Of a stretch of 64,000 bases of DNA, positions 1 through 64,000 are shown in pieces. The stretch is from Yuukianura sp. NJ FZ-2021 (taxonomy: Eukaryota). The stretch spans positions 1,364,001 to 1,428,000 of the forward strand of contig CM102289.1 of assembly GCA_046563655.1 (NCBI GenBank), given 5' to 3'. The notes below the pieces were generated by a model, which saw only the letters and a list, made by a program, of their open reading frames with translations, was not told the DNA's origin and did no database searches. Position 1 is the first letter of the stretch, and every line of letters starts with the position of its first letter. The position numbers and the translations under genes were made by a program.

Positions 1-2
1 CA

Positions 3-368
3 GCTTTATTTTTTGCAAGCTGTTTAATCCTGTTCCTAACCGAAGTCCTGTACCTATTCTCCCTACTGGTTGCTGAAATTACCCAGTCCTGTGTAGCATC
101 GACTTTTTCCGTCTTTGTTGATTTTTTGGCCCTACACGTTGCCCCTGTACTCTACCTAAGACGAAATCCTCGAGCTTACGCAGAACTACTTGGAGTCCTT
201 GTCGGAACTGAAACCTACTACTGTCTAGCTCTTTTGGTTAGACTCTTGTACTATCATTGGAGCTTCTTCAGTCCCATTTACCGCTGGTGTTTCAAATACT
301 ACGCAAGTACCCAAGGCTGGCTTGTCTTTGAATACGAGAATCCCCGTCTGCAAGAACGAAGATACTAA
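3..368 (+). CDS. Hydrophobic upstream ORF of the gypsy element (5'-partial, putative multi-pass membrane protein)
   Basis: Frame open from base 3 to TAA 366-368: ALFFASCLILFLTEVLYLFSLLVAEITQSCVASTFSVFVDFLALHVAPVLYLRRNPRAYAELLGVLVGTETYYCLALLVRLLYYHWSFF...QERRY, with 2-3 hydrophobic stretches. Start not visible. Confidence 0.5.
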   Translation, partial: ALFFASCLILFLTEVLYLFSLLVAEITQSCVASTFSVFVDFLALHVAPVLYLRRNPRAYAELLGVLVGTETYYCLALLVRLLYYHWSFFSPIYRWCFKYYASTQGWLVFEYENPRLQERRY

Positions 369-392
369 GGAGTTCCCAAATGTTGACATATT

Positions 393-1699
393 TTGCGAGA
401 CCCAGGTCTTCCTCCAGTACAAGGTCAACCGCAACAACAAGGCCCTTCCCCATCCCAGTCCACAATCCCCATGCAACCAGCACAACAAAACTACCATCCT
501 ACTTTTGCTATGCCCCCTCCAGTTCCTAACAATCCGCAGCAACCAGCTACTCCTGGTTCTGTGTACAGCGATGGTACACAAGCCAATATGGCTCCCAATG
601 CCCCCTTCCCTTGTACCCAGGACATTAAAATTTTCAAGCATATCCGGAAGTACGATGGAACGAGTGACCCTGCAGAATTCCTTGCACGCTACGAATACGA
701 TCTGAGAGGAACTGGATTCGGATCTTATGGAGCATTGAGCCACTTCGACAGAGTTTTGACTGGAGTCGCTAGCTCTTGGTTCATCTCAATTTGGCCCCAC
801 TTTCGAGAACAACTGGAAGATCCCACTAAAGATCCTGATGCTGTCTGGACTGAATTTGGAACTCAGTTCATTTCCCATTTTTCCCTTAAAGAGCGTAGAG
901 ATGATTTCAGAGCCCAGAATAAGTCCCTACGTTACAAATTGGGTGACTGTATTGACAAATACGTAGCGGACAAAATTGTTATTTTGTCTCGTTTGGATCC
1001 CAAGATGAGTGACAGCCGAAAGGTTGAATATCTCATTCGTGGACTCCCAGCAGACCTTGAAAAAGGTTTTGTAATGCTCAATATCCAAACCCCTCCGACT
1101 TTCAGAAAATTCTACGACGAGTTGCAGAAGTCCATACCCGTCCCAAAGATGGCTCTTCCCCTGTAGTCTCTATGCAGGCTTTTGAAATGGCAGCTGCCCC
1201 TAACCCCCCAATGCAGTTCCCCCAGTCGTCCCCACCCCAGATCCAACAACAGCCCAATGTTCCTGGTACCCCCCAAGCTGCTGGTCAAACGGCTTCACAA
1301 CCAACCAGTTTCGTGAATCGTCGGGATGCAGAAGGACGACCGATATGCAATCGCTGTAACCGAAGTGGGCACATTAGAAAACACTGTCACACCCCTACTT
1401 GGCGGCTCCCGGGTTACAATGGCCCTCAGCGTGCACTCCCAGCAGACCATTCCCCTCAGCCTGTATCCCCCCAGCAGCAAGGCTATTATAGCCAGGCTGT
1501 TCAACGTCCCTACCCAAATATTGACACTCGCCCATTGCAAACCAGTCCAAACCCTCCAGCACAGTCTCAAAATGTTCCTCGTCCGGATGCTGATTGGACC
1601 AAGACGATGATGACTGCCTTTGGAACAATGACGGATCTTCTCCAGAACATCGCTGCAGCAGTCCTTCCTAAACAAACACCGCCTCCGGAAAACCAGTAG
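393..1699 (+). CDS. gag: Gag (capsid plus CCHC zinc knuckle), split by a 1-nt frameshift at ~1090-1093
   Basis: Capsid-like YDGTSDPAEFLARYE...LTGVASSWF and knuckle CNRCNRSGHIRKHC. Adding one C to the run at 1090-1093 joins ORFs 393-1166 and 1172-1699 (QTPSDFQKILRRVAEVH). First in-frame ATG is 471. Confidence 0.88.
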
Positions 1700-4600
1700 A
1701 GCTGCCGTTGCAGGGACGACAGCCTCTACCCACCCCAACTTCTGTCCCTAAAAATTTGGTCCCAGTCCCTATAAGGGCTTGTCCCAAACGTTCCAAAACA
1801 CAAAAAACTAAACCCCCGACTTTCCAAACCCATAGAAAGTGCAAGGCTTTTGGCAGGAAGCCCCAATTTCAAAGTCCATTCCCACTAGAAGAGTTCTTTA
1901 CCAAATTGCAAACTCTTTTTGTCCAACAGCAGAAATGTTCCCAATGTTGTAACTCCAGCCCTACTTCAACTTTGATCGCTGGGAACCTTACAACCAAGTT
2001 ACCCATTCCTTGTTCTGACGCTCCAATAGTTCCTAATTCTGATCCTAATTTTGTTCCGAAAACTGATCCTAAACTTAATTTTGCTCCTAAGTCGGCTCCT
2101 AAAATTGATCCTAGTTCTAATCTTGCTCCTATTTATGTTCCAGATCCGAAAACTGACGCTACTGATCCGAAAATATTTGCTCAAAGTTCCGTTCCCGCTC
2201 CAAAAGCTGCTTCTGTTTGTGTTGGTACCTCTGCTCATTGGCCCTATGATCCGAAAACAGATCCCAAAGACGAAATTTGTCGTTTTGCTCCAGATCCTAA
2301 AGCTGTTTCGCTCACTTCAAAATTTGGAAATCCCCCCTCGATCCAAGGCAGAACTGCTGACTGGGTTAATAGTTCCCCAGAAATCCTAGCTGCAAATTCC
2401 AGTACCCCAGATTCAAACCTTGAACATGAGTCCCTATTCAATTCCCCAGTCCCCGAGTCCGAATTTCCTATGGGAATTTCAGTGGCTAAATTCATGTCCC
2501 AAATTCATTCTACCCAACATTCTACGTTCCACACGGATGTAGTCTTCGGTACCCAAACCCTCCGAGTCCTGTGTGACACAGGTGCTTCCCTTTGTTGTGT
2601 CCACCCCGAATTTCTACGAAAATTCCCCCATATTGTGTCGCAAGCGGTTGATGTGGAACCCGTTCGTGTGAAACTGTCCTTTGGTTCGTACGTCCGTTGT
2701 AATTCCCCCCAGACTACAATGATTTCTTTCTCCATTGACGGCGTCCCCTTCCAATACCCGTTCTACATTTTCCAGCACCTTTCCAACGAAATCGTTTTGG
2801 GTTCTGACTTTCTCCGTTCAGAACATTTTCTCTTGGATCCCGCTAACGAGCGCCTTGTAAAAGGTGAACTCCCCTGCACAGACCTCAGAAATGAGTACGT
2901 CTGTGTACCCAAATCCCAAATCCCTGTTCTAAACAAATTAACATTGTCTGAAACTGAACACGTTTCAGATACCCCCAGCTCCCCCATTGCGTCGGATCCA
3001 GAACCTGTGTCAAATCCCCCAGGTACGGCCAATCCCCCTAAACTAGTTCATGACATGACCCAGAATTCGTCTGATTCCCCTAAATCCCCTTCGTTACTTG
3101 ACTCTGAAGTTTCCTTCGTCAGTAACTCGAATTTGTCACAAAAATCTTCGCCCCCTCCGTGCCTACGTCTGGTCAGGTCCATCATCATCAACCCAAGAAC
3201 TATGAAACGCGTAAGCGTCAAGACAGATCTCCCTTTCACCGGGGATGTTCTTGTTTCCCCTCGTCAGGAGCTCCAGTATGCAAAACATATCGCCATTGGA
3301 AATTTTATTTCTACCCTCAAGGATGGCGCTGGAGTTACTTTCCTGTGGAATTTGGGAGACCGACCAGTAAAACTTCTGCAGAACATCTCCATAGGCACCT
3401 TCGAACCCTTCGCAGAGTCCTCAGTACTCTGTGACTTAGACGAATTTGGTCATGTGAGCTCCCAATTGTCCCAATCCCCTCTCCCAGCGCACCAAATCCT
3501 CGGACTTGCAGTTGATGATGATGATGACATTGCGTCTCTGAAATTGCAAAAGAGGATTGAGGCGTTTAAGATCTCCAAAACCCTAACCCCTGAACAGCGC
3601 CAAAAGATGCAGGATTTTCTTGTATCAAATTTGGATGTTTTTAATTTCGATCCAGCAACTCTTGGCCGTACTCATTTAACGACCCACAAAATTGACACAG
3701 GAACTGCGAAACCGATAGCATCCAATCCCCATAGAACAGGATTCACCGAGCGGAGAGAAATCCAAAACCAAGTCGAGCGTCTTTTGGATCTTAAGGCGAT
3801 AACCCCCAGCGATAGCCCTTGGTGTTCCCCAGTCCTTCTTGTCAAAAAGCCCGACGAAAGTTGGCGGTTTTGCGTTGACTTTCGTAAAGTCAACGCAGTG
3901 ACAAGAAAGGATTCCTACCCCCTCCCCCGAATCGACGACACCCTGGATCGTTTAAATGGTGCCAAGTACTTTACTTCAATGGATTGTGACCAGGCGTATT
4001 ACCAAGTCGAGGTGGAACCCGAGGACAGAGAGAAAACCAGCTTCGTAACCCCCGACGGACAGTACGAATTCGTCGTCATGCCCTTTGGATTAACCAATGC
4101 CCCAGCGACTTGGCAGCGTCTCATTGACAATGTCCTTGGTCGCTTAAAATGGTCCATAGCGCTCGTTTACTTAGACGATGTCGTTTGTTATTCCCGTTCT
4201 TTTGAAGAACACCTAGACCACTTAGCGCAGATTTTCTGTGCTCTCCGTAAAGCTGGTCTCAGTTTAAAACCCAAAAAGTGTTACTTTGCCGAAGATTCTT
4301 TGAAATTCCTTGGTCACATTGTCTCCCGTGAAGGAATTGCAGTTGATCCCCAGAAAACCCAAGCAGTTCGTGATTTCCCTACCCCCACGACTGTTAAAAA
4401 TGTCCGTTCCTTTGTTGGTCTTTGCAGTTACTACAGACGGTTTATTAAAGGTTTCGCGGAGATAGCTCGTCCCCTGCATCTTATAATAGCTACAAAACGT
4501 GGTACCCCATTTTTCTGGACCCCTGAAGCAGAGGTAGCGTTCCAAACCTTAAAAGACAAGTTGACTTCTCCCCCAGTCCTAGCGTTTCCCGACGAAGAAG

Positions 4601-6717
4601 CAGAGACGTCCGTCCATTGTGACGCGTCTGGACTTGGTTTCGGAGCTACGCTTTGTCAAATCCAGGATGGCGTAGAGAGAGTTGTAGCTTTTGCTTCGCG
4701 AGCTCTTTCCCCTTCCGAGTCGAAGTTTGGAACCCCCCAATTGGAAATGAAAGCGTTTGTTTGGGCTGTCGAGAAATTTCGTCCGTATTTATACGGGCGT
4801 CATTTTAAAGTTGTCACTGATCACCATTCCCTCTGTGACATGCTAAAATTCAAAGACCCTTATGGCCAAATTTCCCGTTGGTCCTTAGCCCTCCAGCCCT
4901 ACGACTTTACGGTTGTCCATAAAAGTGGCCGTATCCACACGGATGCGGACCCGCTGTCCCGAAACCCCGTTGACCCCGCTCCTTCTGACACAGACCATTT
5001 GGCCATTACACATCATCTTCTGGCCTTAGCGGTTTCCCCTGAAGCTCCCAGGAAAGTCCGTGAGTCAAAGTTGAAGGATCTCCAACTTAAAGAGCCAGAA
5101 TGGCTACCCATAATTGATTACTTAAAAGCAGAGCAGCTAGGTCAACCCCACTCCTTAGCGGAACCGAAAAAGTTGAGCGAATTTAGTCTGCGTGATGGAG
5201 TTTTGTACAAAATGAACTACTCTGAATTTGGTAACCTTTGGCGTCTTTGTCTTCCTAAGTCCCTCAGAAAATCTTGCATGGAGTCCGTCCACAATGATTC
5301 CCTTAGTCACCTTGGACTACACAAATCCTGGCATCTCCTTCGTTCCCGGTTTTACTGGCCCCGGATGTACCGTGACTTAGTCAAATTTGTCACCTCTTGC
5401 CACTTGTGTCAAGTACATAATAGACGGAACTTCGCTCTTCCCCCTAATAGCGTTGGCCTTGACGTTCCCGCCATTCCCTTCAACGCACTTGCTGTGGATT
5501 ACCTTGGCCCATTTCCCATCACAGCGAGGAGAAATACCTATATCCTAACCATAGTTGACCTCCATACCCGCTACGTTGAAGCTTGGCCCGTTCCCTCAGC
5601 AGATTCTGCTCAAGCGATCAAAGTCCTTACCAAACATGTCCTGTATCGTCATGGTATTCCCAAGATGATTCTCTCAGACCGTGGCACGGTTTTTCAGTCC
5701 GAAGAGTTTGAGGATTTCCTTTCCCTCCATTCCATTGACCACCGTTCTACGACTGCCTACAATCCCAAGTCAAACGGTGTCTGTGAACGACATAACGGCA
5801 CGGTAAAATCAGTCATCGCCAAATTCGTAAGTGAAAACCATAAAGATTGGGATATCCATCTTCCCAAAGCAGTTTTCTCCGTAAATTGTTCTGTACATCG
5901 GGTAACTAATTTCTCCCCATATTTTCTTGTCTTTGGACGGGAGCCGGTTTTGCCGGTAGATAAGGTATTTCCCCTTCCCCAAGATTATTTGACCCCTAAT
6001 GATTCTTTTGACAGATTATTCGTGGCAAACAACGTAGCCCATGAGTTGTCTCGTGAGCAACAGCTCTTACGAGTAAAAGCTCAAATGCAGATCCGATTCC
6101 CCACCTACGTTGCTGGTATGAAAGTTCTACTCCGGAACTTTCAGAGGAAAAAAGGTCACGTTGGAAAATTCACCAAGAAATGGATTGGCCCTTACAAGGT
6201 CATTGACGTCCTTGCCAATGGAACTGTTCGTGTTTCTTCGCTCCCACCTCGAAAACCTCACGAGACAGTCGTTAACGTACAACGATTAAAACCTTACCAC
6301 CAGCGTCTTTACGATGTTTCCGATTTTGACAGTAGTTCCCGTGAGTCGTCTGACGATGATTCTGAACCCCCTCAGTCGTTACAGGCTCCAGAAATTACCC
6401 CCGATCCAATCCCCCTTGAAATTCCGAACTTGCCCATAGAAATTCCCGAAATTGTCCCTTTTACGCTTCCCGAGATGATCCTAAATTTTGACCCCCAAAA
6501 TGTTGTCGAAAATGCTCCCCCTGAAAGCCCCGCCCCAGAAATCCCAGTTCCACCAGTTTTACCCGCACAGGATTCCCTGCTCCCTGTTGCGAGCGAAAAC
6601 CCCGTAATTTGCGCCCCTGCCAGCGTAAATCCCGCGATTTCTGCTCAACCCATGCGTGCGGCGCGTACGAAAGCTCTGTCACTGATTTCCCGCCTTACTA
6701 AACCTAAAAAGCGCTGA
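1672..6717 (+). CDS. pol: Pol polyprotein (protease, RT, RNase H, integrase)
   Basis: LCDTGAS protease (~2575); YLDD RT (4168-4179); CDASG RNase H; HHCC zinc finger and D-D-E integrase; WIGPYKV motif; no internal stops over about 1680 codons. Confidence 0.97.
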   Translation, partial: TNTASGKPVELPLQGRQPLPTPTSVPKNLVPVPIRACPKRSKTQKTKPPTFQTHRKCKAFGRKPQFQSPFPLEEFFTKLQTLFVQQQKCSQCCNSSPTSTLIAGNLTTKLPIPCSDAPIVPNSDPNFVPKTDPKLNFAPKSAPKIDPSSNLAPIYVPDPKTDATDPKIFAQSSVPAPKAASVCVGTSAHWPYDPKTDPKDEICRFAPDPKAVSLTSKFGNPPSIQGRTADWVNSSPEILAANSSTPDSNLEHESLFNSPVPESEFPMGISVAKFMSQIHSTQHSTFHTDVVFGTQTLRVLCDTGASLCCVHPEFLRKFPHIVSQAVDVEPVRVKLSFGSYVRCNSPQTTMISFSIDGVPFQYPFYIFQHLSNEIVLGSDFLRSEHFLLDPANERLVKGELPCTDLRNEYVCVPKSQIPVLNKLTLSETEHVSDTPSSPIASDPEPVSNPPGTANPPKLVHDMTQNSSDSPKSPSLLDSEVSFVSNSNLSQKSSPPPCLRLVRSIIINPRTMKRVSVKTDLPFTGDVLVSPRQELQYAKHIAIGNFISTLKDGAGVTFLWNLGDRPVKLLQNISIGTFEPFAESSVLCDLDEFGHVSSQLSQSPLPAHQILGLAVDDDDDIASLKLQKRIEAFKISKTLTPEQRQKMQDFLVSNLDVFNFDPATLGRTHLTTHKIDTGTAKPIASNPHRTGFTERREIQNQVERLLDLKAITPSDSPWCSPVLLVKKPDESWRFCVDFRKVNAVTRKDSYPLPRIDDTLDRLNGAKYFTSMDCDQAYYQVEVEPEDREKTSFVTPDGQYEFVVMPFGLTNAPATWQRLIDNVLGRLKWSIALVYLDDVVCYSRSFEEHLDHLAQIFCALRKAGLSLKPKKCYFAEDSLKFLGHIVSREGIAVDPQKTQAVRDFPTPTTVKNVRSFVGLCSYYRRFIKGFAEIARPLHLIIATKRGTPFFWTPEAEVAFQTLKDKLTSPPVLAFPDEEAETSVHCDASGLGFGATLCQIQDGVERVVAFASRALSPSESKFGTPQLEMKAFVWAVEKFRPYLYGRHFKVVTDHHSLCDMLKFKDPYGQISRWSLALQPYDFTVVHKSGRIHTDADPLSRNPVDPAPSDTDHLAITHHLLALAVSPEAPRKVRESKLKDLQLKEPEWLPIIDYLKAEQLGQPHSLAEPKKLSEFSLRDGVLYKMNYSEFGNLWRLCLPKSLRKSCMESVHNDSLSHLGLHKSWHLLRSRFYWPRMYRDLVKFVTSCHLCQVHNRRNFALPPNSVGLDVPAIPFNALAVDYLGPFPITARRNTYILTIVDLHTRYVEAWPVPSADSAQAIKVLTKHVLYRHGIPKMILSDRGTVFQSEEFEDFLSLHSIDHRSTTAYNPKSNGVCERHNGTVKSVIAKFVSENHKDWDIHLPKAVFSVNCSVHRVTNFSPYFLVFGREPVLPVDKVFPLPQDYLTPNDSFDRLFVANNVAHELSREQQLLRVKAQMQIRFPTYVAGMKVLLRNFQRKKGHVGKFTKKWIGPYKVIDVLANGTVRVSSLPPRKPHETVVNVQRLKPYHQRLYDVSDFDSSSRESSDDDSEPPQSLQAPEITPDPIPLEIPNLPIEIPEIVPFTLPEMILNFDPQNVVENAPPESPAPEIPVPPVLPAQDSLLPVASENPVICAPASVNPAISAQPMRAARTKALSLISRLTKPKKR
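1687..1749 (+). promoter_or_regulatory. Putative -1 ribosomal frameshift signal (gag to pol)
   Basis: G GAA AAC at 1687-1693, just before the gag TAG; the pol frame is -1 and open from 1672. Stem GCTGCCGT(1701-1708)/ACGACAGC(1716-1723) lies 7 nt downstream and extends to 1696-1729. Confidence 0.72.
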
Positions 6718-6766
6718 CTGAGTGTTTTATTTAATACTCATACTGTGTTTTTTTATGATTTTCAGG

Positions 6767-7978
6767 ATGGACCAACCACCGGAGGATCTGATGGAACAAG
6801 GAGAAGATGACGCTTCTGAGGGAATTGCGGAAATTGATTTGGCTGCAGAAGACGAACTCCTGAATTCTCCGCCTCCGCGTGATACTGCTTCTCCTGGCTC
6901 TTCATCGTCGTCTTCATCTTCGTCATCTTCGCCCCCTACGACTGTCATCGCTGCGCCCATTACTCCTCGTCGTGTGGATCCGATTCCGGATGATTGGGAC
7001 ATGCCACTCGCTGCTGATTCTCCTCCAAAATCCCCGAAGAAGCCGGATCGTCAGTCCCCCCAAAGCTCTGGCAGTTTCAACCCCCGTTCCCCTCAAAAGA
7101 GCCTCCAGGAGATGGTTTCGGCCCCAGCACCTCGTCCAAAGTTAGCTTCGGTCGTCGTCGTTGTCCCCAACTCGTCTCAGCAATCTGGAATGTTTCGTCG
7201 TCCCTCTGCTCCTGCGCCGAAATCCAATTCGCAAGTCCAGAAGTCTGCTGCAGCCAAGGTCGTCCCGCTTATGGATTTGAAGTTCCCCGATGGACCTCCA
7301 AAACCCCCCGTAGCTGGTCATTCCCGTTCCAGTTCCCCCTCCGTCTTGGCTCGTGACATGGCAAAAGTCACTCTGAACTCTCAAACCCCCCAAAACCCTG
7401 GACCGAGCACTTCATCACGATCGGCTGCACCTATTCGGATTCTCACTCGCCCAAATCGTCCCGCTCCGTACTCTACTCGTCCTCCATTGGCTCAAAATTC
7501 GGCTCCATCTTCATCAATTCGGCCACATTCTTCAAATTCCCGCCAAAATTCTGCCTCTGGTTCTTCTACTTCCTCAGCTCAACCAGTTCCCCAAGCTCAA
7601 GCAGCTCCCCAAGCCTCCTCATCAGTTCCCCAAGCCACTTCCGGTTCCTTCACCATCCCCATCTCAGCAGCAGCTTCCAGCTCCACGTTCCAGGCAACGA
7701 ATGTTCCCCCTGGACTGATCCCCATTCACGCCTACGTTCCAGCCAGCGCAACGTCAGTCACCGTCACGTGGAATACCCCCCAGGAACCTTCAAACGCTGC
7801 TCCAGTTCCCCCAGCTCCTGCACAAGGACGTTTTCCCCAAGCTCCTGCACAAGGACGTTTCCCCCCAGCCCCGAATCGGCAACAGCGACGTGCTAGATGG
7901 TGGGCAGAGAACTCGGCCAATTGTCCCCCACCACCAAAGAAGAATCATCCCAAGGATCCCCCTCCACCATCTCAGTAG
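6767..7978 (+). CDS. ORF3 of the gypsy element: 403-aa Ser/Pro-rich disordered protein (not env-like)
   Basis: ATG 6767 follows a T-rich tract ending TTTTCAG (6765). Acidic N-terminus, poly-Ser, duplicated APAQGRFP and a basic RQQRRARWW C-terminus; no signal peptide or TM segment. Confidence 0.75.
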   Translation: MDQPPEDLMEQGEDDASEGIAEIDLAAEDELLNSPPPRDTASPGSSSSSSSSSSSPPTTVIAAPITPRRVDPIPDDWDMPLAADSPPKSPKKPDRQSPQSSGSFNPRSPQKSLQEMVSAPAPRPKLASVVVVVPNSSQQSGMFRRPSAPAPKSNSQVQKSAAAKVVPLMDLKFPDGPPKPPVAGHSRSSSPSVLARDMAKVTLNSQTPQNPGPSTSSRSAAPIRILTRPNRPAPYSTRPPLAQNSAPSSSIRPHSSNSRQNSASGSSTSSAQPVPQAQAAPQASSSVPQATSGSFTIPISAAASSSTFQATNVPPGLIPIHAYVPASATSVTVTWNTPQEPSNAAPVPPAPAQGRFPQAPAQGRFPPAPNRQQRRARWWAENSANCPPPPKKNHPKDPPPPSQ

Positions 7979-8043
7979 CTTCCCCGAATCGCTCCAGAGT
8001 CCCTCGGTTTATCGCCGTGGCGGCTCACAGATCGCTGGGAATC

Positions 8044-8648
8044 TGTAGGGAGGTATCCCCACAACCCCCTCTCAAAGCCTATACGGCTCCCTCGTCCTCC
8101 TCCGCTCCACTCCACAGCAGCAACACAACAACAATCCCCTTCGTCCCCCTGCAGTTCCGGAGACGCCAGACCACCAGCTCCAATTCAGCAGCCAATCACA
8201 ATCGCCGAGGATTGCATCAGCCACTTCCCTGCAGCTCCTTCTGGCAGTTTCATCTCCTCCATCTTCTCGTCCTCCTCCACACAGTCGTCCACACCATCTC
8301 ACAAGGAGAAGATCTCGTCACTCCAGTTCCCAGTAGCAGCCATCTTCCTTCTTCGTGTCTGGACACGCTACTGCCTCTATTGACCCGGATTTGACCTCAA
8401 TTCACCTCCACTGGACTTCCTGGACAGACCAGGAATACCTGGTTGATCCGACCAGGACCGCTCGTCTCTCCTACTACTACAAATTGGCCGTAACTGTATC
8501 TTTTGTTTGTTCAATAAATTACTAATCCAATTCTTGTAGCTCCCGTGACCTCTGCCCCTTTATTTCCGTCGTCAGACGTTCTCGGGTGACCGCGAGTCGG
8601 CCCGTCGGGGAGTTCACTCCGAGCTTTCCCTCAACCGAGGTATATTCA
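8044..8648 (+). repeat. Putative 3' LTR of the gypsy element
   Basis: Begins TGTAGGGA (8044); TCCCTCA ending at 8633 is an imperfect inverted match (alternative CA end at 8648); AATAAA at 8513. The 5' LTR is not in the window and the polypurine tract is weak. Confidence 0.4.
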
Positions 8649-10450
8649 CTTACTTCAAATTCGAATGTCGGTGTACCATCATACAAGCTGGAATGAACAT
8701 TCGAAATAACACGGAATTTGAAATTTTTAAACTCATGTACTCGCAGGATTTTAAAAGTTTTGTTGAAATTTCACTTTTGAAGAATGTACCAGCCATACAT
8801 GGAGTATATTTGAACCAAATCAGAACCTATTTTGTCAACAACACTAAAAACTTTAAGTTGTACACAATCACTGAGATTGGTATAGGGCGTCACTGTGTCA
8901 AAACAGCGCCATCTCCATTCTTACTTCTAAATCCCACTGAAATCAAATTTGCCGACTACCACATGGCTTACTTGCTAATAAATTTTTTGTCTCACGGTAA
9001 ATACCATGCTGCTTATGTCGTGCCAAACTTGTACCAAATGTCGTTTCAATCTTGGTTCCATGGAAATTTATCATGTACAGCAAATATCTTTAACGCTATT
9101 GAAGCCGATGCACAGGGACTTCTGATAGAATCCAACTCTATCATATACAAAGACATAGGAGCAGACCTATACAATATGTATCTACTCGACTGGATTGTAT
9201 TTGACCCTGAATACCGTCTAATTCTGGAGCGTGTACCAAAAACAGTTCCTATGACACTCCATATGCTACCGAGCACGCAAGCGTTAGAGTACAATTTTTT
9301 CACGTGCGATGGACGGTACGACGGAGAATACACGTATGAAATGTACATCAAAGCGTTTGAAGTTAATGCTTGGGCGGTAATTCTCATTGCACTGGCAGTA
9401 CTCATCTGTTTTATTTGGATACTTATAGTCAAAATTTTGAAGAAAAAGGATAGTGCTTGGTTTATAGTATTTGCATCTATCCTGGAAATTTATCCAGGCG
9501 TTTCAAAAAAACTGGAGTCTAGTATTGGTTTCTCCTTGGTGGCAATTCCTTTAGTTTTTCTAGGACTTTTGCTAGCCAATTGCTACAAGGGTTCTATAAC
9601 TGCCGGTCTTGTTCATAGGCCACCTTGGAAGGGACTTGAAACCTTTGAAGATGTGATACGGCACAACTATTCTGTGTTAGCTAAATCCGCCATGCCAGGG
9701 TTCATGTTTTATAGTAAAGAATGTAACTTGAAAAATGGATTTGTTAAAAATTACAACGCAACTCTGGCGATTAGCTTTGAGTTTGCCAATCGCGTCAAAG
9801 GTTTAGCGACTAAATTTCGTTCGCTCCCTGAGAGCCAACAAATTCAGCGAAAAGCGATTTTGACAGAACTCATACCGCGTATCCGTTTACCAAATAATGT
9901 GGTGTATAACTGCTCAGTTGACGTCGTCACAAAAAGGGGGTCGGATGGCACGATAATTGCAGATTTAGTACATCCAAACAACTTTATCCTTAGTGATCTC
10001 GCGAAATGTAACAAAACGGTGTACGTAACAGACGAAACTTTTATAACACACTTAAAGCAGTCAACATCTAAAGATGAAACTGTGAAGGTCATGTACTCTG
10101 GAAATCGGAAACGAGAAGAAATGGAACTTTTTCGGTTCGGTACAAGGCAGTACATTGTAAGTCTTCAAGAGGAAGACTATGACAATTTGTACATCAAGAC
10201 AAATGTAGATGCGCTATCTAGCGGAGGATTTTTGCATTACTGGGAAAATTTGAAAATTTATCATGCCAAAATTTCTTTTGAGGCAGAAGAAGAAGCTTTT
10301 CAAAAAGACGTGGCTCAACCAGTTCCCTTGGGTCTAACTAAAAAATGTTCAACAATTTTTGTAATCCTAGCAGTAGGCATAACCTTCTCAATTGTTGGCA
10401 TGCTTAAGGAATTCATTAGTAGTATTTGTAAATGTGAAAACTTTTGTTAA
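8649..10450 (+). pseudogene. Divergent ionotropic receptor (IR) copy 1, 5' part cut off by the retrotransposon
   Basis: Collinear with 11141-13456 from YFKFECRC onward; lacks about 170 N-terminal codons, which are replaced by the element; otherwise open to the stop. Confidence 0.85.
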
Positions 10451-11140
10451 CCGGCGTTGCCGTCTAAAGTTTGATCTTGATAAACGAAGTTATGTGGAGT
10501 AAAGGAGTTGCAATTTTTGTGAAAGTTGAGGAAAGAATTTTTTTTTGATTTTACTGCAAAAGTTTCATGAATACAATTAAGCAAGTGTAAAAATCCCTGC
10601 TAGCTTCTCTTGCTTTTAAACAAAAAAAAGCAATGAAAGCAGCATCTTAACTTTAAAGAATCTTGGAATACTAATTTTAGAGTAATTTGTTCCTCAACTA
10701 TGTTGGTTTTCCGCTTAACATTTGCGAGTAGATAGACCTTCACTTTTCTACCTATCCATAGAAACCAATAAACATTACTAAGGGAAAACACCAATTTTAA
10801 CAATTTCAGTATGGAAAGAAATTTAAACTTTTGTTACGTATCGGTCTAATACGACACGCGAAATATCCTAAAACTGAAAATAGTTGAAATAAAACTTTTG
10901 GTAAATTGTCTTTGTTCAGGCACATGCAATGAGCGGCAACTTAAAAAAAATATTCGCGCGTGTGGACATAAATACTTGTTGTAATAAAAATATGCTAATC
11001 ATTGGGTAGAAAAGTAGCGAAGGATACATAATAAAAAAGGAAAACTTTTTTTTCTTACTTTTTGTCTTTGAAAGTTTTTGCGTTGAGCAGATAGTTCAGG
11101 TGAAGATTAAAATTTTTAATTTTTGCTTTAAGACCTCAAT

Positions 11141-13456
11141 ATGGAGATTTCGAAAATTTTGAGCTATACCATCTCTCTGCTTTCTTTTTATGTTACGCAA
11201 CTACTTGGAAAGAATTCTCATCAGGTTCAGTTAGAAACTTTAACATTTTTTAAATCCTGTTGGACAGAATTTGTCAGAATGGACATCGCCAGAAGTGATT
11301 CCATCGGAATTTGCCAAGTGAACAGCTCATTTGGATTTCCGATTGTTCTAAGATCCAAAATCGGCCGAAGAATTACAAGTTTAGAGCTGAAGCAAACTTT
11401 TCAGCTAAAGTTCAAATGCCTCGCTATTATATTTTGTGGGCTTGACAACCGCAAACACGTCAAAAACATAACAGAAATGTTGAAGGGAATTCAAATTGCA
11501 AAACGTCATGTGCATCTTTCAACTGGAGATTTCTTAGATCCCTCTCGCAGCAAAGGAAATACATTATCACTCATGTGGTACAACCGACTCTTCAAATCTC
11601 AAAATACTTTCATAGTTGGACTCATGGAACAAAATGTTTCATACTCTAAATTATTCCTTTACTTCAAATTCGAATGTCGTTGTACCATCATACAAGCTGG
11701 AATCAACATTCGGAATAACCCAGAATTTGAAATTTTTAAACTCATGTACTCGCGAGATTTTAAAAGTTTTGTTGAAATTTCACTTTTGAAGAATGCACTA
11801 GCCATACATGGCGTATATTTGAACCAAATCAGAACCTATTTTGTCAACAACACTAAAAACTTTAAGTTGTACACAATCACTGAAATTGGTATAGGACGTC
11901 ACTGTGTCAAAACAGCGCCATCTCCATTCATACTTCTAAATCCCACTGAAATCAAATTTGCCGACTACCACATGGCTTACTTGCTAATAAATTTTTTGTC
12001 TCACGGTAAATACCATGCTGCTTATGTTGTGCCCAACGTATACCAAATGTCGTTTCAATCCTGGTACCATGGAAACTTATCATGTACCTCACGTATCTTT
12101 AGCAGTCACTTAGCTTATGAACAAGGACTTTTGATAGAATCCAACTCTATCATTTATAAAGACATAGGAGCAGATCTATACAATCTTTATCTACTCGTAC
12201 ATAGGGTACACAAGGCTGAAGACCGTCCATTTCTAGAACGTGTACCAAAAACAATTCCAATGACACTCCACATGCTACCGAGTACGCAATCTTATGATTA
12301 CAATTTTTTTACATGCGATGGACGATATGATGCAGAATTTCCGTATGAAATGTACATCAAAGCGTTTGAATTTAAAGCATGGGCGCTCATTCTCTTCGCA
12401 CTGACTATATTGATTTGTTTTATGTGGATATTTGTTAAAATTTTGAAAACAGAGGATAGTGCTTGGCTGATAGTATTTGCATCAATGCTGGAAATTTATC
12501 CAGGCGTATCAAAAAAAGTGAATTCTAACATTGTATATTGCTTGGTAGCAATTCCGTTAGTTTTTCTGGGACTTTTGCTATCCAATTGCTACAAAGCATC
12601 TATAACTAGTGGATTGGTGTTGAAACCACCGTGGAAGGGACTTGAAACATTTGAAGATGTGATTCAGCACAACTATTCTGTGTTAGCCAGAACAACCATG
12701 GCAGGGTTCATGTTTTATAGTAAAGAATGTAACTTGAGAAATGGGTTTAATCGCAACTACAACGCATCTCTGAAGAATAGCTTTGACTTTAGCAATCGCA
12801 TCAGACATATGACAAGTAAATTCCGTACGCTCTCGGAGTTCCAACTAATTCAACGCGAATCAATCATAAATGAGCTCATACCGCGTATCCGCTTGCCTGA
12901 AAATGTTGTGTATAACTGTTCAGTTAAAGATGCGATAAAGAGGAGGGCGGATGGCACGATAGTTGCAGATTTAGTACACCCAAACAACTTTATTCTCAGT
13001 GATCTCGCAAACTGTAACAAAACGGTGTATGTTACTGATGAAACTTTTATAACACACTTAAAACAGTCAGCATCTCAAGATGAAACTACGAAGGTCATGT
13101 ACTCTGGAAATCGAAAACGAGAAGAAATGGAACTTTTTCGGTTCGGTACAAGGCAGTACATTGTAAGTCTTCAAGAGGAAGACTATGACAATTTATACAT
13201 CAAGTCTAATGTTGATGCGCTATCTAGCGGAGGATTTCTACATTACTGGGAAAATTTGAAAATTTATCATGCCAAAATTTTTTTTGAGGCGGAAGAAGAA
13301 GCTTTTCAAAAAGACGTGGCTCGACCAGTTCCTTTGGGTCTAACTAAAAAATGTTCAACAATTTTTGTGATCCTGGCAGTAGGTATAACGTTCTCAATTG
13401 TTGGCTTTTTTAAGGAATTCATTAGTAGTATTTGTAATCGTGAAAAATTTGGGTAG
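11141..13456 (+). CDS. Divergent ionotropic receptor (IR), intronless, 771 aa
   Basis: Signal peptide; NFFTC...YIKAF..W M1; ASMLE pore segment; LLLSNCYKASITSGL M3; ETFEDV; C-terminal TM. This is iGluR/IR topology. Confidence 0.82.
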   Translation: MEISKILSYTISLLSFYVTQLLGKNSHQVQLETLTFFKSCWTEFVRMDIARSDSIGICQVNSSFGFPIVLRSKIGRRITSLELKQTFQLKFKCLAIIFCGLDNRKHVKNITEMLKGIQIAKRHVHLSTGDFLDPSRSKGNTLSLMWYNRLFKSQNTFIVGLMEQNVSYSKLFLYFKFECRCTIIQAGINIRNNPEFEIFKLMYSRDFKSFVEISLLKNALAIHGVYLNQIRTYFVNNTKNFKLYTITEIGIGRHCVKTAPSPFILLNPTEIKFADYHMAYLLINFLSHGKYHAAYVVPNVYQMSFQSWYHGNLSCTSRIFSSHLAYEQGLLIESNSIIYKDIGADLYNLYLLVHRVHKAEDRPFLERVPKTIPMTLHMLPSTQSYDYNFFTCDGRYDAEFPYEMYIKAFEFKAWALILFALTILICFMWIFVKILKTEDSAWLIVFASMLEIYPGVSKKVNSNIVYCLVAIPLVFLGLLLSNCYKASITSGLVLKPPWKGLETFEDVIQHNYSVLARTTMAGFMFYSKECNLRNGFNRNYNASLKNSFDFSNRIRHMTSKFRTLSEFQLIQRESIINELIPRIRLPENVVYNCSVKDAIKRRADGTIVADLVHPNNFILSDLANCNKTVYVTDETFITHLKQSASQDETTKVMYSGNRKREEMELFRFGTRQYIVSLQEEDYDNLYIKSNVDALSSGGFLHYWENLKIYHAKIFFEAEEEAFQKDVARPVPLGLTKKCSTIFVILAVGITFSIVGFFKEFISSICNREKFG

Positions 13457-13857
13457 TTGGCGAATGCATAAGCAATCCGTATTGATAAAAAGACGTTGTG
13501 TCATGCTATTGCCTAACATTTAGCAGCAAGTTGAGTTGGAACTTAAACACTCCCTAAACTGGTCCATTAGTCCTTAAATACATCAGCTTCCAAATTCGAA
13601 GCTTACTGTTCATATTGAACCACATTTTTAAAATACTTACACTATAAAAAAAGTTCGGTTTAGATAAAAATTGATACCTCAAAGTAACAAATAATTTAAC
13701 TGAGTATTTAGAAATGTTCATAACAAACCCTCAACTTATGTAAGAATAAGAAATTTCAGAAAATTTCGGTCAGAAAAACGATAACTTTGATGTCAATACC
13801 TCAAAAATGCAAAAACCGGCGACTTCCATGACAACGTGAAAAACAATCGAATTGATA

Positions 13858-14010
13858 TTTCTAAATCCCGATGAAGTCAAATTTGCCGACTACCATATCG
13901 CTTACTTGCTAATGAATTGTTTATCTCATGGGAAATACGATGTTGTGTATGTTGTGCCCAACGTGTTCCAAGTGTCGTTTCAATCCTGGTTGCATGGAAA
14001 CTTATCATGC
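13858..14010 (+). pseudogene. IR gene fragment
   Basis: FLNPDEVKFADYHIAYLLMNCLSHGKYDVVYVVPNVFQVSFQSWLHGNLSC matches an internal segment of the flanking IRs; similarity is lost on both sides. Confidence 0.85.
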
Positions 14011-14419
14011 AATGTGAAAGTCATCCGTCATAGGGATAAGTTCGAACGGATACGACGTGAGGAAGACACGAGTATTAGGGGATTTATAGCGACTATTCTA
14101 TTTATAATTGAACTGGAATTTGAATTTACATAGCCTTTGCCTATGTACTCCAAAATGAAAAAGAATCGCTCGTATTTGCTTTTGGTCTCATTTCGATGAC
14201 AGTAGTAGGTGGGAATATAATTTTTCTTCACAACATCGCGTGCCTATGAAGTCATGCATGTTCAACTTTTTATGCATAGGAATTTAGTTAAGTTCAGTTC
14301 TATGAATGCTGTCAGAACGGCATTAGTCAGCCTGTTTCAGCTAAAGTTCAACTACTTTTGACATTTAGCAGCCACTTAAGAATAAAATCTCAAAAATTGT
14401 CAGTCTCGAAACCGTCGTA

Positions 14420-16939
14420 ATGAAAATTTGGAAAGTAATTGAACCTGTTGTTTATACAATTTCACTGATCGCCTATTATGCTCCGGAAATACTTGCTTTG
14501 TATGCTCATCAGGTTCAGTTGCAAACTTTAACATTTTTTAAGAACTGTTGGACAGAATTTGTGAGACTGGACATAGCCAGAAGTGATTCCATTGGAATTT
14601 GCCAGGTGAACAGCTCACTTGGATTTGCGATCGTCATAAGATCCGAAATCGGCCGAAGAATTACAAGTTTAGAGCTGAAACAAACTTTTCAGCTAAAGTT
14701 CAAATGCCTCGCTATTATATTTTGTGGGCTTGACAACCGCAAACACGTCAAAAACATAACAGAAATGTTGAAGGGAATTCAAATTGCAAAACGTCATGTG
14801 CATCTTTCAACTGGAGATTTCTTAGATCCCTCTCGCAGCAAAGGAAATACATTATCACTCATGTGGTACAACCGACTCTTCAAATCTCAAAATACTTTCA
14901 TAGTTGGACTCATGGAACAAAATGTTTCATATTCTAAATTATTCCTTTACTTCAAATTTGAATGTCGCTGTACCATCATACAAGCTGGAATCAACATTCG
15001 GAATAACTCGGAATTTGAAATTTTTAAACTCATGTATTCGCGAGACTTCAAAAGTTTTGTTGAAATTTCACTTCTGAAGAATGTACAAGCCATACATGGA
15101 GTATATTTGAGGAAAATCAGAACCTATTTTGTCAACAACACTAAAAACTTTAAGTTGTACACAATCACTGAGATTGGTATAGGGCGTCACTGTGTTAAAA
15201 CAGCGCCGTCTCCATTCATACTTCTAAATCCCGCTGAAATCAAATTTGCCGACTACCACATGGCTTACTTGCTAATAAATTTTTTGTCACACGGTAAATA
15301 CGATGCTGCTTACGTAGTGCCAAACGTATACCAAATGTCGTTTCAATCCCGGTACCATGGAAACTTATCATGTACTTCACGTATCTTTAGCAGTCACTTA
15401 GCTGATGAACAAGGACTTTTGATAGAATCCAACTCTATCATATACAAAGATATAGATGCAGAGCTGTACAATATATATCTACTCGTACATAAAGTATTTA
15501 GGTCTGAAAGCCGTCCGTTTCTAGAACGTATACCAAAAACAGTTCCCATGACACTCTATATGCTACCGAGTACACAAACTTTAGAGTACAACTTCTTCAC
15601 TTGCGATGGCCGATACGATGGAGAAAATCCGTATGAAATGTATATCAAAGCGTTTGACTTTACTGGGTGGGCGGCCATTCTTAGCGCAGTTGCAATACTG
15701 ATCGGTTTTATGTGGGTACTGATTGTCAAAATTTTGAAAGAAGAGGATAGTGCGTGGTTTATAGTATTTGCATCAATGTTGGAAATTTATCCAAGCGTAT
15801 CAGAAAAGGTAGAATCCAGTAGTCGCTTCTCTATTGTAGCAATTCCGTTACTATTTCTGGGACTATTAGTAGCCAATTGCTACAAAGCGTCAATAACGTC
15901 TGGACTAGTTTTGAGGCTACCTTGGAAGGGACTTGAAACATTTGAAGACGTAATTGCCCAGAACTATTCTGTGTTAGCCAAAACAACCGTGGCAGGGTTC
16001 GTGTTTTATAGCAAAGAATGTAACTTAAGAAATGGGTTTAATCGAAACTACAACGCATCTCTCAAAAATAGTTTTGACCTTAGCAATCGCATCAGACACA
16101 TGACAAGTAAATTCCGTACGCTCTCTGAGTTCCAACTAATTCAGCGTGAAGCAATCATAAACGAGCTATTACCGCGTATCCGTTTACCTAAAAATGTTGT
16201 TTATAACTGTTCAGTTAAAGATGCGACAACAAGGAGAGCGGATGGCACAATAGTTGCAGATTTAGTACATCCAAACAACTTTATTCTCAGTGATCTGGCA
16301 AAATGTAACAAAACGGTGTACGTAACTGATGAAACTTTTATAACATACTTAAAACAGTTAACATCTAAAGGTGAAACTACGAAGGTCATGTATTCTGGAA
16401 ATCGAAAACGAGAGGAGATGGAACTTTTTCGGTTCGGTACAAGGCAGTACATTGTAAGTCTTCAAGAGGAAGACTATGACAATTTGTACATCAAATCCAA
16501 TGTAGATGCGCTTTCTTTCGGAGGATTTCTGCACTACTGGGAAACCTTGAAAATTTATTATGCCAAAGTTTCTTTTGAAGCTGAAGAAAAAGCTTTTCAA
16601 AGAGAGGCGGCAAACCCTGTTCCGTTGGCTCTAACTAAAAAATGTCAGACGATTTTTTTGCTTTTGTTAGTTGGCATTGCCGTCTCAAGTTTGGTCATGA
16701 TCAAAGAGGTTATGCAAGCTAAAAAGTTACAACTTTCAAAAATGTTGAAGGAGTCGTACTTCAGTTTGATGAAAAAAATTACTAAAACATCAACTTTGAA
16801 AGTGAGGAAAGGTCCAAAGTTGATGTCGAAATCACAAAAATACAAAAGGGCGTGGTTTCCATTGCAACGTGAAAACCAGCAACAGACTAACCTTGACAAA
16901 AATTTTATGAAGAGTAAGCGTGACGTTCAAATATCTTAG
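14420..16939 (+). CDS. Divergent ionotropic receptor (IR), intronless, 839 aa
   Basis: Paralog of 11141-13456 with the same motifs plus a Lys-rich C-terminal extension of about 65-70 aa. Confidence 0.82.
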   Translation: MKIWKVIEPVVYTISLIAYYAPEILALYAHQVQLQTLTFFKNCWTEFVRLDIARSDSIGICQVNSSLGFAIVIRSEIGRRITSLELKQTFQLKFKCLAIIFCGLDNRKHVKNITEMLKGIQIAKRHVHLSTGDFLDPSRSKGNTLSLMWYNRLFKSQNTFIVGLMEQNVSYSKLFLYFKFECRCTIIQAGINIRNNSEFEIFKLMYSRDFKSFVEISLLKNVQAIHGVYLRKIRTYFVNNTKNFKLYTITEIGIGRHCVKTAPSPFILLNPAEIKFADYHMAYLLINFLSHGKYDAAYVVPNVYQMSFQSRYHGNLSCTSRIFSSHLADEQGLLIESNSIIYKDIDAELYNIYLLVHKVFRSESRPFLERIPKTVPMTLYMLPSTQTLEYNFFTCDGRYDGENPYEMYIKAFDFTGWAAILSAVAILIGFMWVLIVKILKEEDSAWFIVFASMLEIYPSVSEKVESSSRFSIVAIPLLFLGLLVANCYKASITSGLVLRLPWKGLETFEDVIAQNYSVLAKTTVAGFVFYSKECNLRNGFNRNYNASLKNSFDLSNRIRHMTSKFRTLSEFQLIQREAIINELLPRIRLPKNVVYNCSVKDATTRRADGTIVADLVHPNNFILSDLAKCNKTVYVTDETFITYLKQLTSKGETTKVMYSGNRKREEMELFRFGTRQYIVSLQEEDYDNLYIKSNVDALSFGGFLHYWETLKIYYAKVSFEAEEKAFQREAANPVPLALTKKCQTIFLLLLVGIAVSSLVMIKEVMQAKKLQLSKMLKESYFSLMKKITKTSTLKVRKGPKLMSKSQKYKRAWFPLQRENQQQTNLDKNFMKSKRDVQIS

Positions 16940-17371
16940 CGTGATGAATTTCAAAAGCACTAGGTTCGGTATTGCCTAACTGGAAGTAGCAGCTCTAAAA
17001 TTTATTAATCAAATGCAAAGTGCGCTTTTCTGTTTTTTAAACTTTTAATACACGACTACACATACTAATGCAATTTCCATGTTAAATAACTAGGACCAGT
17101 CATTTCAATTTAAAGTTTACCTAAATTGCGATAAATGGGGAAAAGTTTTAAAAAGTTGGCACAACTTTAATGTAAATATGGGCGGTTACACCTTAAAAGG
17201 ACCATATTTCTAGCTCAAGGTACCGACTGCACAGAATTTTGAACGACGGGACATGAAAGTCATTTAGTCTCATTCAACTCACAGCCTATATAACGTAACC
17301 TAACTTTACCTTACACTCTAATGTAACTTTTTGTATGTAGTTTAGTAGTTGCATTTACTACCTTGAGCGTC

Positions 17372-18776
17372 ATGTTATCAAAGACTACTTGGAAGTATAC
17401 ACTAAAACTGTTTCAAGATGGATACAACTGGAGAGCTTATAATTTCAAAATCCTGCGCCGCCGGAATAAGTTCGAACTCGTACGATGTGACCATGACAGG
17501 AGTGTTACTGTGAGGTTACTTGCGGCCATTAGCCTATTTATAAATTGCACGTTGATTGGACTTTACACAGCCATTGCCTATGTACTTCGCAATGACAAAG
17601 AATTGCTCGTATTCGCTTTTGGTCTCATCGCCATAACTCTAGTATTCTGCGAAGTCCAGCTGTATCATCTTCAGTTCATGGATGATATCATTACCATTGC
17701 ATCGGCTTACCTAAAGCTCGAAGCACATCTCCGTAAGTTAAAACCAAACAATTTTAAAACACATATAGTTAGGTATGTCCAATTTCTGTTTGTAGCGCAT
17801 TTCACAAGTGTATATGTTTGCCTAATATATTTCAAAATTTGTCTGGGTATTACAGACAAAATTAATCATATGAAGCTATTCTCTACTGAGTCAGATGGAT
17901 ACGAAGCTGTGACAAAGTTTTGTGCGTTGGCGGTTAACTACACTCGGATTGCAGTTATGCCTTTGTGTATTACGTTCTTTGTCTTTGTGGACAGCAAGAT
18001 CAGTCAAGCCTGTTACTTGATAATTGGAAACATTTTGAAAACATGCTTTGGTATTGACCATATTCTGCTAGTTGGTTTGACAATTCTAGTCATAACAACT
18101 CTTGGAACCCTGGCTGTCAACAACGGCGTGTTTGCCATACTACTTGCCACCCAATTTGCTTTACTTTACTCAAATTCTACGCGGTTGTGGCTTGAAAAAA
18201 TGCAGTAAGTTTTGTAATTACTTCTTGAAAAAATGTATAGTGACTTCAAAATATATTCCGCTTTAACATTGGCATAATGATAAAAGATTTATTTGTGTTT
18301 CGAGCAGCGAAGCACTAGAAGATGAGACGATGCAAGCAAATCAATGCCATATGTACGCCTGCTTACAAGTCATCAACAAATTTGCAACCTACATTTTTGC
18401 TGACGGAGCACAGTGCATTTTGTGCACTTCAATTGTGACTCTAATAATTTTTCTTTATACATTTCTAAAACTATTTGAACCGGAATACTTTTTCTTACTT
18501 CCAATATTTTTCATTACCGCAATAGGCATAATTTGTGTTACAAACGAGGGAATTACTTTGGGTGTTCTATGTCATGACAACTCCATCAAAGTTGTCCAAC
18601 TTGGAAAATTCAAATTGCCCAACAACAATCTCTACTATAGTAAATTTTGGAGGTCAAGACAGCCAATCAATCTCAGAGTTGGAAGGCTTTTTGTTGTTGA
18701 CTCCAAACAGTATTTACTCACCATCTATGGAGATATCATACTCCAAACTGTCGTTGACCTAATCCTTACTTTTTAA
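17372..18776 (+). CDS. 7TM chemoreceptor (insect GR/OR superfamily-like), 3 exons
   Basis: Exons 17372-17732, 17856-18204, 18308-18776 with GT-AG introns at the same positions as in the paralog; multiple TM segments; C-terminus FWRSRQPINLRVGRLFVVD...IILQTVVDLILTF. Confidence 0.75.
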
Positions 18777-19622
18777 ACAAAGTTGATCAAAATATGAAAA
18801 AGTGCTTTAAGTTTGCAACCTCAATATGATATTGTATGTATATAGTATGGATGGATGTGTATACTACGTAGCATACAGTGTGTATGTAAGTTATAACATA
18901 ATTTAAATTAAGAAATATAACACTTGTTGTGCAATTCAAAGTTATTGGAAATGGAACCAGAATATTATTTCCAGCGTGTATATTCCAGGTAAAAAGATGA
19001 AAAAGCACTCCCAAGAGATAGAATTTTGGATTTTGCTTATACGATTAGGTTGAAACATGGTTGTCTAACGTCTAACTAATGTCATCTTGTCATCTTCATT
19101 TTGCAATTTCCAAAACATGTCCTCCCAAAAATATTTAAAAATTGTTACCCGTGCAACATGACGTAGATTCAAGCTTCCGTGACATCCAAATTGAATTTTC
19201 TACAACAGGCTGTTCAATAATTTTTTGCTCCAATTTTACGCCAATTTTGTGTTGTTTATTTTTATCAAATCTAGATGTACTCAACCTCATCTATGTTTAC
19301 ATTATATTTACAGATATGTTTGCAAATGCGCGAATGCAGGCAGGTAGTCGTGAAGTTTATCTTGATGAGTTGAAATGTAAAATTTCATAGCATGTCTTAG
19401 AAGTTATGTTCTGTGTATGCCTAGATAATTCAGGTACAAAGATCGTTACGCCTAAAAAATGTCTAATGTTTTTATCAGTGTTGCATAAATGCAGAATTTC
19501 TTGGAGTGAAAAAAAAAGTTAATTTAGTTAGCGTCTAACTGTCGCGTAAGTTAGCGTAACCTTACAGTAAGAGTTAGCTAATATTTTGTTGAAACCCGGA
19601 AGCCAGAAACTGAACTTGCGTC

Positions 19623-21560
19623 ATGTTGTCTGAAACTACCTGGAAGTATGCTATCAAAACGTTCCAAGATGGCTACAACTGGAAAACGTACAATTTCAAA
19701 ATAGTCCGCCATGGCAACAGCATTGTTGCCATACGACGTAGCAGTGACAGAGTTTCCAAGGTAATAATTGGAACTTATTTGATCATCAACTCCATTGTAC
19801 TTGCACTATATATTTGCATGGCTGTTCTCCTTCGAAATGAAAAGAATGAGTTGGTCATGGTATTTGGCTTTATTTCATCAACAATTCTATTCTCTGGAAT
19901 GCAATTTTGGCAAGTTAGATTTATGGATGAAATTTTTTCTATCACCTCCACGTCCTTTCGATTCGACAATTACATACGTAAGTCCATTTTGCCTTTTGTT
20001 ATGATTTTTTAGATTAATTTTTGCGGTATTTCACAATTTTCCGCTGTTGTTTCCACAGTAATCGTCTAATATAATATATTTTTTTTCTATTTTTTAGACA
20101 AAATTAGTCATTTGCCAATAATTTCTGCGGAATCGGATGGATATGAAATCGTTGGAAAACTTTGTTGGTTTGGATTAGTGTATGGTCGAATTTTCGGTAT
20201 ACCCTCAGCTGTAATATTTTTCGTATGTGGGTACAGTCAAATCAGCCAAACAAGCTACTTCATGTTGGGAACCACTTGCAAGTACTTCTGTGGTACTGAA
20301 TGCCCTATGGCTGCCGCTTTAGCTATTCTACTCATATCACTCATCGGCGTTCTGAGTTGCCACAACGGTTGTTCTGCTACCCAGCCAGAAATCGGAAGTT
20401 AAAACAACGTTTTATTTGTGTTACCAAGTAACGTTGCGCTAATGTGATTTGTGGCCGCCCTTTCCACGTGAAATTAATGTTGAGAGTGTGAGAAAACATA
20501 ACGTTGCATTTTGGTCGCGAAAGTGAAAAAAAAGAACACCCAGGTGGAGGTTCGTACCCTCTCCTTATCTCCCTCCTCTTTCTCTTACTCCTATGCCCTG
20601 CACCACCTCTCCAAACTCACATTCTTGGATTCTCCTAATCTGTTTCTCATAATCATGCTGCTGCAACTGTATTGTGGGAGCGACGTGAAAAAGGAGTGAA
20701 ATTAACGTTGCGACTCCGAAACGTTAAAATCACGTTATATATCTGTTATTTTCTTATTATCGCTAACAGTTGTAAACTGCTGCGTTATAAACTCGTTATA
20801 AACACGGATAGTATCAACGTGATTTTTACTTACTAATCCAAGGTTAAAAAAATGTTGTAAATACAAAGTTCCCTAACAATTTACAACATCACACATTTTT
20901 CACATTGCCAATGTTAAATAAACGTGAATTTAAATTTCGTTTCTGGTTGGGTATCCTTCTCTTTAGTAACTTGGCTCTACTGTACACAAATACAACACGA
21001 CTCTGGCTCCAAAATTTAAAGTAAATTTTTAAACCAAACCAAAATCGTCTTACTGTCATAAAGATTTCAAAAATTTGTGATTTTTTTTTTTGCACAGCAA
21101 AACAATGGAGGAAACAACACAACAACAGTATCAAACCCAGCTATATGCCTGTCGCCAAGTGATGGGCAAATTTGCCAATGATGTTTTTGCCGGTGTTGTT
21201 CAGTTCATCATGTGTAATGTAGTTATTATGCTCATAATTTATTTTTACACTTTTTTCAAATTATTCGAACCAAAATATTTCTTTCTCCTGGGCATTTTTT
21301 TTATTATTACTTTAGCCATTCTGTTTGTTTTAACTGAAGCAATTAGTTTGGCTGTACTTTGCCATAAGAATTCTACTGAAACCATCAAAGCTGGAAAATT
21401 TCATAGTACTTTACCGTACTACAAGAAATTTTGGAAGTCAAGGCAACCAATTGACGTCAAAGTTGGACAACTATTTATTCTAGACACCAAGGCATATCTG
21501 CTCACAATCTATGGAGACATTGTGCTCCAAAATGTCATCAATCTCATCCTTACCTTCTAA
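19623..21560 (+). pseudogene. Paralogous 7TM chemoreceptor disrupted by a MITE in exon 2
   Basis: Exons 19623-19977, 20098-21020 (interrupted), 21098-21560. Removing 20380-20953 restores HNGCSAILLFSNLALLYTNTTRLWLQNL, collinear with the upstream paralog. Confidence 0.82.
20380..20951. mobile_element. Non-autonomous DNA transposon (MITE), 572 bp, TA duplication
   Basis: Imperfect ~38-bp TIRs CCCAGCCAGAAATCGGAAGTTAAA / TTTAAATTTCGTTTCTGGTTGGG; TA at 20378-20379 and 20952-20953. Confidence 0.9.
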
Positions 21561-23131
21561 CGAGGAATAGTACGTACCGTTCGTCGATTTTTAAAATTCT
21601 GAAGTGATAGTCGTATTCTGTATGACAAAAAAGAGATTCTGTTGTAGTGGCACGATGCACCTCTCAAAAAAAATAATTCAGGTACCTAGGGTCGAACCCC
21701 TTCCCCCCAGAGGGGGAGCAAAATTGACCGGCCGCTCTCTCGACATCAACAACCGGCAAAGCTTTAGTAGGTCGTTCCAAATTGGTTATTATTGTCTAGT
21801 ACCCTTTCTCTTTCACTTTAAACAGTTTTCAAAATTTCTTCTTTGCTCTTACATACTTTGCTAATTACTTTGCTAATTACTTTGCTGACCTAGCTTTTAA
21901 ATTTAAATTTAACACTCTGAGACACGGTACATGAACAAAAAACACGAAAAGCACAGAGTTTTGAAGCAACGATTGCATCTAGATGTTCCATTTTGCAATT
22001 CTCACAAGTGTTGGGAGATTCCTTTTCCCAATGAAAACACAATTTCACTCGGCCTTGAAAAATTTTGCGTTGATTTCAGTCGCTTTCTGGATGGCCCACT
22101 GTTTCAAGTTTTTGGTACGAAGAATTTTGCCGGATTCACGAGAAGACACGAAATTTTGAAAGACGAATCTGTTGATTTCTCGTATTTTCTCCCGCCTTGT
22201 TCCTCCTTCCATCACCTGCTTTCTCCAAATAGGTACTTTAGACTTTGATGGAAGTGAAGAGCAGCCTTTTTTTTTTTGAGTGTAGGTAAACTGTATTTCG
22301 GATGTAAGTCAACAAAATTCAAGATCCTTTTCTTTTCTTCGATGGATATTTCGTTGAATTCACAAGTACTTTCTTCGTCCGTCTCAAAATTTGTATCACT
22401 TGTCTCTAAAGCATACGCAATGATGACGTATAAACTGGGGGCGACTCTTGATTAAAAAAAATTTGACTTTCACTTACCTGTTGCTGTCAAATTCTCATCT
22501 GTGAAAATGAAGTCATCAAGTAATTGGAGAAATTTCTTGTATAGTTTTCCAGCAAAAGCGTCCGTACTTTCACACACGGTGTGTAAACTATGTTGTCGGA
22601 ACTCATTCTCTATAATACTTACAAATTTGTGCGCAATGGCAATAGCATTTTACCTCCATTTTGAGAAAAATGGAGGATTCTAGAAAACGTTTTTCGAACG
22701 AAACTGAACAAAAGTGAAAGGGTCGTTTTCGTCCGCCTGACGAAAATTCAAGGGTCCATTTTTAATTAGGGGGGATTAGTTACTTTTCGGCTATTTTAAA
22801 AGCTAGGTTACCAAAGTAAGTGCAAAGTAATTAGCAAAGTAAAAGGAAAGAAGAAATTTAGGAAACTGTTGAAAGTGAAAGAGAAAGGGTACTAGACAAT
22901 AATAACCAATTTGGAATGAACTACTAAAGCTTTGCCGGTTGTTGAGGTCGAGAGCGCGACCGGTCAATTTTGCTCCCCCTCTGGGGGGAAGGGGTTCGAC
23001 CCTAGGTACCCGAATTATTTTTTTTGAGAGGTGCATCGTGCCACTACAACAGAATCTCTTTTTTGTCATACGGAATACGACTATCACTTCAGAATTTTAA
23101 AAGTCGACGAACGGTACGTACTATTCCCTCG
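21561..23131 (-). mobile_element. Internally deleted Tc4/Tc5-like (pogo/CENP-B HTH) DNA transposon with ~340-bp TIRs
   Basis: TIRs 21561-~21900 and ~22795-23131; TAA duplicated at 21558-21560 and 23132-23134 in C-TAA-G context. Minus-strand remnant ISIEEKKRILNFVDLHPKYSLPTLK..WRKQVMEGGTRREKIREIN..LKQWAIQKA..FFKA is fused to a RCNRCFKTLCFSCF tail; the catalytic domain is absent. Confidence 0.85.
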
Positions 23132-23522
23132 TAAGTAGCATGTATGTACATACATTAGTTTCCAAAATTACACAAAATTTAATATGAAACTGTGTAACGG
23201 CAAAATAAAAATTTTGGTTGGTGTGAAAATGTTTTGAATGAGTTTTAAATAAGGAATGATTAGATTTAAATATGGATTGCCATATTTGTGGCAACATAAA
23301 TTTTTGTGACGGTCATGATTTGAAACCAATGAATTTCGAGAATTTAATGCTCAACGAACAATAACTTTTTTTTTTTGACAATTTTTGGTTAATGTTGCTT
23401 ATACTTTGCTATGTTTCTGGGTTCTACCAAAGATGAGGATGATGAAATGATCTCACATTCGGAATTTCTATTGACACAGTTCTGTTTTTTAAATTTGAAG
23501 TCAGTTTTCTCCAAAATTCAGA

Positions 23523-25033
23523 TCAGATTGCAGCATATGAATTTTGTAGCAGCGGTTCATCTCCTTCCGTTTCTCCATCTGCAGTTTTGTCCAAAATTTC
23601 TCTTCCTCGTCCATCGTCCAGCCACGACGAGCGAAAATTCCTAAAATCCAAACCCAAATTTTAAAATTCAACACAAATTGAATTTTTGAACTGAAACTAC
23701 GTAGAAGTTTAAATTTCATGTCATGTTTGAATTCAAATTTAAGTAAAGCGCTTAAAGCAGTGGGTGAAACGTAGGCGGCATTTTTTAGCATTTGCGGGTT
23801 TTGGACGTAGTTGTCAAGTTAGTCATTAAAAGTTTTGTTTTTGTTTCAAAATTTTTGCCAAAATTAAGTCCAAAATTTGTTTTTTGAAACTAATAGACGT
23901 GCCGTTTCGATGCCACAAACCTTATAATTACGAAAAACGTTTTTACTTTCTTCCCTCTTTTCTCGCCATTTCCGAGACACTTTGTACATAATTTAAACTT
24001 TCTCCAAAGTTCTTCTTCTTGCGAAGGCTGTAATTGGAGCAAAACACAAAACCACAGTGGAAACTTGTGGAACTCAGAATTGCAAATGATTCAAAATGAA
24101 CTCAAAATTAGTCAAAATGAGCTGAAATGTTTTAAATTATTAATTAAAACGGAGAAAAGAGTATCTTCTTGTTTTACATTTTCAGTTATAATTATTTCCA
24201 AAAATATTATCTTAAGATATAATAATGAAAGACGGAAGTTGATCTTTCTTATGGGAGATGAGCAAGTGGTGTTGTGGGAAATTGAAAATTTAAGCAACAC
24301 GCCTTTGCACTACACCTACCATCTCCAACGTCTTTTTATAAAAAAAATCGCCCGCCCTTTGCATGTATTGTCACTGAGATTAAAAGGCTAAACCGAGCGA
24401 AGGGAAATGCGGAAATGAAAACTCGGATTTTTATCAAGTTATCTTGCATCTCATCTTCATGATTTTTGTTTACCTGAAAAAGGCGGCCAAAAAAAAACTT
24501 TTTTAAAAGTTTCTTTTAAACAAAATTTTCATATTTTTCAATGGCTTTTCTTTTTCAACATCATAAATTTAATTTACCTAAGCCTTGCCTTTACATGACC
24601 AACACAAAAACTTACAATATAAAAAAGTTCAGTTTTTAGGTTGTGCAAGATTGTTTTTTTTTAGATTTTGAGATTGTTGATTTTAACTCCTAAAGACTGT
24701 GATATTTTTGAAATAATGTATAAAAATTTGCTGAAATTTTGAAAAGTTTTCTTACGATTCGGCTTCAGTGTTCGGTCTGTAGTTGGCATTGGGCATTGAG
24801 GCTTCGAATGCTTGGTATGGAAATTGCGGTCGCTGTGGAAACAGGTTACTGTCGAATCCTATTCCAGTTCGCTTGCCAAAGCCACGAGCAGTTGATAATT
24901 TGCCATTTTGAACTTGGAATCCTCTGCTGGATCTGCCGATTCCACTTCTTTGTTCTATAAAGTGGTGGTCAAAAGCCACCGACAGGGTGGCAATGGTTAA
25001 GCAGAGACAGAGGACGAAACGATGCATTTTCAA
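23523..25033 (-). CDS. AT: Allatotropin-like neuropeptide precursor
   Basis: Signal peptide, then RSSR-GFQVQNGKLSTARGF-GKR (TARGFamide signature). Exon 25033-24756 is firm; downstream phase-compatible exons 24027-23947 and 23640-23523 are tentative. Confidence 0.85.
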
Positions 25034-27104
25034 AATGAAAGTTCTTGAGTTCTTGAAAAAAAAGTGAAATACACGAGCTTTTAAAAAATATTGCGTTAAA
25101 AGTTATTATGTTTGCATAGTTCAAGCTGCTAAACTGCCATAGGGAAAAGTATCAAAAAGGACAATAAATTTCTAAAAAGAATTGACTTTTTGAAATTGAA
25201 TTTTTTCGTTATATTCATTTTCGAGAATCCTAAACTTATACATTGATAAACTTCTTTTATGTTAGTGTTTGCACAGTTACAAAACAGCGTGCTAAGAATT
25301 TAAAAAAATTACCTGGTTTAACTGCACGAATCGAATTTTCTTTTTTGGAACGGAGCGAACTGCGTTCTTATTCAAGTGAAAGCAAAAGAGAAAGTGTCGC
25401 TTAGCAAAATGCAACTTTAAAAAACCCACCTCCGCGTTTTTTCCTGCGCTTAAACTTCTTTTCTCTTTAAAAATTGAAAACCAGCGGGAGTGAAATTGGA
25501 ACAAAAAATTTTTGAATCCAAATTCAAAAAACCTTTGACAATTGAAAAGTAAAACAATTCCTGGTTGAGCTAACGTTGCTCTACAGAAGAAAGCTGAATG
25601 TCGAAGTTGGAAAGCGTTAGCTTTTATGCTTTTCTCAGGTAATAGGGCTGCTAGGAGCGTCTAAAACCCAATTTGTAATTGGTGGGTGGCGAAGTAAAGC
25701 GGTTGGAGGGTGGAAAGAAAGCAGCAGGAGAGAAAGTGAAGTGAATCTCCACCCCGACATTTCACTTTTTACTTGACGTCAAAAAACGACCACGCAGGAG
25801 GTCTTTATTTTCATGGACCACTCACTCCTTCACTTTTCAAAAAATTTTTAAATAACGAAAGTAAGTGTTCAAAAAATTGTCAAAAGAAAAAAGACAGACA
25901 GCAACAGGCAAAAAGATTCACAGAACTGGGCAGAGATGCTAAAAACCGATTAAGGACAAACTGCCACATTCAGCTTCAATCAACCGTATTAGTGCAGGCA
26001 GGATTTCTTTATTTCATGGGGATATTTCATAACGTTGTTAGGTTTAATTTGAAGATTAAAGTCTTTTGGAACTGAGCTAACTTTTTGTGTGGCTTATTAA
26101 CTTTTTCAAAAAAAAATTTCAAATTATCTTTTCTCCTGGAGTGAAAAAGGTAAGACAATGGTGTCGTAAGCCCTTGCTGCGAATGACAAGTTCGAAAAAA
26201 ATTCCTCCGAAAAAATGTCCACGAAAACAATTGGTCCAAAGGATAAGTTGCATCCACTTTTTTAGCATTTCATCCAGGATATATCCACTGGATAAATAGT
26301 TAAATCCGGATGAAATTCAGATTCCGATGGACGAAAATCAGTTTCGTCCGGAAGAAACTAGAAAAATCCGGATATATTCACCTCTTTCGAGGGGAGTGGA
26401 AGAAATATTTTATCCATCCACCAACTCTGTCCGAAACTAAATAAAATGAAATAAAATGGGCGAATTATAAATCACAAAGTTAGGTTAGAATAGTAAATGA
26501 CTATTTCCGGAGAATCTTGACTTTCGGAATTTTTGGAACAATTGGTTTCATGAAAATTCATTCGGAGCAATTCCTTTCGGAGCAATGGCATGCAACTAAA
26601 CAACGGATGTGGAGGCATAACGACTGAAGTCATAAGAGTGAATGTGGCGAATCTCAGATGAAAATCACTAAAGTTAAAATCTATTGCAGACAATTCCAAG
26701 CGGCAATTAACTTCCCACGACTGAGGTCCCCAAGGAAGATGTCTGGAAATGTGAAAAGTAAATTGTCAGAATCCCGTGATTTATTTCTTTGTACACTTCA
26801 ATTAAAAGTAATTCGACCTCCTGTCTTTGGCTTATCTGCGACAATTGAAGTTTTTGTTACCGGAGGTACCTCGCTTTCGTTTATTCCCACAGTGCGCATG
26901 CCTGTTGTCCTAATTTTTGTTTTTAGTATAACTAACTTAAGAAATTATGAATTCAGAGAAACAATTTCCGTCATCACAAATCTTTTTTAATCCTTCCTCC
27001 GGGTCAAGATTAATCCGTGGCTCAACAGTTTTTAAATTTTTAAGAGGTTTTGAGTTAGTCGTGTCTCTTCAACACCAAAAAGTGGTTCAAATTTTCCAAA
27101 TGCA

Positions 27105-30100
27105 ATGTTCTCTGAACAAGCAGTTTTGGTCATTGTGACATTTATCATATCCACTAGTCCTCAAATTTTGTCCAAAATTTCTCCAAATCAGGTTCAAAAT
27201 ACTATAGTCCCCGAAAATTTTATAAGTGCGAACACTTCTTCAGTTTTTACAGAAAACCAAAGAAAATCATCAATTGTTTTTGTGCCAAAAAATCACGAAT
27301 GGATTCATCACGCAATTCAAACTGGTAAGCTATAAGCAGCGTTTTTCACAACTAAATAATTTGAAATACTTCACTCAATCCAACCTATGCTGTTATGTAC
27401 ATGTATACTTTTTAGAAATCTATAAAATTTGATACAGAAAATATTAAACTTTGTATAGTTGGAAGGCTTTTGTCATTTGTGTCTCGTTGGAACAAACGTT
27501 GCTGGAGTGGTGGAGACCAGGGTACATGTCTTGTGAGGTATTTCTGTTTCAAACTTTAGTTTAAATTTCAAATTTTGCTGCTTAGCGCCATCTAAAAATT
27601 TTCCGCTTTACTAACACCGTCTTTTCACTTTATACTTTCTCCCTGAAAAGTGTACCAAAAGCTTTCCTTATTGCAACGGGGATTTCATCAAATGAGTAAT
27701 TACATCATGTACATACTATGTAGTTTCTGCTTTTAGTTATAAAAGTTATGCTAGTGGAACATAAATTTAATCTAGTAAGTTAATTAATTGCAAGTGAACT
27801 TCAAATTTTATAGGAAAAACTGTTTGAGTAGTGGCGGAAGCTTTGGTGGAACTTGTGCTGGTGGATTCGGAGTATGTTGCGTTCGTAAGTAACGCAGTTT
27901 GACGCTTTAAGGTTCAAAAAAGTAGTTCAAAATTTTGAAAATTCGTTATTATTTTTTTTTACAGATGAATACCATTGTGGAAGTCACACGTATTTTAACG
28001 GAACCTACTTTACTAATCCACACTTTCCACAGGCATGGGAGAGTGAAGGAATTTGTGACCACGCTATTTCAAAAGTAAGTTAAGCCATTTATGCAAAAAA
28101 TTCATCAAGTGGAATTAATTTTTTCAGGTGTGTACGTGTTAACTTTGAACGCGTACAAAAACTTACAGTAAAATTGTGGAATTTGATGAAAAAAATGCAT
28201 TTTAATTTTTTTTTAGGTTGAAAACGTATGTCAACTACGCCTAGACTTTGAAGTGTTTGAGTTGGAAGGACCAGGGGAGACTGGGCACTGCGGCGGCGCA
28301 CAACTCCTGGTGGATGGAATCGAACAGCATCTTCCTCCACTATGCGGAGATCTTAGCGGTCACCATGGTAACAAATTTCAAATTTTAGTACAAATGATTT
28401 CATATATTATATTCATGTGTTTTTTTATATTTTATTGGAAAATTTTGCTTCTCGAGTGTGATTGAGGGAATGAATGGTTTTTATTTTACGGAAGTCTACC
28501 ATGTTAGTATTGAGGTCAATGAAACAAAAGGCGCCAAAACTCAAAGTCAATTAAAACTTTGTGTTTCAGAATCTCTGAAATGAACAAAAGTAGAAAGTTT
28601 GTAGTCATGGGAGATTTGTTTCCATTTGGTTTCAATTATGCTACTAAACTTTTGTTCTTTTCTTAACAGTTTACCTCCAAGTGGGTTTTGCTCCCGAAGT
28701 CCGATTGACTTTCAGCCTCGGTCCAGCAATTCTCCCGAGACGCTGGAGAATCAGAGTGACTAAACTGGAGTGCGGCTCTCCTGCTGCTGGTAAACTTACG
28801 TCCACTATTTATTTAGTGACAGGAAACACACAAAGTGCAAAACTTCAACTCTACACACACATGACATGACATTTTTGAACGGATTTTTATGCACCGCTGA
28901 AGTTTTTTTGTCGTAACTTGACGACTTTTACTTATTTCGTGAAGTTTGTTTATGTCAAATCGCCGTCCATAGCTTTTCCGTCCATCCGTCCATAAGTAGT
29001 CGTCCATTACGTTCCGTCCATGAACGTCCTGGACACAACATTGGCTTTCCCCAAGTGAAAACAGGTTGAGCATGTTGTCAAAGAGTAACGAGGTCTTTTG
29101 TGGCAAGTTCTGGTTGCTTGAAATCAAACAGGAAAATACAGCAGGGAACTTTGAGTATTTTATGCACCGCTAATTTCACCAAAACCAATCCCAAAGGAAA
29201 CAATTTTTTTATGAAAAACTCAAAACTTTTTTTTTCCAAATTTGAATTTTTTCAACATTATTCTCTTACAGCGCCTGGCGGCTGTTTTCAGTACCACCAC
29301 AGCATTACCGGCAGAGTCCTCAGTTTCAACCATTTGCAACACAACATTGGGGGGCTTGACTACGGTGTCTGCATACGAAGAGAAAGAGGCTTCTGTGCAA
29401 TTGAGGTACACCTCAATGAAAATTTTAATTTTTGCATTTTAGTATAACTTTTAAAATGTGTTATCAAAATTTCAAAATTTTGATTGAATTTTCATTTTCA
29501 GTGGACTTTGTGTGATAAGCATGAGCAGTTTAGGCGAAAACGCTCAGTTGTATCGGAGACATTGAAAAATACAAAGGTTTTTTCAACTTCAGTCGACAGA
29601 AGTTTCAGTTCACGGTGCAACAGCAGCAGAAATCCGCGAGATGCTGCTTGTCTAGCGTCAGAATCAACATGGCATCCATTTTTTCCAGCGTATTTTGCCA
29701 AAATTGACCAAAATGTGACAGTCAATGCGCAAAGTCAGGTTAAAAAATTTGGTGAGCAGACAATGATTACACAGGATTCACTTTTACGTGACAACCTACG
29801 TAGAAGTGAACTGTCAAATCGTGTGGGCCTTATTCCAGTCAACAGCAAATCAGCAAAGGCAAGTGTCACGCAAAATGAAATTGGCACTTATTCTGCCGCC
29901 AAACCACCACTACTCTACCAGCAACTGAAATCCGCGCCAAATTTGAATTCAAAAATATCTGGAAATTCTGCCAAACCGAAAATATTCCAGCAATTAAAGT
30001 CAGCGCCATCTCTGAACCAAAATTCTAAGTTTCATGGGAACTCCAAACTCAAAACTTTTAGCCCTCCAGTTAAAACTGCTCCTTCGCATGCGAAGCCTCA

Positions 30101-31153
30101 ATTGTTTCATGGACCGGGAATCCAAAAATTTCAAAAACCGAATTTGAGCTTACCGGGAAAAGGAACCTGGGGCAAACCGAACATCAAAACAAAACCTCCA
30201 ATCAAAGTTCCACTGAAAGGACTGAGCAAGGTCAAGGTCAAGCCGAAGCCAAATGTAAAACACAAACACAAAGAAACGAAAAATGGCTGCAAGGTTGTAC
30301 CGGTACCGATACCGGTTCCATTGCCGCTTCCGATACCGATACCAATTACCCCGGTAGTCGTTGTACCGTTTCCGTTTGGAGGGGGCGGGGGAGGAGGAAG
30401 TGGTGGGGGGCATCACAACGACAAGGGGTGGATGGAACATGGCAAAGTCTATTGTAAGTTAAAAAAAGTCACAACTAAATTTTTAAAATTTTAAATTTTA
30501 AATTGGAAAATCTCCATTTTTTTTTTAAATTCTCCCACACCGTCTCATTTTTACTAACGTTATTGCAAGAATGCCACTAGGTGGAGTCCATGACAGTTTT
30601 TACGATGTGAGAGGTTTCTGATTATCAAATTTTTGAAATTTGTTTTCCGCACTTTGTTCAAAACAGTTAAAATTTTTGAGTGGTTTGAACATTGGAATAG
30701 TTTGTCATTGGACTCATATTTCTTTTGTTCCTTTTTTTACGGTTAACTGTTCTATTTCTTATTAAATTTGTGTTCCATCGTCTCGTCCAATTTAGTAGGA
30801 TTAAGAAACCCCCCTGTTCGCTTCCTGCTTAAGTTTATGAGCGGCAACGTAGGGAGGGCGGGAGAATTTGAACAGAAAATGGTTGGAAATAAAGTCGGTA
30901 TAATCCCACACGGTCCCATTATGCTGTCAGATTTGTTTTTTTATGACTTCCTCCACTAAAGCGGCCTTTTGAACCGCCAGACTCAAAAAAGCGCGGGAGA
31001 AAGTCGTATTTTGACGGTTTCTTTTCTGACCTCTTTGTATTTGTAGCAACTACGGAGCCTTTTCTTCTCCGAATCCACACAAAAGACAGTCAAGAGGCAG
31101 AAGCCTTCTGCATGGACTGGGAACAGATCCCCTGCCACAGTTGGAAATACTGA
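27105..31153 (+). CDS. Secreted CUB-domain protein (arthropod G.C...FGVCC / GCxQY family)
   Basis: Exons 27105-27324, 27459-27537, 27814-27884, 27965-28074, 28217-28367, 28670-28789, 29272-29405, 29502-~30453, (uncertain), 31047-31153. Motifs CAGGFGVCC, YFTNPHFP, VCQLRLDF, GCFQY..SFN..YGVCIR, PFLLRIH..FCMDWEQIPC. Confidence 0.85.
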
Positions 31154-31836
31154 TGCAACTCAAAAAAAAATATTAATGACATAATACAAATTAATTATTA
31201 TATTTATTACACAATTTATTATAATAAGTGATAAGTATTTCACTCTATTTTAACTTCAACCTGGCGAAAAAAGAGACGGTAATTTTAAATAAATTTTAAT
31301 TTTTCTCTTTGTAAAATTTTAATTTTTGTTTTGTTTGTGTTTTTTTTTTGTGACTTTAGTTTGGCCCTACGCCACAAATTTTGTGACAAGGTTTCGAAAT
31401 TTTGAAAATAAAGTTTGGAATTTATTGTTTTTGACAGTTTTACAGAAGCTACAACCAAATTTAATGTGAGTGCTAAATGTTCGTGGAAGCTTGGAGGTCA
31501 AAGGTGAATGTTTTAAGGAGGTCATTAAAACCACAATTTGTTTACTCAAATGCTTGTGTTTGTGTAGAGGGAAAATGTTTACCTGAAAATAGAAACTGAA
31601 TGCTCTTCTGAAACTTCTTTTTTGGACAAAAAACACTCTTACGCAGAGAACCTTTTGAAAAGTTGCTTTCTCCCTCCTTTTCTCCACAACTTTGTTTACC
31701 GTCTGAGTCAGTTGTACCGTAGCGTCTGGAGGAGACACACATTTGAGCTCTGGAGGGAGTAACTAAACCGGTTTACATTCACAAAGAGACATTTTCAAAA
31801 TTAACATTTCCAAAAATTTCAAAATTTTCATAAATC

Positions 31837-34800
31837 ATGATCCAATTCAGGAACAGTCGTCGAGGAAAAGTGACACCAAGGGAGGAAATTAAACTTTGTG
31901 AAAAGAAATTTCGAAATTTTGAATTTTGTAGAAAAAGTAATTGGAAAAAAGAAATTTTAGGAATAGTTCTAATTGTTTTTGTGTCTGGCGCCATCTACTG
32001 GGATACCTTGAAGTATGACTTTGTCCATGACGATATTGTGAGCATTTTGAGGAATGCCGACGTGAGACCGGCAACTCCATGGTCAAATCTGCTCTTCAAC
32101 GATTTCTGGGGAACGCCAATGTCCAGCCACCTCTCTCACAAATCCTACCGACCACTTACCATACTCACTTTCAGGTTAGTCTGTACATGTAAATATGATT
32201 GGCATACTGTAATATGCTAATACATTAATATACTATAATATACTTTTAATATATTAATGTGTTTTCAAACTTTTGTGTATAATTAATTACAACAGAATGG
32301 ATAAACTGTCTCATACGTATCTGTAGATACAGATTTTACTCGAAAAAAAAAATTACGTAAATTCTTCGTACTTTTTACGTTACGTAAAAAAAATAAATTG
32401 TAAATGATTGACGTGAATTTCTAGAGTATATAGTACGTTGTATTAATGATTTCCAAGTGAAGTGGTTTACAAATAATCGTTTCGTTTTTTTCGATCATTA
32501 TACTTTTTAACACAAAAAGTAATTTGTCAAATTGTAAATTTTTGGCCGCTACAAAAAAAAAATGCTAAAATTTATTGCCTATCAACCAACTTTTATTAAC
32601 TCCTTGCATTTGATATTCAATCGCTCAAATTGACACTAAACCAAAATTAATCTTTCCTTAAGCCATACATCAATCGTAATTTATTCATGAATGACAAACT
32701 CCGCTTTCACTAGAGTGTCTTTATTTTCAGAATTTTTACTCTCTTTGCAGAATAAATCCAAAAGAGAAAGGTATAATCCTTGCGTAGACAAAAAATTTAG
32801 TTTATTATTATATTTGTTCCACAAGGTGATTTTTTGATAAGCAGGAGAAAAATTTGAGCAAGCGGAACTTCTGCAGAGCTCATCACTTTGTGCAACGCTG
32901 AAGCTTGGAATCCAGGTCTCCTCAAGTTTGTCATAAAAAAAAGTTTTTGGCATTCCTACGTCAAACACAAAAAAATTGCATAGTTTTGCTTTTGTTATTA
33001 AACTCAATCAAAACCTTAACAAAGATGAAAATACAAAAAAAAACGGAAAGCTTCAATAAGTACAAAAAGAAAACGAAATTTTCAAAATGGAACAGAAATT
33101 TTGATTTTTTGTATGGTGTTTAGGTGTCAAAAAATATTCTTTTGAAATTTTTCGTTTGCCTGAATTTTCATAAGAAAATATGACAGTCACCTGAAAAATT
33201 TTTGTTTCAGGTTGAATTTTATGGTGGATCATGGTGTATCTGCGTACTGGTTCCACTTGACCAATGTTTTGATTCATGCTGTATCTTCTGCTGTTCTATT
33301 TTCACTTTGTTTGAGATCACTTGCAATGCCAATCAGCGATGCCCTAGTCACAGCTCTATTGTTCGCTACACATCCCATTCACACTGAAGCTGTAAGTCAC
33401 TTATATTTTATAAATTTATATTCATATTTATATAAAATATTTTATTCAATTTGCTCAATTACATACTGTAAAGTTAAATTAAAGTCAACTAAACCATTCA
33501 CATTTTTTTTTGCAAAACATTCTGGCACAAAATCTAGAACAAAATTGGAATTTTTTGACGCAAAGTCTTTAAAAAATTGAGGAAGTTTTTAGCATAAAAA
33601 TTTTTTCTCTACTTTTTGTGACATCTTGACCTCAAATTTAAATTTTGAGGTTAAGGAGTGTGTCATCACGTAGAGCGGATAAAGTGATCATTCAGTATTA
33701 CTTAAGCTTAACTGTCATACTGTCCTACATAATACTTGGTATGCACAACTCATTTTTATGCTAAAAAGCTAAACATGAGCAAGGAAAAATTGAAAATGAG
33801 GATTACGTATAAACTTAAAAAAAAAACTGGCGGAAAAATTTAAATTTCTAGCACCATAAATTTCAAGAGTAATCCAAAGTTTGTGAGTTTATTAAAATTA
33901 AAAATTTGTAGTTTTTTTTTTCTAATCTTGAAGTAACGAGTTCTGTTTTATGATTTGTGTTTGTGCGGAATTTGTCGTAAGCTGAACGGTAATTGTTTTT
34001 GTCCAGAGCATCTGGAGATCATTTGCCTCTGTACGGAATAGTGGAATTATGCTTGTGTTATGGCTTCAAGTTGACTTGTGATGAAGGAAGTATGGAAAAA
34101 GCTTAGTTCCAGACTCCATTTCCATTACAAAACGCTTATACTTTCGTCATTTTTAAAAATACTCAGAGGCATGCCATGTTGGAGGTGAAGTAGATGAGGC
34201 ATGTAGACTCATTTGTTCCGCCGGTATGAACCAAGGCCTCACTCATGCAAAAATCCAAACGTCTCATCAACCCTGTGTCATTCAAAATAAATTTCAGCGG
34301 CAAGGTTTCAAAATTTTGAAAACCCGCCATTTCACTGGGCATAAATTCTTTTTTAAAATACTTCCAAGATATCAGTTCAAACTGCATTACAAAATGAAAA
34401 AAAAATTGCAATCCAGGCAAGAATTTTACGCCACATTTTCTTCCGCTGTGCAACACGTTCCACCGTCTGAGTCCGGATGTATAAGACTTGAAATACGCGG
34501 GCGACTTGAAATACCCGGGAAATTCGAAATACCCGGGCATTTCATGTAGTTAGTCACCCTAAAGTAAAGGCGTTTGAATTAATACTGTCGAATCCTGTTG
34601 TTTCAGGTGGCAGGAATCACAGGGAGGTCGGATTCCCTGGCTTGTCTTCTCATGCTTCTCTCCTTTCTCGTCTACTCAAGGTAAATCTCTCATCCAAAAT
34701 TCATTTCAATTCAAATTTTCCCGCGCTGTTTGTACACCCCATAATCCCCGCCTCTCCTCAACTTTCGTTTATCCAGCAGTGTTCCAGGAAACAACTGAAT

Positions 34801-37800
34801 TTGGGAACCACGCAACAAAGCCTATTTGTAGGATCAAGCAGGTTTAGCGCCGATTTGGGCAGGATTTGATGTCAGTTTTGATGAAAAACAAATACCGTTC
34901 AACCTTTCTCCACAGATTAGGCTAAACTTTGTTAGGCTAACATAACCTTTAGCCTAACAAGTTAGGCTAAGGCTAGGCTAACTTGAACTACGCAAAACAT
35001 AACCTAACTTTTCTACAGGTGCTTGATTGAAAACTCCAAATTTCGTCTTGTGACGTCCGGAATACTGGGATGCTTGGCGATGCTAGCCAAAGAAACTGGA
35101 ATAACAGCATTGGCCATCAACGTGACCTTTGACCTCTACGTCCACTTTTCACTTATTCAAAGGTTTGTTCAAATTCTCAAAATACGAAAAATTTAAAAGT
35201 TTTAGAAAACGTACATTTACGATTGAAAGGAGAAACAGAAAGCAGCGTTTTCTCTTTTTTCTGTCTCCGTTTAACAAGAAAGTTTGTTAGGAAACCACTG
35301 AGCTTGAATTTAGTTTTCAACCAAATTGTAAATTTTGAAAACAAAGGAACTGAAATTGATCTGTGAGATCAATCAGCGATTAAAGTTGTTTTTGCTACAA
35401 CAGTGATGACAACTGCGGAACAAAGGAAAACCGGGAATTTAAAATCGAAGAAAAACAAAAACAAACTTTCTCTTTTGGTTTACTTTGTTCAAAAAAACAG
35501 AACAACCGTTTTGAATTTAAATTTTAAGGATTTTGGCTCCGTTTTGTGTCGTTTCTTATCTTATTGATCAAAGAAAAGGAAAAGGTTTGTTCATAAATAT
35601 TCATTTTCTCCACTCCCATTGATTTCTATTTCTTCTGTCTCTGTCAATTACAAGAACAGACAAAAGAGAAAGTGTTTTCACTCCAACTTTATTTAAACTC
35701 GGAATTATTAAAACACAAAAGTCTCAAAGTGGAAATCAATATCAAGTAGTATCTGGGAAAATTTTGGTTAAAAACAGGCGGTTTCAACTTAAAATTATTC
35801 ATGCATAGCTCAATTAATCGATTAACTATGCCTAAAAATAAGTTTCGATTTCAATGAGCTCCAGAAGGTTTCATGCCATTGTGTCAATCCAATTTTGTCA
35901 ACTGCCATTCCGTCAACTGGAATTGTACCAACGCTTAATTGCATCAACGGTATTAAACGAACTTGTAGTAACGAACCACATCAAATTTAAACTAAGGCAA
36001 CTTCAGCATTACACTCGTTGTCGCAATTAGTAGTTGACACAATTGACGTTGGCATACTTTTGTTGACACAATTGCAGTTAAAGCAATTGCGTGCTCTGCT
36101 TGAAAAACCAAATTGGAGAAATACTTTGTAATTTCTTCCAAAAAAAAATAGAAAAACTACATCAGAGCAACAAGATTTTATGAAGTTGGGTTTATTAGAA
36201 CATAAAATGTCTTAAGTGACTTGGGCTTAATTTGGTAAGTGGATTTGATTGATCTGAGTTTTTCGTGACACAAGATGTTATTTATATTTTATTACTATCA
36301 ATTGATTTACTTATTTTGTGTAGGTGGTTTTCTGGGAAAATGAGCGACGCATCATTGCAGACTCTCCGGCAAAGGATAACTTTCACTATATCTTTGGTCA
36401 GGCCAAAAACACATTGATGTTTTACAAACTGTTTACAAATTTCAAAAAATGCAATTTATGTTTTCTAAAGGTGATACTTTGTCTGACGTTTCGTCTTGCC
36501 GTTATGAATGGAGCTTTACCTGTGTTCAGCGCTGAAGACAATCCTGCGTCCCACTCGACTTCTTTCGTTACAAGGTAAACTTCTCCAAGCCATTTTTTCA
36601 ATTTTGAAAAAAAAAGTTTCAAAAAATCCAGATTTAAAAAAAAGTAACAGTTAATCAAAATCTACACAATATACGAGTAAGGATGGTAAATTTGTAATGG
36701 ATGAGTCCATTGGAAGTAGCCTTCCTCCCCCCAGAGGAATTCTTACATGTTTTACAGGAGGGGGAGCTAAGGGCATCCCCCCATAGTTACTTTTACATGG
36801 GGGGGTTAAGGAAAATTCACCCCCCCCCCTTCTCCCTAACATATGCTTGATGTTTAGGGAAGCGTCGAATTTAAGTCAATATCCAGTTGGGAAAACTTTT
36901 TTTGGAGTAAACTTTTTTCCAGAGGCTTTGCATAATTCCTCTCAAAGGGAGAGAACTACGCGGGAGTATTTAGAAATTCAAAAGCGAGAGAAAACGCATG
37001 AATGAAATCATAGTCAAAGTTTCTCTGTTTTCCCCTCATGCATAAGGGATTTCGGTTTTTGGAGAAAATCAGTCTGAACTTTCTCCTTTGCAGAGACAAT
37101 GAACTGGAATCTATATTTTTCATCTTTGTTTGATTTTTTGTAGACTCCTTACTTATGCGTTTTTACCCGGCTTCAATTTGTGGTTGATTCTTCGTCCAGA
37201 ACATCTTTCTTATGACTGGCAAATGGGCTCTGTTCCACTCATCACTTCACTAACAGATCACAGGAATTTAGTGTCCCTCTGTTTCTACTTTCTCTTTGGT
37301 GCATTTCTTACCGTCACTTTCAAAACGGTATGAACTTTGTAGATTTTGGAGAAATTTGACAAATTTTGAAACTTTCATTAAGTATAAATGATTTTATTAT
37401 GAATTTAATTGTGATAAAATTAATGTAAAATTCATGCTTTTGTTAGGACGCTAATTTTTCGTGGAGAAATCGACGAGTTGTGCTCGGTTTTCTTTTCACG
37501 TCGTTGCCTTTTCTTCCAGCATCAAATTTATTTTTTCCTGTTGGATTCGTTGCAGCAGAGAGAATTTTATATGCACCAAGGTAACAAAATTATACTCAAA
37601 TATTAATTAATTTTATATTATACAACAATTAGTTGTAATAGTTTAATATTCTAATATAATTCAACTGTTTGCAGCGCTGGAATTTGTATTCTGACTGGAA
37701 CAGGATTCCATTTACTGCGAAACCGAATTTTTCGGCACAGGCGCAGTACGAAAGCAGTGCTAAGTGGCGCCCTCTGTCTGGTTCTTTTGACGTTTTCACT

Positions 37801-40800
37801 GAAAACTATGAACAGAAGTGTCGTATGGAAATCAAGAGCGACTCTATTTGAGTAAAATTTAAAAAAAAAAAGTCAAAATTTTCTTTAAAGAAAATTCATT
37901 TTTTCAAAACCAACGTATTTTTTAGATCCGGTTTGCTTGAAAATCCGGGTAACGCCAAAGTCCACTACAATTACGGAAATTTGCAAAAGGATTTGGGCAA
38001 TTTAGATGCAGCGATGCAGCACTACAAGGCTGCTATAAGGTAAACCAGGTTTCAGTGAGAAGAATTTTTTGCAAAAAAATGGAATTTTTACATTAAACTG
38101 AAACCAGAAATTGAGTAATTTCGTAATGTTAAAACGAGAAATTGAACGTAGACTGTGGCCAACTTATGCCAGTGCATGGAACAACCTTGGAGCTGTTTGT
38201 GGTGAACCTGATTTGGCTGAGATGTCATTTTTGAATGCCCTGAGATCACATCCAGAACACACTTCAGCCCACTTCAACCTCGGGGTCATCTACCTGTGAG
38301 TCATAACCACAAATTACGTCAAATTTTTAAATCATGTCAGATTTTTGACAACGCGTAACATTAGACTGACACACTTCACCAGCAACGTCAAAAGTATGCA
38401 GAGGGGGGGGGGGGGGTTCTGGAAGGGGGGGGGTCCACGGGTGGTTTGGAACTACACGTAATTACTATGGAAGTGAAACATTGATTTAGTGACACAATTG
38501 GACCAATTATGTCTCCACCCCTGTCACTCTCTATTATTATCTACGTCTCAGTTTCACAAAGGCCGGATGACACTTATTTTCAAATTTCCTCTAGAAGTAA
38601 CAAAATTATTGAATCGTTTCAAAAATTCAATTTTCTCAAATTCCAAATCAACGATTCCGCCTGTCTCCGCTTGAACTTTTTTTTAAGCAAAGGAAAGTAT
38701 TCTTTCCCCGGGATTCAAACATTTTAAAAAGTAACCAACCTGAGTTTTACGCTCAAAATTAATTTCAAAAAGGGAAAGCAAACTTTTTTTCCCGCCAAAA
38801 CCAGAGTTGCGTTTTATTAGGCATTTGAAAACAGACAGAGAACAAAGGATGAAAGCCTTGTTCCCTCCTTTTATGTCCGTCTGTCGCCCCCATTCCCACT
38901 CACATTAACTTTCTCCTGCTCTCCACTCATGAATAAAGTGTTTTCATTTTTGGACATAAACACTTTCACCCCTGCAACTCATTATTTCTAGCTCAAATTT
39001 CAGTTTCAAGCTTACAATAAACAAAGTTCTTTACGAAAACATGTAAGGTGTGTTTAAACACGCGCTGTTTCCATCAAGTAACGACTTTTGAATTGTGTCG
39101 CCACTGTTGCGGTTACCTGCCAGCCTCATGTGTATGTAAATCATTGCTAGGAATTAAACTATGTTTAGTTGAAATTTATGTTACTTGTAGGTAAAGAGGC
39201 TAAATTTTTAGAAACGGTAGATATTGTACATGTTCTCAAAGCGGAAAAGACGGTAACTAGTATATATTAAGTATGAGTATGGTAGAGGTGATATATATTA
39301 TGGATTCGGCAAGTATTTTTGTTGAGTTGAATATTTGAATGGTAGAATATATCGTAAGCACATTGAATATTTGAATACGGTAGAATATAATATGGTAAAT
39401 ACGTTGAGTATTTGGATATGGTAGAGTATAAGTATGGCACGTACGTTCAACATTTGAATATGGCATTGGGTATATACCCATTCACAATATGGTGAAAGTG
39501 GAAAAACTATGTAAATATTATTAAGCAACCCATGGGTATTGGCGAGAGCAGTCGAACATTGCTGGGTATCGACGAATCCTCTCATTAATTTCCCAAATGA
39601 GGAGAAATCAATCCGGAAACAAAGAGAAAACCAGAAAGCGGAATGATTATAATCCACAAAACAACTCAAGCTGTTGCATCATCTACCAACCACTTCATGT
39701 CTTTTCCTATACATAAATAACTTTGAACTTTTCCAGTTACTCGTTATTTTTCCAATAATTGCTGTGTTTCTATTCATTTTACTTCAAAATTGTTATGTTT
39801 CAAGTCATATTACTCCAAATTGTGTTTTCAGCCGAGGTGGGCGTCTCCTAGAAGCAACGCAGCATTTGGAAGAAGTGGTGTTCCGCCTGGACCCAGCTCA
39901 CGCAGAGGCTCTGCGTTACCTTGGTACCTGTTACAAACGCTTAAACAGAACAGAAGCAGCGGAAACTGTTTTTGAAAACCTGTCTAGAACGACTATTGAT
40001 CCATTTCTGCTACATGCCAACTACGGTCACTTTCTCCTAGAATTGGGTAAAACACCGACGTTTTTGCAAAGATTTGTTTTTTTATATGATCAAAATTGGT
40101 CCAACTATCCCAAAATCAAATAAATTTTTCTTCTCGATTTCTGTTTCAAAAAAATAGTTTTGTTAACCAGCAACAAAATTAGAATCGTTTTTTGTTGTTT
40201 AGTACTTCGTATTCTTAAAAACAGCAAAATTTTGAATTTTGCAGGTGGAGAAATTGATGCACTTCGACATTTTATACTTGCACTAGCAGCAGCGCCATCT
40301 ACAACTGAAAACACACTGCAAGTTTTGACTGAAGCTGTGCACTTAGCAAACCACTTGCAACAAACTCAACTTTTTACACAACTAGCAACGCGGTAATTTT
40401 TCAGTTTAAAAAAAGTTTTTTTCTTAACTTCTGGAATCTACAACAACAAAAAATGAAATCCAAGCAAAACGTGTTCCAGCTTTCCAATTCTTCGTAGTTT
40501 TTTTTGCAATTTTGAATCTACGTAATTATAAGTAATTAGAAGTTGTTGATTCTTTTAACTTTTATTCAATCTGAAGTGGCAGTTTGAGTAGAACCTTTTT
40601 TTTTTTTTAAAAAAAAATTCAAAATTTTGGAATTAATTAAAACAAGTTTATCGCAGCCACTTCATCTCTAGAACTCTTTTTAAAAAAAACTACCATTTTT
40701 ATTAACTTTTCAAGTGTACAAGTCAAACGAAAAAGTAAGTCAATCTCAAAGTTTAGAAACTGTTTACTGCCATCTAAGTTGACGTGTCTCCTATGGCAGA

Positions 40801-42009
40801 AAGTCTTTTGAGTTAATTTATGACCCAGATATCCATTATGGATATTAAAACTTCCTTTTGGCTTTGAAGTTTTAGTCTCAGGATGTGATTCGACTTTCTT
40901 CCTCACAAAGTCAATCAATCATTTCTCATTTCTGTGTACTTCGACTGATTAAACGTTAACGAACTCTTAGCAAAAGTATCACAACACATCCGTGACGCCA
41001 AAGTCAATTTTATCATGATTTATACACTTTTCCACTCACTTCAAAATTTCAACATTTCAAAAAAAAATCTCCTACTGCTCAAAATTGTCAAAAAAAACGA
41101 ACACTTTTTAATTTTTTACAGCTTGCTACGCCTAAAATTTGATCCAACTGTGGCCAACTTATTAGCAAATGCATACGCTGAGCAAGGAAATCATCATGAC
41201 GCTAAGGCTGTGTTTCAAAAACTGAAAAACTCGACACACAGCATACGACATGTCTTAAGTCAGGTTTGAAAATTCCATGAAATTTTCCTAAAATTTTGAA
41301 ATTTAGAGTTTTGAAATTTGGAGTTTTATAAAACTAGGCACAATTCCTTCTGGATGCGCATGAATGGTCGGAAGCTGAAGCAGTCTTACGTGCCATATTA
41401 AAAGTGCATTCGAATCACCTGACCTTTGACCCTGACGCTCTTCTGCTCCTAGCAAGGGCTCTTGAAGGGCAGAGCAAAAGTGACGAGGCCCTTGAAGCCC
41501 TTAACTTGGCCATTCAGTACGCATGTCCAAAGGATGCCCAGCTATGTGCTATTTGCTACACACAGTTGGGCAACCACCTTCACACGCAAGGTTTAGTACA
41601 GTCTGCGTCTTACGTAAGCTTTTACCGCCATATTTCCAAAAGCTAAGAATCTGAAAAATAATTTAGTAACTAATTTGAATAAAATATATTGCAATTAAAT
41701 TAATGTCATATTGCATATTTAGCAGAAAATTGGATTAAAGGTTTGATTATACTTGCAGCACTACTCAGTAGCGTTGAACATTGATTCCACTAATGTTCAA
41801 GCACATGCAAATCTAGGAGCCATTCTTCACATCATGGTAAAAAATTTTTTTTTGAAATTTCAATACGGTTTATCAAAAATTTTGAATTTTAGGGCAACTA
41901 TTCAGAGGCAAAGGACCACTACACAAGAGCACTGCACGTTGACCCTACCAATATCGTCGTGCTGCAAAATTTGAACAAATTGGAAAAATCAATTAACTCC
42001 AAATTTTGA
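31837..42009 (+). CDS. TMTC1: Protein O-mannosyltransferase TMTC1-like (TM region plus TPR repeats), about 17 exons
   Basis: [102 protein letters not shown] and TPRs. The TMTC1 assignment rests on FVHDD. Confidence 0.92.
39256..39568. repeat. Degenerate tandem repeat / probable MITE remnant in a TMTC intron
   Basis: Recurring TTGAATATTTGAAT..GGTAGAATATA units; ends GCTGGGTA, like the terminus of the MITE at 20380-20951. Confidence 0.45.
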
Positions 42010-42619
42010 AAACTTCAGAGTCAATATTTAAATATTTTGAAAACTCTAAAATTATAATTTTTTTGGAATTTTAGTTTTTAACAAAAAGGACCAAGTGGGA
42101 AAAACAACGCTTGTTTTTTATTGTAGGTCCACATACTAGTTTGTTATAAAATGACAGTGTAATTAAGTTATGCTAGACTAGGTTGTTAGGCTAATTTAAG
42201 TTAATTCAAGATGTGCCAAAGTAAGAAACTAAATTTTAGTGCGATCCAAATCCTGCGCTTATACTTTGTGAAGTTTTTGTTTGTGTCCTACTCAAGTGTT
42301 AACCTTAGATTAGTAATTAAGGATAGTCGGATTAGGAAATCTTTTGTTTTCCCGCCAAAATTCTAATCCTGGACGGATCTGTTGTTTTTGAAATTGTGCC
42401 ACGATGCAGACAAACTCAAATGCCTTTTATTCCAACGCTTAGTCTCATTTTTTTTTAAATTTAGTCCTAATTTTTATGTATTTTAGACAAATCTCACCTA
42501 GGTGAAAGTATAGTCGATTTTGAAGGTTAGTATTATTCTATTAAAATCCAAATCAACAAAAACTTAATTGAACTTAAAAGAGAAATAATTTAAAACGTAA
42601 TTTACTAAAAATATTTTAT

Positions 42620-43098
42620 TTTTTTCATACTGATTATTATTGATCAAGTTGATGAATGTCGTTTTCAAAATTTCAAAATTTTCGATTTCCAAAATTCTTA
42701 ATTTGAATCTTTGGGTAGTGCACTGCCGCTTTTTCCATGAGTGTTCTTAATCCTGCCAAACCTTTGTCGCCCAAAACCCGATCCAGTAAGGATTGTTTTT
42801 TTTCTTGCGACTTCATTTCTTTTTTGCACTTCACAGCAAATTTAACGAAAAAACGAAAAATTTGTAAAATCTTTTGTTTTTTGAAATTATGAAAAAAAAA
42901 AAATGCTGAGGTGTAACGTTGTGGAAAAGGTCTGTTACTTGGGTCACTTTCTCAGCCGCTGCCACTTCTTCAAATGAACAATCCAAATCCTTCGCCAAAA
43001 TTTCACCTTTGAAAAAAAAGTTAAAAAAACAGACTTCATTGTTCAAAAACATTTAAAAAGTTGTACTTTCTGTTGTGGAAATTTGGCGGAACTGGATG
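42620..43098 (-). pseudogene. Partial duplicate of the RERG-like 3' end (last exons, introns and UTR)
   Basis: GEILAKDLDCSFEEVAAAEKVTQVTDLFH and QSLLDRVLG..SALPKDSN* match ~50555-51040; the last-exon acceptor AG is lost and indels are present. Confidence 0.88.
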
Positions 43099-43688
43099 TT
43101 AGGTATCGCTTTTGTTATACACACCTTTACTATTTGCGCGTGGTTACGCATGATACGAGGAACACGATGCGGTTAATTAGTTGAAGCTAATTAACCACAA
43201 TTAATTACGCATTCCAGGCTGAACTCATATAGTTATAGGGAGAAATTTACAAATATCAGCAACTACGCCGCAGACGATACTCCATTATTCAATTAATCAA
43301 TGTGGTTCTAAATTTAGTATATAATAACCCCTGCCGTAGGTTAAAAATAAAGCCCATTTGTTGTTTATTTGACTCCACAATTCGTAGGTAAATTTGATCC
43401 GTTAGGCTTAATTTGAATTAAATTATGATATATTTTTTTTATATTATGTTTTTAATATGAGGTTTAGATAGATTACTTGTTCCTCAAATACTATCTAATT
43501 TTTTTTTCACAAAAGGACTTCTCTAAAGTTTATCGTATTGTTCAAATTTCCAAAGCGTTTATATTCTTTCCTCCTATATTGAAAACCTGTGACTTTTAGT
43601 TATTATAAGGTGGCCGTTTCATGTTGTGAAGTTTGACAGAATTAAGACAAACATTATTTTTTGATTCTAGTTGTACAACTGTTAAAAA

Positions 43689-43964
43689 ATGAAGAAGTGG
43701 CTCATTGCACTTGCGTTGGTGGCCATGATTGCAGTTGGTGACGGGAGCTGGTGCGGATGTATCACATACCCAAAACCAGGAGTGCCTAATAATTATTATA
43801 AGGAAGCTGCTATTCAAGCATGCTGTTCAGAAGTTGGCTATAGCTTAGTGAGGGATTGGTGGCAAGGACTGAAATGCGATGTGGACGGCAGAGGCAACGA
43901 AATACGGCCACTATTCCAACAGTGCTGTCTTAGAAATGGAATGTTTGATGGTCACTGCACTTAA
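43689..43964 (+). CDS. Intronless secreted 8-cysteine small protein (91 aa)
   Basis: AAAAATG start; signal peptide MKKWLIALALVAMIAVGDG; Cys pattern CxC-x20-CC-x16-C-x15-CC-x9-C; GC content above the flanks. Confidence 0.85.
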   Translation: MKKWLIALALVAMIAVGDGSWCGCITYPKPGVPNNYYKEAAIQACCSEVGYSLVRDWWQGLKCDVDGRGNEIRPLFQQCCLRNGMFDGHCT

Positions 43965-44200
43965 AAGAATCTGTGCTAACTTTTGGAAACTGGACGTCAT
44001 TTACACTTTCTCTAACTCATTGGCTTCTTTTTACAACAACAAAAATTGTAGTTTTTTCTTAATTTAAATTCTTAAAGTCAACTTCAAAATTGGAAATTAA
44101 AACTTATCATCAGAGCATAACATTTTCCAATCTCGTATACAAACAAATTATTTATTCTATACTAGGTTGTGCAATACCTCGAAGTTTTAGATTTTGTTTA

Positions 44201-44493
44201 TGAAAGGACGTGTGACTGATTATGTGTATGACTATTCCTGTTACCAAGAATAACTAAAACCCGAAAACCAAAAAATGTGAATGACCGTTAGATTTATTAT
44301 TGAGAGAAAGGCAAAATGAGATGCTGCTCCTAGCAGAGTCAAAAGAGTACTGAAGTTACAAATTGAATATGCCGAAAGTAATGGTAGCTTAGCTTATGGC
44401 AGAAATACATAAAACCAAAAATACACAAATTAAGAATGAAAACAATGAGTCAAATATTATAAGAAAAAAAGTAAACTAGTGTACGTCCGTTCA
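44201..44493 (-). repeat. BEL/Pao 3' LTR (293 bp)
   Basis: Direct repeat of 49951-50245; the differences I could see are confined to two A-rich spots. Confidence 0.97.
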
Positions 44494-44710
44494 TACTGCC
44501 CGCCTTGAATTAATAGTGATGAATTCAACAAACGTTAGAGAACTACACTGAATACAGTCGGCCCAAGCCAGATACACAATGAAATCACTGTAGGTGTCGC
44601 AACTCTGAGATTCATCATTGTTGCTGGCCACCCATCTACAGCACAAACAGCTTTTACCCTGTGGCTATAGACTTTTGGACTAACATCGGATCGGAAGGAA
44701 CCAAGCTGCA

Positions 44711-47700
44711 TCACAGCGACAGCTCCTCGTCCGCAGTTGATGAAGAAAGGGGAAGGGGACACAGTTTGACAATTGGACGTTTGATTTCCCCATGAGCAGT
44801 GTTGAGGGTAGCCACTCGAACATGTCCGTCTGAACCAGGATGGATTTCGGCTATTCGAGCGAGAGGCCATTTGTTTGGTGGAAACCGTTCATCCTTGATC
44901 AGCACGAGGTCACCTGGCGCCATGTCACGTTGAGGAAGGGCCCACTTTGGTCGTTGTTGAAGTCGAGACAAGTACTCCGAGGACCATCGGTTCCAAAAGT
45001 GTTGCTGAATTTGTTGAAGTAGCTGCCATCTAGATAGTCGATTCAATTTGACTTCGGTAAGGTTCGGCTCCGCTACAGCAACAAGAGGACCACCGATGAG
45101 GAAATGTCCCGGAGTGAGACAAGTGAAGTCTTGAGGGTCAGAAGAAAGTTCTGTGAGAGGACGAGAGTTAAGTGATGCTTCGATCTGAGTTGTGATGGTA
45201 GTGAATTCTTCAAAGTTGATTCTTTCGTTGCCAATTACTCGAACAAGATGAAACTTGACTGACTTGACCCCAGCCTCCCATATTCCTCCGAAGTGGGGGG
45301 CGCTTGCGGGGTTGAAGTGCCACTGTATCCCCTCCTTACTAAGTTCATCAGCAAGGAAATGGTTGTGTGGTTCAGATGCTAAAAGTTCCATGAGTTCCTG
45401 AAGTTCCCTGGCTGCACCGATAAAGTTGGAACCTTGATCACTAAAGATGTCCGTCGGCTTCCCTCGTCTGGAAACAAACCTGCGGAGTGCAGCAAGAAAA
45501 GAGTCAGTTGACAAAGAGCTTACTACTTCAAGGTGGAGTGCCCGAGTGCTAAAGCACACGAACACACACAGATACGCCTTGAAGGTGGCGTTGCTCCTCC
45601 CATAATTCGGCTTCATCTGGAACGGGCCCGCATAGTCGACACCACAACGTAAGAATGGTCGACATGGGGTGACGCGTTCTTTGGGTAGGTCAGCCATCAT
45701 CTGTCGGGCTGTAGTGGCTCGGTGTCGGACACAAACTACACATTTTCTAATGTGGTAACGAATGGTGTCTCGTGCATTGATGATCCAGTAGTTTCCACAA
45801 ATGATGGATTGAAGGAGCTGGCACCCGGCATGATGGTTGAGGAGATGGAAGTGTCGAATGATAAGTGACGTAAAGTGATGTCGACATGGAAGTAAGATGG
45901 GAGTCTTACGGTCCTGCGATTCCTTTGATTTACGGATCCTTCCGCCCACTCTGAGGAGACCTTTGTCATCTAGGAATGGGTTGAGTGACAGGATTCTGGA
46001 TTTCTTCGGAAGAACTTTGTTGACACGAAGACGTCCGATTTCTGCACCAAATACTTCGTGCTGGCACTTCCAAATGAGTGATGTGAGAGCACATCCCAAT
46101 TCTGTAGTGGTGAGAGGAGGAATTGACAGATTACTTCCAATTGAATCTTTAGTGGTTACCTTCTGCATGACATTATGACGTAGAGAGGTGATGAAGCGCA
46201 GACACCAACCCGCGATCCTCTTTGCTCGGTTCAGTGAGGAATATTTTGAGAATGGATCATCTTCACTGCAACAATGTAGAACGAGCCGATTCTTCTTTTC
46301 TTCTGGAATGTTTCCGGAATGCAGAGATGGCACTAGTACCGTTGGACCGGCACTTGCATCTTGTAACCATTGAGGGCCGTGCCACCACAAAGGATGATTG
46401 ATGAGTTCTTCTGGTGTAATGCCTCTGGAGGCACAGTCGGCTGGATTTTCCTTTCCTGGAACATGGTACCAGGAATCTGCTGGGATGATGGCCTGAATTT
46501 TGGTAACTCTGTTCCCAACAAATGTCTTCCATCTTGACGGATGTGACTTAATCCATTCAAGCGTCACTGTTGAGTCCGTCCAGGCTGTAATCTTCTCAAT
46601 TTTCAGATGTAATGATTCCTGAACAGACTTAATCAAAGATGAGAGAAGGAGAGCTCCGCATAGCTCAAGACGCGGAAGTGAAACTGTTTTTATCGGAGCA
46701 ACCTTTGTCTTAGCTGTTATAAGGTGAATGGTCGGTAATTTACCTTCTGATTGCACGCGGAGGTAGACTGCTGCGGCGTAGGCTCGTTCTGACGCGTCGC
46801 AGAAGCCGTGTAAGTCTTGCCTGGTGAGAAGTGACGAAGAAACGTAACGAGGAATAACGAGATTTTCCAATTGTTGTAATGATGCTCGTAGCTTCTTCCA
46901 TTCACTAGTTGTGGGCTCCACCAATTGATCGTCCCACCCAAAATTCGATTTCCAAAGTTCCTGAAATAGAATTTTTGTTTTAATGATTACTGGAGCACAC
47001 CATCCAAGGGGATCAAAAATCCTTGCGATTTCCGAAAGGAGAGTACGCTTCGTGAACTTGTGCGGCTCAGGGGGTAACTTGACTTTGAATGTGAAGTTGT
47101 CACTGGAAGTGTTCCAGTTGAGTCCCAATGTGCTGACAACAGCGTCTTCTTCAGTGGTGATAGGAAGAACTGATTGTGTGTTGCGACGTTCCATTGGAAT
47201 TGACTGGATGAGGGTTTGAGAGTTTGAGGCCCATTTTAGCAATTGAAAGCCTCCCTGATCTGTCAACTGAAGAAGTTGGTTGGTTGTGTTGATGGCCGAT
47301 TCATCGTCATCACATCCGGACATGAGGTCATCTACGTAAAAGTCGTTTCTTGCCACGGTGGATGCCAATGGAAATTCCATACTTCCGTCAGTCGCCAGTT
47401 GGTTGAGAGCTCTCGTTGCCAGAAAGGGTGCTGCTGCAGTTCCATAGGTAACGGTGTTGAGCTGATAATCTTCCACTGCTGAACGAGGGTTGAATCTCCA
47501 CACGATCCTTTGGAAAGGGCGATGAACTGAGTTGACGTTTATCTGCCGATACATTTTCCCAATGTCAGCAGTAAATCCAATTCGATGCGTACGAAACCGA
47601 ATCAGCAGTGTCACAAGCGAATCTTGAATTGTCGGTCCCACCATCATGCACTTGTTGAGTGAGTTTCCATTTGACGTTTTTGCTGAGGCGTCGAACACTA

Positions 47701-49888
47701 CACGAAACTTGGACAGGGCATTGAGATCTTTGAGGACAAAGTGATGTGGAATATAACAAGTGTTTTGATCTGACCTGTTACTAGTTTGTAGTTTAGTCAT
47801 GTGTCCAAGGTCCAAGTACTGCTGCATGAATTTGTGGTAGGAGTCCTTGACTGCTGGAGTTTTTTCCAGCCTGGTTTCAACTGCTGCCAGTCTGCGAACT
47901 GCGATGTCTCTTGATGCTCCTAGTGGTGGTGGAAACTGCTTGAAAGGCAGATCAACTGTAAATCTGCCATTTGAATCACGGGAGTGGGTCTTGACAAAGT
48001 GTTCCTCGCACTGCTGTTCCTCTGGCGTCAGCATCCTGGCAGACGGAACTGATTCGAGTTCCCAGAAACGCTCGACGAGGTTGTCAAGTGATTGAACGTG
48101 ATGAACCACTGCTTCCTTTGCTTTAGCGTTCACTTTTCCAACAATTAGCCATCCGAGTGTTGATTTTACTGCAATCGGAGTACCCGGGGGTCCCATCTTC
48201 TTTTCCCCGAGAATGAGGTTCCAGAAAATGTCTCCGCCAAGTAGTATGTCGACTGCGCCTGCTCTGAAGAAATTAGGATCTGCCAACTGAAGTGATTCGA
48301 AATGAGCGCATGACCTAGGATCAAAAGAAAAGGATGGTAAGTCATTGACTAATTTTGGAACCACCAGCGCTTCCACGGTTTGATTCAAATCGGATTTGAA
48401 GTGAGACGTGAATGTAAAGTTGGTGGTGCTATGAGAGTTTCCAAGTGAAGCACCGCCAAGACCAACGATTCTTGTCGTGCTGTGTTTCGTCATGAGACCC
48501 AATCGTCGGGCACTGCTCTCCAAGATGAGACAGTCTGATGAGAAGTTGTCCAGAGCTACACGGCAAAGCTGTTCATTACCATGGTGATTTCGAATAGAAA
48601 TGATGGCTGTGGCGAACAGTGTTTGCGACTTAAGTGTGCTGGTGATGTGATGACTCACTGCAGAAGTTTCAGACGCTGAGGCTTTTTCTTCGTGCAGGAG
48701 GGTGTGATGAGTTCCCCTGCATTTGTGGCAGGTGAACTTTGAACTGCAGTTTTTTGCTTGATGTCCATCTCCAAGGCAATTGATGCAAATTCCAGTTTGC
48801 CGAACTGCGAGTTTTCGTTCTGGAACAGACAATGCTCGAAACTTTGGACATTTGAATATGTTGTGATTCTCCGCACAGTGTTTACATTTCTTTGAATCTG
48901 TGTGGTGAACTTGAGTGACCTTCCTGGGGGCAGCCTCGACTTGACTGGTACCAGTTGATTTTACTGCGGGTGTTGACTTGGATGAGGATGATGTCATAGT
49001 AGTTGCAGTGAGGGACAGGGCCCGTGCTCGCTGTTCCATGAACTCTAAGACATCCTTCAGTTTGGGAATTTTGGAATCAGTTAGTGATAATTCCCAGTAC
49101 TTCCTCGATTCAGCATCTAGCTTTTGTGTAATGAGAAACACAAGAAACTCATCACAAATGGAGACTTTGAATTGTTCAAGGCCACGGATACATGCCTTCG
49201 ACGTATCGATGAGACCACGGAGCATGGATCCTGACTCTTTGATTGCGGCTTGGCTAGTTAGCTTTTGGAACAAGGAAAAAATTATCTCTCGCTCATTTTC
49301 ATACCTTTCCTTTAGTAGGTCAAATGCTATTTGGTAGTTGCTATCAGTGAGGATTAGGCCGCCAATGACCTTCTCTGCATCTCCTGAAAGACTGGATTGG
49401 AGATAATTGAGTTTCTGGACGTTTGAAAGATTAGAGTTATGAACAATTGCCAGGAACTGATCACGAAAACTAACCCATTCCAGAACATTGCCATCAAACT
49501 TGGGTAGCTCAATACGTGGAAGTTTGATGTCCTGTGACCTTGTAGTTGTACGCTCTGCGACCTGTGGGCTGCCTGGCTGCTCTCTGGGGAACGTAGCCAA
49601 AATGGCGTTGAACTGACGTCTGACGTTCATGCACTGCGATAGGAGTGTTTGATGTTCCTCTTCGTATCCTTTAGATTCATCACTGCCGGAAATAACACTG
49701 CCGATGAGTTTACGGTGTGTTTTCAAAAGTTCTGCCCAAATGTACTCTCCTTGCTTGACGTACTCCGTAATGTCGTACTCACCGAAGGGAGTTGCTGCAT
49801 GTTTTTGAACTTCGGCCTGAAGAAACTGAAGGAACGATTTTTGCGTTTCACGATCTTTTTCGGCTAACTCACGGGCCGTAGGTGACAT
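44711..49888 (-). CDS. BEL/Pao Gag-Pol polyprotein, 1725 aa
   Basis: KLPRIELPKFDG..W..F gag; three Cys/His knuckles; RVVFDAS; FYVDD RT; HGFCDASERAY RNase H; GVDYAGP..SDQGSNF..GIWEAGVKS integrase. Confidence 0.98.
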   Translation of the reverse strand: MSPTARELAEKDRETQKSFLQFLQAEVQKHAATPFGEYDITEYVKQGEYIWAELLKTHRKLIGSVISGSDESKGYEEEHQTLLSQCMNVRRQFNAILATFPREQPGSPQVAERTTTRSQDIKLPRIELPKFDGNVLEWVSFRDQFLAIVHNSNLSNVQKLNYLQSSLSGDAEKVIGGLILTDSNYQIAFDLLKERYENEREIIFSLFQKLTSQAAIKESGSMLRGLIDTSKACIRGLEQFKVSICDEFLVFLITQKLDAESRKYWELSLTDSKIPKLKDVLEFMEQRARALSLTATTMTSSSSKSTPAVKSTGTSQVEAAPRKVTQVHHTDSKKCKHCAENHNIFKCPKFRALSVPERKLAVRQTGICINCLGDGHQAKNCSSKFTCHKCRGTHHTLLHEEKASASETSAVSHHITSTLKSQTLFATAIISIRNHHGNEQLCRVALDNFSSDCLILESSARRLGLMTKHSTTRIVGLGGASLGNSHSTTNFTFTSHFKSDLNQTVEALVVPKLVNDLPSFSFDPRSCAHFESLQLADPNFFRAGAVDILLGGDIFWNLILGEKKMGPPGTPIAVKSTLGWLIVGKVNAKAKEAVVHHVQSLDNLVERFWELESVPSARMLTPEEQQCEEHFVKTHSRDSNGRFTVDLPFKQFPPPLGASRDIAVRRLAAVETRLEKTPAVKDSYHKFMQQYLDLGHMTKLQTSNRSDQNTCYIPHHFVLKDLNALSKFRVVFDASAKTSNGNSLNKCMMVGPTIQDSLVTLLIRFRTHRIGFTADIGKMYRQINVNSVHRPFQRIVWRFNPRSAVEDYQLNTVTYGTAAAPFLATRALNQLATDGSMEFPLASTVARNDFYVDDLMSGCDDDESAINTTNQLLQLTDQGGFQLLKWASNSQTLIQSIPMERRNTQSVLPITTEEDAVVSTLGLNWNTSSDNFTFKVKLPPEPHKFTKRTLLSEIARIFDPLGWCAPVIIKTKILFQELWKSNFGWDDQLVEPTTSEWKKLRASLQQLENLVIPRYVSSSLLTRQDLHGFCDASERAYAAAVYLRVQSEGKLPTIHLITAKTKVAPIKTVSLPRLELCGALLLSSLIKSVQESLHLKIEKITAWTDSTVTLEWIKSHPSRWKTFVGNRVTKIQAIIPADSWYHVPGKENPADCASRGITPEELINHPLWWHGPQWLQDASAGPTVLVPSLHSGNIPEEKKNRLVLHCCSEDDPFSKYSSLNRAKRIAGWCLRFITSLRHNVMQKVTTKDSIGSNLSIPPLTTTELGCALTSLIWKCQHEVFGAEIGRLRVNKVLPKKSRILSLNPFLDDKGLLRVGGRIRKSKESQDRKTPILLPCRHHFTSLIIRHFHLLNHHAGCQLLQSIICGNYWIINARDTIRYHIRKCVVCVRHRATTARQMMADLPKERVTPCRPFLRCGVDYAGPFQMKPNYGRSNATFKAYLCVFVCFSTRALHLEVVSSLSTDSFLAALRRFVSRRGKPTDIFSDQGSNFIGAARELQELMELLASEPHNHFLADELSKEGIQWHFNPASAPHFGGIWEAGVKSVKFHLVRVIGNERINFEEFTTITTQIEASLNSRPLTELSSDPQDFTCLTPGHFLIGGPLVAVAEPNLTEVKLNRLSRWQLLQQIQQHFWNRWSSEYLSRLQQRPKWALPQRDMAPGDLVLIKDERFPPNKWPLARIAEIHPGSDGHVRVATLNTAHGEIKRPIVKLCPLPLSSSTADEELSL

Positions 49889-49936
49889 TGTTTTACACTT
49901 ACAAACTCACACAATTAAAACTGTTATTCTTATTTT

Positions 49937-49950
49937 CCGTCGAAGGACCA
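49937..49950 (-). promoter_or_regulatory. Primer-binding site (tRNA-Tyr type)
   Basis: TGGTCCTTCGACGG immediately after the 5' LTR on the minus strand. Confidence 0.8.
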
Positions 49951-50245
49951 TGAAAGGACGTGTGACTGATTATGTGTATGACTATTCCTGTTACCAAGAA
50001 TAACTAAAACCCGAAAACCAAAAAATGTGAATGACCGTTAGATTTATTATTGAGAGAAAGGCAAAATGAGATGCTGCTCCTAGCAGAGTCAAAAGAGTAC
50101 TGAAGTTACAAATTGAATATGCCGAAAGTAATGGTAGCTTAGCTTATGGCAGAAATACATAAAACCAAAAATACACAAATTAAGAATGAAAACAAATGAG
50201 TCAAATATTATAAGAAAAATGAGTAAACTAGTGTACGTCCGTTCA
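49951..50245 (-). repeat. BEL/Pao 5' LTR (295 bp)
   Basis: Direct repeat of 44201-44493. Confidence 0.97.
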
Positions 50246-50642
50246 GTTTAGAAAAAATAGCAAAAATTCCTTTCTATGTATTTTTGTGTGTAATGTAAAG
50301 AGAATTGGTGCAAACAATTGACTGAAGCCAGATTTTTGGAAAATCCGGAGTTACTGGATAACCTGTTTCAGGAAACACAGTTCAGTTGTCAAGGTACCTT
50401 GACATTTTCAATCCTTTATCGTAAATATGGGACGGACAAAGAAAAAACCAACCTTTTGACTGCGTTAAGCTTGAGATAGTAATGGCGTTTAAATGTTGGA
50501 TTCAAAACCTTTGAAAAAGAGAGAATAGTTTAGTTACATCAAGTAAGAACGTTTTATTCTTTTGTTGTTTCAAAATTGATGGTTATTGATCAGGTTGATG
50601 AATGTCGTGTTCAAATTTTCAAAATATTCCATTTTAAAAATT

Positions 50643-52439
50643 TTAGTTTGAATCCTTAGGTAGTGCACTGTCACTTTTTCCACGAGCGTAAACTCTTAAT
50701 CCCGCCGCTGCTTTGTTGCCCAAAACGCGATCTAGTAAGGACTGTTTTGTCTTGCGTCGGGCCGTTTGCACTTCACGGCAAATCTAAAAATAAAACAATA
50801 ATTTCTAAAAAATTTTGTTTTCAAAATTATGAAAATAATTTTGAGGAATCACATCGTGAAAAAGGTCTGCTACTTGGGTCACTTGCTCCGCGGCTGCTAC
50901 TTCTTCAAATGAACAATCCAAATCCTTCGCCAAAATTTCACCTTCAAAAAATTAGCCAAAATTTGAAAAATCGAACTTTTTTTCTGAAAAAAAAAAACTA
51001 AAATTTGTACCTTCTTCTGTGGAAATTTGGCGCAAGTGGATCATATCACTTTTGTTGGCTACGAGGAGCATTGGTGGGGCGGTGGGTATTTGTGATGGAG
51101 AGGCTGAGCCACCATCACGGCCATTGAGCATGGTGGGGCACGGCCCCACCGACAACCGATTCCCACCAGTTCTGTAGTCTGCTAACTGTTGCTTAACACG
51201 TTTGATGTAGTTGAAACTCTGACGATCTGTGATGGAGTAGACCAGGAGGAAGGCGTCGGCCCACTCAAGCGTCTCCAAGGAAACCAATTCATTGCTTGAC
51301 TAAAATTTATATTTTATATTATATTGAATCATAGTTTTTAATATAATTTAATTAAATTTCCTTCACTTACCCTAGGACAAGTATCCAGAATCTCGAATAT
51401 CACAGGCTCACCATCCACCATCACTTCATGCTTGTAACGATTTTCTAAGATAAAAATTTTTCCCAAATTTTTCAAATTTTTGAAATAGACAAAAAAAATT
51501 TCTGTCCAAGGTCATGTGATGAAAAAAATTTGATTTTTACCATGATGATGATCGTATTCTCCAATGTATCTTTTCGTCAGGAAACGTACTGTCAAAGCTG
51601 TTGAGCAACAAACATGGATTAACAGTTTGTTAATAACATTAGTTAATTTAGTTTAATTGTTAGCCTAATTAGCTTAACATTGACCTAAAAGTTAGGTTTT
51701 AGTATAAGACTATTCCAATGTGCTGAAAAATTTGGGCGTGGGAAGAATGTCGCTCATTTTCTGCTCAACAATTCAAAAAGTTCTTTTGAAATGTTTTGAA
51801 ACAAAAGGAAAAACGTGCCAAAATTCAAATATTTGGCTAGTAATGGCATTGTTTCTAGCATTTCCTTTGTTCTCGTGTGTCTCTCTTTTATAGTGATTGA
51901 ACGTTATGTCAGTTTCAATGTAAATGTCAACAGAATTTGGCTTTAGTGTCTCTAACCTTATGCTGACTATACTTTTTGGCTGAACATTCATTTTGCAAAA
52001 TACAAGAACATCACAGTTGTTTAGACGTTTGCTCCTGGCCTTCACCCAGAAGCGATCTCTTTACTACCTTACCCCACTTTGCTAAAACTTGGCAAACGCC
52101 AATCAAATTAAAAGCGTTTAAAAAATCTAAATGAGATCTTTAGATGAAAAAGATTTCAAAAATTTCCGACGAAGTTTTCAAAACAAAATCTTGTCGTACT
52201 TCTGTTGGTTAGTAAATTTAAGTGACACTAGATTTGTATTTGGTAACTACAGATGTTGATTCTGTTGTACGCAAACTGTGGAAAGCATTTGTAACTTTTT
52301 TTCAAAATGTTTGAAATTTCAAAATTTTGACTTAATTTTTTTTACCGCTTTTGCCAACATCTGAACTTCCAATGACAGCAACCTTGACATTGCCCAGCGT
52401 CTTCTTCCTCCGCATCCCGCGAATAGTAGATGAACTCAT
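50643..52439 (-). CDS. RERG/RERGL-like Ras-family small GTPase, 6 exons
   Basis: [67 protein letters not shown]; no CAAX box. Confidence 0.92.
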
Positions 52440-53755
52440 GCTTTAAATTTTGTTGCTAAAAAATACTATTCCAAAGGAGAAAGTCTTTGGAAAATATTGC
52501 ACTTGTGTCCACTTTTTAGCAAAAACGTATTGGTTTGAAGTGTTTCTCTTAAGTCTCCACTTCGCACTGTCACAAAGACATCACACTTTGAAGATTTTCA
52601 GTGCGAATCTTCAAGAAAGTCCTTCGAGAAGTTAAAAACGACTGGAGAATCTGTGCTAGAAAAAAATTCGTCTGGTTAATTACGTTTTTGAACTGAGAGG
52701 TTAAAGATTCCTCACTTTCCGAAAAATTTTGTAATAAAATCCAAGTTTCTTTTAAAGTTAAAAAAACAACTCTGTGCTACTTTCTCTGGTTTGTTTTAAA
52801 AAATTATTGAGACTTGTACTTGAGTTTTGAAATTTTCCGTAGAACGTTGAGTGTTCTGTTGTGAATTGTTTCTGCTCAGCTCAGGAATTTAAAAAACAAC
52901 AAATATGGAGACTGCTTGGGTGTTTGATTATTTACTTGGGCAACTTCCCAAATTGTAAAGCGATTAAACCGACCTCCGCTCTTTCAAAAAACTTAAAAGC
53001 CATAAGCACATCGCATGTTGTGATTCACACCTAACTACCTATGTAGGTAGGTAGTAAAACATAGAACAGTAGATAAAACATAGAACATAAACATAGGTAG
53101 TAGAACATAGGTAGTAAAAACTACCTATGTTCGTCCTATGACTGTTGAGCGTGGAATAAACAATGTACATGTTATGGTGTAGGAAAATTTAAAAAAGTGA
53201 AGAGTAAGTAGTGCTCAAGATCAGTTGGAGAGAAGTGGAACTAATTGAAAAGATTGAGCCTTTCGCTTATTTTTAGAACAAACTTCTGAACGCCTCCTCC
53301 ATAAACTTACTCAAGGAAAACCAAAACATGCCAATACGGGTTTAGACGAACACTAGAAAAAAGTAATCAGACAAGGTTTCTGTGCCCGGCCACTGAAAAA
53401 ATAGGGTGATAGGAAACATAGTTAGGTAAAACTAAACTAAAAGTTAACATTCAATTAATGTTATTTTAGTTTTGACTTTACTTTTGAATGAATTTGACCA
53501 AGATACAATACATTAACAACTGGGTATTCGGAAGAGTACGACGATTTAACCCCGCCCCCTGGAACTGATTTAGGCTCAACTTCTTAGACTTCAAGTCTAA
53601 CTTTTGACTTTCTACAGTTAAAGTTCAACTGTTAAACCTAGGGTATTGAATTCACTGAATTTAGTAACTGTTAAGTTTTAACACGAATTAAGTTGGGTTA
53701 TGCTTAGTGAAGAACAATTTTAAGTCTAAATCCGGATTTAAGCCTAAATCCGAAT

Positions 53756-55781
53756 TTAAGCCTTTTTAGCAGATACGGGTGGAGTTTGCTTGACTTGGAG
53801 AATGATAGACCGCATGCGTGAAATGTCCTTCTGATGCTTGCTTCCCTTGGGATTGAAGTCACACAATTTTGAAATTCGCTCCCATTCTGTTCCAGGCTCC
53901 ATCGGCTCAGCATTGGCTACCAACTCCTTCTCAGCGTTTCTGCCAAAATTCAAAATTTTCAAAATTAGCAACCAATTTATATCAACTTTGTTTAAACATA
54001 AGTTGAATACAGAAAAATTACACAGAAAGCGATTCACTATAACTAACAATTAATTTTCACACAAAAAAATATCCCACAAAACCTTCCCCATACAGCGATT
54101 TCAATTAGCTGGCTGCTGAAACGATTCGATAAGCTGCTTAAAATAAAACTCACACGTTTCTAAAAACTGAAAAAATGACGAAGTAAATGTTCAAAAACGA
54201 AAATATTTTCCGCCCGTGAACTCCACAATCAAATAAGTCTTTTGACACTTCCTTACAACTTTACACGATGTATACCAACGACGGAAAAGTGAAAACTTGA
54301 CTGACAATTTGACTAACTCGAAACCCGAAACGAAACGTTCGGGAAACGTTTAAAAATCGCTTTGAAAACGTTAGCATTTAAGACAACCGCCACCAACACT
54401 TATGAGAGCCCGATAGAAGTATAGGAAGGACTCTTTCTTACTTGGAGGCTTCCCTGAGTGTTAGCATAGATGGAGCATGGAAGGAAGAAGAGCTTTAGTT
54501 AGTAATTTGTAAATTAAACTACACCCCTCGAGTCTTTCAGTGAAAATAAAGTTCTGAAAGAGCTCAATTGTTAATATTTGTTGTTCAACTCACCTGTTGA
54601 TGAGTCTGTTCTTGGCAACTTGCTCTTCATGATTGGCATACCACTCTTCCAGCTCCTTCCGCGCTGCCTCCTTCATTTCAGCTTTCTTACGTTCTTCCTC
54701 TTCGTCTACAACAAATCATGTGATGATAATCAACAATTGCCATAGTTGACATGCCATGCCATGACATGCCAACAATTGCAGTGAGACTAACCTTTCTTGG
54801 CTAATCTCTGCTTCTGGTCTTCTCTCCAGCGACGAAGCTTCTCTGGCTCCTCTCTCGTTTCACTAAAAGACGACGGAACTGGTGACACACCTAACACAAA
54901 GAAAAAAAAACTAGTTGACATCCAGGAATGACAATTTATGTATCAACTGTTTAACTTAACAAACTAGCATTAGCTCTGAATACCATTTTAGCCCGGAACG
55001 GGAACAACAAGTTCTGTAAAACTGTGACTCGTATTTTGTGGCCGTGAAGCCGTGCTAAGCTCAAAAGAGGCAGCTTTTTTTAATGCAAAAATGGCACAGA
55101 CTAATTTTAGTTTGTAGAAGAACATGCCGATAATGAAACAAAAAATTACCAGAGTTACGTCCGAAAATATCCCCCGGACTTCCGTTCACGGGTGCTCCGA
55201 CTAATTGTGTAACCTCCAGTGACGAGTGATTGACCATTTCGAATTCAGAGTCCATCTCCAAATCAGCTCCACCTCCCAGTCCGAACGGATTGTCTTCTGG
55301 CTCTTATGAGTAAACATCGTCATTAACATCGGGAAGGAGGAACAAAGTGCGTTATACAAGAAAAACACAAAACAATTAAAGAACAAATTAACATAACAGC
55401 TTAACACGCACAATTCAGAAGCGCATGCGCAAAATAATGTCAAGTGCTCCTCAACACAAAACTAAATGACGTTTGATCCAGCTTAGGTAACGTCTCCGTC
55501 TCGGTTTAATGACAAACCACATCATACCTTATAAATGACCTTTTGACTGTACACCGATACAGACATCTTCGCATTAGTACAAATCCGTTAATTAAGTTTG
55601 AACTACCTGGCTTAGCATCAAATCCGTTCACAATGGGCGGCGGAAGTTGGACTGGCATGTCATCGACTAGTCCGGCAAGATTTGATTGTTCACGGGCCAA
55701 GAACTCAGCTGCTGGGTCAGCTTCGTCCGAGCTGCCATTCTGGGTATTGTTAACGTTGAATGCGTCGTTGAATCCGTCCAT
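53756..55781 (-). CDS. Clc: Clathrin light chain
   Basis: DPAAEFLAREQSNLAGL; EEPEKLRRWREDQ; ARKELEEWY; PGTEWERISKLCDFNPK..KDISRMRSIILQVKQ across GT-AG exons. Confidence 0.96.
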
Positions 55782-56908
55782 TCTGCGTTATGAAAATCAA
55801 TGTCAATTATTTTCCAGCTTACATAATACGTAGTTACAGTGTTTTACGAGTTTCGAAAACTCACCTGATCAATCACCGAACAAAATTGACGTGGAATGTT
55901 GAAGATGTCCAAGATTTGGAGGCTTGATGCCAATCCAACCAGCAAGTCAGGACAAACAATATGTAATTAACAGTAATTGTAGTAATTACGCACCTGTCTC
56001 TATCTTCTTGTTCCAGAAATTAAAACAAACACCCCCTTTTTAATTGAAACTTGAAACTGACGACTGAAATTACGGTTGAAAATGAATATGACATGAACCA
56101 AGTTTTCAGATTTTTTTTTAGCACAGCAAAGGTTGACAGATCACAATGGCAATTCATGAACATGTTGATTTGCAATGGCAACTCCAAAATACGCTAAAAA
56201 TACCCCATAGTTGTTTTAATTTTTATATTAAGACTTAAATACATCAAAATATTAAACTTTAATAGTGTAATTAATTTTATAAAAAAAATAGTTAACGTAT
56301 AACTCGTACTGCAAAACTAGGAACAGGGTGTAAGTTTGAAGTGGACTAGTGGACATCAATTTTTTTTGCCAATTTTGCCTGGTTTAGTTTTAAAATTTGG
56401 AAATTGCTATTGCAAAATACAATTGATTCAATGACGGTTTTGAGGTGTTTTCCATATAACTGTTTAGAATTCACATGCAATTCAGCACTACTGTACACAG
56501 TAAATGACTTTCTTTGCAAATTCAAGGTGCTACATATACACTAGTCAGAAATTAAAACTAATTGCAAATCATAAACAAAATTACCGTAAATTCACTCGGA
56601 CCCGGCTTAACGAAGGATCAAATCTTAATGCATAAACAATTCATGGAAGCTTTACGGTATACTAACCTCATTGTTTTACAAAAAACCGCAATTAACTCCT
56701 TAATTTAATTTACCAACTACGCATTGAAATTAATAGTTTGATTAAAATTTTATCAATTTATTTCTTATGATCATATTCATATTCTATGAAAGATATACAT
56801 TACTTGCTAGTATATACCTTATAATTTAATTAGTTTTATGATGCTTTTTCCCAGCCACTAAACTACTACAGAATCAGCCGCATTGTATTTTTGTAAAAGC
56901 AAAAAGAA

Positions 56909-57591
56909 TTAAGTCCTCCAGAAATAGGGATTCGCTTGCAGACGTCTCTGAAAATTGTCGTACCAGCTCTTTATTAGATGGAGCGGAACGTATTCATTTC
57001 CATTTCCAGTATTAAAACTGGAAGCATAATTGAAGAAGTTCTCCAGCATTTTGTTAGAAAATTCCATGAAACTAGTCACATTCGATACGGCACTGGCGGT
57101 TACGGGGTTGAGCCTTCAATTGTTGCTAATGGTTCAATGGAAATCCCAATTTGAGCTACGAGTGACTCATTTCCGAATTGAGAGGTGGGCTGTCCAAAGT
57201 ACGTGGAAGATACTGGATTGACTTGGTCCGTTGTCTTTAGATTTGATATTTTGAATATCGCAGAGGGCTTTGTGTTGGTGATGTGTCCAAGTAGGCTCCA
57301 ATTGGCCTCACGGGTAGTTCGATCTGGGAGGTTAAAGTAGATTTGCCCACCGTATCCTGCTGGAAACGCCTGGGCACCAGTCAAGAATACCACTATATGA
57401 TTGATTTCATTCGTATTCGGTATTTCTATTACGCACTTGGTTTCATCAACTGGAACGAAATTCGTTTGTACCTGTGAAAACAAAAGTTTAGGTGTGATTT
57501 AGCATTTAAAATTTTGAAATCAAAGCTAGTTTTTAAAAATTTAAACTAAGTGTTGATTTACCATTCTTCCAGCTGCAATTAGTCCGAACAT
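56909..57591 (-). CDS. HIKESHI: Hikeshi/OPI10 homolog (two 1-nt homopolymer frameshifts in this sequence)
   Basis: MFGLIAAGRM|VQT..INHIVVFLTG..KPSAIFKIS..AQIGISIEP, continuing in a shifted frame as KMLENFFNYASSF..YVP..WYDNFQRRLQANP(YFWRT*). Confidence 0.92.
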
Positions 57592-58214
57592 TTCGGCACA
57601 TTAGAAGAGACGTTCTACAGAACTACTCAAAGTAATGCTAACGATAAGTAGATTGGTTAAAAATGATGTTGACTATCTCTTCTTTTAATTGATAATTGAT
57701 GAACTTGATTCCTGTCTATCTCGTGTTGTGTTATGTTTGTTGCCACTTTGTTGTAATGTTGCAACTTGTAAACACGTAAGGAATAACGATCTCGATTGTA
57801 ACCACAAGCTAAAGTCAATCGTGGAATTTCCTTTCGCTATAGTTACACATAAATGGTGGCAACTTGCGTACGTTTTGTAACCTGAAACCACTCTAAGTTG
57901 GCAACACACGTTGCTGCAGTTGCCGTAAATCGTTTTCAACACTGCGTGGTTACAATAATACTCGTCTAGCCTCCAACTTGTCTTGTATTTCTCTATTGGT
58001 CTGCTCTGTCCGATTTTTCCGAGTTTTCGTCAGCCCACTATCATCCAATTTTGGTTGCATTAAATTTTAATAACTTTCTGTGTAGCCATCGAATAAATGT
58101 GATCACTTGCGATACCGATGCGTAGGACGAAAAGTAATTAAATATTGATAATGAGATATTGGCGTCAGAAAATAATTATATAGTAAGATAGATTTTTATT
58201 TGGTTCCTTTTAGT

Positions 58215-58630
58215 GTTCTTGAGACGTTTGCTTGCCTACGATTTGCTGCGGAAGACTATTAATTCGACTTTGTCTGTCTGTCTGTCCGTCACGTTGTTAC
58301 GACCCTATCCACTAACACATATTACTGGTATGCACTTACATGTACTCTAGCATGTTTATACATGTTCACTATCATCTTTTTCGTTGCCTACATCATACTC
58401 TAATTGACGAGTGTTGCTCCCTCGGTCACAATGCTAATAGCATGGCCATGCAAACTATATGTGCAAAAAACTCTGTGTGTGGAAGAGTGGAACGATCCTG
58501 GGGTGTACCTTTTACAATGCTTCTCCAAGCACAGACTTCCATAAATTCCATCTCAACTCAGAAACCAAAAGGAGGGGGGGGGGTCTGGGGGGGCTTGCCC
58601 CCCCAGCCTTTACAATACATTTTCGATTCA
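58215..58630. mobile_element. Possible Helentron/DINE-1-like non-autonomous element
   Basis: Short leader followed by a (GTCT)nGTCC microsatellite at ~58272-58290 and a GGGGGG..CCCCCC hairpin at ~58586-58604; boundaries uncertain. Confidence 0.4.
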
Positions 58631-58631
58631 A

Positions 58632-58790
58632 CTAGACGGAACCCGTGATGCTTACACATCACGAAATTACCTTTAAGCACTAGGTCATACCTCGGGTCAA
58701 ACGAAAAAGCTAGCGGATTTTTGACAAAATGTTCAACATCATCCTTCCTTCATGTCATCGTGATGTGTAAACATCACGGGTTCCGTCTAG
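58632..58790. mobile_element. 160-bp element with two outward-facing Helitron-like 3' ends
   Basis: 34-bp inverted repeats 58631-58664 / 58758-58791 (one mismatch), each with hairpin CGTGATG-N6-CATCACG followed by GGTTCCGTCTAG|T. Confidence 0.7.
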
Positions 58791-60703
58791 TCTTCAAAAA
58801 ATGGAACCAGCTCACTGAACTTTGGTCTTTCAGAAGGTTCCAGAGCCCAACACTCTTGCATTTTGCTGTACCTAAAATTACATTAAAAATTTAACTTTGT
58901 TGTTCAAAATTTAACCTGAGTTGTAGCCAGGAATTATAAATTATTTGTTTGGCCAGCTCACATTTTATCCGACGCATGCGCAGGTTGAGCAGGGCGTTCA
59001 CCAGATTTCAGCTTTGATACAAACTCATTGTCCCAAGAGTATCCTTCAAATGGCCTAGTTCCCATTGAATAAATTTCCCACAGCGTAATTCCAAATGCCC
59101 AGACGTCAGATGCAGTCGAAAATTTCATAGACTCCAGACATTCTGGAGCTAGCCATCGCCATGGCAACGGTATTTGTTCGTCATATGTACTATAAAACGA
59201 GTCGTCACCTTCTAGTCTCCTGGCATTCCCAAAGTCAAAGATACGAATCGACATGTCCGAGGCTACCAGTATGTTTCGCAAAGCAACATCTCCATGGACG
59301 ACCTTAAGGAACCAAAAATTACGACATAGTTTTTTCAAAAATTGAAAAAATTTGATTTTGAAAAACACTCTACTTTTTTCTGTTCCAGGAATTCCATTCC
59401 TTGTGCAATTTGAAGTGACCAATCACACATCATTTTGTCGGTAATTAACATTAGAGGCTCTTCGTTGTCTTCGGGGAGATTGCTGTAGTAAATCACGGCA
59501 ATTAAAAAATGTTGAATAGTTTCAAAATTTCGACAAAAAAAAAAAATTTTTTTTGAAATTTTGTTACGTTTTTTTTTCTGTTTTCCTTACGCGTAGTCAG
59601 ATATGGTATCAGACAGTTCCGTAGCATGTTTGCTTTTTCTGAGTAGGTTGTCTAGCGTTCCTTTTGAACAAAGTTCCAGTACGACATAAACAACTTTTTC
59701 TTGTCGTACAAATGTCGTACATGCCCCTACCAGCCGAATGATGTTCGGATGCTGGCCAATGTAAATCAGCATTTTGATTTCGTTCATAAGCATTTTGTGC
59801 GTTTGAGCACGTTCATCCATGTAGGTTTCTTCTTGTTGTGTTTTGATAGCTACTGGTTCACAGTATTCATCAGAGTTCGTCAATCCTGTGAATCCTTTAT
59901 ATACTATGCCAAACGTTCCTTGACCTAAAACTTGGTCGCGTTCTAAAAAAAAATCAACAATCAACGTTCGTAATCCCAAATTTCTTTAAATTCTTCACAC
60001 GTATGCCAAAAAATTTGTTTCGTATGAACAAATTCAAAATATTTTCAAAAAGTAATTTTCGTTCCTTACGGATTTCTAAATCTTCAAATGGAATTTCATA
60101 AGCTTTGTCGTATGGTTCTTCTTCATATGTTTCGTTTGCGACGCCAGTCATAGGCTTCAACTTAAAACTCTCTTTTTCCGCATCACTTAAATTTGACCTT
60201 GAACTCTACAATATTATTCACATATTCACATATAATTCGCATATTATATGTCCATACAGTTATAGTTTTCAACAATATTTTATGGTTCAGGGTTCTACCG
60301 AACCTAATCCACGTACCTTGTACTTGTAGAGGAAATAGAATATTGCTGAGGCAGTACAAATTCCAAGAACGAAGCTTACAATTGCTATAACAACCACTGT
60401 TACGATTGATATGCTGCAATCTTCTCCGTTATACTGGTAGTCATCAGCACGTGAACCATCGTAACCAGTCATAGACGATTCTGCGTTGCCTATTTTTAAT
60501 ACATTAAAATGTAATATTATATTATGTTAATTTGTAATAGTTTATATGGTAATAGTAATAGTTTGTAATAGTTTTAAACTTATTAGTTTCATAGGCTTTG
60601 AAATGTCTTGTGTAGGGCCCAATCCCTGTGGCTTACAATGTCCAAACGGGACAAAAATTATGAAGGCTAAAATCGTAAAAGAATGGTTGAATCTTGAGCT
60701 CAT
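58787..60703 (-). CDS. PVR/VEGFR-like receptor tyrosine kinase with a very short ectodomain
   Basis: Signal peptide from ATG 60703; TM ISIVTVVVIAIVSFVLGICTASAIFYFLY; LPYD-like PYDKAYEIP; LGQGTFG; VAIK; HGDVALRN; DFG; LPWRWLAPE; SDVWAFG; CWALEPSERPKF. Confidence 0.9.
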
Positions 60704-61312
60704 ATTTTTTGAACAAATATTTTTCTGAATGAAAACAAAAGAATAATCCAAAATCCTCAAAAACTTCTGACTTTAAATAGGTTTTAGAATGCACAAGGAA
60801 GTAAAATTTAAATATCTTTTTTGACGTCATCCCACCGACAACTGCAAAACCACTGACAGGAATTGACGGTCAGATTTGCGTCCAGAGTCAAAAAATAGAA
60901 ATTTTGATTTTTGAGTTTGATTGAATTTGCTGAAAAATGACAAATGTTTGAAATTTGGAATTTTAGTTTTTGTTCTGACAAAGCTTTTAATTTCAAACTA
61001 ACGTAGTTAGATTTAATTCAAATAAATCGTCTGACACGATTTTCAATGCGCATGGTTACTGCATTTTTTGGAGTTTGGATGCACTGCAGAGGGGACTCTT
61101 TCAGTTTTAGTAGTCCCATGACAAAAGTGTTTCCTGTTCTAAAACGGATTCTGAATCACTCCAATGACTTCTTAAGAGAAAGGCGCATTGTTTTGTGAAT
61201 GTGGAAAAAGTCACAGTGTATTTCTGACCAAAAAAAAGTTTTCTTAACATAGCATTTAACTTTTTAAACTAGATTTAGAAATTTTAGTGTTTTTTTTTGC
61301 TACCACTTGAAA

Positions 61313-62912
61313 ATGGAGAATTGTAGGCAGAATTACTCAGAAAATGTGAACAGTTCAGCACACAGCGCCGGTCATGATTGTTACCCTAATCGAAATTTTG
61401 GACAAGAGCAAAATTTTTGTACTGGAATTGAAAGTGACAATAAAAATTTTTTTCCCGGTACAACAATATGTGAAAGAAGTTGTGCCTTTTCGCAATCACA
61501 ATTGAGTCAAAATTTGATCACACTCAAATCAGAGGTAACGTAAAAAAATATTTTTTTTTTCATAAGTAACATTTTTCAAAAAACAGAAACAACTTTTTTT
61601 TTATTAGAGTTACCTAATTCCTCCGTCTCACATGAGCGGCTGTTTAAAAATTCAGTATACTTTAAAAACTTCGTCAATTTTATCCATGCAAGACTAGTAA
61701 CAGTGGCAATTTTCAAAAAACAGACGAAAGCGACAACTTTGTTTCAAATTTTGGAAATAACAATAGTAAGTTGGTTTTTAAAATTTTGAATTTGACATAA
61801 TTGAGTATAGCTAAAACAATTTTTCGTTATGAACTTCCGCCGTTCCGTTATGGTTTGATGCACCGAAGTATTTCTGAGTAGCTGCACTTCTTATATTAAA
61901 TTTTTGCCTTTTGTTGCACAAGTGGTACTAAAGTACACTTTTATCAATTTAAATTTTGGAAATTTATGTTCGTAAAACCCGTTTTCAATTTGAATTTTTG
62001 AAATTGTATTTCTACTTGCCAAATCCAATCTCCTGAGTCGTAAATCACAAAGTCCCAATGGGATTCCAATAACAAATTTTTACTGCTACAAAATTAACGC
62101 TACAAAGTTATTAACTGCCGTCGAATTTCATCCTACTTAACGTCAAGTTAACTGTCGACTGAGGAAAATTGAATTCAAAACTGCAAATTCAATTCAAAAT
62201 TTCAGAAAAAACTATTTACGACTTTTTTTTAGGATGATGATGATTCGTTGTCCGGTGGCTCCAACTCAGGTGACGAACATGTTTTAGCACCTTCCGCTGA
62301 CATGCCGGACGAGCATCTTTCCAGAAAATGTTTACTGTGGGCATGCAAAGCTTGCAAACGCAAAAGTGTGCGAGTTGACCGAAGAAAACAAGCGACGCTG
62401 CGAGAGCGAAGACGTCTGAGAAGAGTAAATTTGAAATTGCCTTTTTTCAAATTCTTCAAAATTTAAAAAAAAAAGTGTTTAAAACCGGTTTTTGAGTTTC
62501 GGTCAACCTTTTTTGTTTTTGCTTTTGTTATCATGGGTATATGTGTCTGCACAAAAAAAATTCAGAATTTTTAAACTTAATAGACTAGAGTAAAATTCTA
62601 CCAAAATTTAAGTTTAAGTCAAAACATTCCTCAACTAAAAAGTGTTCAAATTTTGAAACTTTTTTGAAAACGTCTTTGTAGGTAAATGAGGCTTTTGAGA
62701 AGTTGAAACGCCGAACATGCAGTAATCCGGAACAGCGCCTTCCGAAAGTCGAAATTCTGCGAAGTGCAATCGAGTACATTGAAATTCTGGAGGAATTGCT
62801 TCATGGCTCATCAAATTCTGGAAATTCTGGAAGTTTTTCTATGCATAGCAAAGACTACCTTCGTCACAGTTCAAGTGGCACACCAATTTCTAACGAGAAT
62901 TCAATCATCCTG
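61313..62912 (+). CDS. nau: Myogenic bHLH factor MyoD/nautilus (3' end unresolved)
   Basis: Exons 61313-61534 (tentative), 62233-62424, 62682-62912. [69 protein letters not shown]. Confidence 0.95.
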
Positions 62913-64000
62913 GTAAGTTTTTCAAAAATTTCAAAATTCCTAACTTTCTTTTTCAAAAACATAAACAAATTCTTTTCCAAGGCATGCTAAATCCCATATT
63001 TACAAATTCTTACAAAAAGCTAAAAGAGGCTTTTGGAAAAGGTTTCGGAGGTGACAGTTTTAAGTTCGTTTGAAAATAATGTCAAGCATTAAGAATTTAA
63101 AATTTGTGCCAAAATGGTTCAAGATCCAGAAAAAAGGAGCTCTTAAGAGAAGTTTATGATTTATGTTTGTAGTTTTTTTTTTCAAAAGAAGCGGTTGAGG
63201 ATCAAGAGGCTGTTTATAAATCCCGCGATCCCTAATTTTGGTTTACGGTTCCGCTGAAACGAATCTTGATCTGGATTTTGAGAGTGGGAGTTTCGAAAAG
63301 GAAAAAGAGAAGCGACGTCTCCTTCATCATTATTCCCATTTGATAACATTTAAAACCTCTCTCGAAAAAGTTCCAGATGCAAAGACACTTTTTTTTTGGC
63401 TTGCATGCTCCGAAGACTTAGAAACAGAAAAGATCTGTTTAGATTATTTAAATTTTCCCACTGTGTTCGAAATTCAAATAATTTCGCAAGGTAAAGATAC
63501 CGCTAATTTTAGAGTTTTTGGAAGTGATGCGTAGCAGAGCAAAGGAAAAATATGAAAATGGAATGGATCCAAAATATTATATTCGGAAACACTCTCATTC
63601 CAAATCAAAAGCTGAATAGACTTCATTTAGGAATAAAAAATTTTGAAAAAAAAGCATTAAAAATTTGCAGCGTGAAAAAATTCCTTATGAAAACTAAACA
63701 GAAAAGATGCCAAGCAAATTCACAAACTTTCCAAGTAACAAAATTCTAAAATTTTATGAATTTGTTATCGTTTTTGTTTTTAGTCTCACTTTTTCTTTTT
63801 TGGATATTCGCTGCTAATACTTCTCAAATTTTAAATACATATTGTTTCAAGTAGTTTGTGTTGCATTTTCTTAAAAAGTTTGAAAAGTTTGAAAAATGAA
63901 CTGAAATCGGGAAGAGCCAAAAAGAAATTTGTGAGTGTTGTAGATTTTTGAGTGCGTCGGTTTGAAAAAATGTGTTTTTCAAAATTTGTAAAAACCTGAG

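Follow-up and report, generated by a model that had tools for sequence, protein, structure and literature searches.

An env-less Ty3/gypsy element of Yuukianura sp. with an accessory open reading frame on each side of gag–pol

Introduction

The locus described here bears on two questions, namely by what means LTR retrotransposons export RNA that contains introns and what functions many of their ORF3s serve; the single tested case that we found for RNA export by an LTR element is CERV, a protein of Cer1 (Caenorhabditis elegans), which the available portion of PMC10309623 describes as exporting element RNA from the nucleus in the manner of HIV Rev. The window, that is, the whole stretch of DNA analysed (64,000 nt; positions 1,364,001–1,428,000 of contig CM102289.1, Yuukianura sp. 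NJ FZ-2021), opens with an element that a sequence-only reading had interpreted as a four-ORF gypsy element of possibly undescribed architecture, in which a membrane protein encoded before gag and a soluble protein encoded by a spliced ORF after pol would together replace env, for example in spread between cells.

Results

Positions 1–8648 hold a Ty3/gypsy element whose pol is open, which lacks env and which has an accessory ORF on each side of gag–pol (Table 1), and the earlier description is in this respect largely borne out. As had been claimed, pol is intact: a domain search recovered the protease–RT–RNase H–integrase order of Metaviridae and no chromodomain, and the best match in the PDB is Ty3 Gag-Pol (E = 3e-118). 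Neither the ORF list nor a Pfam search of the window returned an env-like ORF in the element, and the C-rich composition ascribed to both accessory ORFs was confirmed as a skew spanning about positions 1–9000 that is gone in host DNA. The proposed order of the four ORFs holds, but gag is split between two frames; its Ty3-type capsid and CCHC knuckle are both recognizable, the Pfam matches falling below cut-off (PF03732, E = 7e-4 and PF19259, E = 9e-4, for the first frame), and the first frame matches seven relatives at E = 1e-23 or better (tblastn). The sequence CGGAAAAC lies immediately 5′ of the gag stop in four of the seven relatives, with variants in the other three; in the window, the hairpin following GGAAAAC has a z score of −2.2, equalled by 6 of 200 shuffles. 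The pol tree comprised the window and 12 loci, without named clade references.

Table 1 Features of the element and of the adjoining host locus (window coordinates)
Feature	Position	Strand	Remarks
Membrane-type ORF	3..368	+	5′ end beyond window; 121 aa visible, ~20 more expected from homolog
gag, first frame	387..1166	+	Begins P/Q-rich; capsid domain of Ty3 type; ATGs in frame at 471, 510 and 588
gag, second frame	1061..1699	+	Carries the CCHC zinc knuckle and the gag stop; in the window copy, gag is broken between first and second frame
Likely −1 gag–pol frameshift signal	1687..1729	+	GGAAAAC, then hairpin; predicted function
pol	1672..6717	+	Protease, RT, RNase H, integrase; single open frame, 1681 codons
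T-rich spacer	6718..6765	+	53% T; ends in acceptor-like TTTTCAG one base before ORF3 ATG
ORF3	6767..7978	+	S/P/A-rich frame 6722–7978; 403 aa from the ATG; disordered, without membrane segment or database homolog
Acidic export-signal-like motif	6812..6841	+	A-x3-I-x2-I-x-L, ORF3 residues 16–25; aligned with relatives' stronger motif
Arg-rich helix	7877..7915	+	ORF3 residues 371–383; sole helix in model, pLDDT ~80; candidate RNA-binding or nuclear-localisation motif
Probable 3′ LTR	8044..8648	+	AATAAA at 8513; both ends predicted
3′ part of interrupted ionotropic-receptor-like host gene	8649..10450	+	Lig_chan weak; first of three tandem paralogs

The 5′ LTR falls upstream of the window. At the other end, a TG lies 66 nt downstream of the ORF3 stop (48–133 nt in four relatives), and host similarity restarts at 8643–8649, the element 3′ end at 8642–8648 agreeing with the host paralogs. 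Position 8633 was discarded as the LTR end, since the nine bases after it mismatch those paralogs, and a contig matching from 8643 was rejected as an empty site, being identical to paralog sequence. Two ORFs lying mostly inside the LTR (7897–8394 and 7979–8383) were rejected as genes because the LTR has little codon-position bias (p = 0.39 and 0.05) and contains 6 of the 12 listed indels; a hydrophobic frame at 2030–2389 was likewise rejected, since it results from reading tandem repeats of pol out of frame. No match was returned by an exact look-up of nine window translations, by a prokaryote genome search, by Rfam (0 matches), by a PHROGs protein search (0 of 3) or by searches of viral contigs with the RT and with an alignment of the membrane ORF.

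The frame before gag is hydrophobic, as claimed, but it is open at the window edge with no ATG inside the window, and crude scales support one confident helix, near its N-end, with two further marginal segments and basic residues ~30 aa after the first helix. Its model (pLDDT 69) contains two long helices, and a fold search with it gave no match at E < 0.001 (0 of 19). A single true homolog, P0001, was found at 39% identity; it scores 36.7 bits, where the highest of 3000 shuffles reached 8.0. An Atlas search gave no usable match. Contigs of two studies link the frame to the start of gag (pieces 235–454 and 31–461), and it is absent from the leader of all seven relatives with leader sequence. 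Because these ORF3-bearing relatives lack it, the membrane ORF and ORF3 do not form one module.

Downstream of pol, the ORF3 acceptor ranks first among 455 AGs on a simple score of our own, on which the acceptors of the relatives rank first in five of six cases and second in one. An acceptor sits 0–6 nt 5′ of an ATG after pol in the window and in all six relatives that extend past the pol stop, and a loose pattern finds donor-like sites in the leaders of seven of seven. The splicing claimed for the ORF after pol is predicted from this conserved acceptor; we consider it very probable that ORF3 is made from spliced RNA. Hairpins at 3801–3920 and over the acceptor, tried as an RRE-like element and a splice switch, were dropped as not conserved (z = −2.3 to +0.9 in nine relatives and −0.7 to +1.8 in six, respectively).

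The sequence-only reading had called the ORF after pol disordered, and its model agrees (mean pLDDT 48). With a maximum KD19 of 1.05 ORF3 has no membrane segment; it has no Pfam match, no homolog among 7999 candidates in a protein search and no usable match in the Atlas. The five relatives with full sequence there, all from one metagenome, carry ORF3s of 149–213 aa, about half the window length. Frames as long as the membrane ORF and ORF3 were each seen once in 1000 dinucleotide shuffles and at 3–6% under order-2/3 Markov nulls, for regions that in both cases had been picked after being seen. Codon-position bias by quarter of ORF3 gave p = 5e-9, 0.06, 5e-6 and 1e-3. Taken singly, five of the seven ORF3 substitutions among the 40 listed of 1872 are silent, against 26% expected, two of the seven sharing a codon. 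Frame conservation, proposed earlier as the way to check these genes, gave a divided answer: none of the 12 listed indels lies inside ORF3 or the membrane ORF, and 20 of 20 listed pol pieces are gap-free, but among the 32 listed of 2647 pieces all five diverged ones from ORF3 (~85% identity, four from one sample) are out of frame, with length differences of +2, −10, +5, −10 and −23, so that the refuting condition set by the sequence-only reading is in part realized. The accessory frames look real because the membrane ORF has a homolog and the relatives keep the acceptor–ATG–ORF3 slot, and we regard both as probably genuine genes.

Near the N-end, four of the five relatives' ORF3s carry a strict hydrophobic-x3-x2-x1 pattern, each at 4–6% by shuffle, a motif that was noticed before being tested. 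The window version is weak, with Ala in first place and 4.0 bits against the relatives' profile (67 of 2000 shuffles as good); the window ORF3 nevertheless aligns across it to the ORF3 of relative L011 (pairwise E = 1e-4), its comparison with L007 being not significant (E = 17), and the motif spacer of L003 contains an inhibitory proline. True export signals are described, in the portion of PMC3442415 available, as marked by acidic spacers and disordered flanks, with a consensus precision of 4–12%, most hits being false positives. At the other end, the relatives' ORF3s have a zinc knuckle (zf-CCHC in Pfam, weak, four of five) and a Cys-rich tail, which suggests that this C-terminus may bind RNA; a domain search found no zinc knuckle in the window ORF3.

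Discussion

Taken together, these features lead us, tentatively, to read ORF3 as a possible RNA-export adaptor of the Rev or CERV kind and not as a substitute for env. Full-length RNA would give Gag and, by a predicted −1 frameshift, Gag-Pol, while a leader donor beyond the window, joined to the acceptor at 6765, would yield a spliced RNA from which ORF3 is translated from its own ATG. Because that intron would contain gag and pol, the unspliced genome would require help in leaving the nucleus. The acidic N-terminal signal of ORF3 may bind the exportin CRM1, and beyond a long disordered linker a C-terminal module would bind the element RNA, putatively through the zinc knuckle and Cys-rich tail in the relatives and through the Arg-rich helix in the window ORF3. 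The missing zinc knuckle, the missing homolog and the out-of-frame diverged pieces all count against an export adaptor. The membrane ORF might, as a guess, tether particles to a membrane, since the relatives' Gag begins almost at the capsid domain.

Two other accounts of ORF3 were weighed against export. It could be a real spliced gene that encodes a transcription activator or silencing antagonist, with the N-end serving as an activation or host-docking motif; an acidic, disordered N-end also fits acidic activation domains, the first 40 residues carry a net charge of −13 ahead of a disordered remainder, the export consensus is mostly false, and sORF1 of the MDG1 group, also an accessory protein, is nuclear. 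The recurrence of the exact export-signal spacing in four of five relatives and the weak zinc knuckle at their C-termini, with its suggestion of RNA binding, speak against this account, which we consider rather unlikely. Alternatively ORF3 could be short or decaying, the gene being its acidic first part only and the long C-rich frame mostly unconstrained: the diverged pieces are out of frame over 7298–7837, stops are scarce in C-rich DNA (Markov nulls of 3–4%) and the relatives' ORF3s are half as long. That is very improbable in our estimate, given the codon-position bias that persists through residues 201–403 (p = 5e-6 and 1e-3), the fact that none of the 12 listed indels is a well-supported one in ORF3, and the rarity of such a frame in dinucleotide shuffles.

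As for the membrane ORF, an env-independent, sORF2/FAST-like protein for cell-to-cell transfer, assisted by ORF3, would accord with its place upstream of gag on the same strand of an env-less element, with its membership of a real family of small membrane proteins and with the statement, in the available part of PMC13486581, that sORF2 and env never occur together in drosophilid elements. Yet the frame lacks the sORF2/FAST hallmarks open to testing: provided that the stop at 366 holds generally, its length of 121 aa or more exceeds the 63–107 aa of sORF2-like proteins, and P0001 begins MVCPRV, with no myristoylation motif and ~8 rather than ~30 residues before its helix (the window ORF's own N-end lies outside the window). 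ORF3 is, moreover, kept in relatives without the membrane ORF, and no fold match at E < 0.001 emerged (0 of 19). The earlier proposal of a cell-spread protein is not supported on these counts, and we judge such transfer improbable; nor is there support for the companion claim that membrane and soluble proteins jointly replace env, as ORF3 has no membrane segment and is found without its presumed partner (0 of 7). It is similarly doubtful that the element has three ORFs, the hydrophobic frame being an N-terminal extension of Gag cut off by two stops peculiar to this copy or its assembly. Membrane frame and gag do lie in the same reading frame, interrupted solely by stops at 366 and 384, P/Q-rich gag-like coding begins upstream of the first ATG, three junction-spanning pieces from three runs each contain three letters more than the window sequence, and gag is broken again further downstream. 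The three letters would also be accounted for by an additional triplet in the CAA run around 430–441, however, one spanning piece has a single mismatch and so would retain a stop, indels elsewhere in the element are few, the Gag of seven relatives has no such extension, and a weak search for a fusion among longer proteins found none (0 of 536 candidates), as did one with membrane ORF and gag joined by X at both stops (0 of 2715). The best explanation is that the upstream ORF encodes a small membrane protein that was probably acquired later and is lineage-restricted.

If ORF3 is indeed an export adaptor, Rev-like export would have evolved again, in arthropod-type gypsy elements, and the short motif common to otherwise unalignable ORF3s offers a cheap and direct test of export. 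The membrane ORF, which a screen for sORF2 based on myristoylation would overlook, is a further candidate for targeting to membranes independently of env. At its broadest, the idea would be a widespread, undescribed invertebrate gypsy lineage that carries a Rev-like gene in place of env, combining a constant CRM1 signal with a swappable zinc-knuckle or Arg-helix module, as an independent invention of the RNA export of complex retroviruses, this branch having added, upstream of gag, a new membrane protein of non-FAST type by which particles would pass from cell to cell in the absence of env; in that full form we think it unlikely. Should the export and the membrane-targeting readings both fail, the element is another gypsy family with orphan cargo.

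Relation to described elements

We found no description of the two accessory genes in combination, or of the ORF3 motif, in a survey that left most subscription papers, Repbase/Dfam entries and supplements uncovered, and the family could be listed in the element tables of PMC13524379 or in those of the sORF2 preprint; spliced genes other than env are already known from the env slot. The env-carrying Ty3/gypsy errantiviruses, in the accessible part of PMC13524379, likewise place a third gene after gag and pol. The third gene of the window element differs in not encoding a glycoprotein: it lacks a membrane anchor and matches neither the F nor the gB type.

HIV-1 Rev and HTLV Rex are described (PMC10309623, in part) as spliced accessory proteins with an RNA-binding module and a CRM1 signal, as proposed for ORF3. 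No sequence relation is claimed, and no conserved RNA target structure was found in the relatives. The order of the motifs in Rev differs from that of the candidate motifs in ORF3.

In Cer1, too, the env slot is occupied by a spliced gene other than env, as proposed for ORF3; in the available text of PMC10309623, CERV is a 517-aa product of five exons, some shared with Gag, with three folded domains, and no stop separates gag from pol. ORF3, by contrast, has its own ATG and is disordered, its position being the only CERV-like feature and its function a prediction; protein searches with ORF3 gave no match, the difference in fold being judged from the disordered model against the described domains. 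Bdelloid rotifer Juno, Vesta and TelKA carry family-specific, typically spliced non-env ORF3s in the env slot, encoding nucleases, esterases, coiled-coil and small membrane proteins, and the accessible part of PMC5408684 was not found to describe a disordered ORF3 with an export signal or a membrane ORF before gag. A parallel in gene content is with the env-less MDG1-group Drosophila elements (10.1101/2025.03.14.642691, in part), which also have one soluble and one membrane accessory gene, sORF2 lying upstream of gag on the same strand. Both of their sORFs are, however, upstream of gag on unspliced RNA, and the sORF2-like proteins (63–107 aa) are single-pass and mostly myristoylated, whereas the window element has its soluble gene after pol behind an acceptor and a longer membrane ORF without the sORF2 marks where testable. 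Each type of accessory gene in this element thus has a precedent, in the MDG1 sORFs, in CERV of Cer1 and in the ORF3s of rotifers.

Element organization and genomic setting

The Ty3/gypsy retrotransposon at the window start carries an upstream ORF, gag, pol and ORF3. As the sequence-only reading had held, its pol is intact, one uninterrupted frame through all the enzymatic domains, with Ty3 as the closest relative of solved structure. In a tree restricted to the window element and 12 related metagenome loci, thus without named reference clades, locus L001 is its sister (support 99/99). The element has split an ionotropic-receptor-like gene, the first in a tandem array of three; all are single-frame, and they are 80–95% alike in blocks.

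Coordinates of the element's parts and of other features (nt, window numbering)
Feature	Position	Strand	Remark
LTR retrotransposon	window start to about 8648	+	window begins inside element; 5′ end lies beyond it
Upstream ORF	3–368	+	open at window edge; no ATG inside window
gag, first frame	387–1166	+	capsid
gag, second frame	1061–1699	+	zinc knuckle
pol	1672–6717	+	protease, RT, RNase H, integrase
pol hairpins	2801–2920; 3801–3920	+	z −4.6; −5.3
Shared pol domain	3160–3440	+	between protease and RT
Stem before ORF3	6703–6752	+	z −3.0
T-rich spacer	48 nt 3′ of pol stop	+	then CAG, one base, ATG 6767
Probable 3′ LTR	8044–8648	+	
Deeply covered LTR region	8061–8680		run X4
Donor-like AG/GTAT	8638–8646	+	just inside LTR end
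Ionotropic-receptor-like genes	8649–16939	+	first cut by element
Multi-pass membrane ORF pieces	17327–21560	+	
Inverted repeats	21564–23127		289 nt, 986 nt apart
BEL/Pao element	44200–50195	−	1731-codon frame

Several further features were recorded. The two pol hairpins (0 of 200 shuffles each) are the top two among 86 windows scored, and the second is not kept among the 9 relatives checked. The domain shared with the relatives, which by resemblance we take to be dUTPase-like, has no Pfam match. Summed contig depth over the LTR region reaches 5000 in sequencing run X4 against about 10 elsewhere, from a high-copy repeat or related LTRs matching part of the element's LTR. The motif AGGYGCSGGGTA, possibly an unusual primer site, is conserved in 6 of 7 leaders (L002, L004, L005, L007, L008 and L009) and in L007 lies immediately 3′ of the 5′ LTR. 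Outside the element, the BEL/Pao insertion has a single open frame and is very young, since its 246-nt LTRs are identical; the multi-pass ORF pieces resemble gustatory-receptor exons (no Pfam match for the one piece scanned), and the inverted repeats, 96% alike, probably delimit a small DNA transposon.

Upstream ORF and gag

The upstream ORF belongs to the element, because it has the element's C-over-G skew, in line with the shared C-rich composition noted by the sequence-only reading, does not recur in the 3′ LTR and, in contigs of two studies, continues into the start of gag. When 1.84 billion proteins were scanned in full, a single one matched, P0001 (112 aa, E 4.6e-4), with 39% identity over 82 residues. 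The pair scores 36.7 bits, and 3000 shuffles reached no more than 8.0; the comparison suggests about 20 further residues upstream of the window edge. On crude hydrophobicity scales a single membrane helix scores confidently and two others marginally, and the predicted model, two long helices, has no fold match in a structure search. No such ORF was seen in 7 of 7 relatives with leader sequence, a count that omits the closest relative, L001, which stops short of the leader region.

The ORF shares its frame with gag, two stops lying between, and each of three pieces that cross the junction has three letters more there than the window sequence. The simplest reading is one added triplet in a nearby CAA run, which keeps a stop; as scattered indels, these letters could make the ORF a Gag extension, a reading that we consider improbable. 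In the window copy gag is itself divided over two frames, a break that looks peculiar to this copy or its assembly because contigs of 4 of 4 aligned runs differ from the window by an indel inside gag. GGAAAAC and a hairpin stand at the gag end, and in 4 of the 7 relatives CGGAAAAC immediately precedes the stop codon of gag; these features suggest a −1 frameshift between gag and pol at this site.

ORF3

The acceptor AG of ORF3 ranks first of the element's 455 AGs by our simple pyrimidine score. Six of the 12 related loci extend past the pol stop (the rest end earlier or, as L012, are decayed), and in all six a top-ranked AG, rank 1 in five and rank 2 in one, lies 0–6 nt upstream of an ATG. What the sequence-only reading had called a spliced ORF after pol thus has its acceptor-like AG in the window and these relatives, the splicing itself being what we infer from it. 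The stem before ORF3 ties up the likely branch point, together with some of the pyrimidine tract, in base pairs and could limit ORF3 splicing, but it is absent in 6 relatives; a 5′ LTR counterpart of the AG/GTAT site is a speculative candidate donor.

The window ORF3 (403 aa) is disordered in its predicted model (mean pLDDT 48), with a single helix at Arg-rich residues 371–383, and found no homolog in protein database searches. Five relatives have a complete ORF3 (149–213 aa) with an acidic start, a low-complexity linker (acidic in L005 and rich in S, T and P in the other four), a CCHC knuckle and a Cys-rich basic tail; these five share one metagenome and are not independent, and L001, from another, ends at its ATG. 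The one feature linking these ORF3s is an N-terminal motif, hydrophobic-x3-hydrophobic-x2-hydrophobic-x-hydrophobic with acidic spacers, present in L003, L004, L007 and L011 (each 4–6% by shuffle); L005 has looser matches at chance expectation. In the window ORF3 the aligned motif has Ala first, and 67 of 2000 shuffles fit the relatives as well. The window ORF3 matches that of L011 (E 1e-4) and not significantly that of L007, and homology of the motif is weakly supported. According to PMC3442415, genuine CRM1 export signals are marked by such a pattern together with acidic spacers and flanks that are disordered, and consensus precision is just 4–12%. The relaxed consensus permits Ala first, and proline in the spacers is inhibitory.

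Codon-position bias is present in 3 of 4 ORF3 quarters. Among the substitutions listed (40 of 1872), 5 of 7 in ORF3 are silent taken singly, where 26% is expected, and 13 of 19 in pol; 0 of 12 listed indels fall inside ORF3. Frame conservation, proposed earlier as a check on the accessory ORFs, did not hold up in the diverged ORF3 pieces listed: among 32 of 2647 pieces, all 20 from pol are gap-free, whereas all 5 from ORF3 that are about 85% identical differ in net length, computed by hand from the table, by amounts not divisible by three. Diverged copies may have decayed in ORF3 or end it earlier. These lengths favour a short or decaying ORF3, which we nonetheless judge very improbable. That ORF3 and the membrane ORF replace env as a pair, as first proposed, is hardly likely, and a transcription or anti-silencing protein is unlikely, if less so. 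Ahead of all these rivals, with gradings that overlap in part and concern different ORFs, we tentatively place ORF3 as a Rev/CERV-like exporter of unspliced element RNA. Such an exporter would be translated from a message out of which gag-pol had been spliced as an intron, and would pair a CRM1 export signal with an RNA-binding module; no conserved RNA target structure was found among the relatives.

Comparison with known systems

Rev, encoded by a spliced message, pairs an export signal with an RNA-binding module. The Cer1 protein CERV is required for unspliced RNA export (PMC10309623), and the export role proposed for ORF3 would follow the logic of both; the same source describes many LTR elements with unexplained ORFs at the env position. 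Spliced non-env ORF3s of rotifer LTR elements (PMC5408684) are a precedent for ORF3, as are sORF1/sORF2 upstream of gag in Drosophila MDG1 elements for the upstream ORF. By the sORF2/FAST criteria of the MDG1 preprint (10.1101/2025.03.14.642691), the upstream ORF is too long, and P0001 lacks the myristoylation motif and 30-residue ectodomain. In the literature searched, which takes in few subscription papers and no repeat databases, we found described neither the combination of upstream ORF and ORF3 nor an export-like ORF3 motif. Each part has precedent, and the architecture is real, unusual but precedented; the new lead is a lineage-wide ORF3 with acceptor, ATG and export-like motif, open to direct test.
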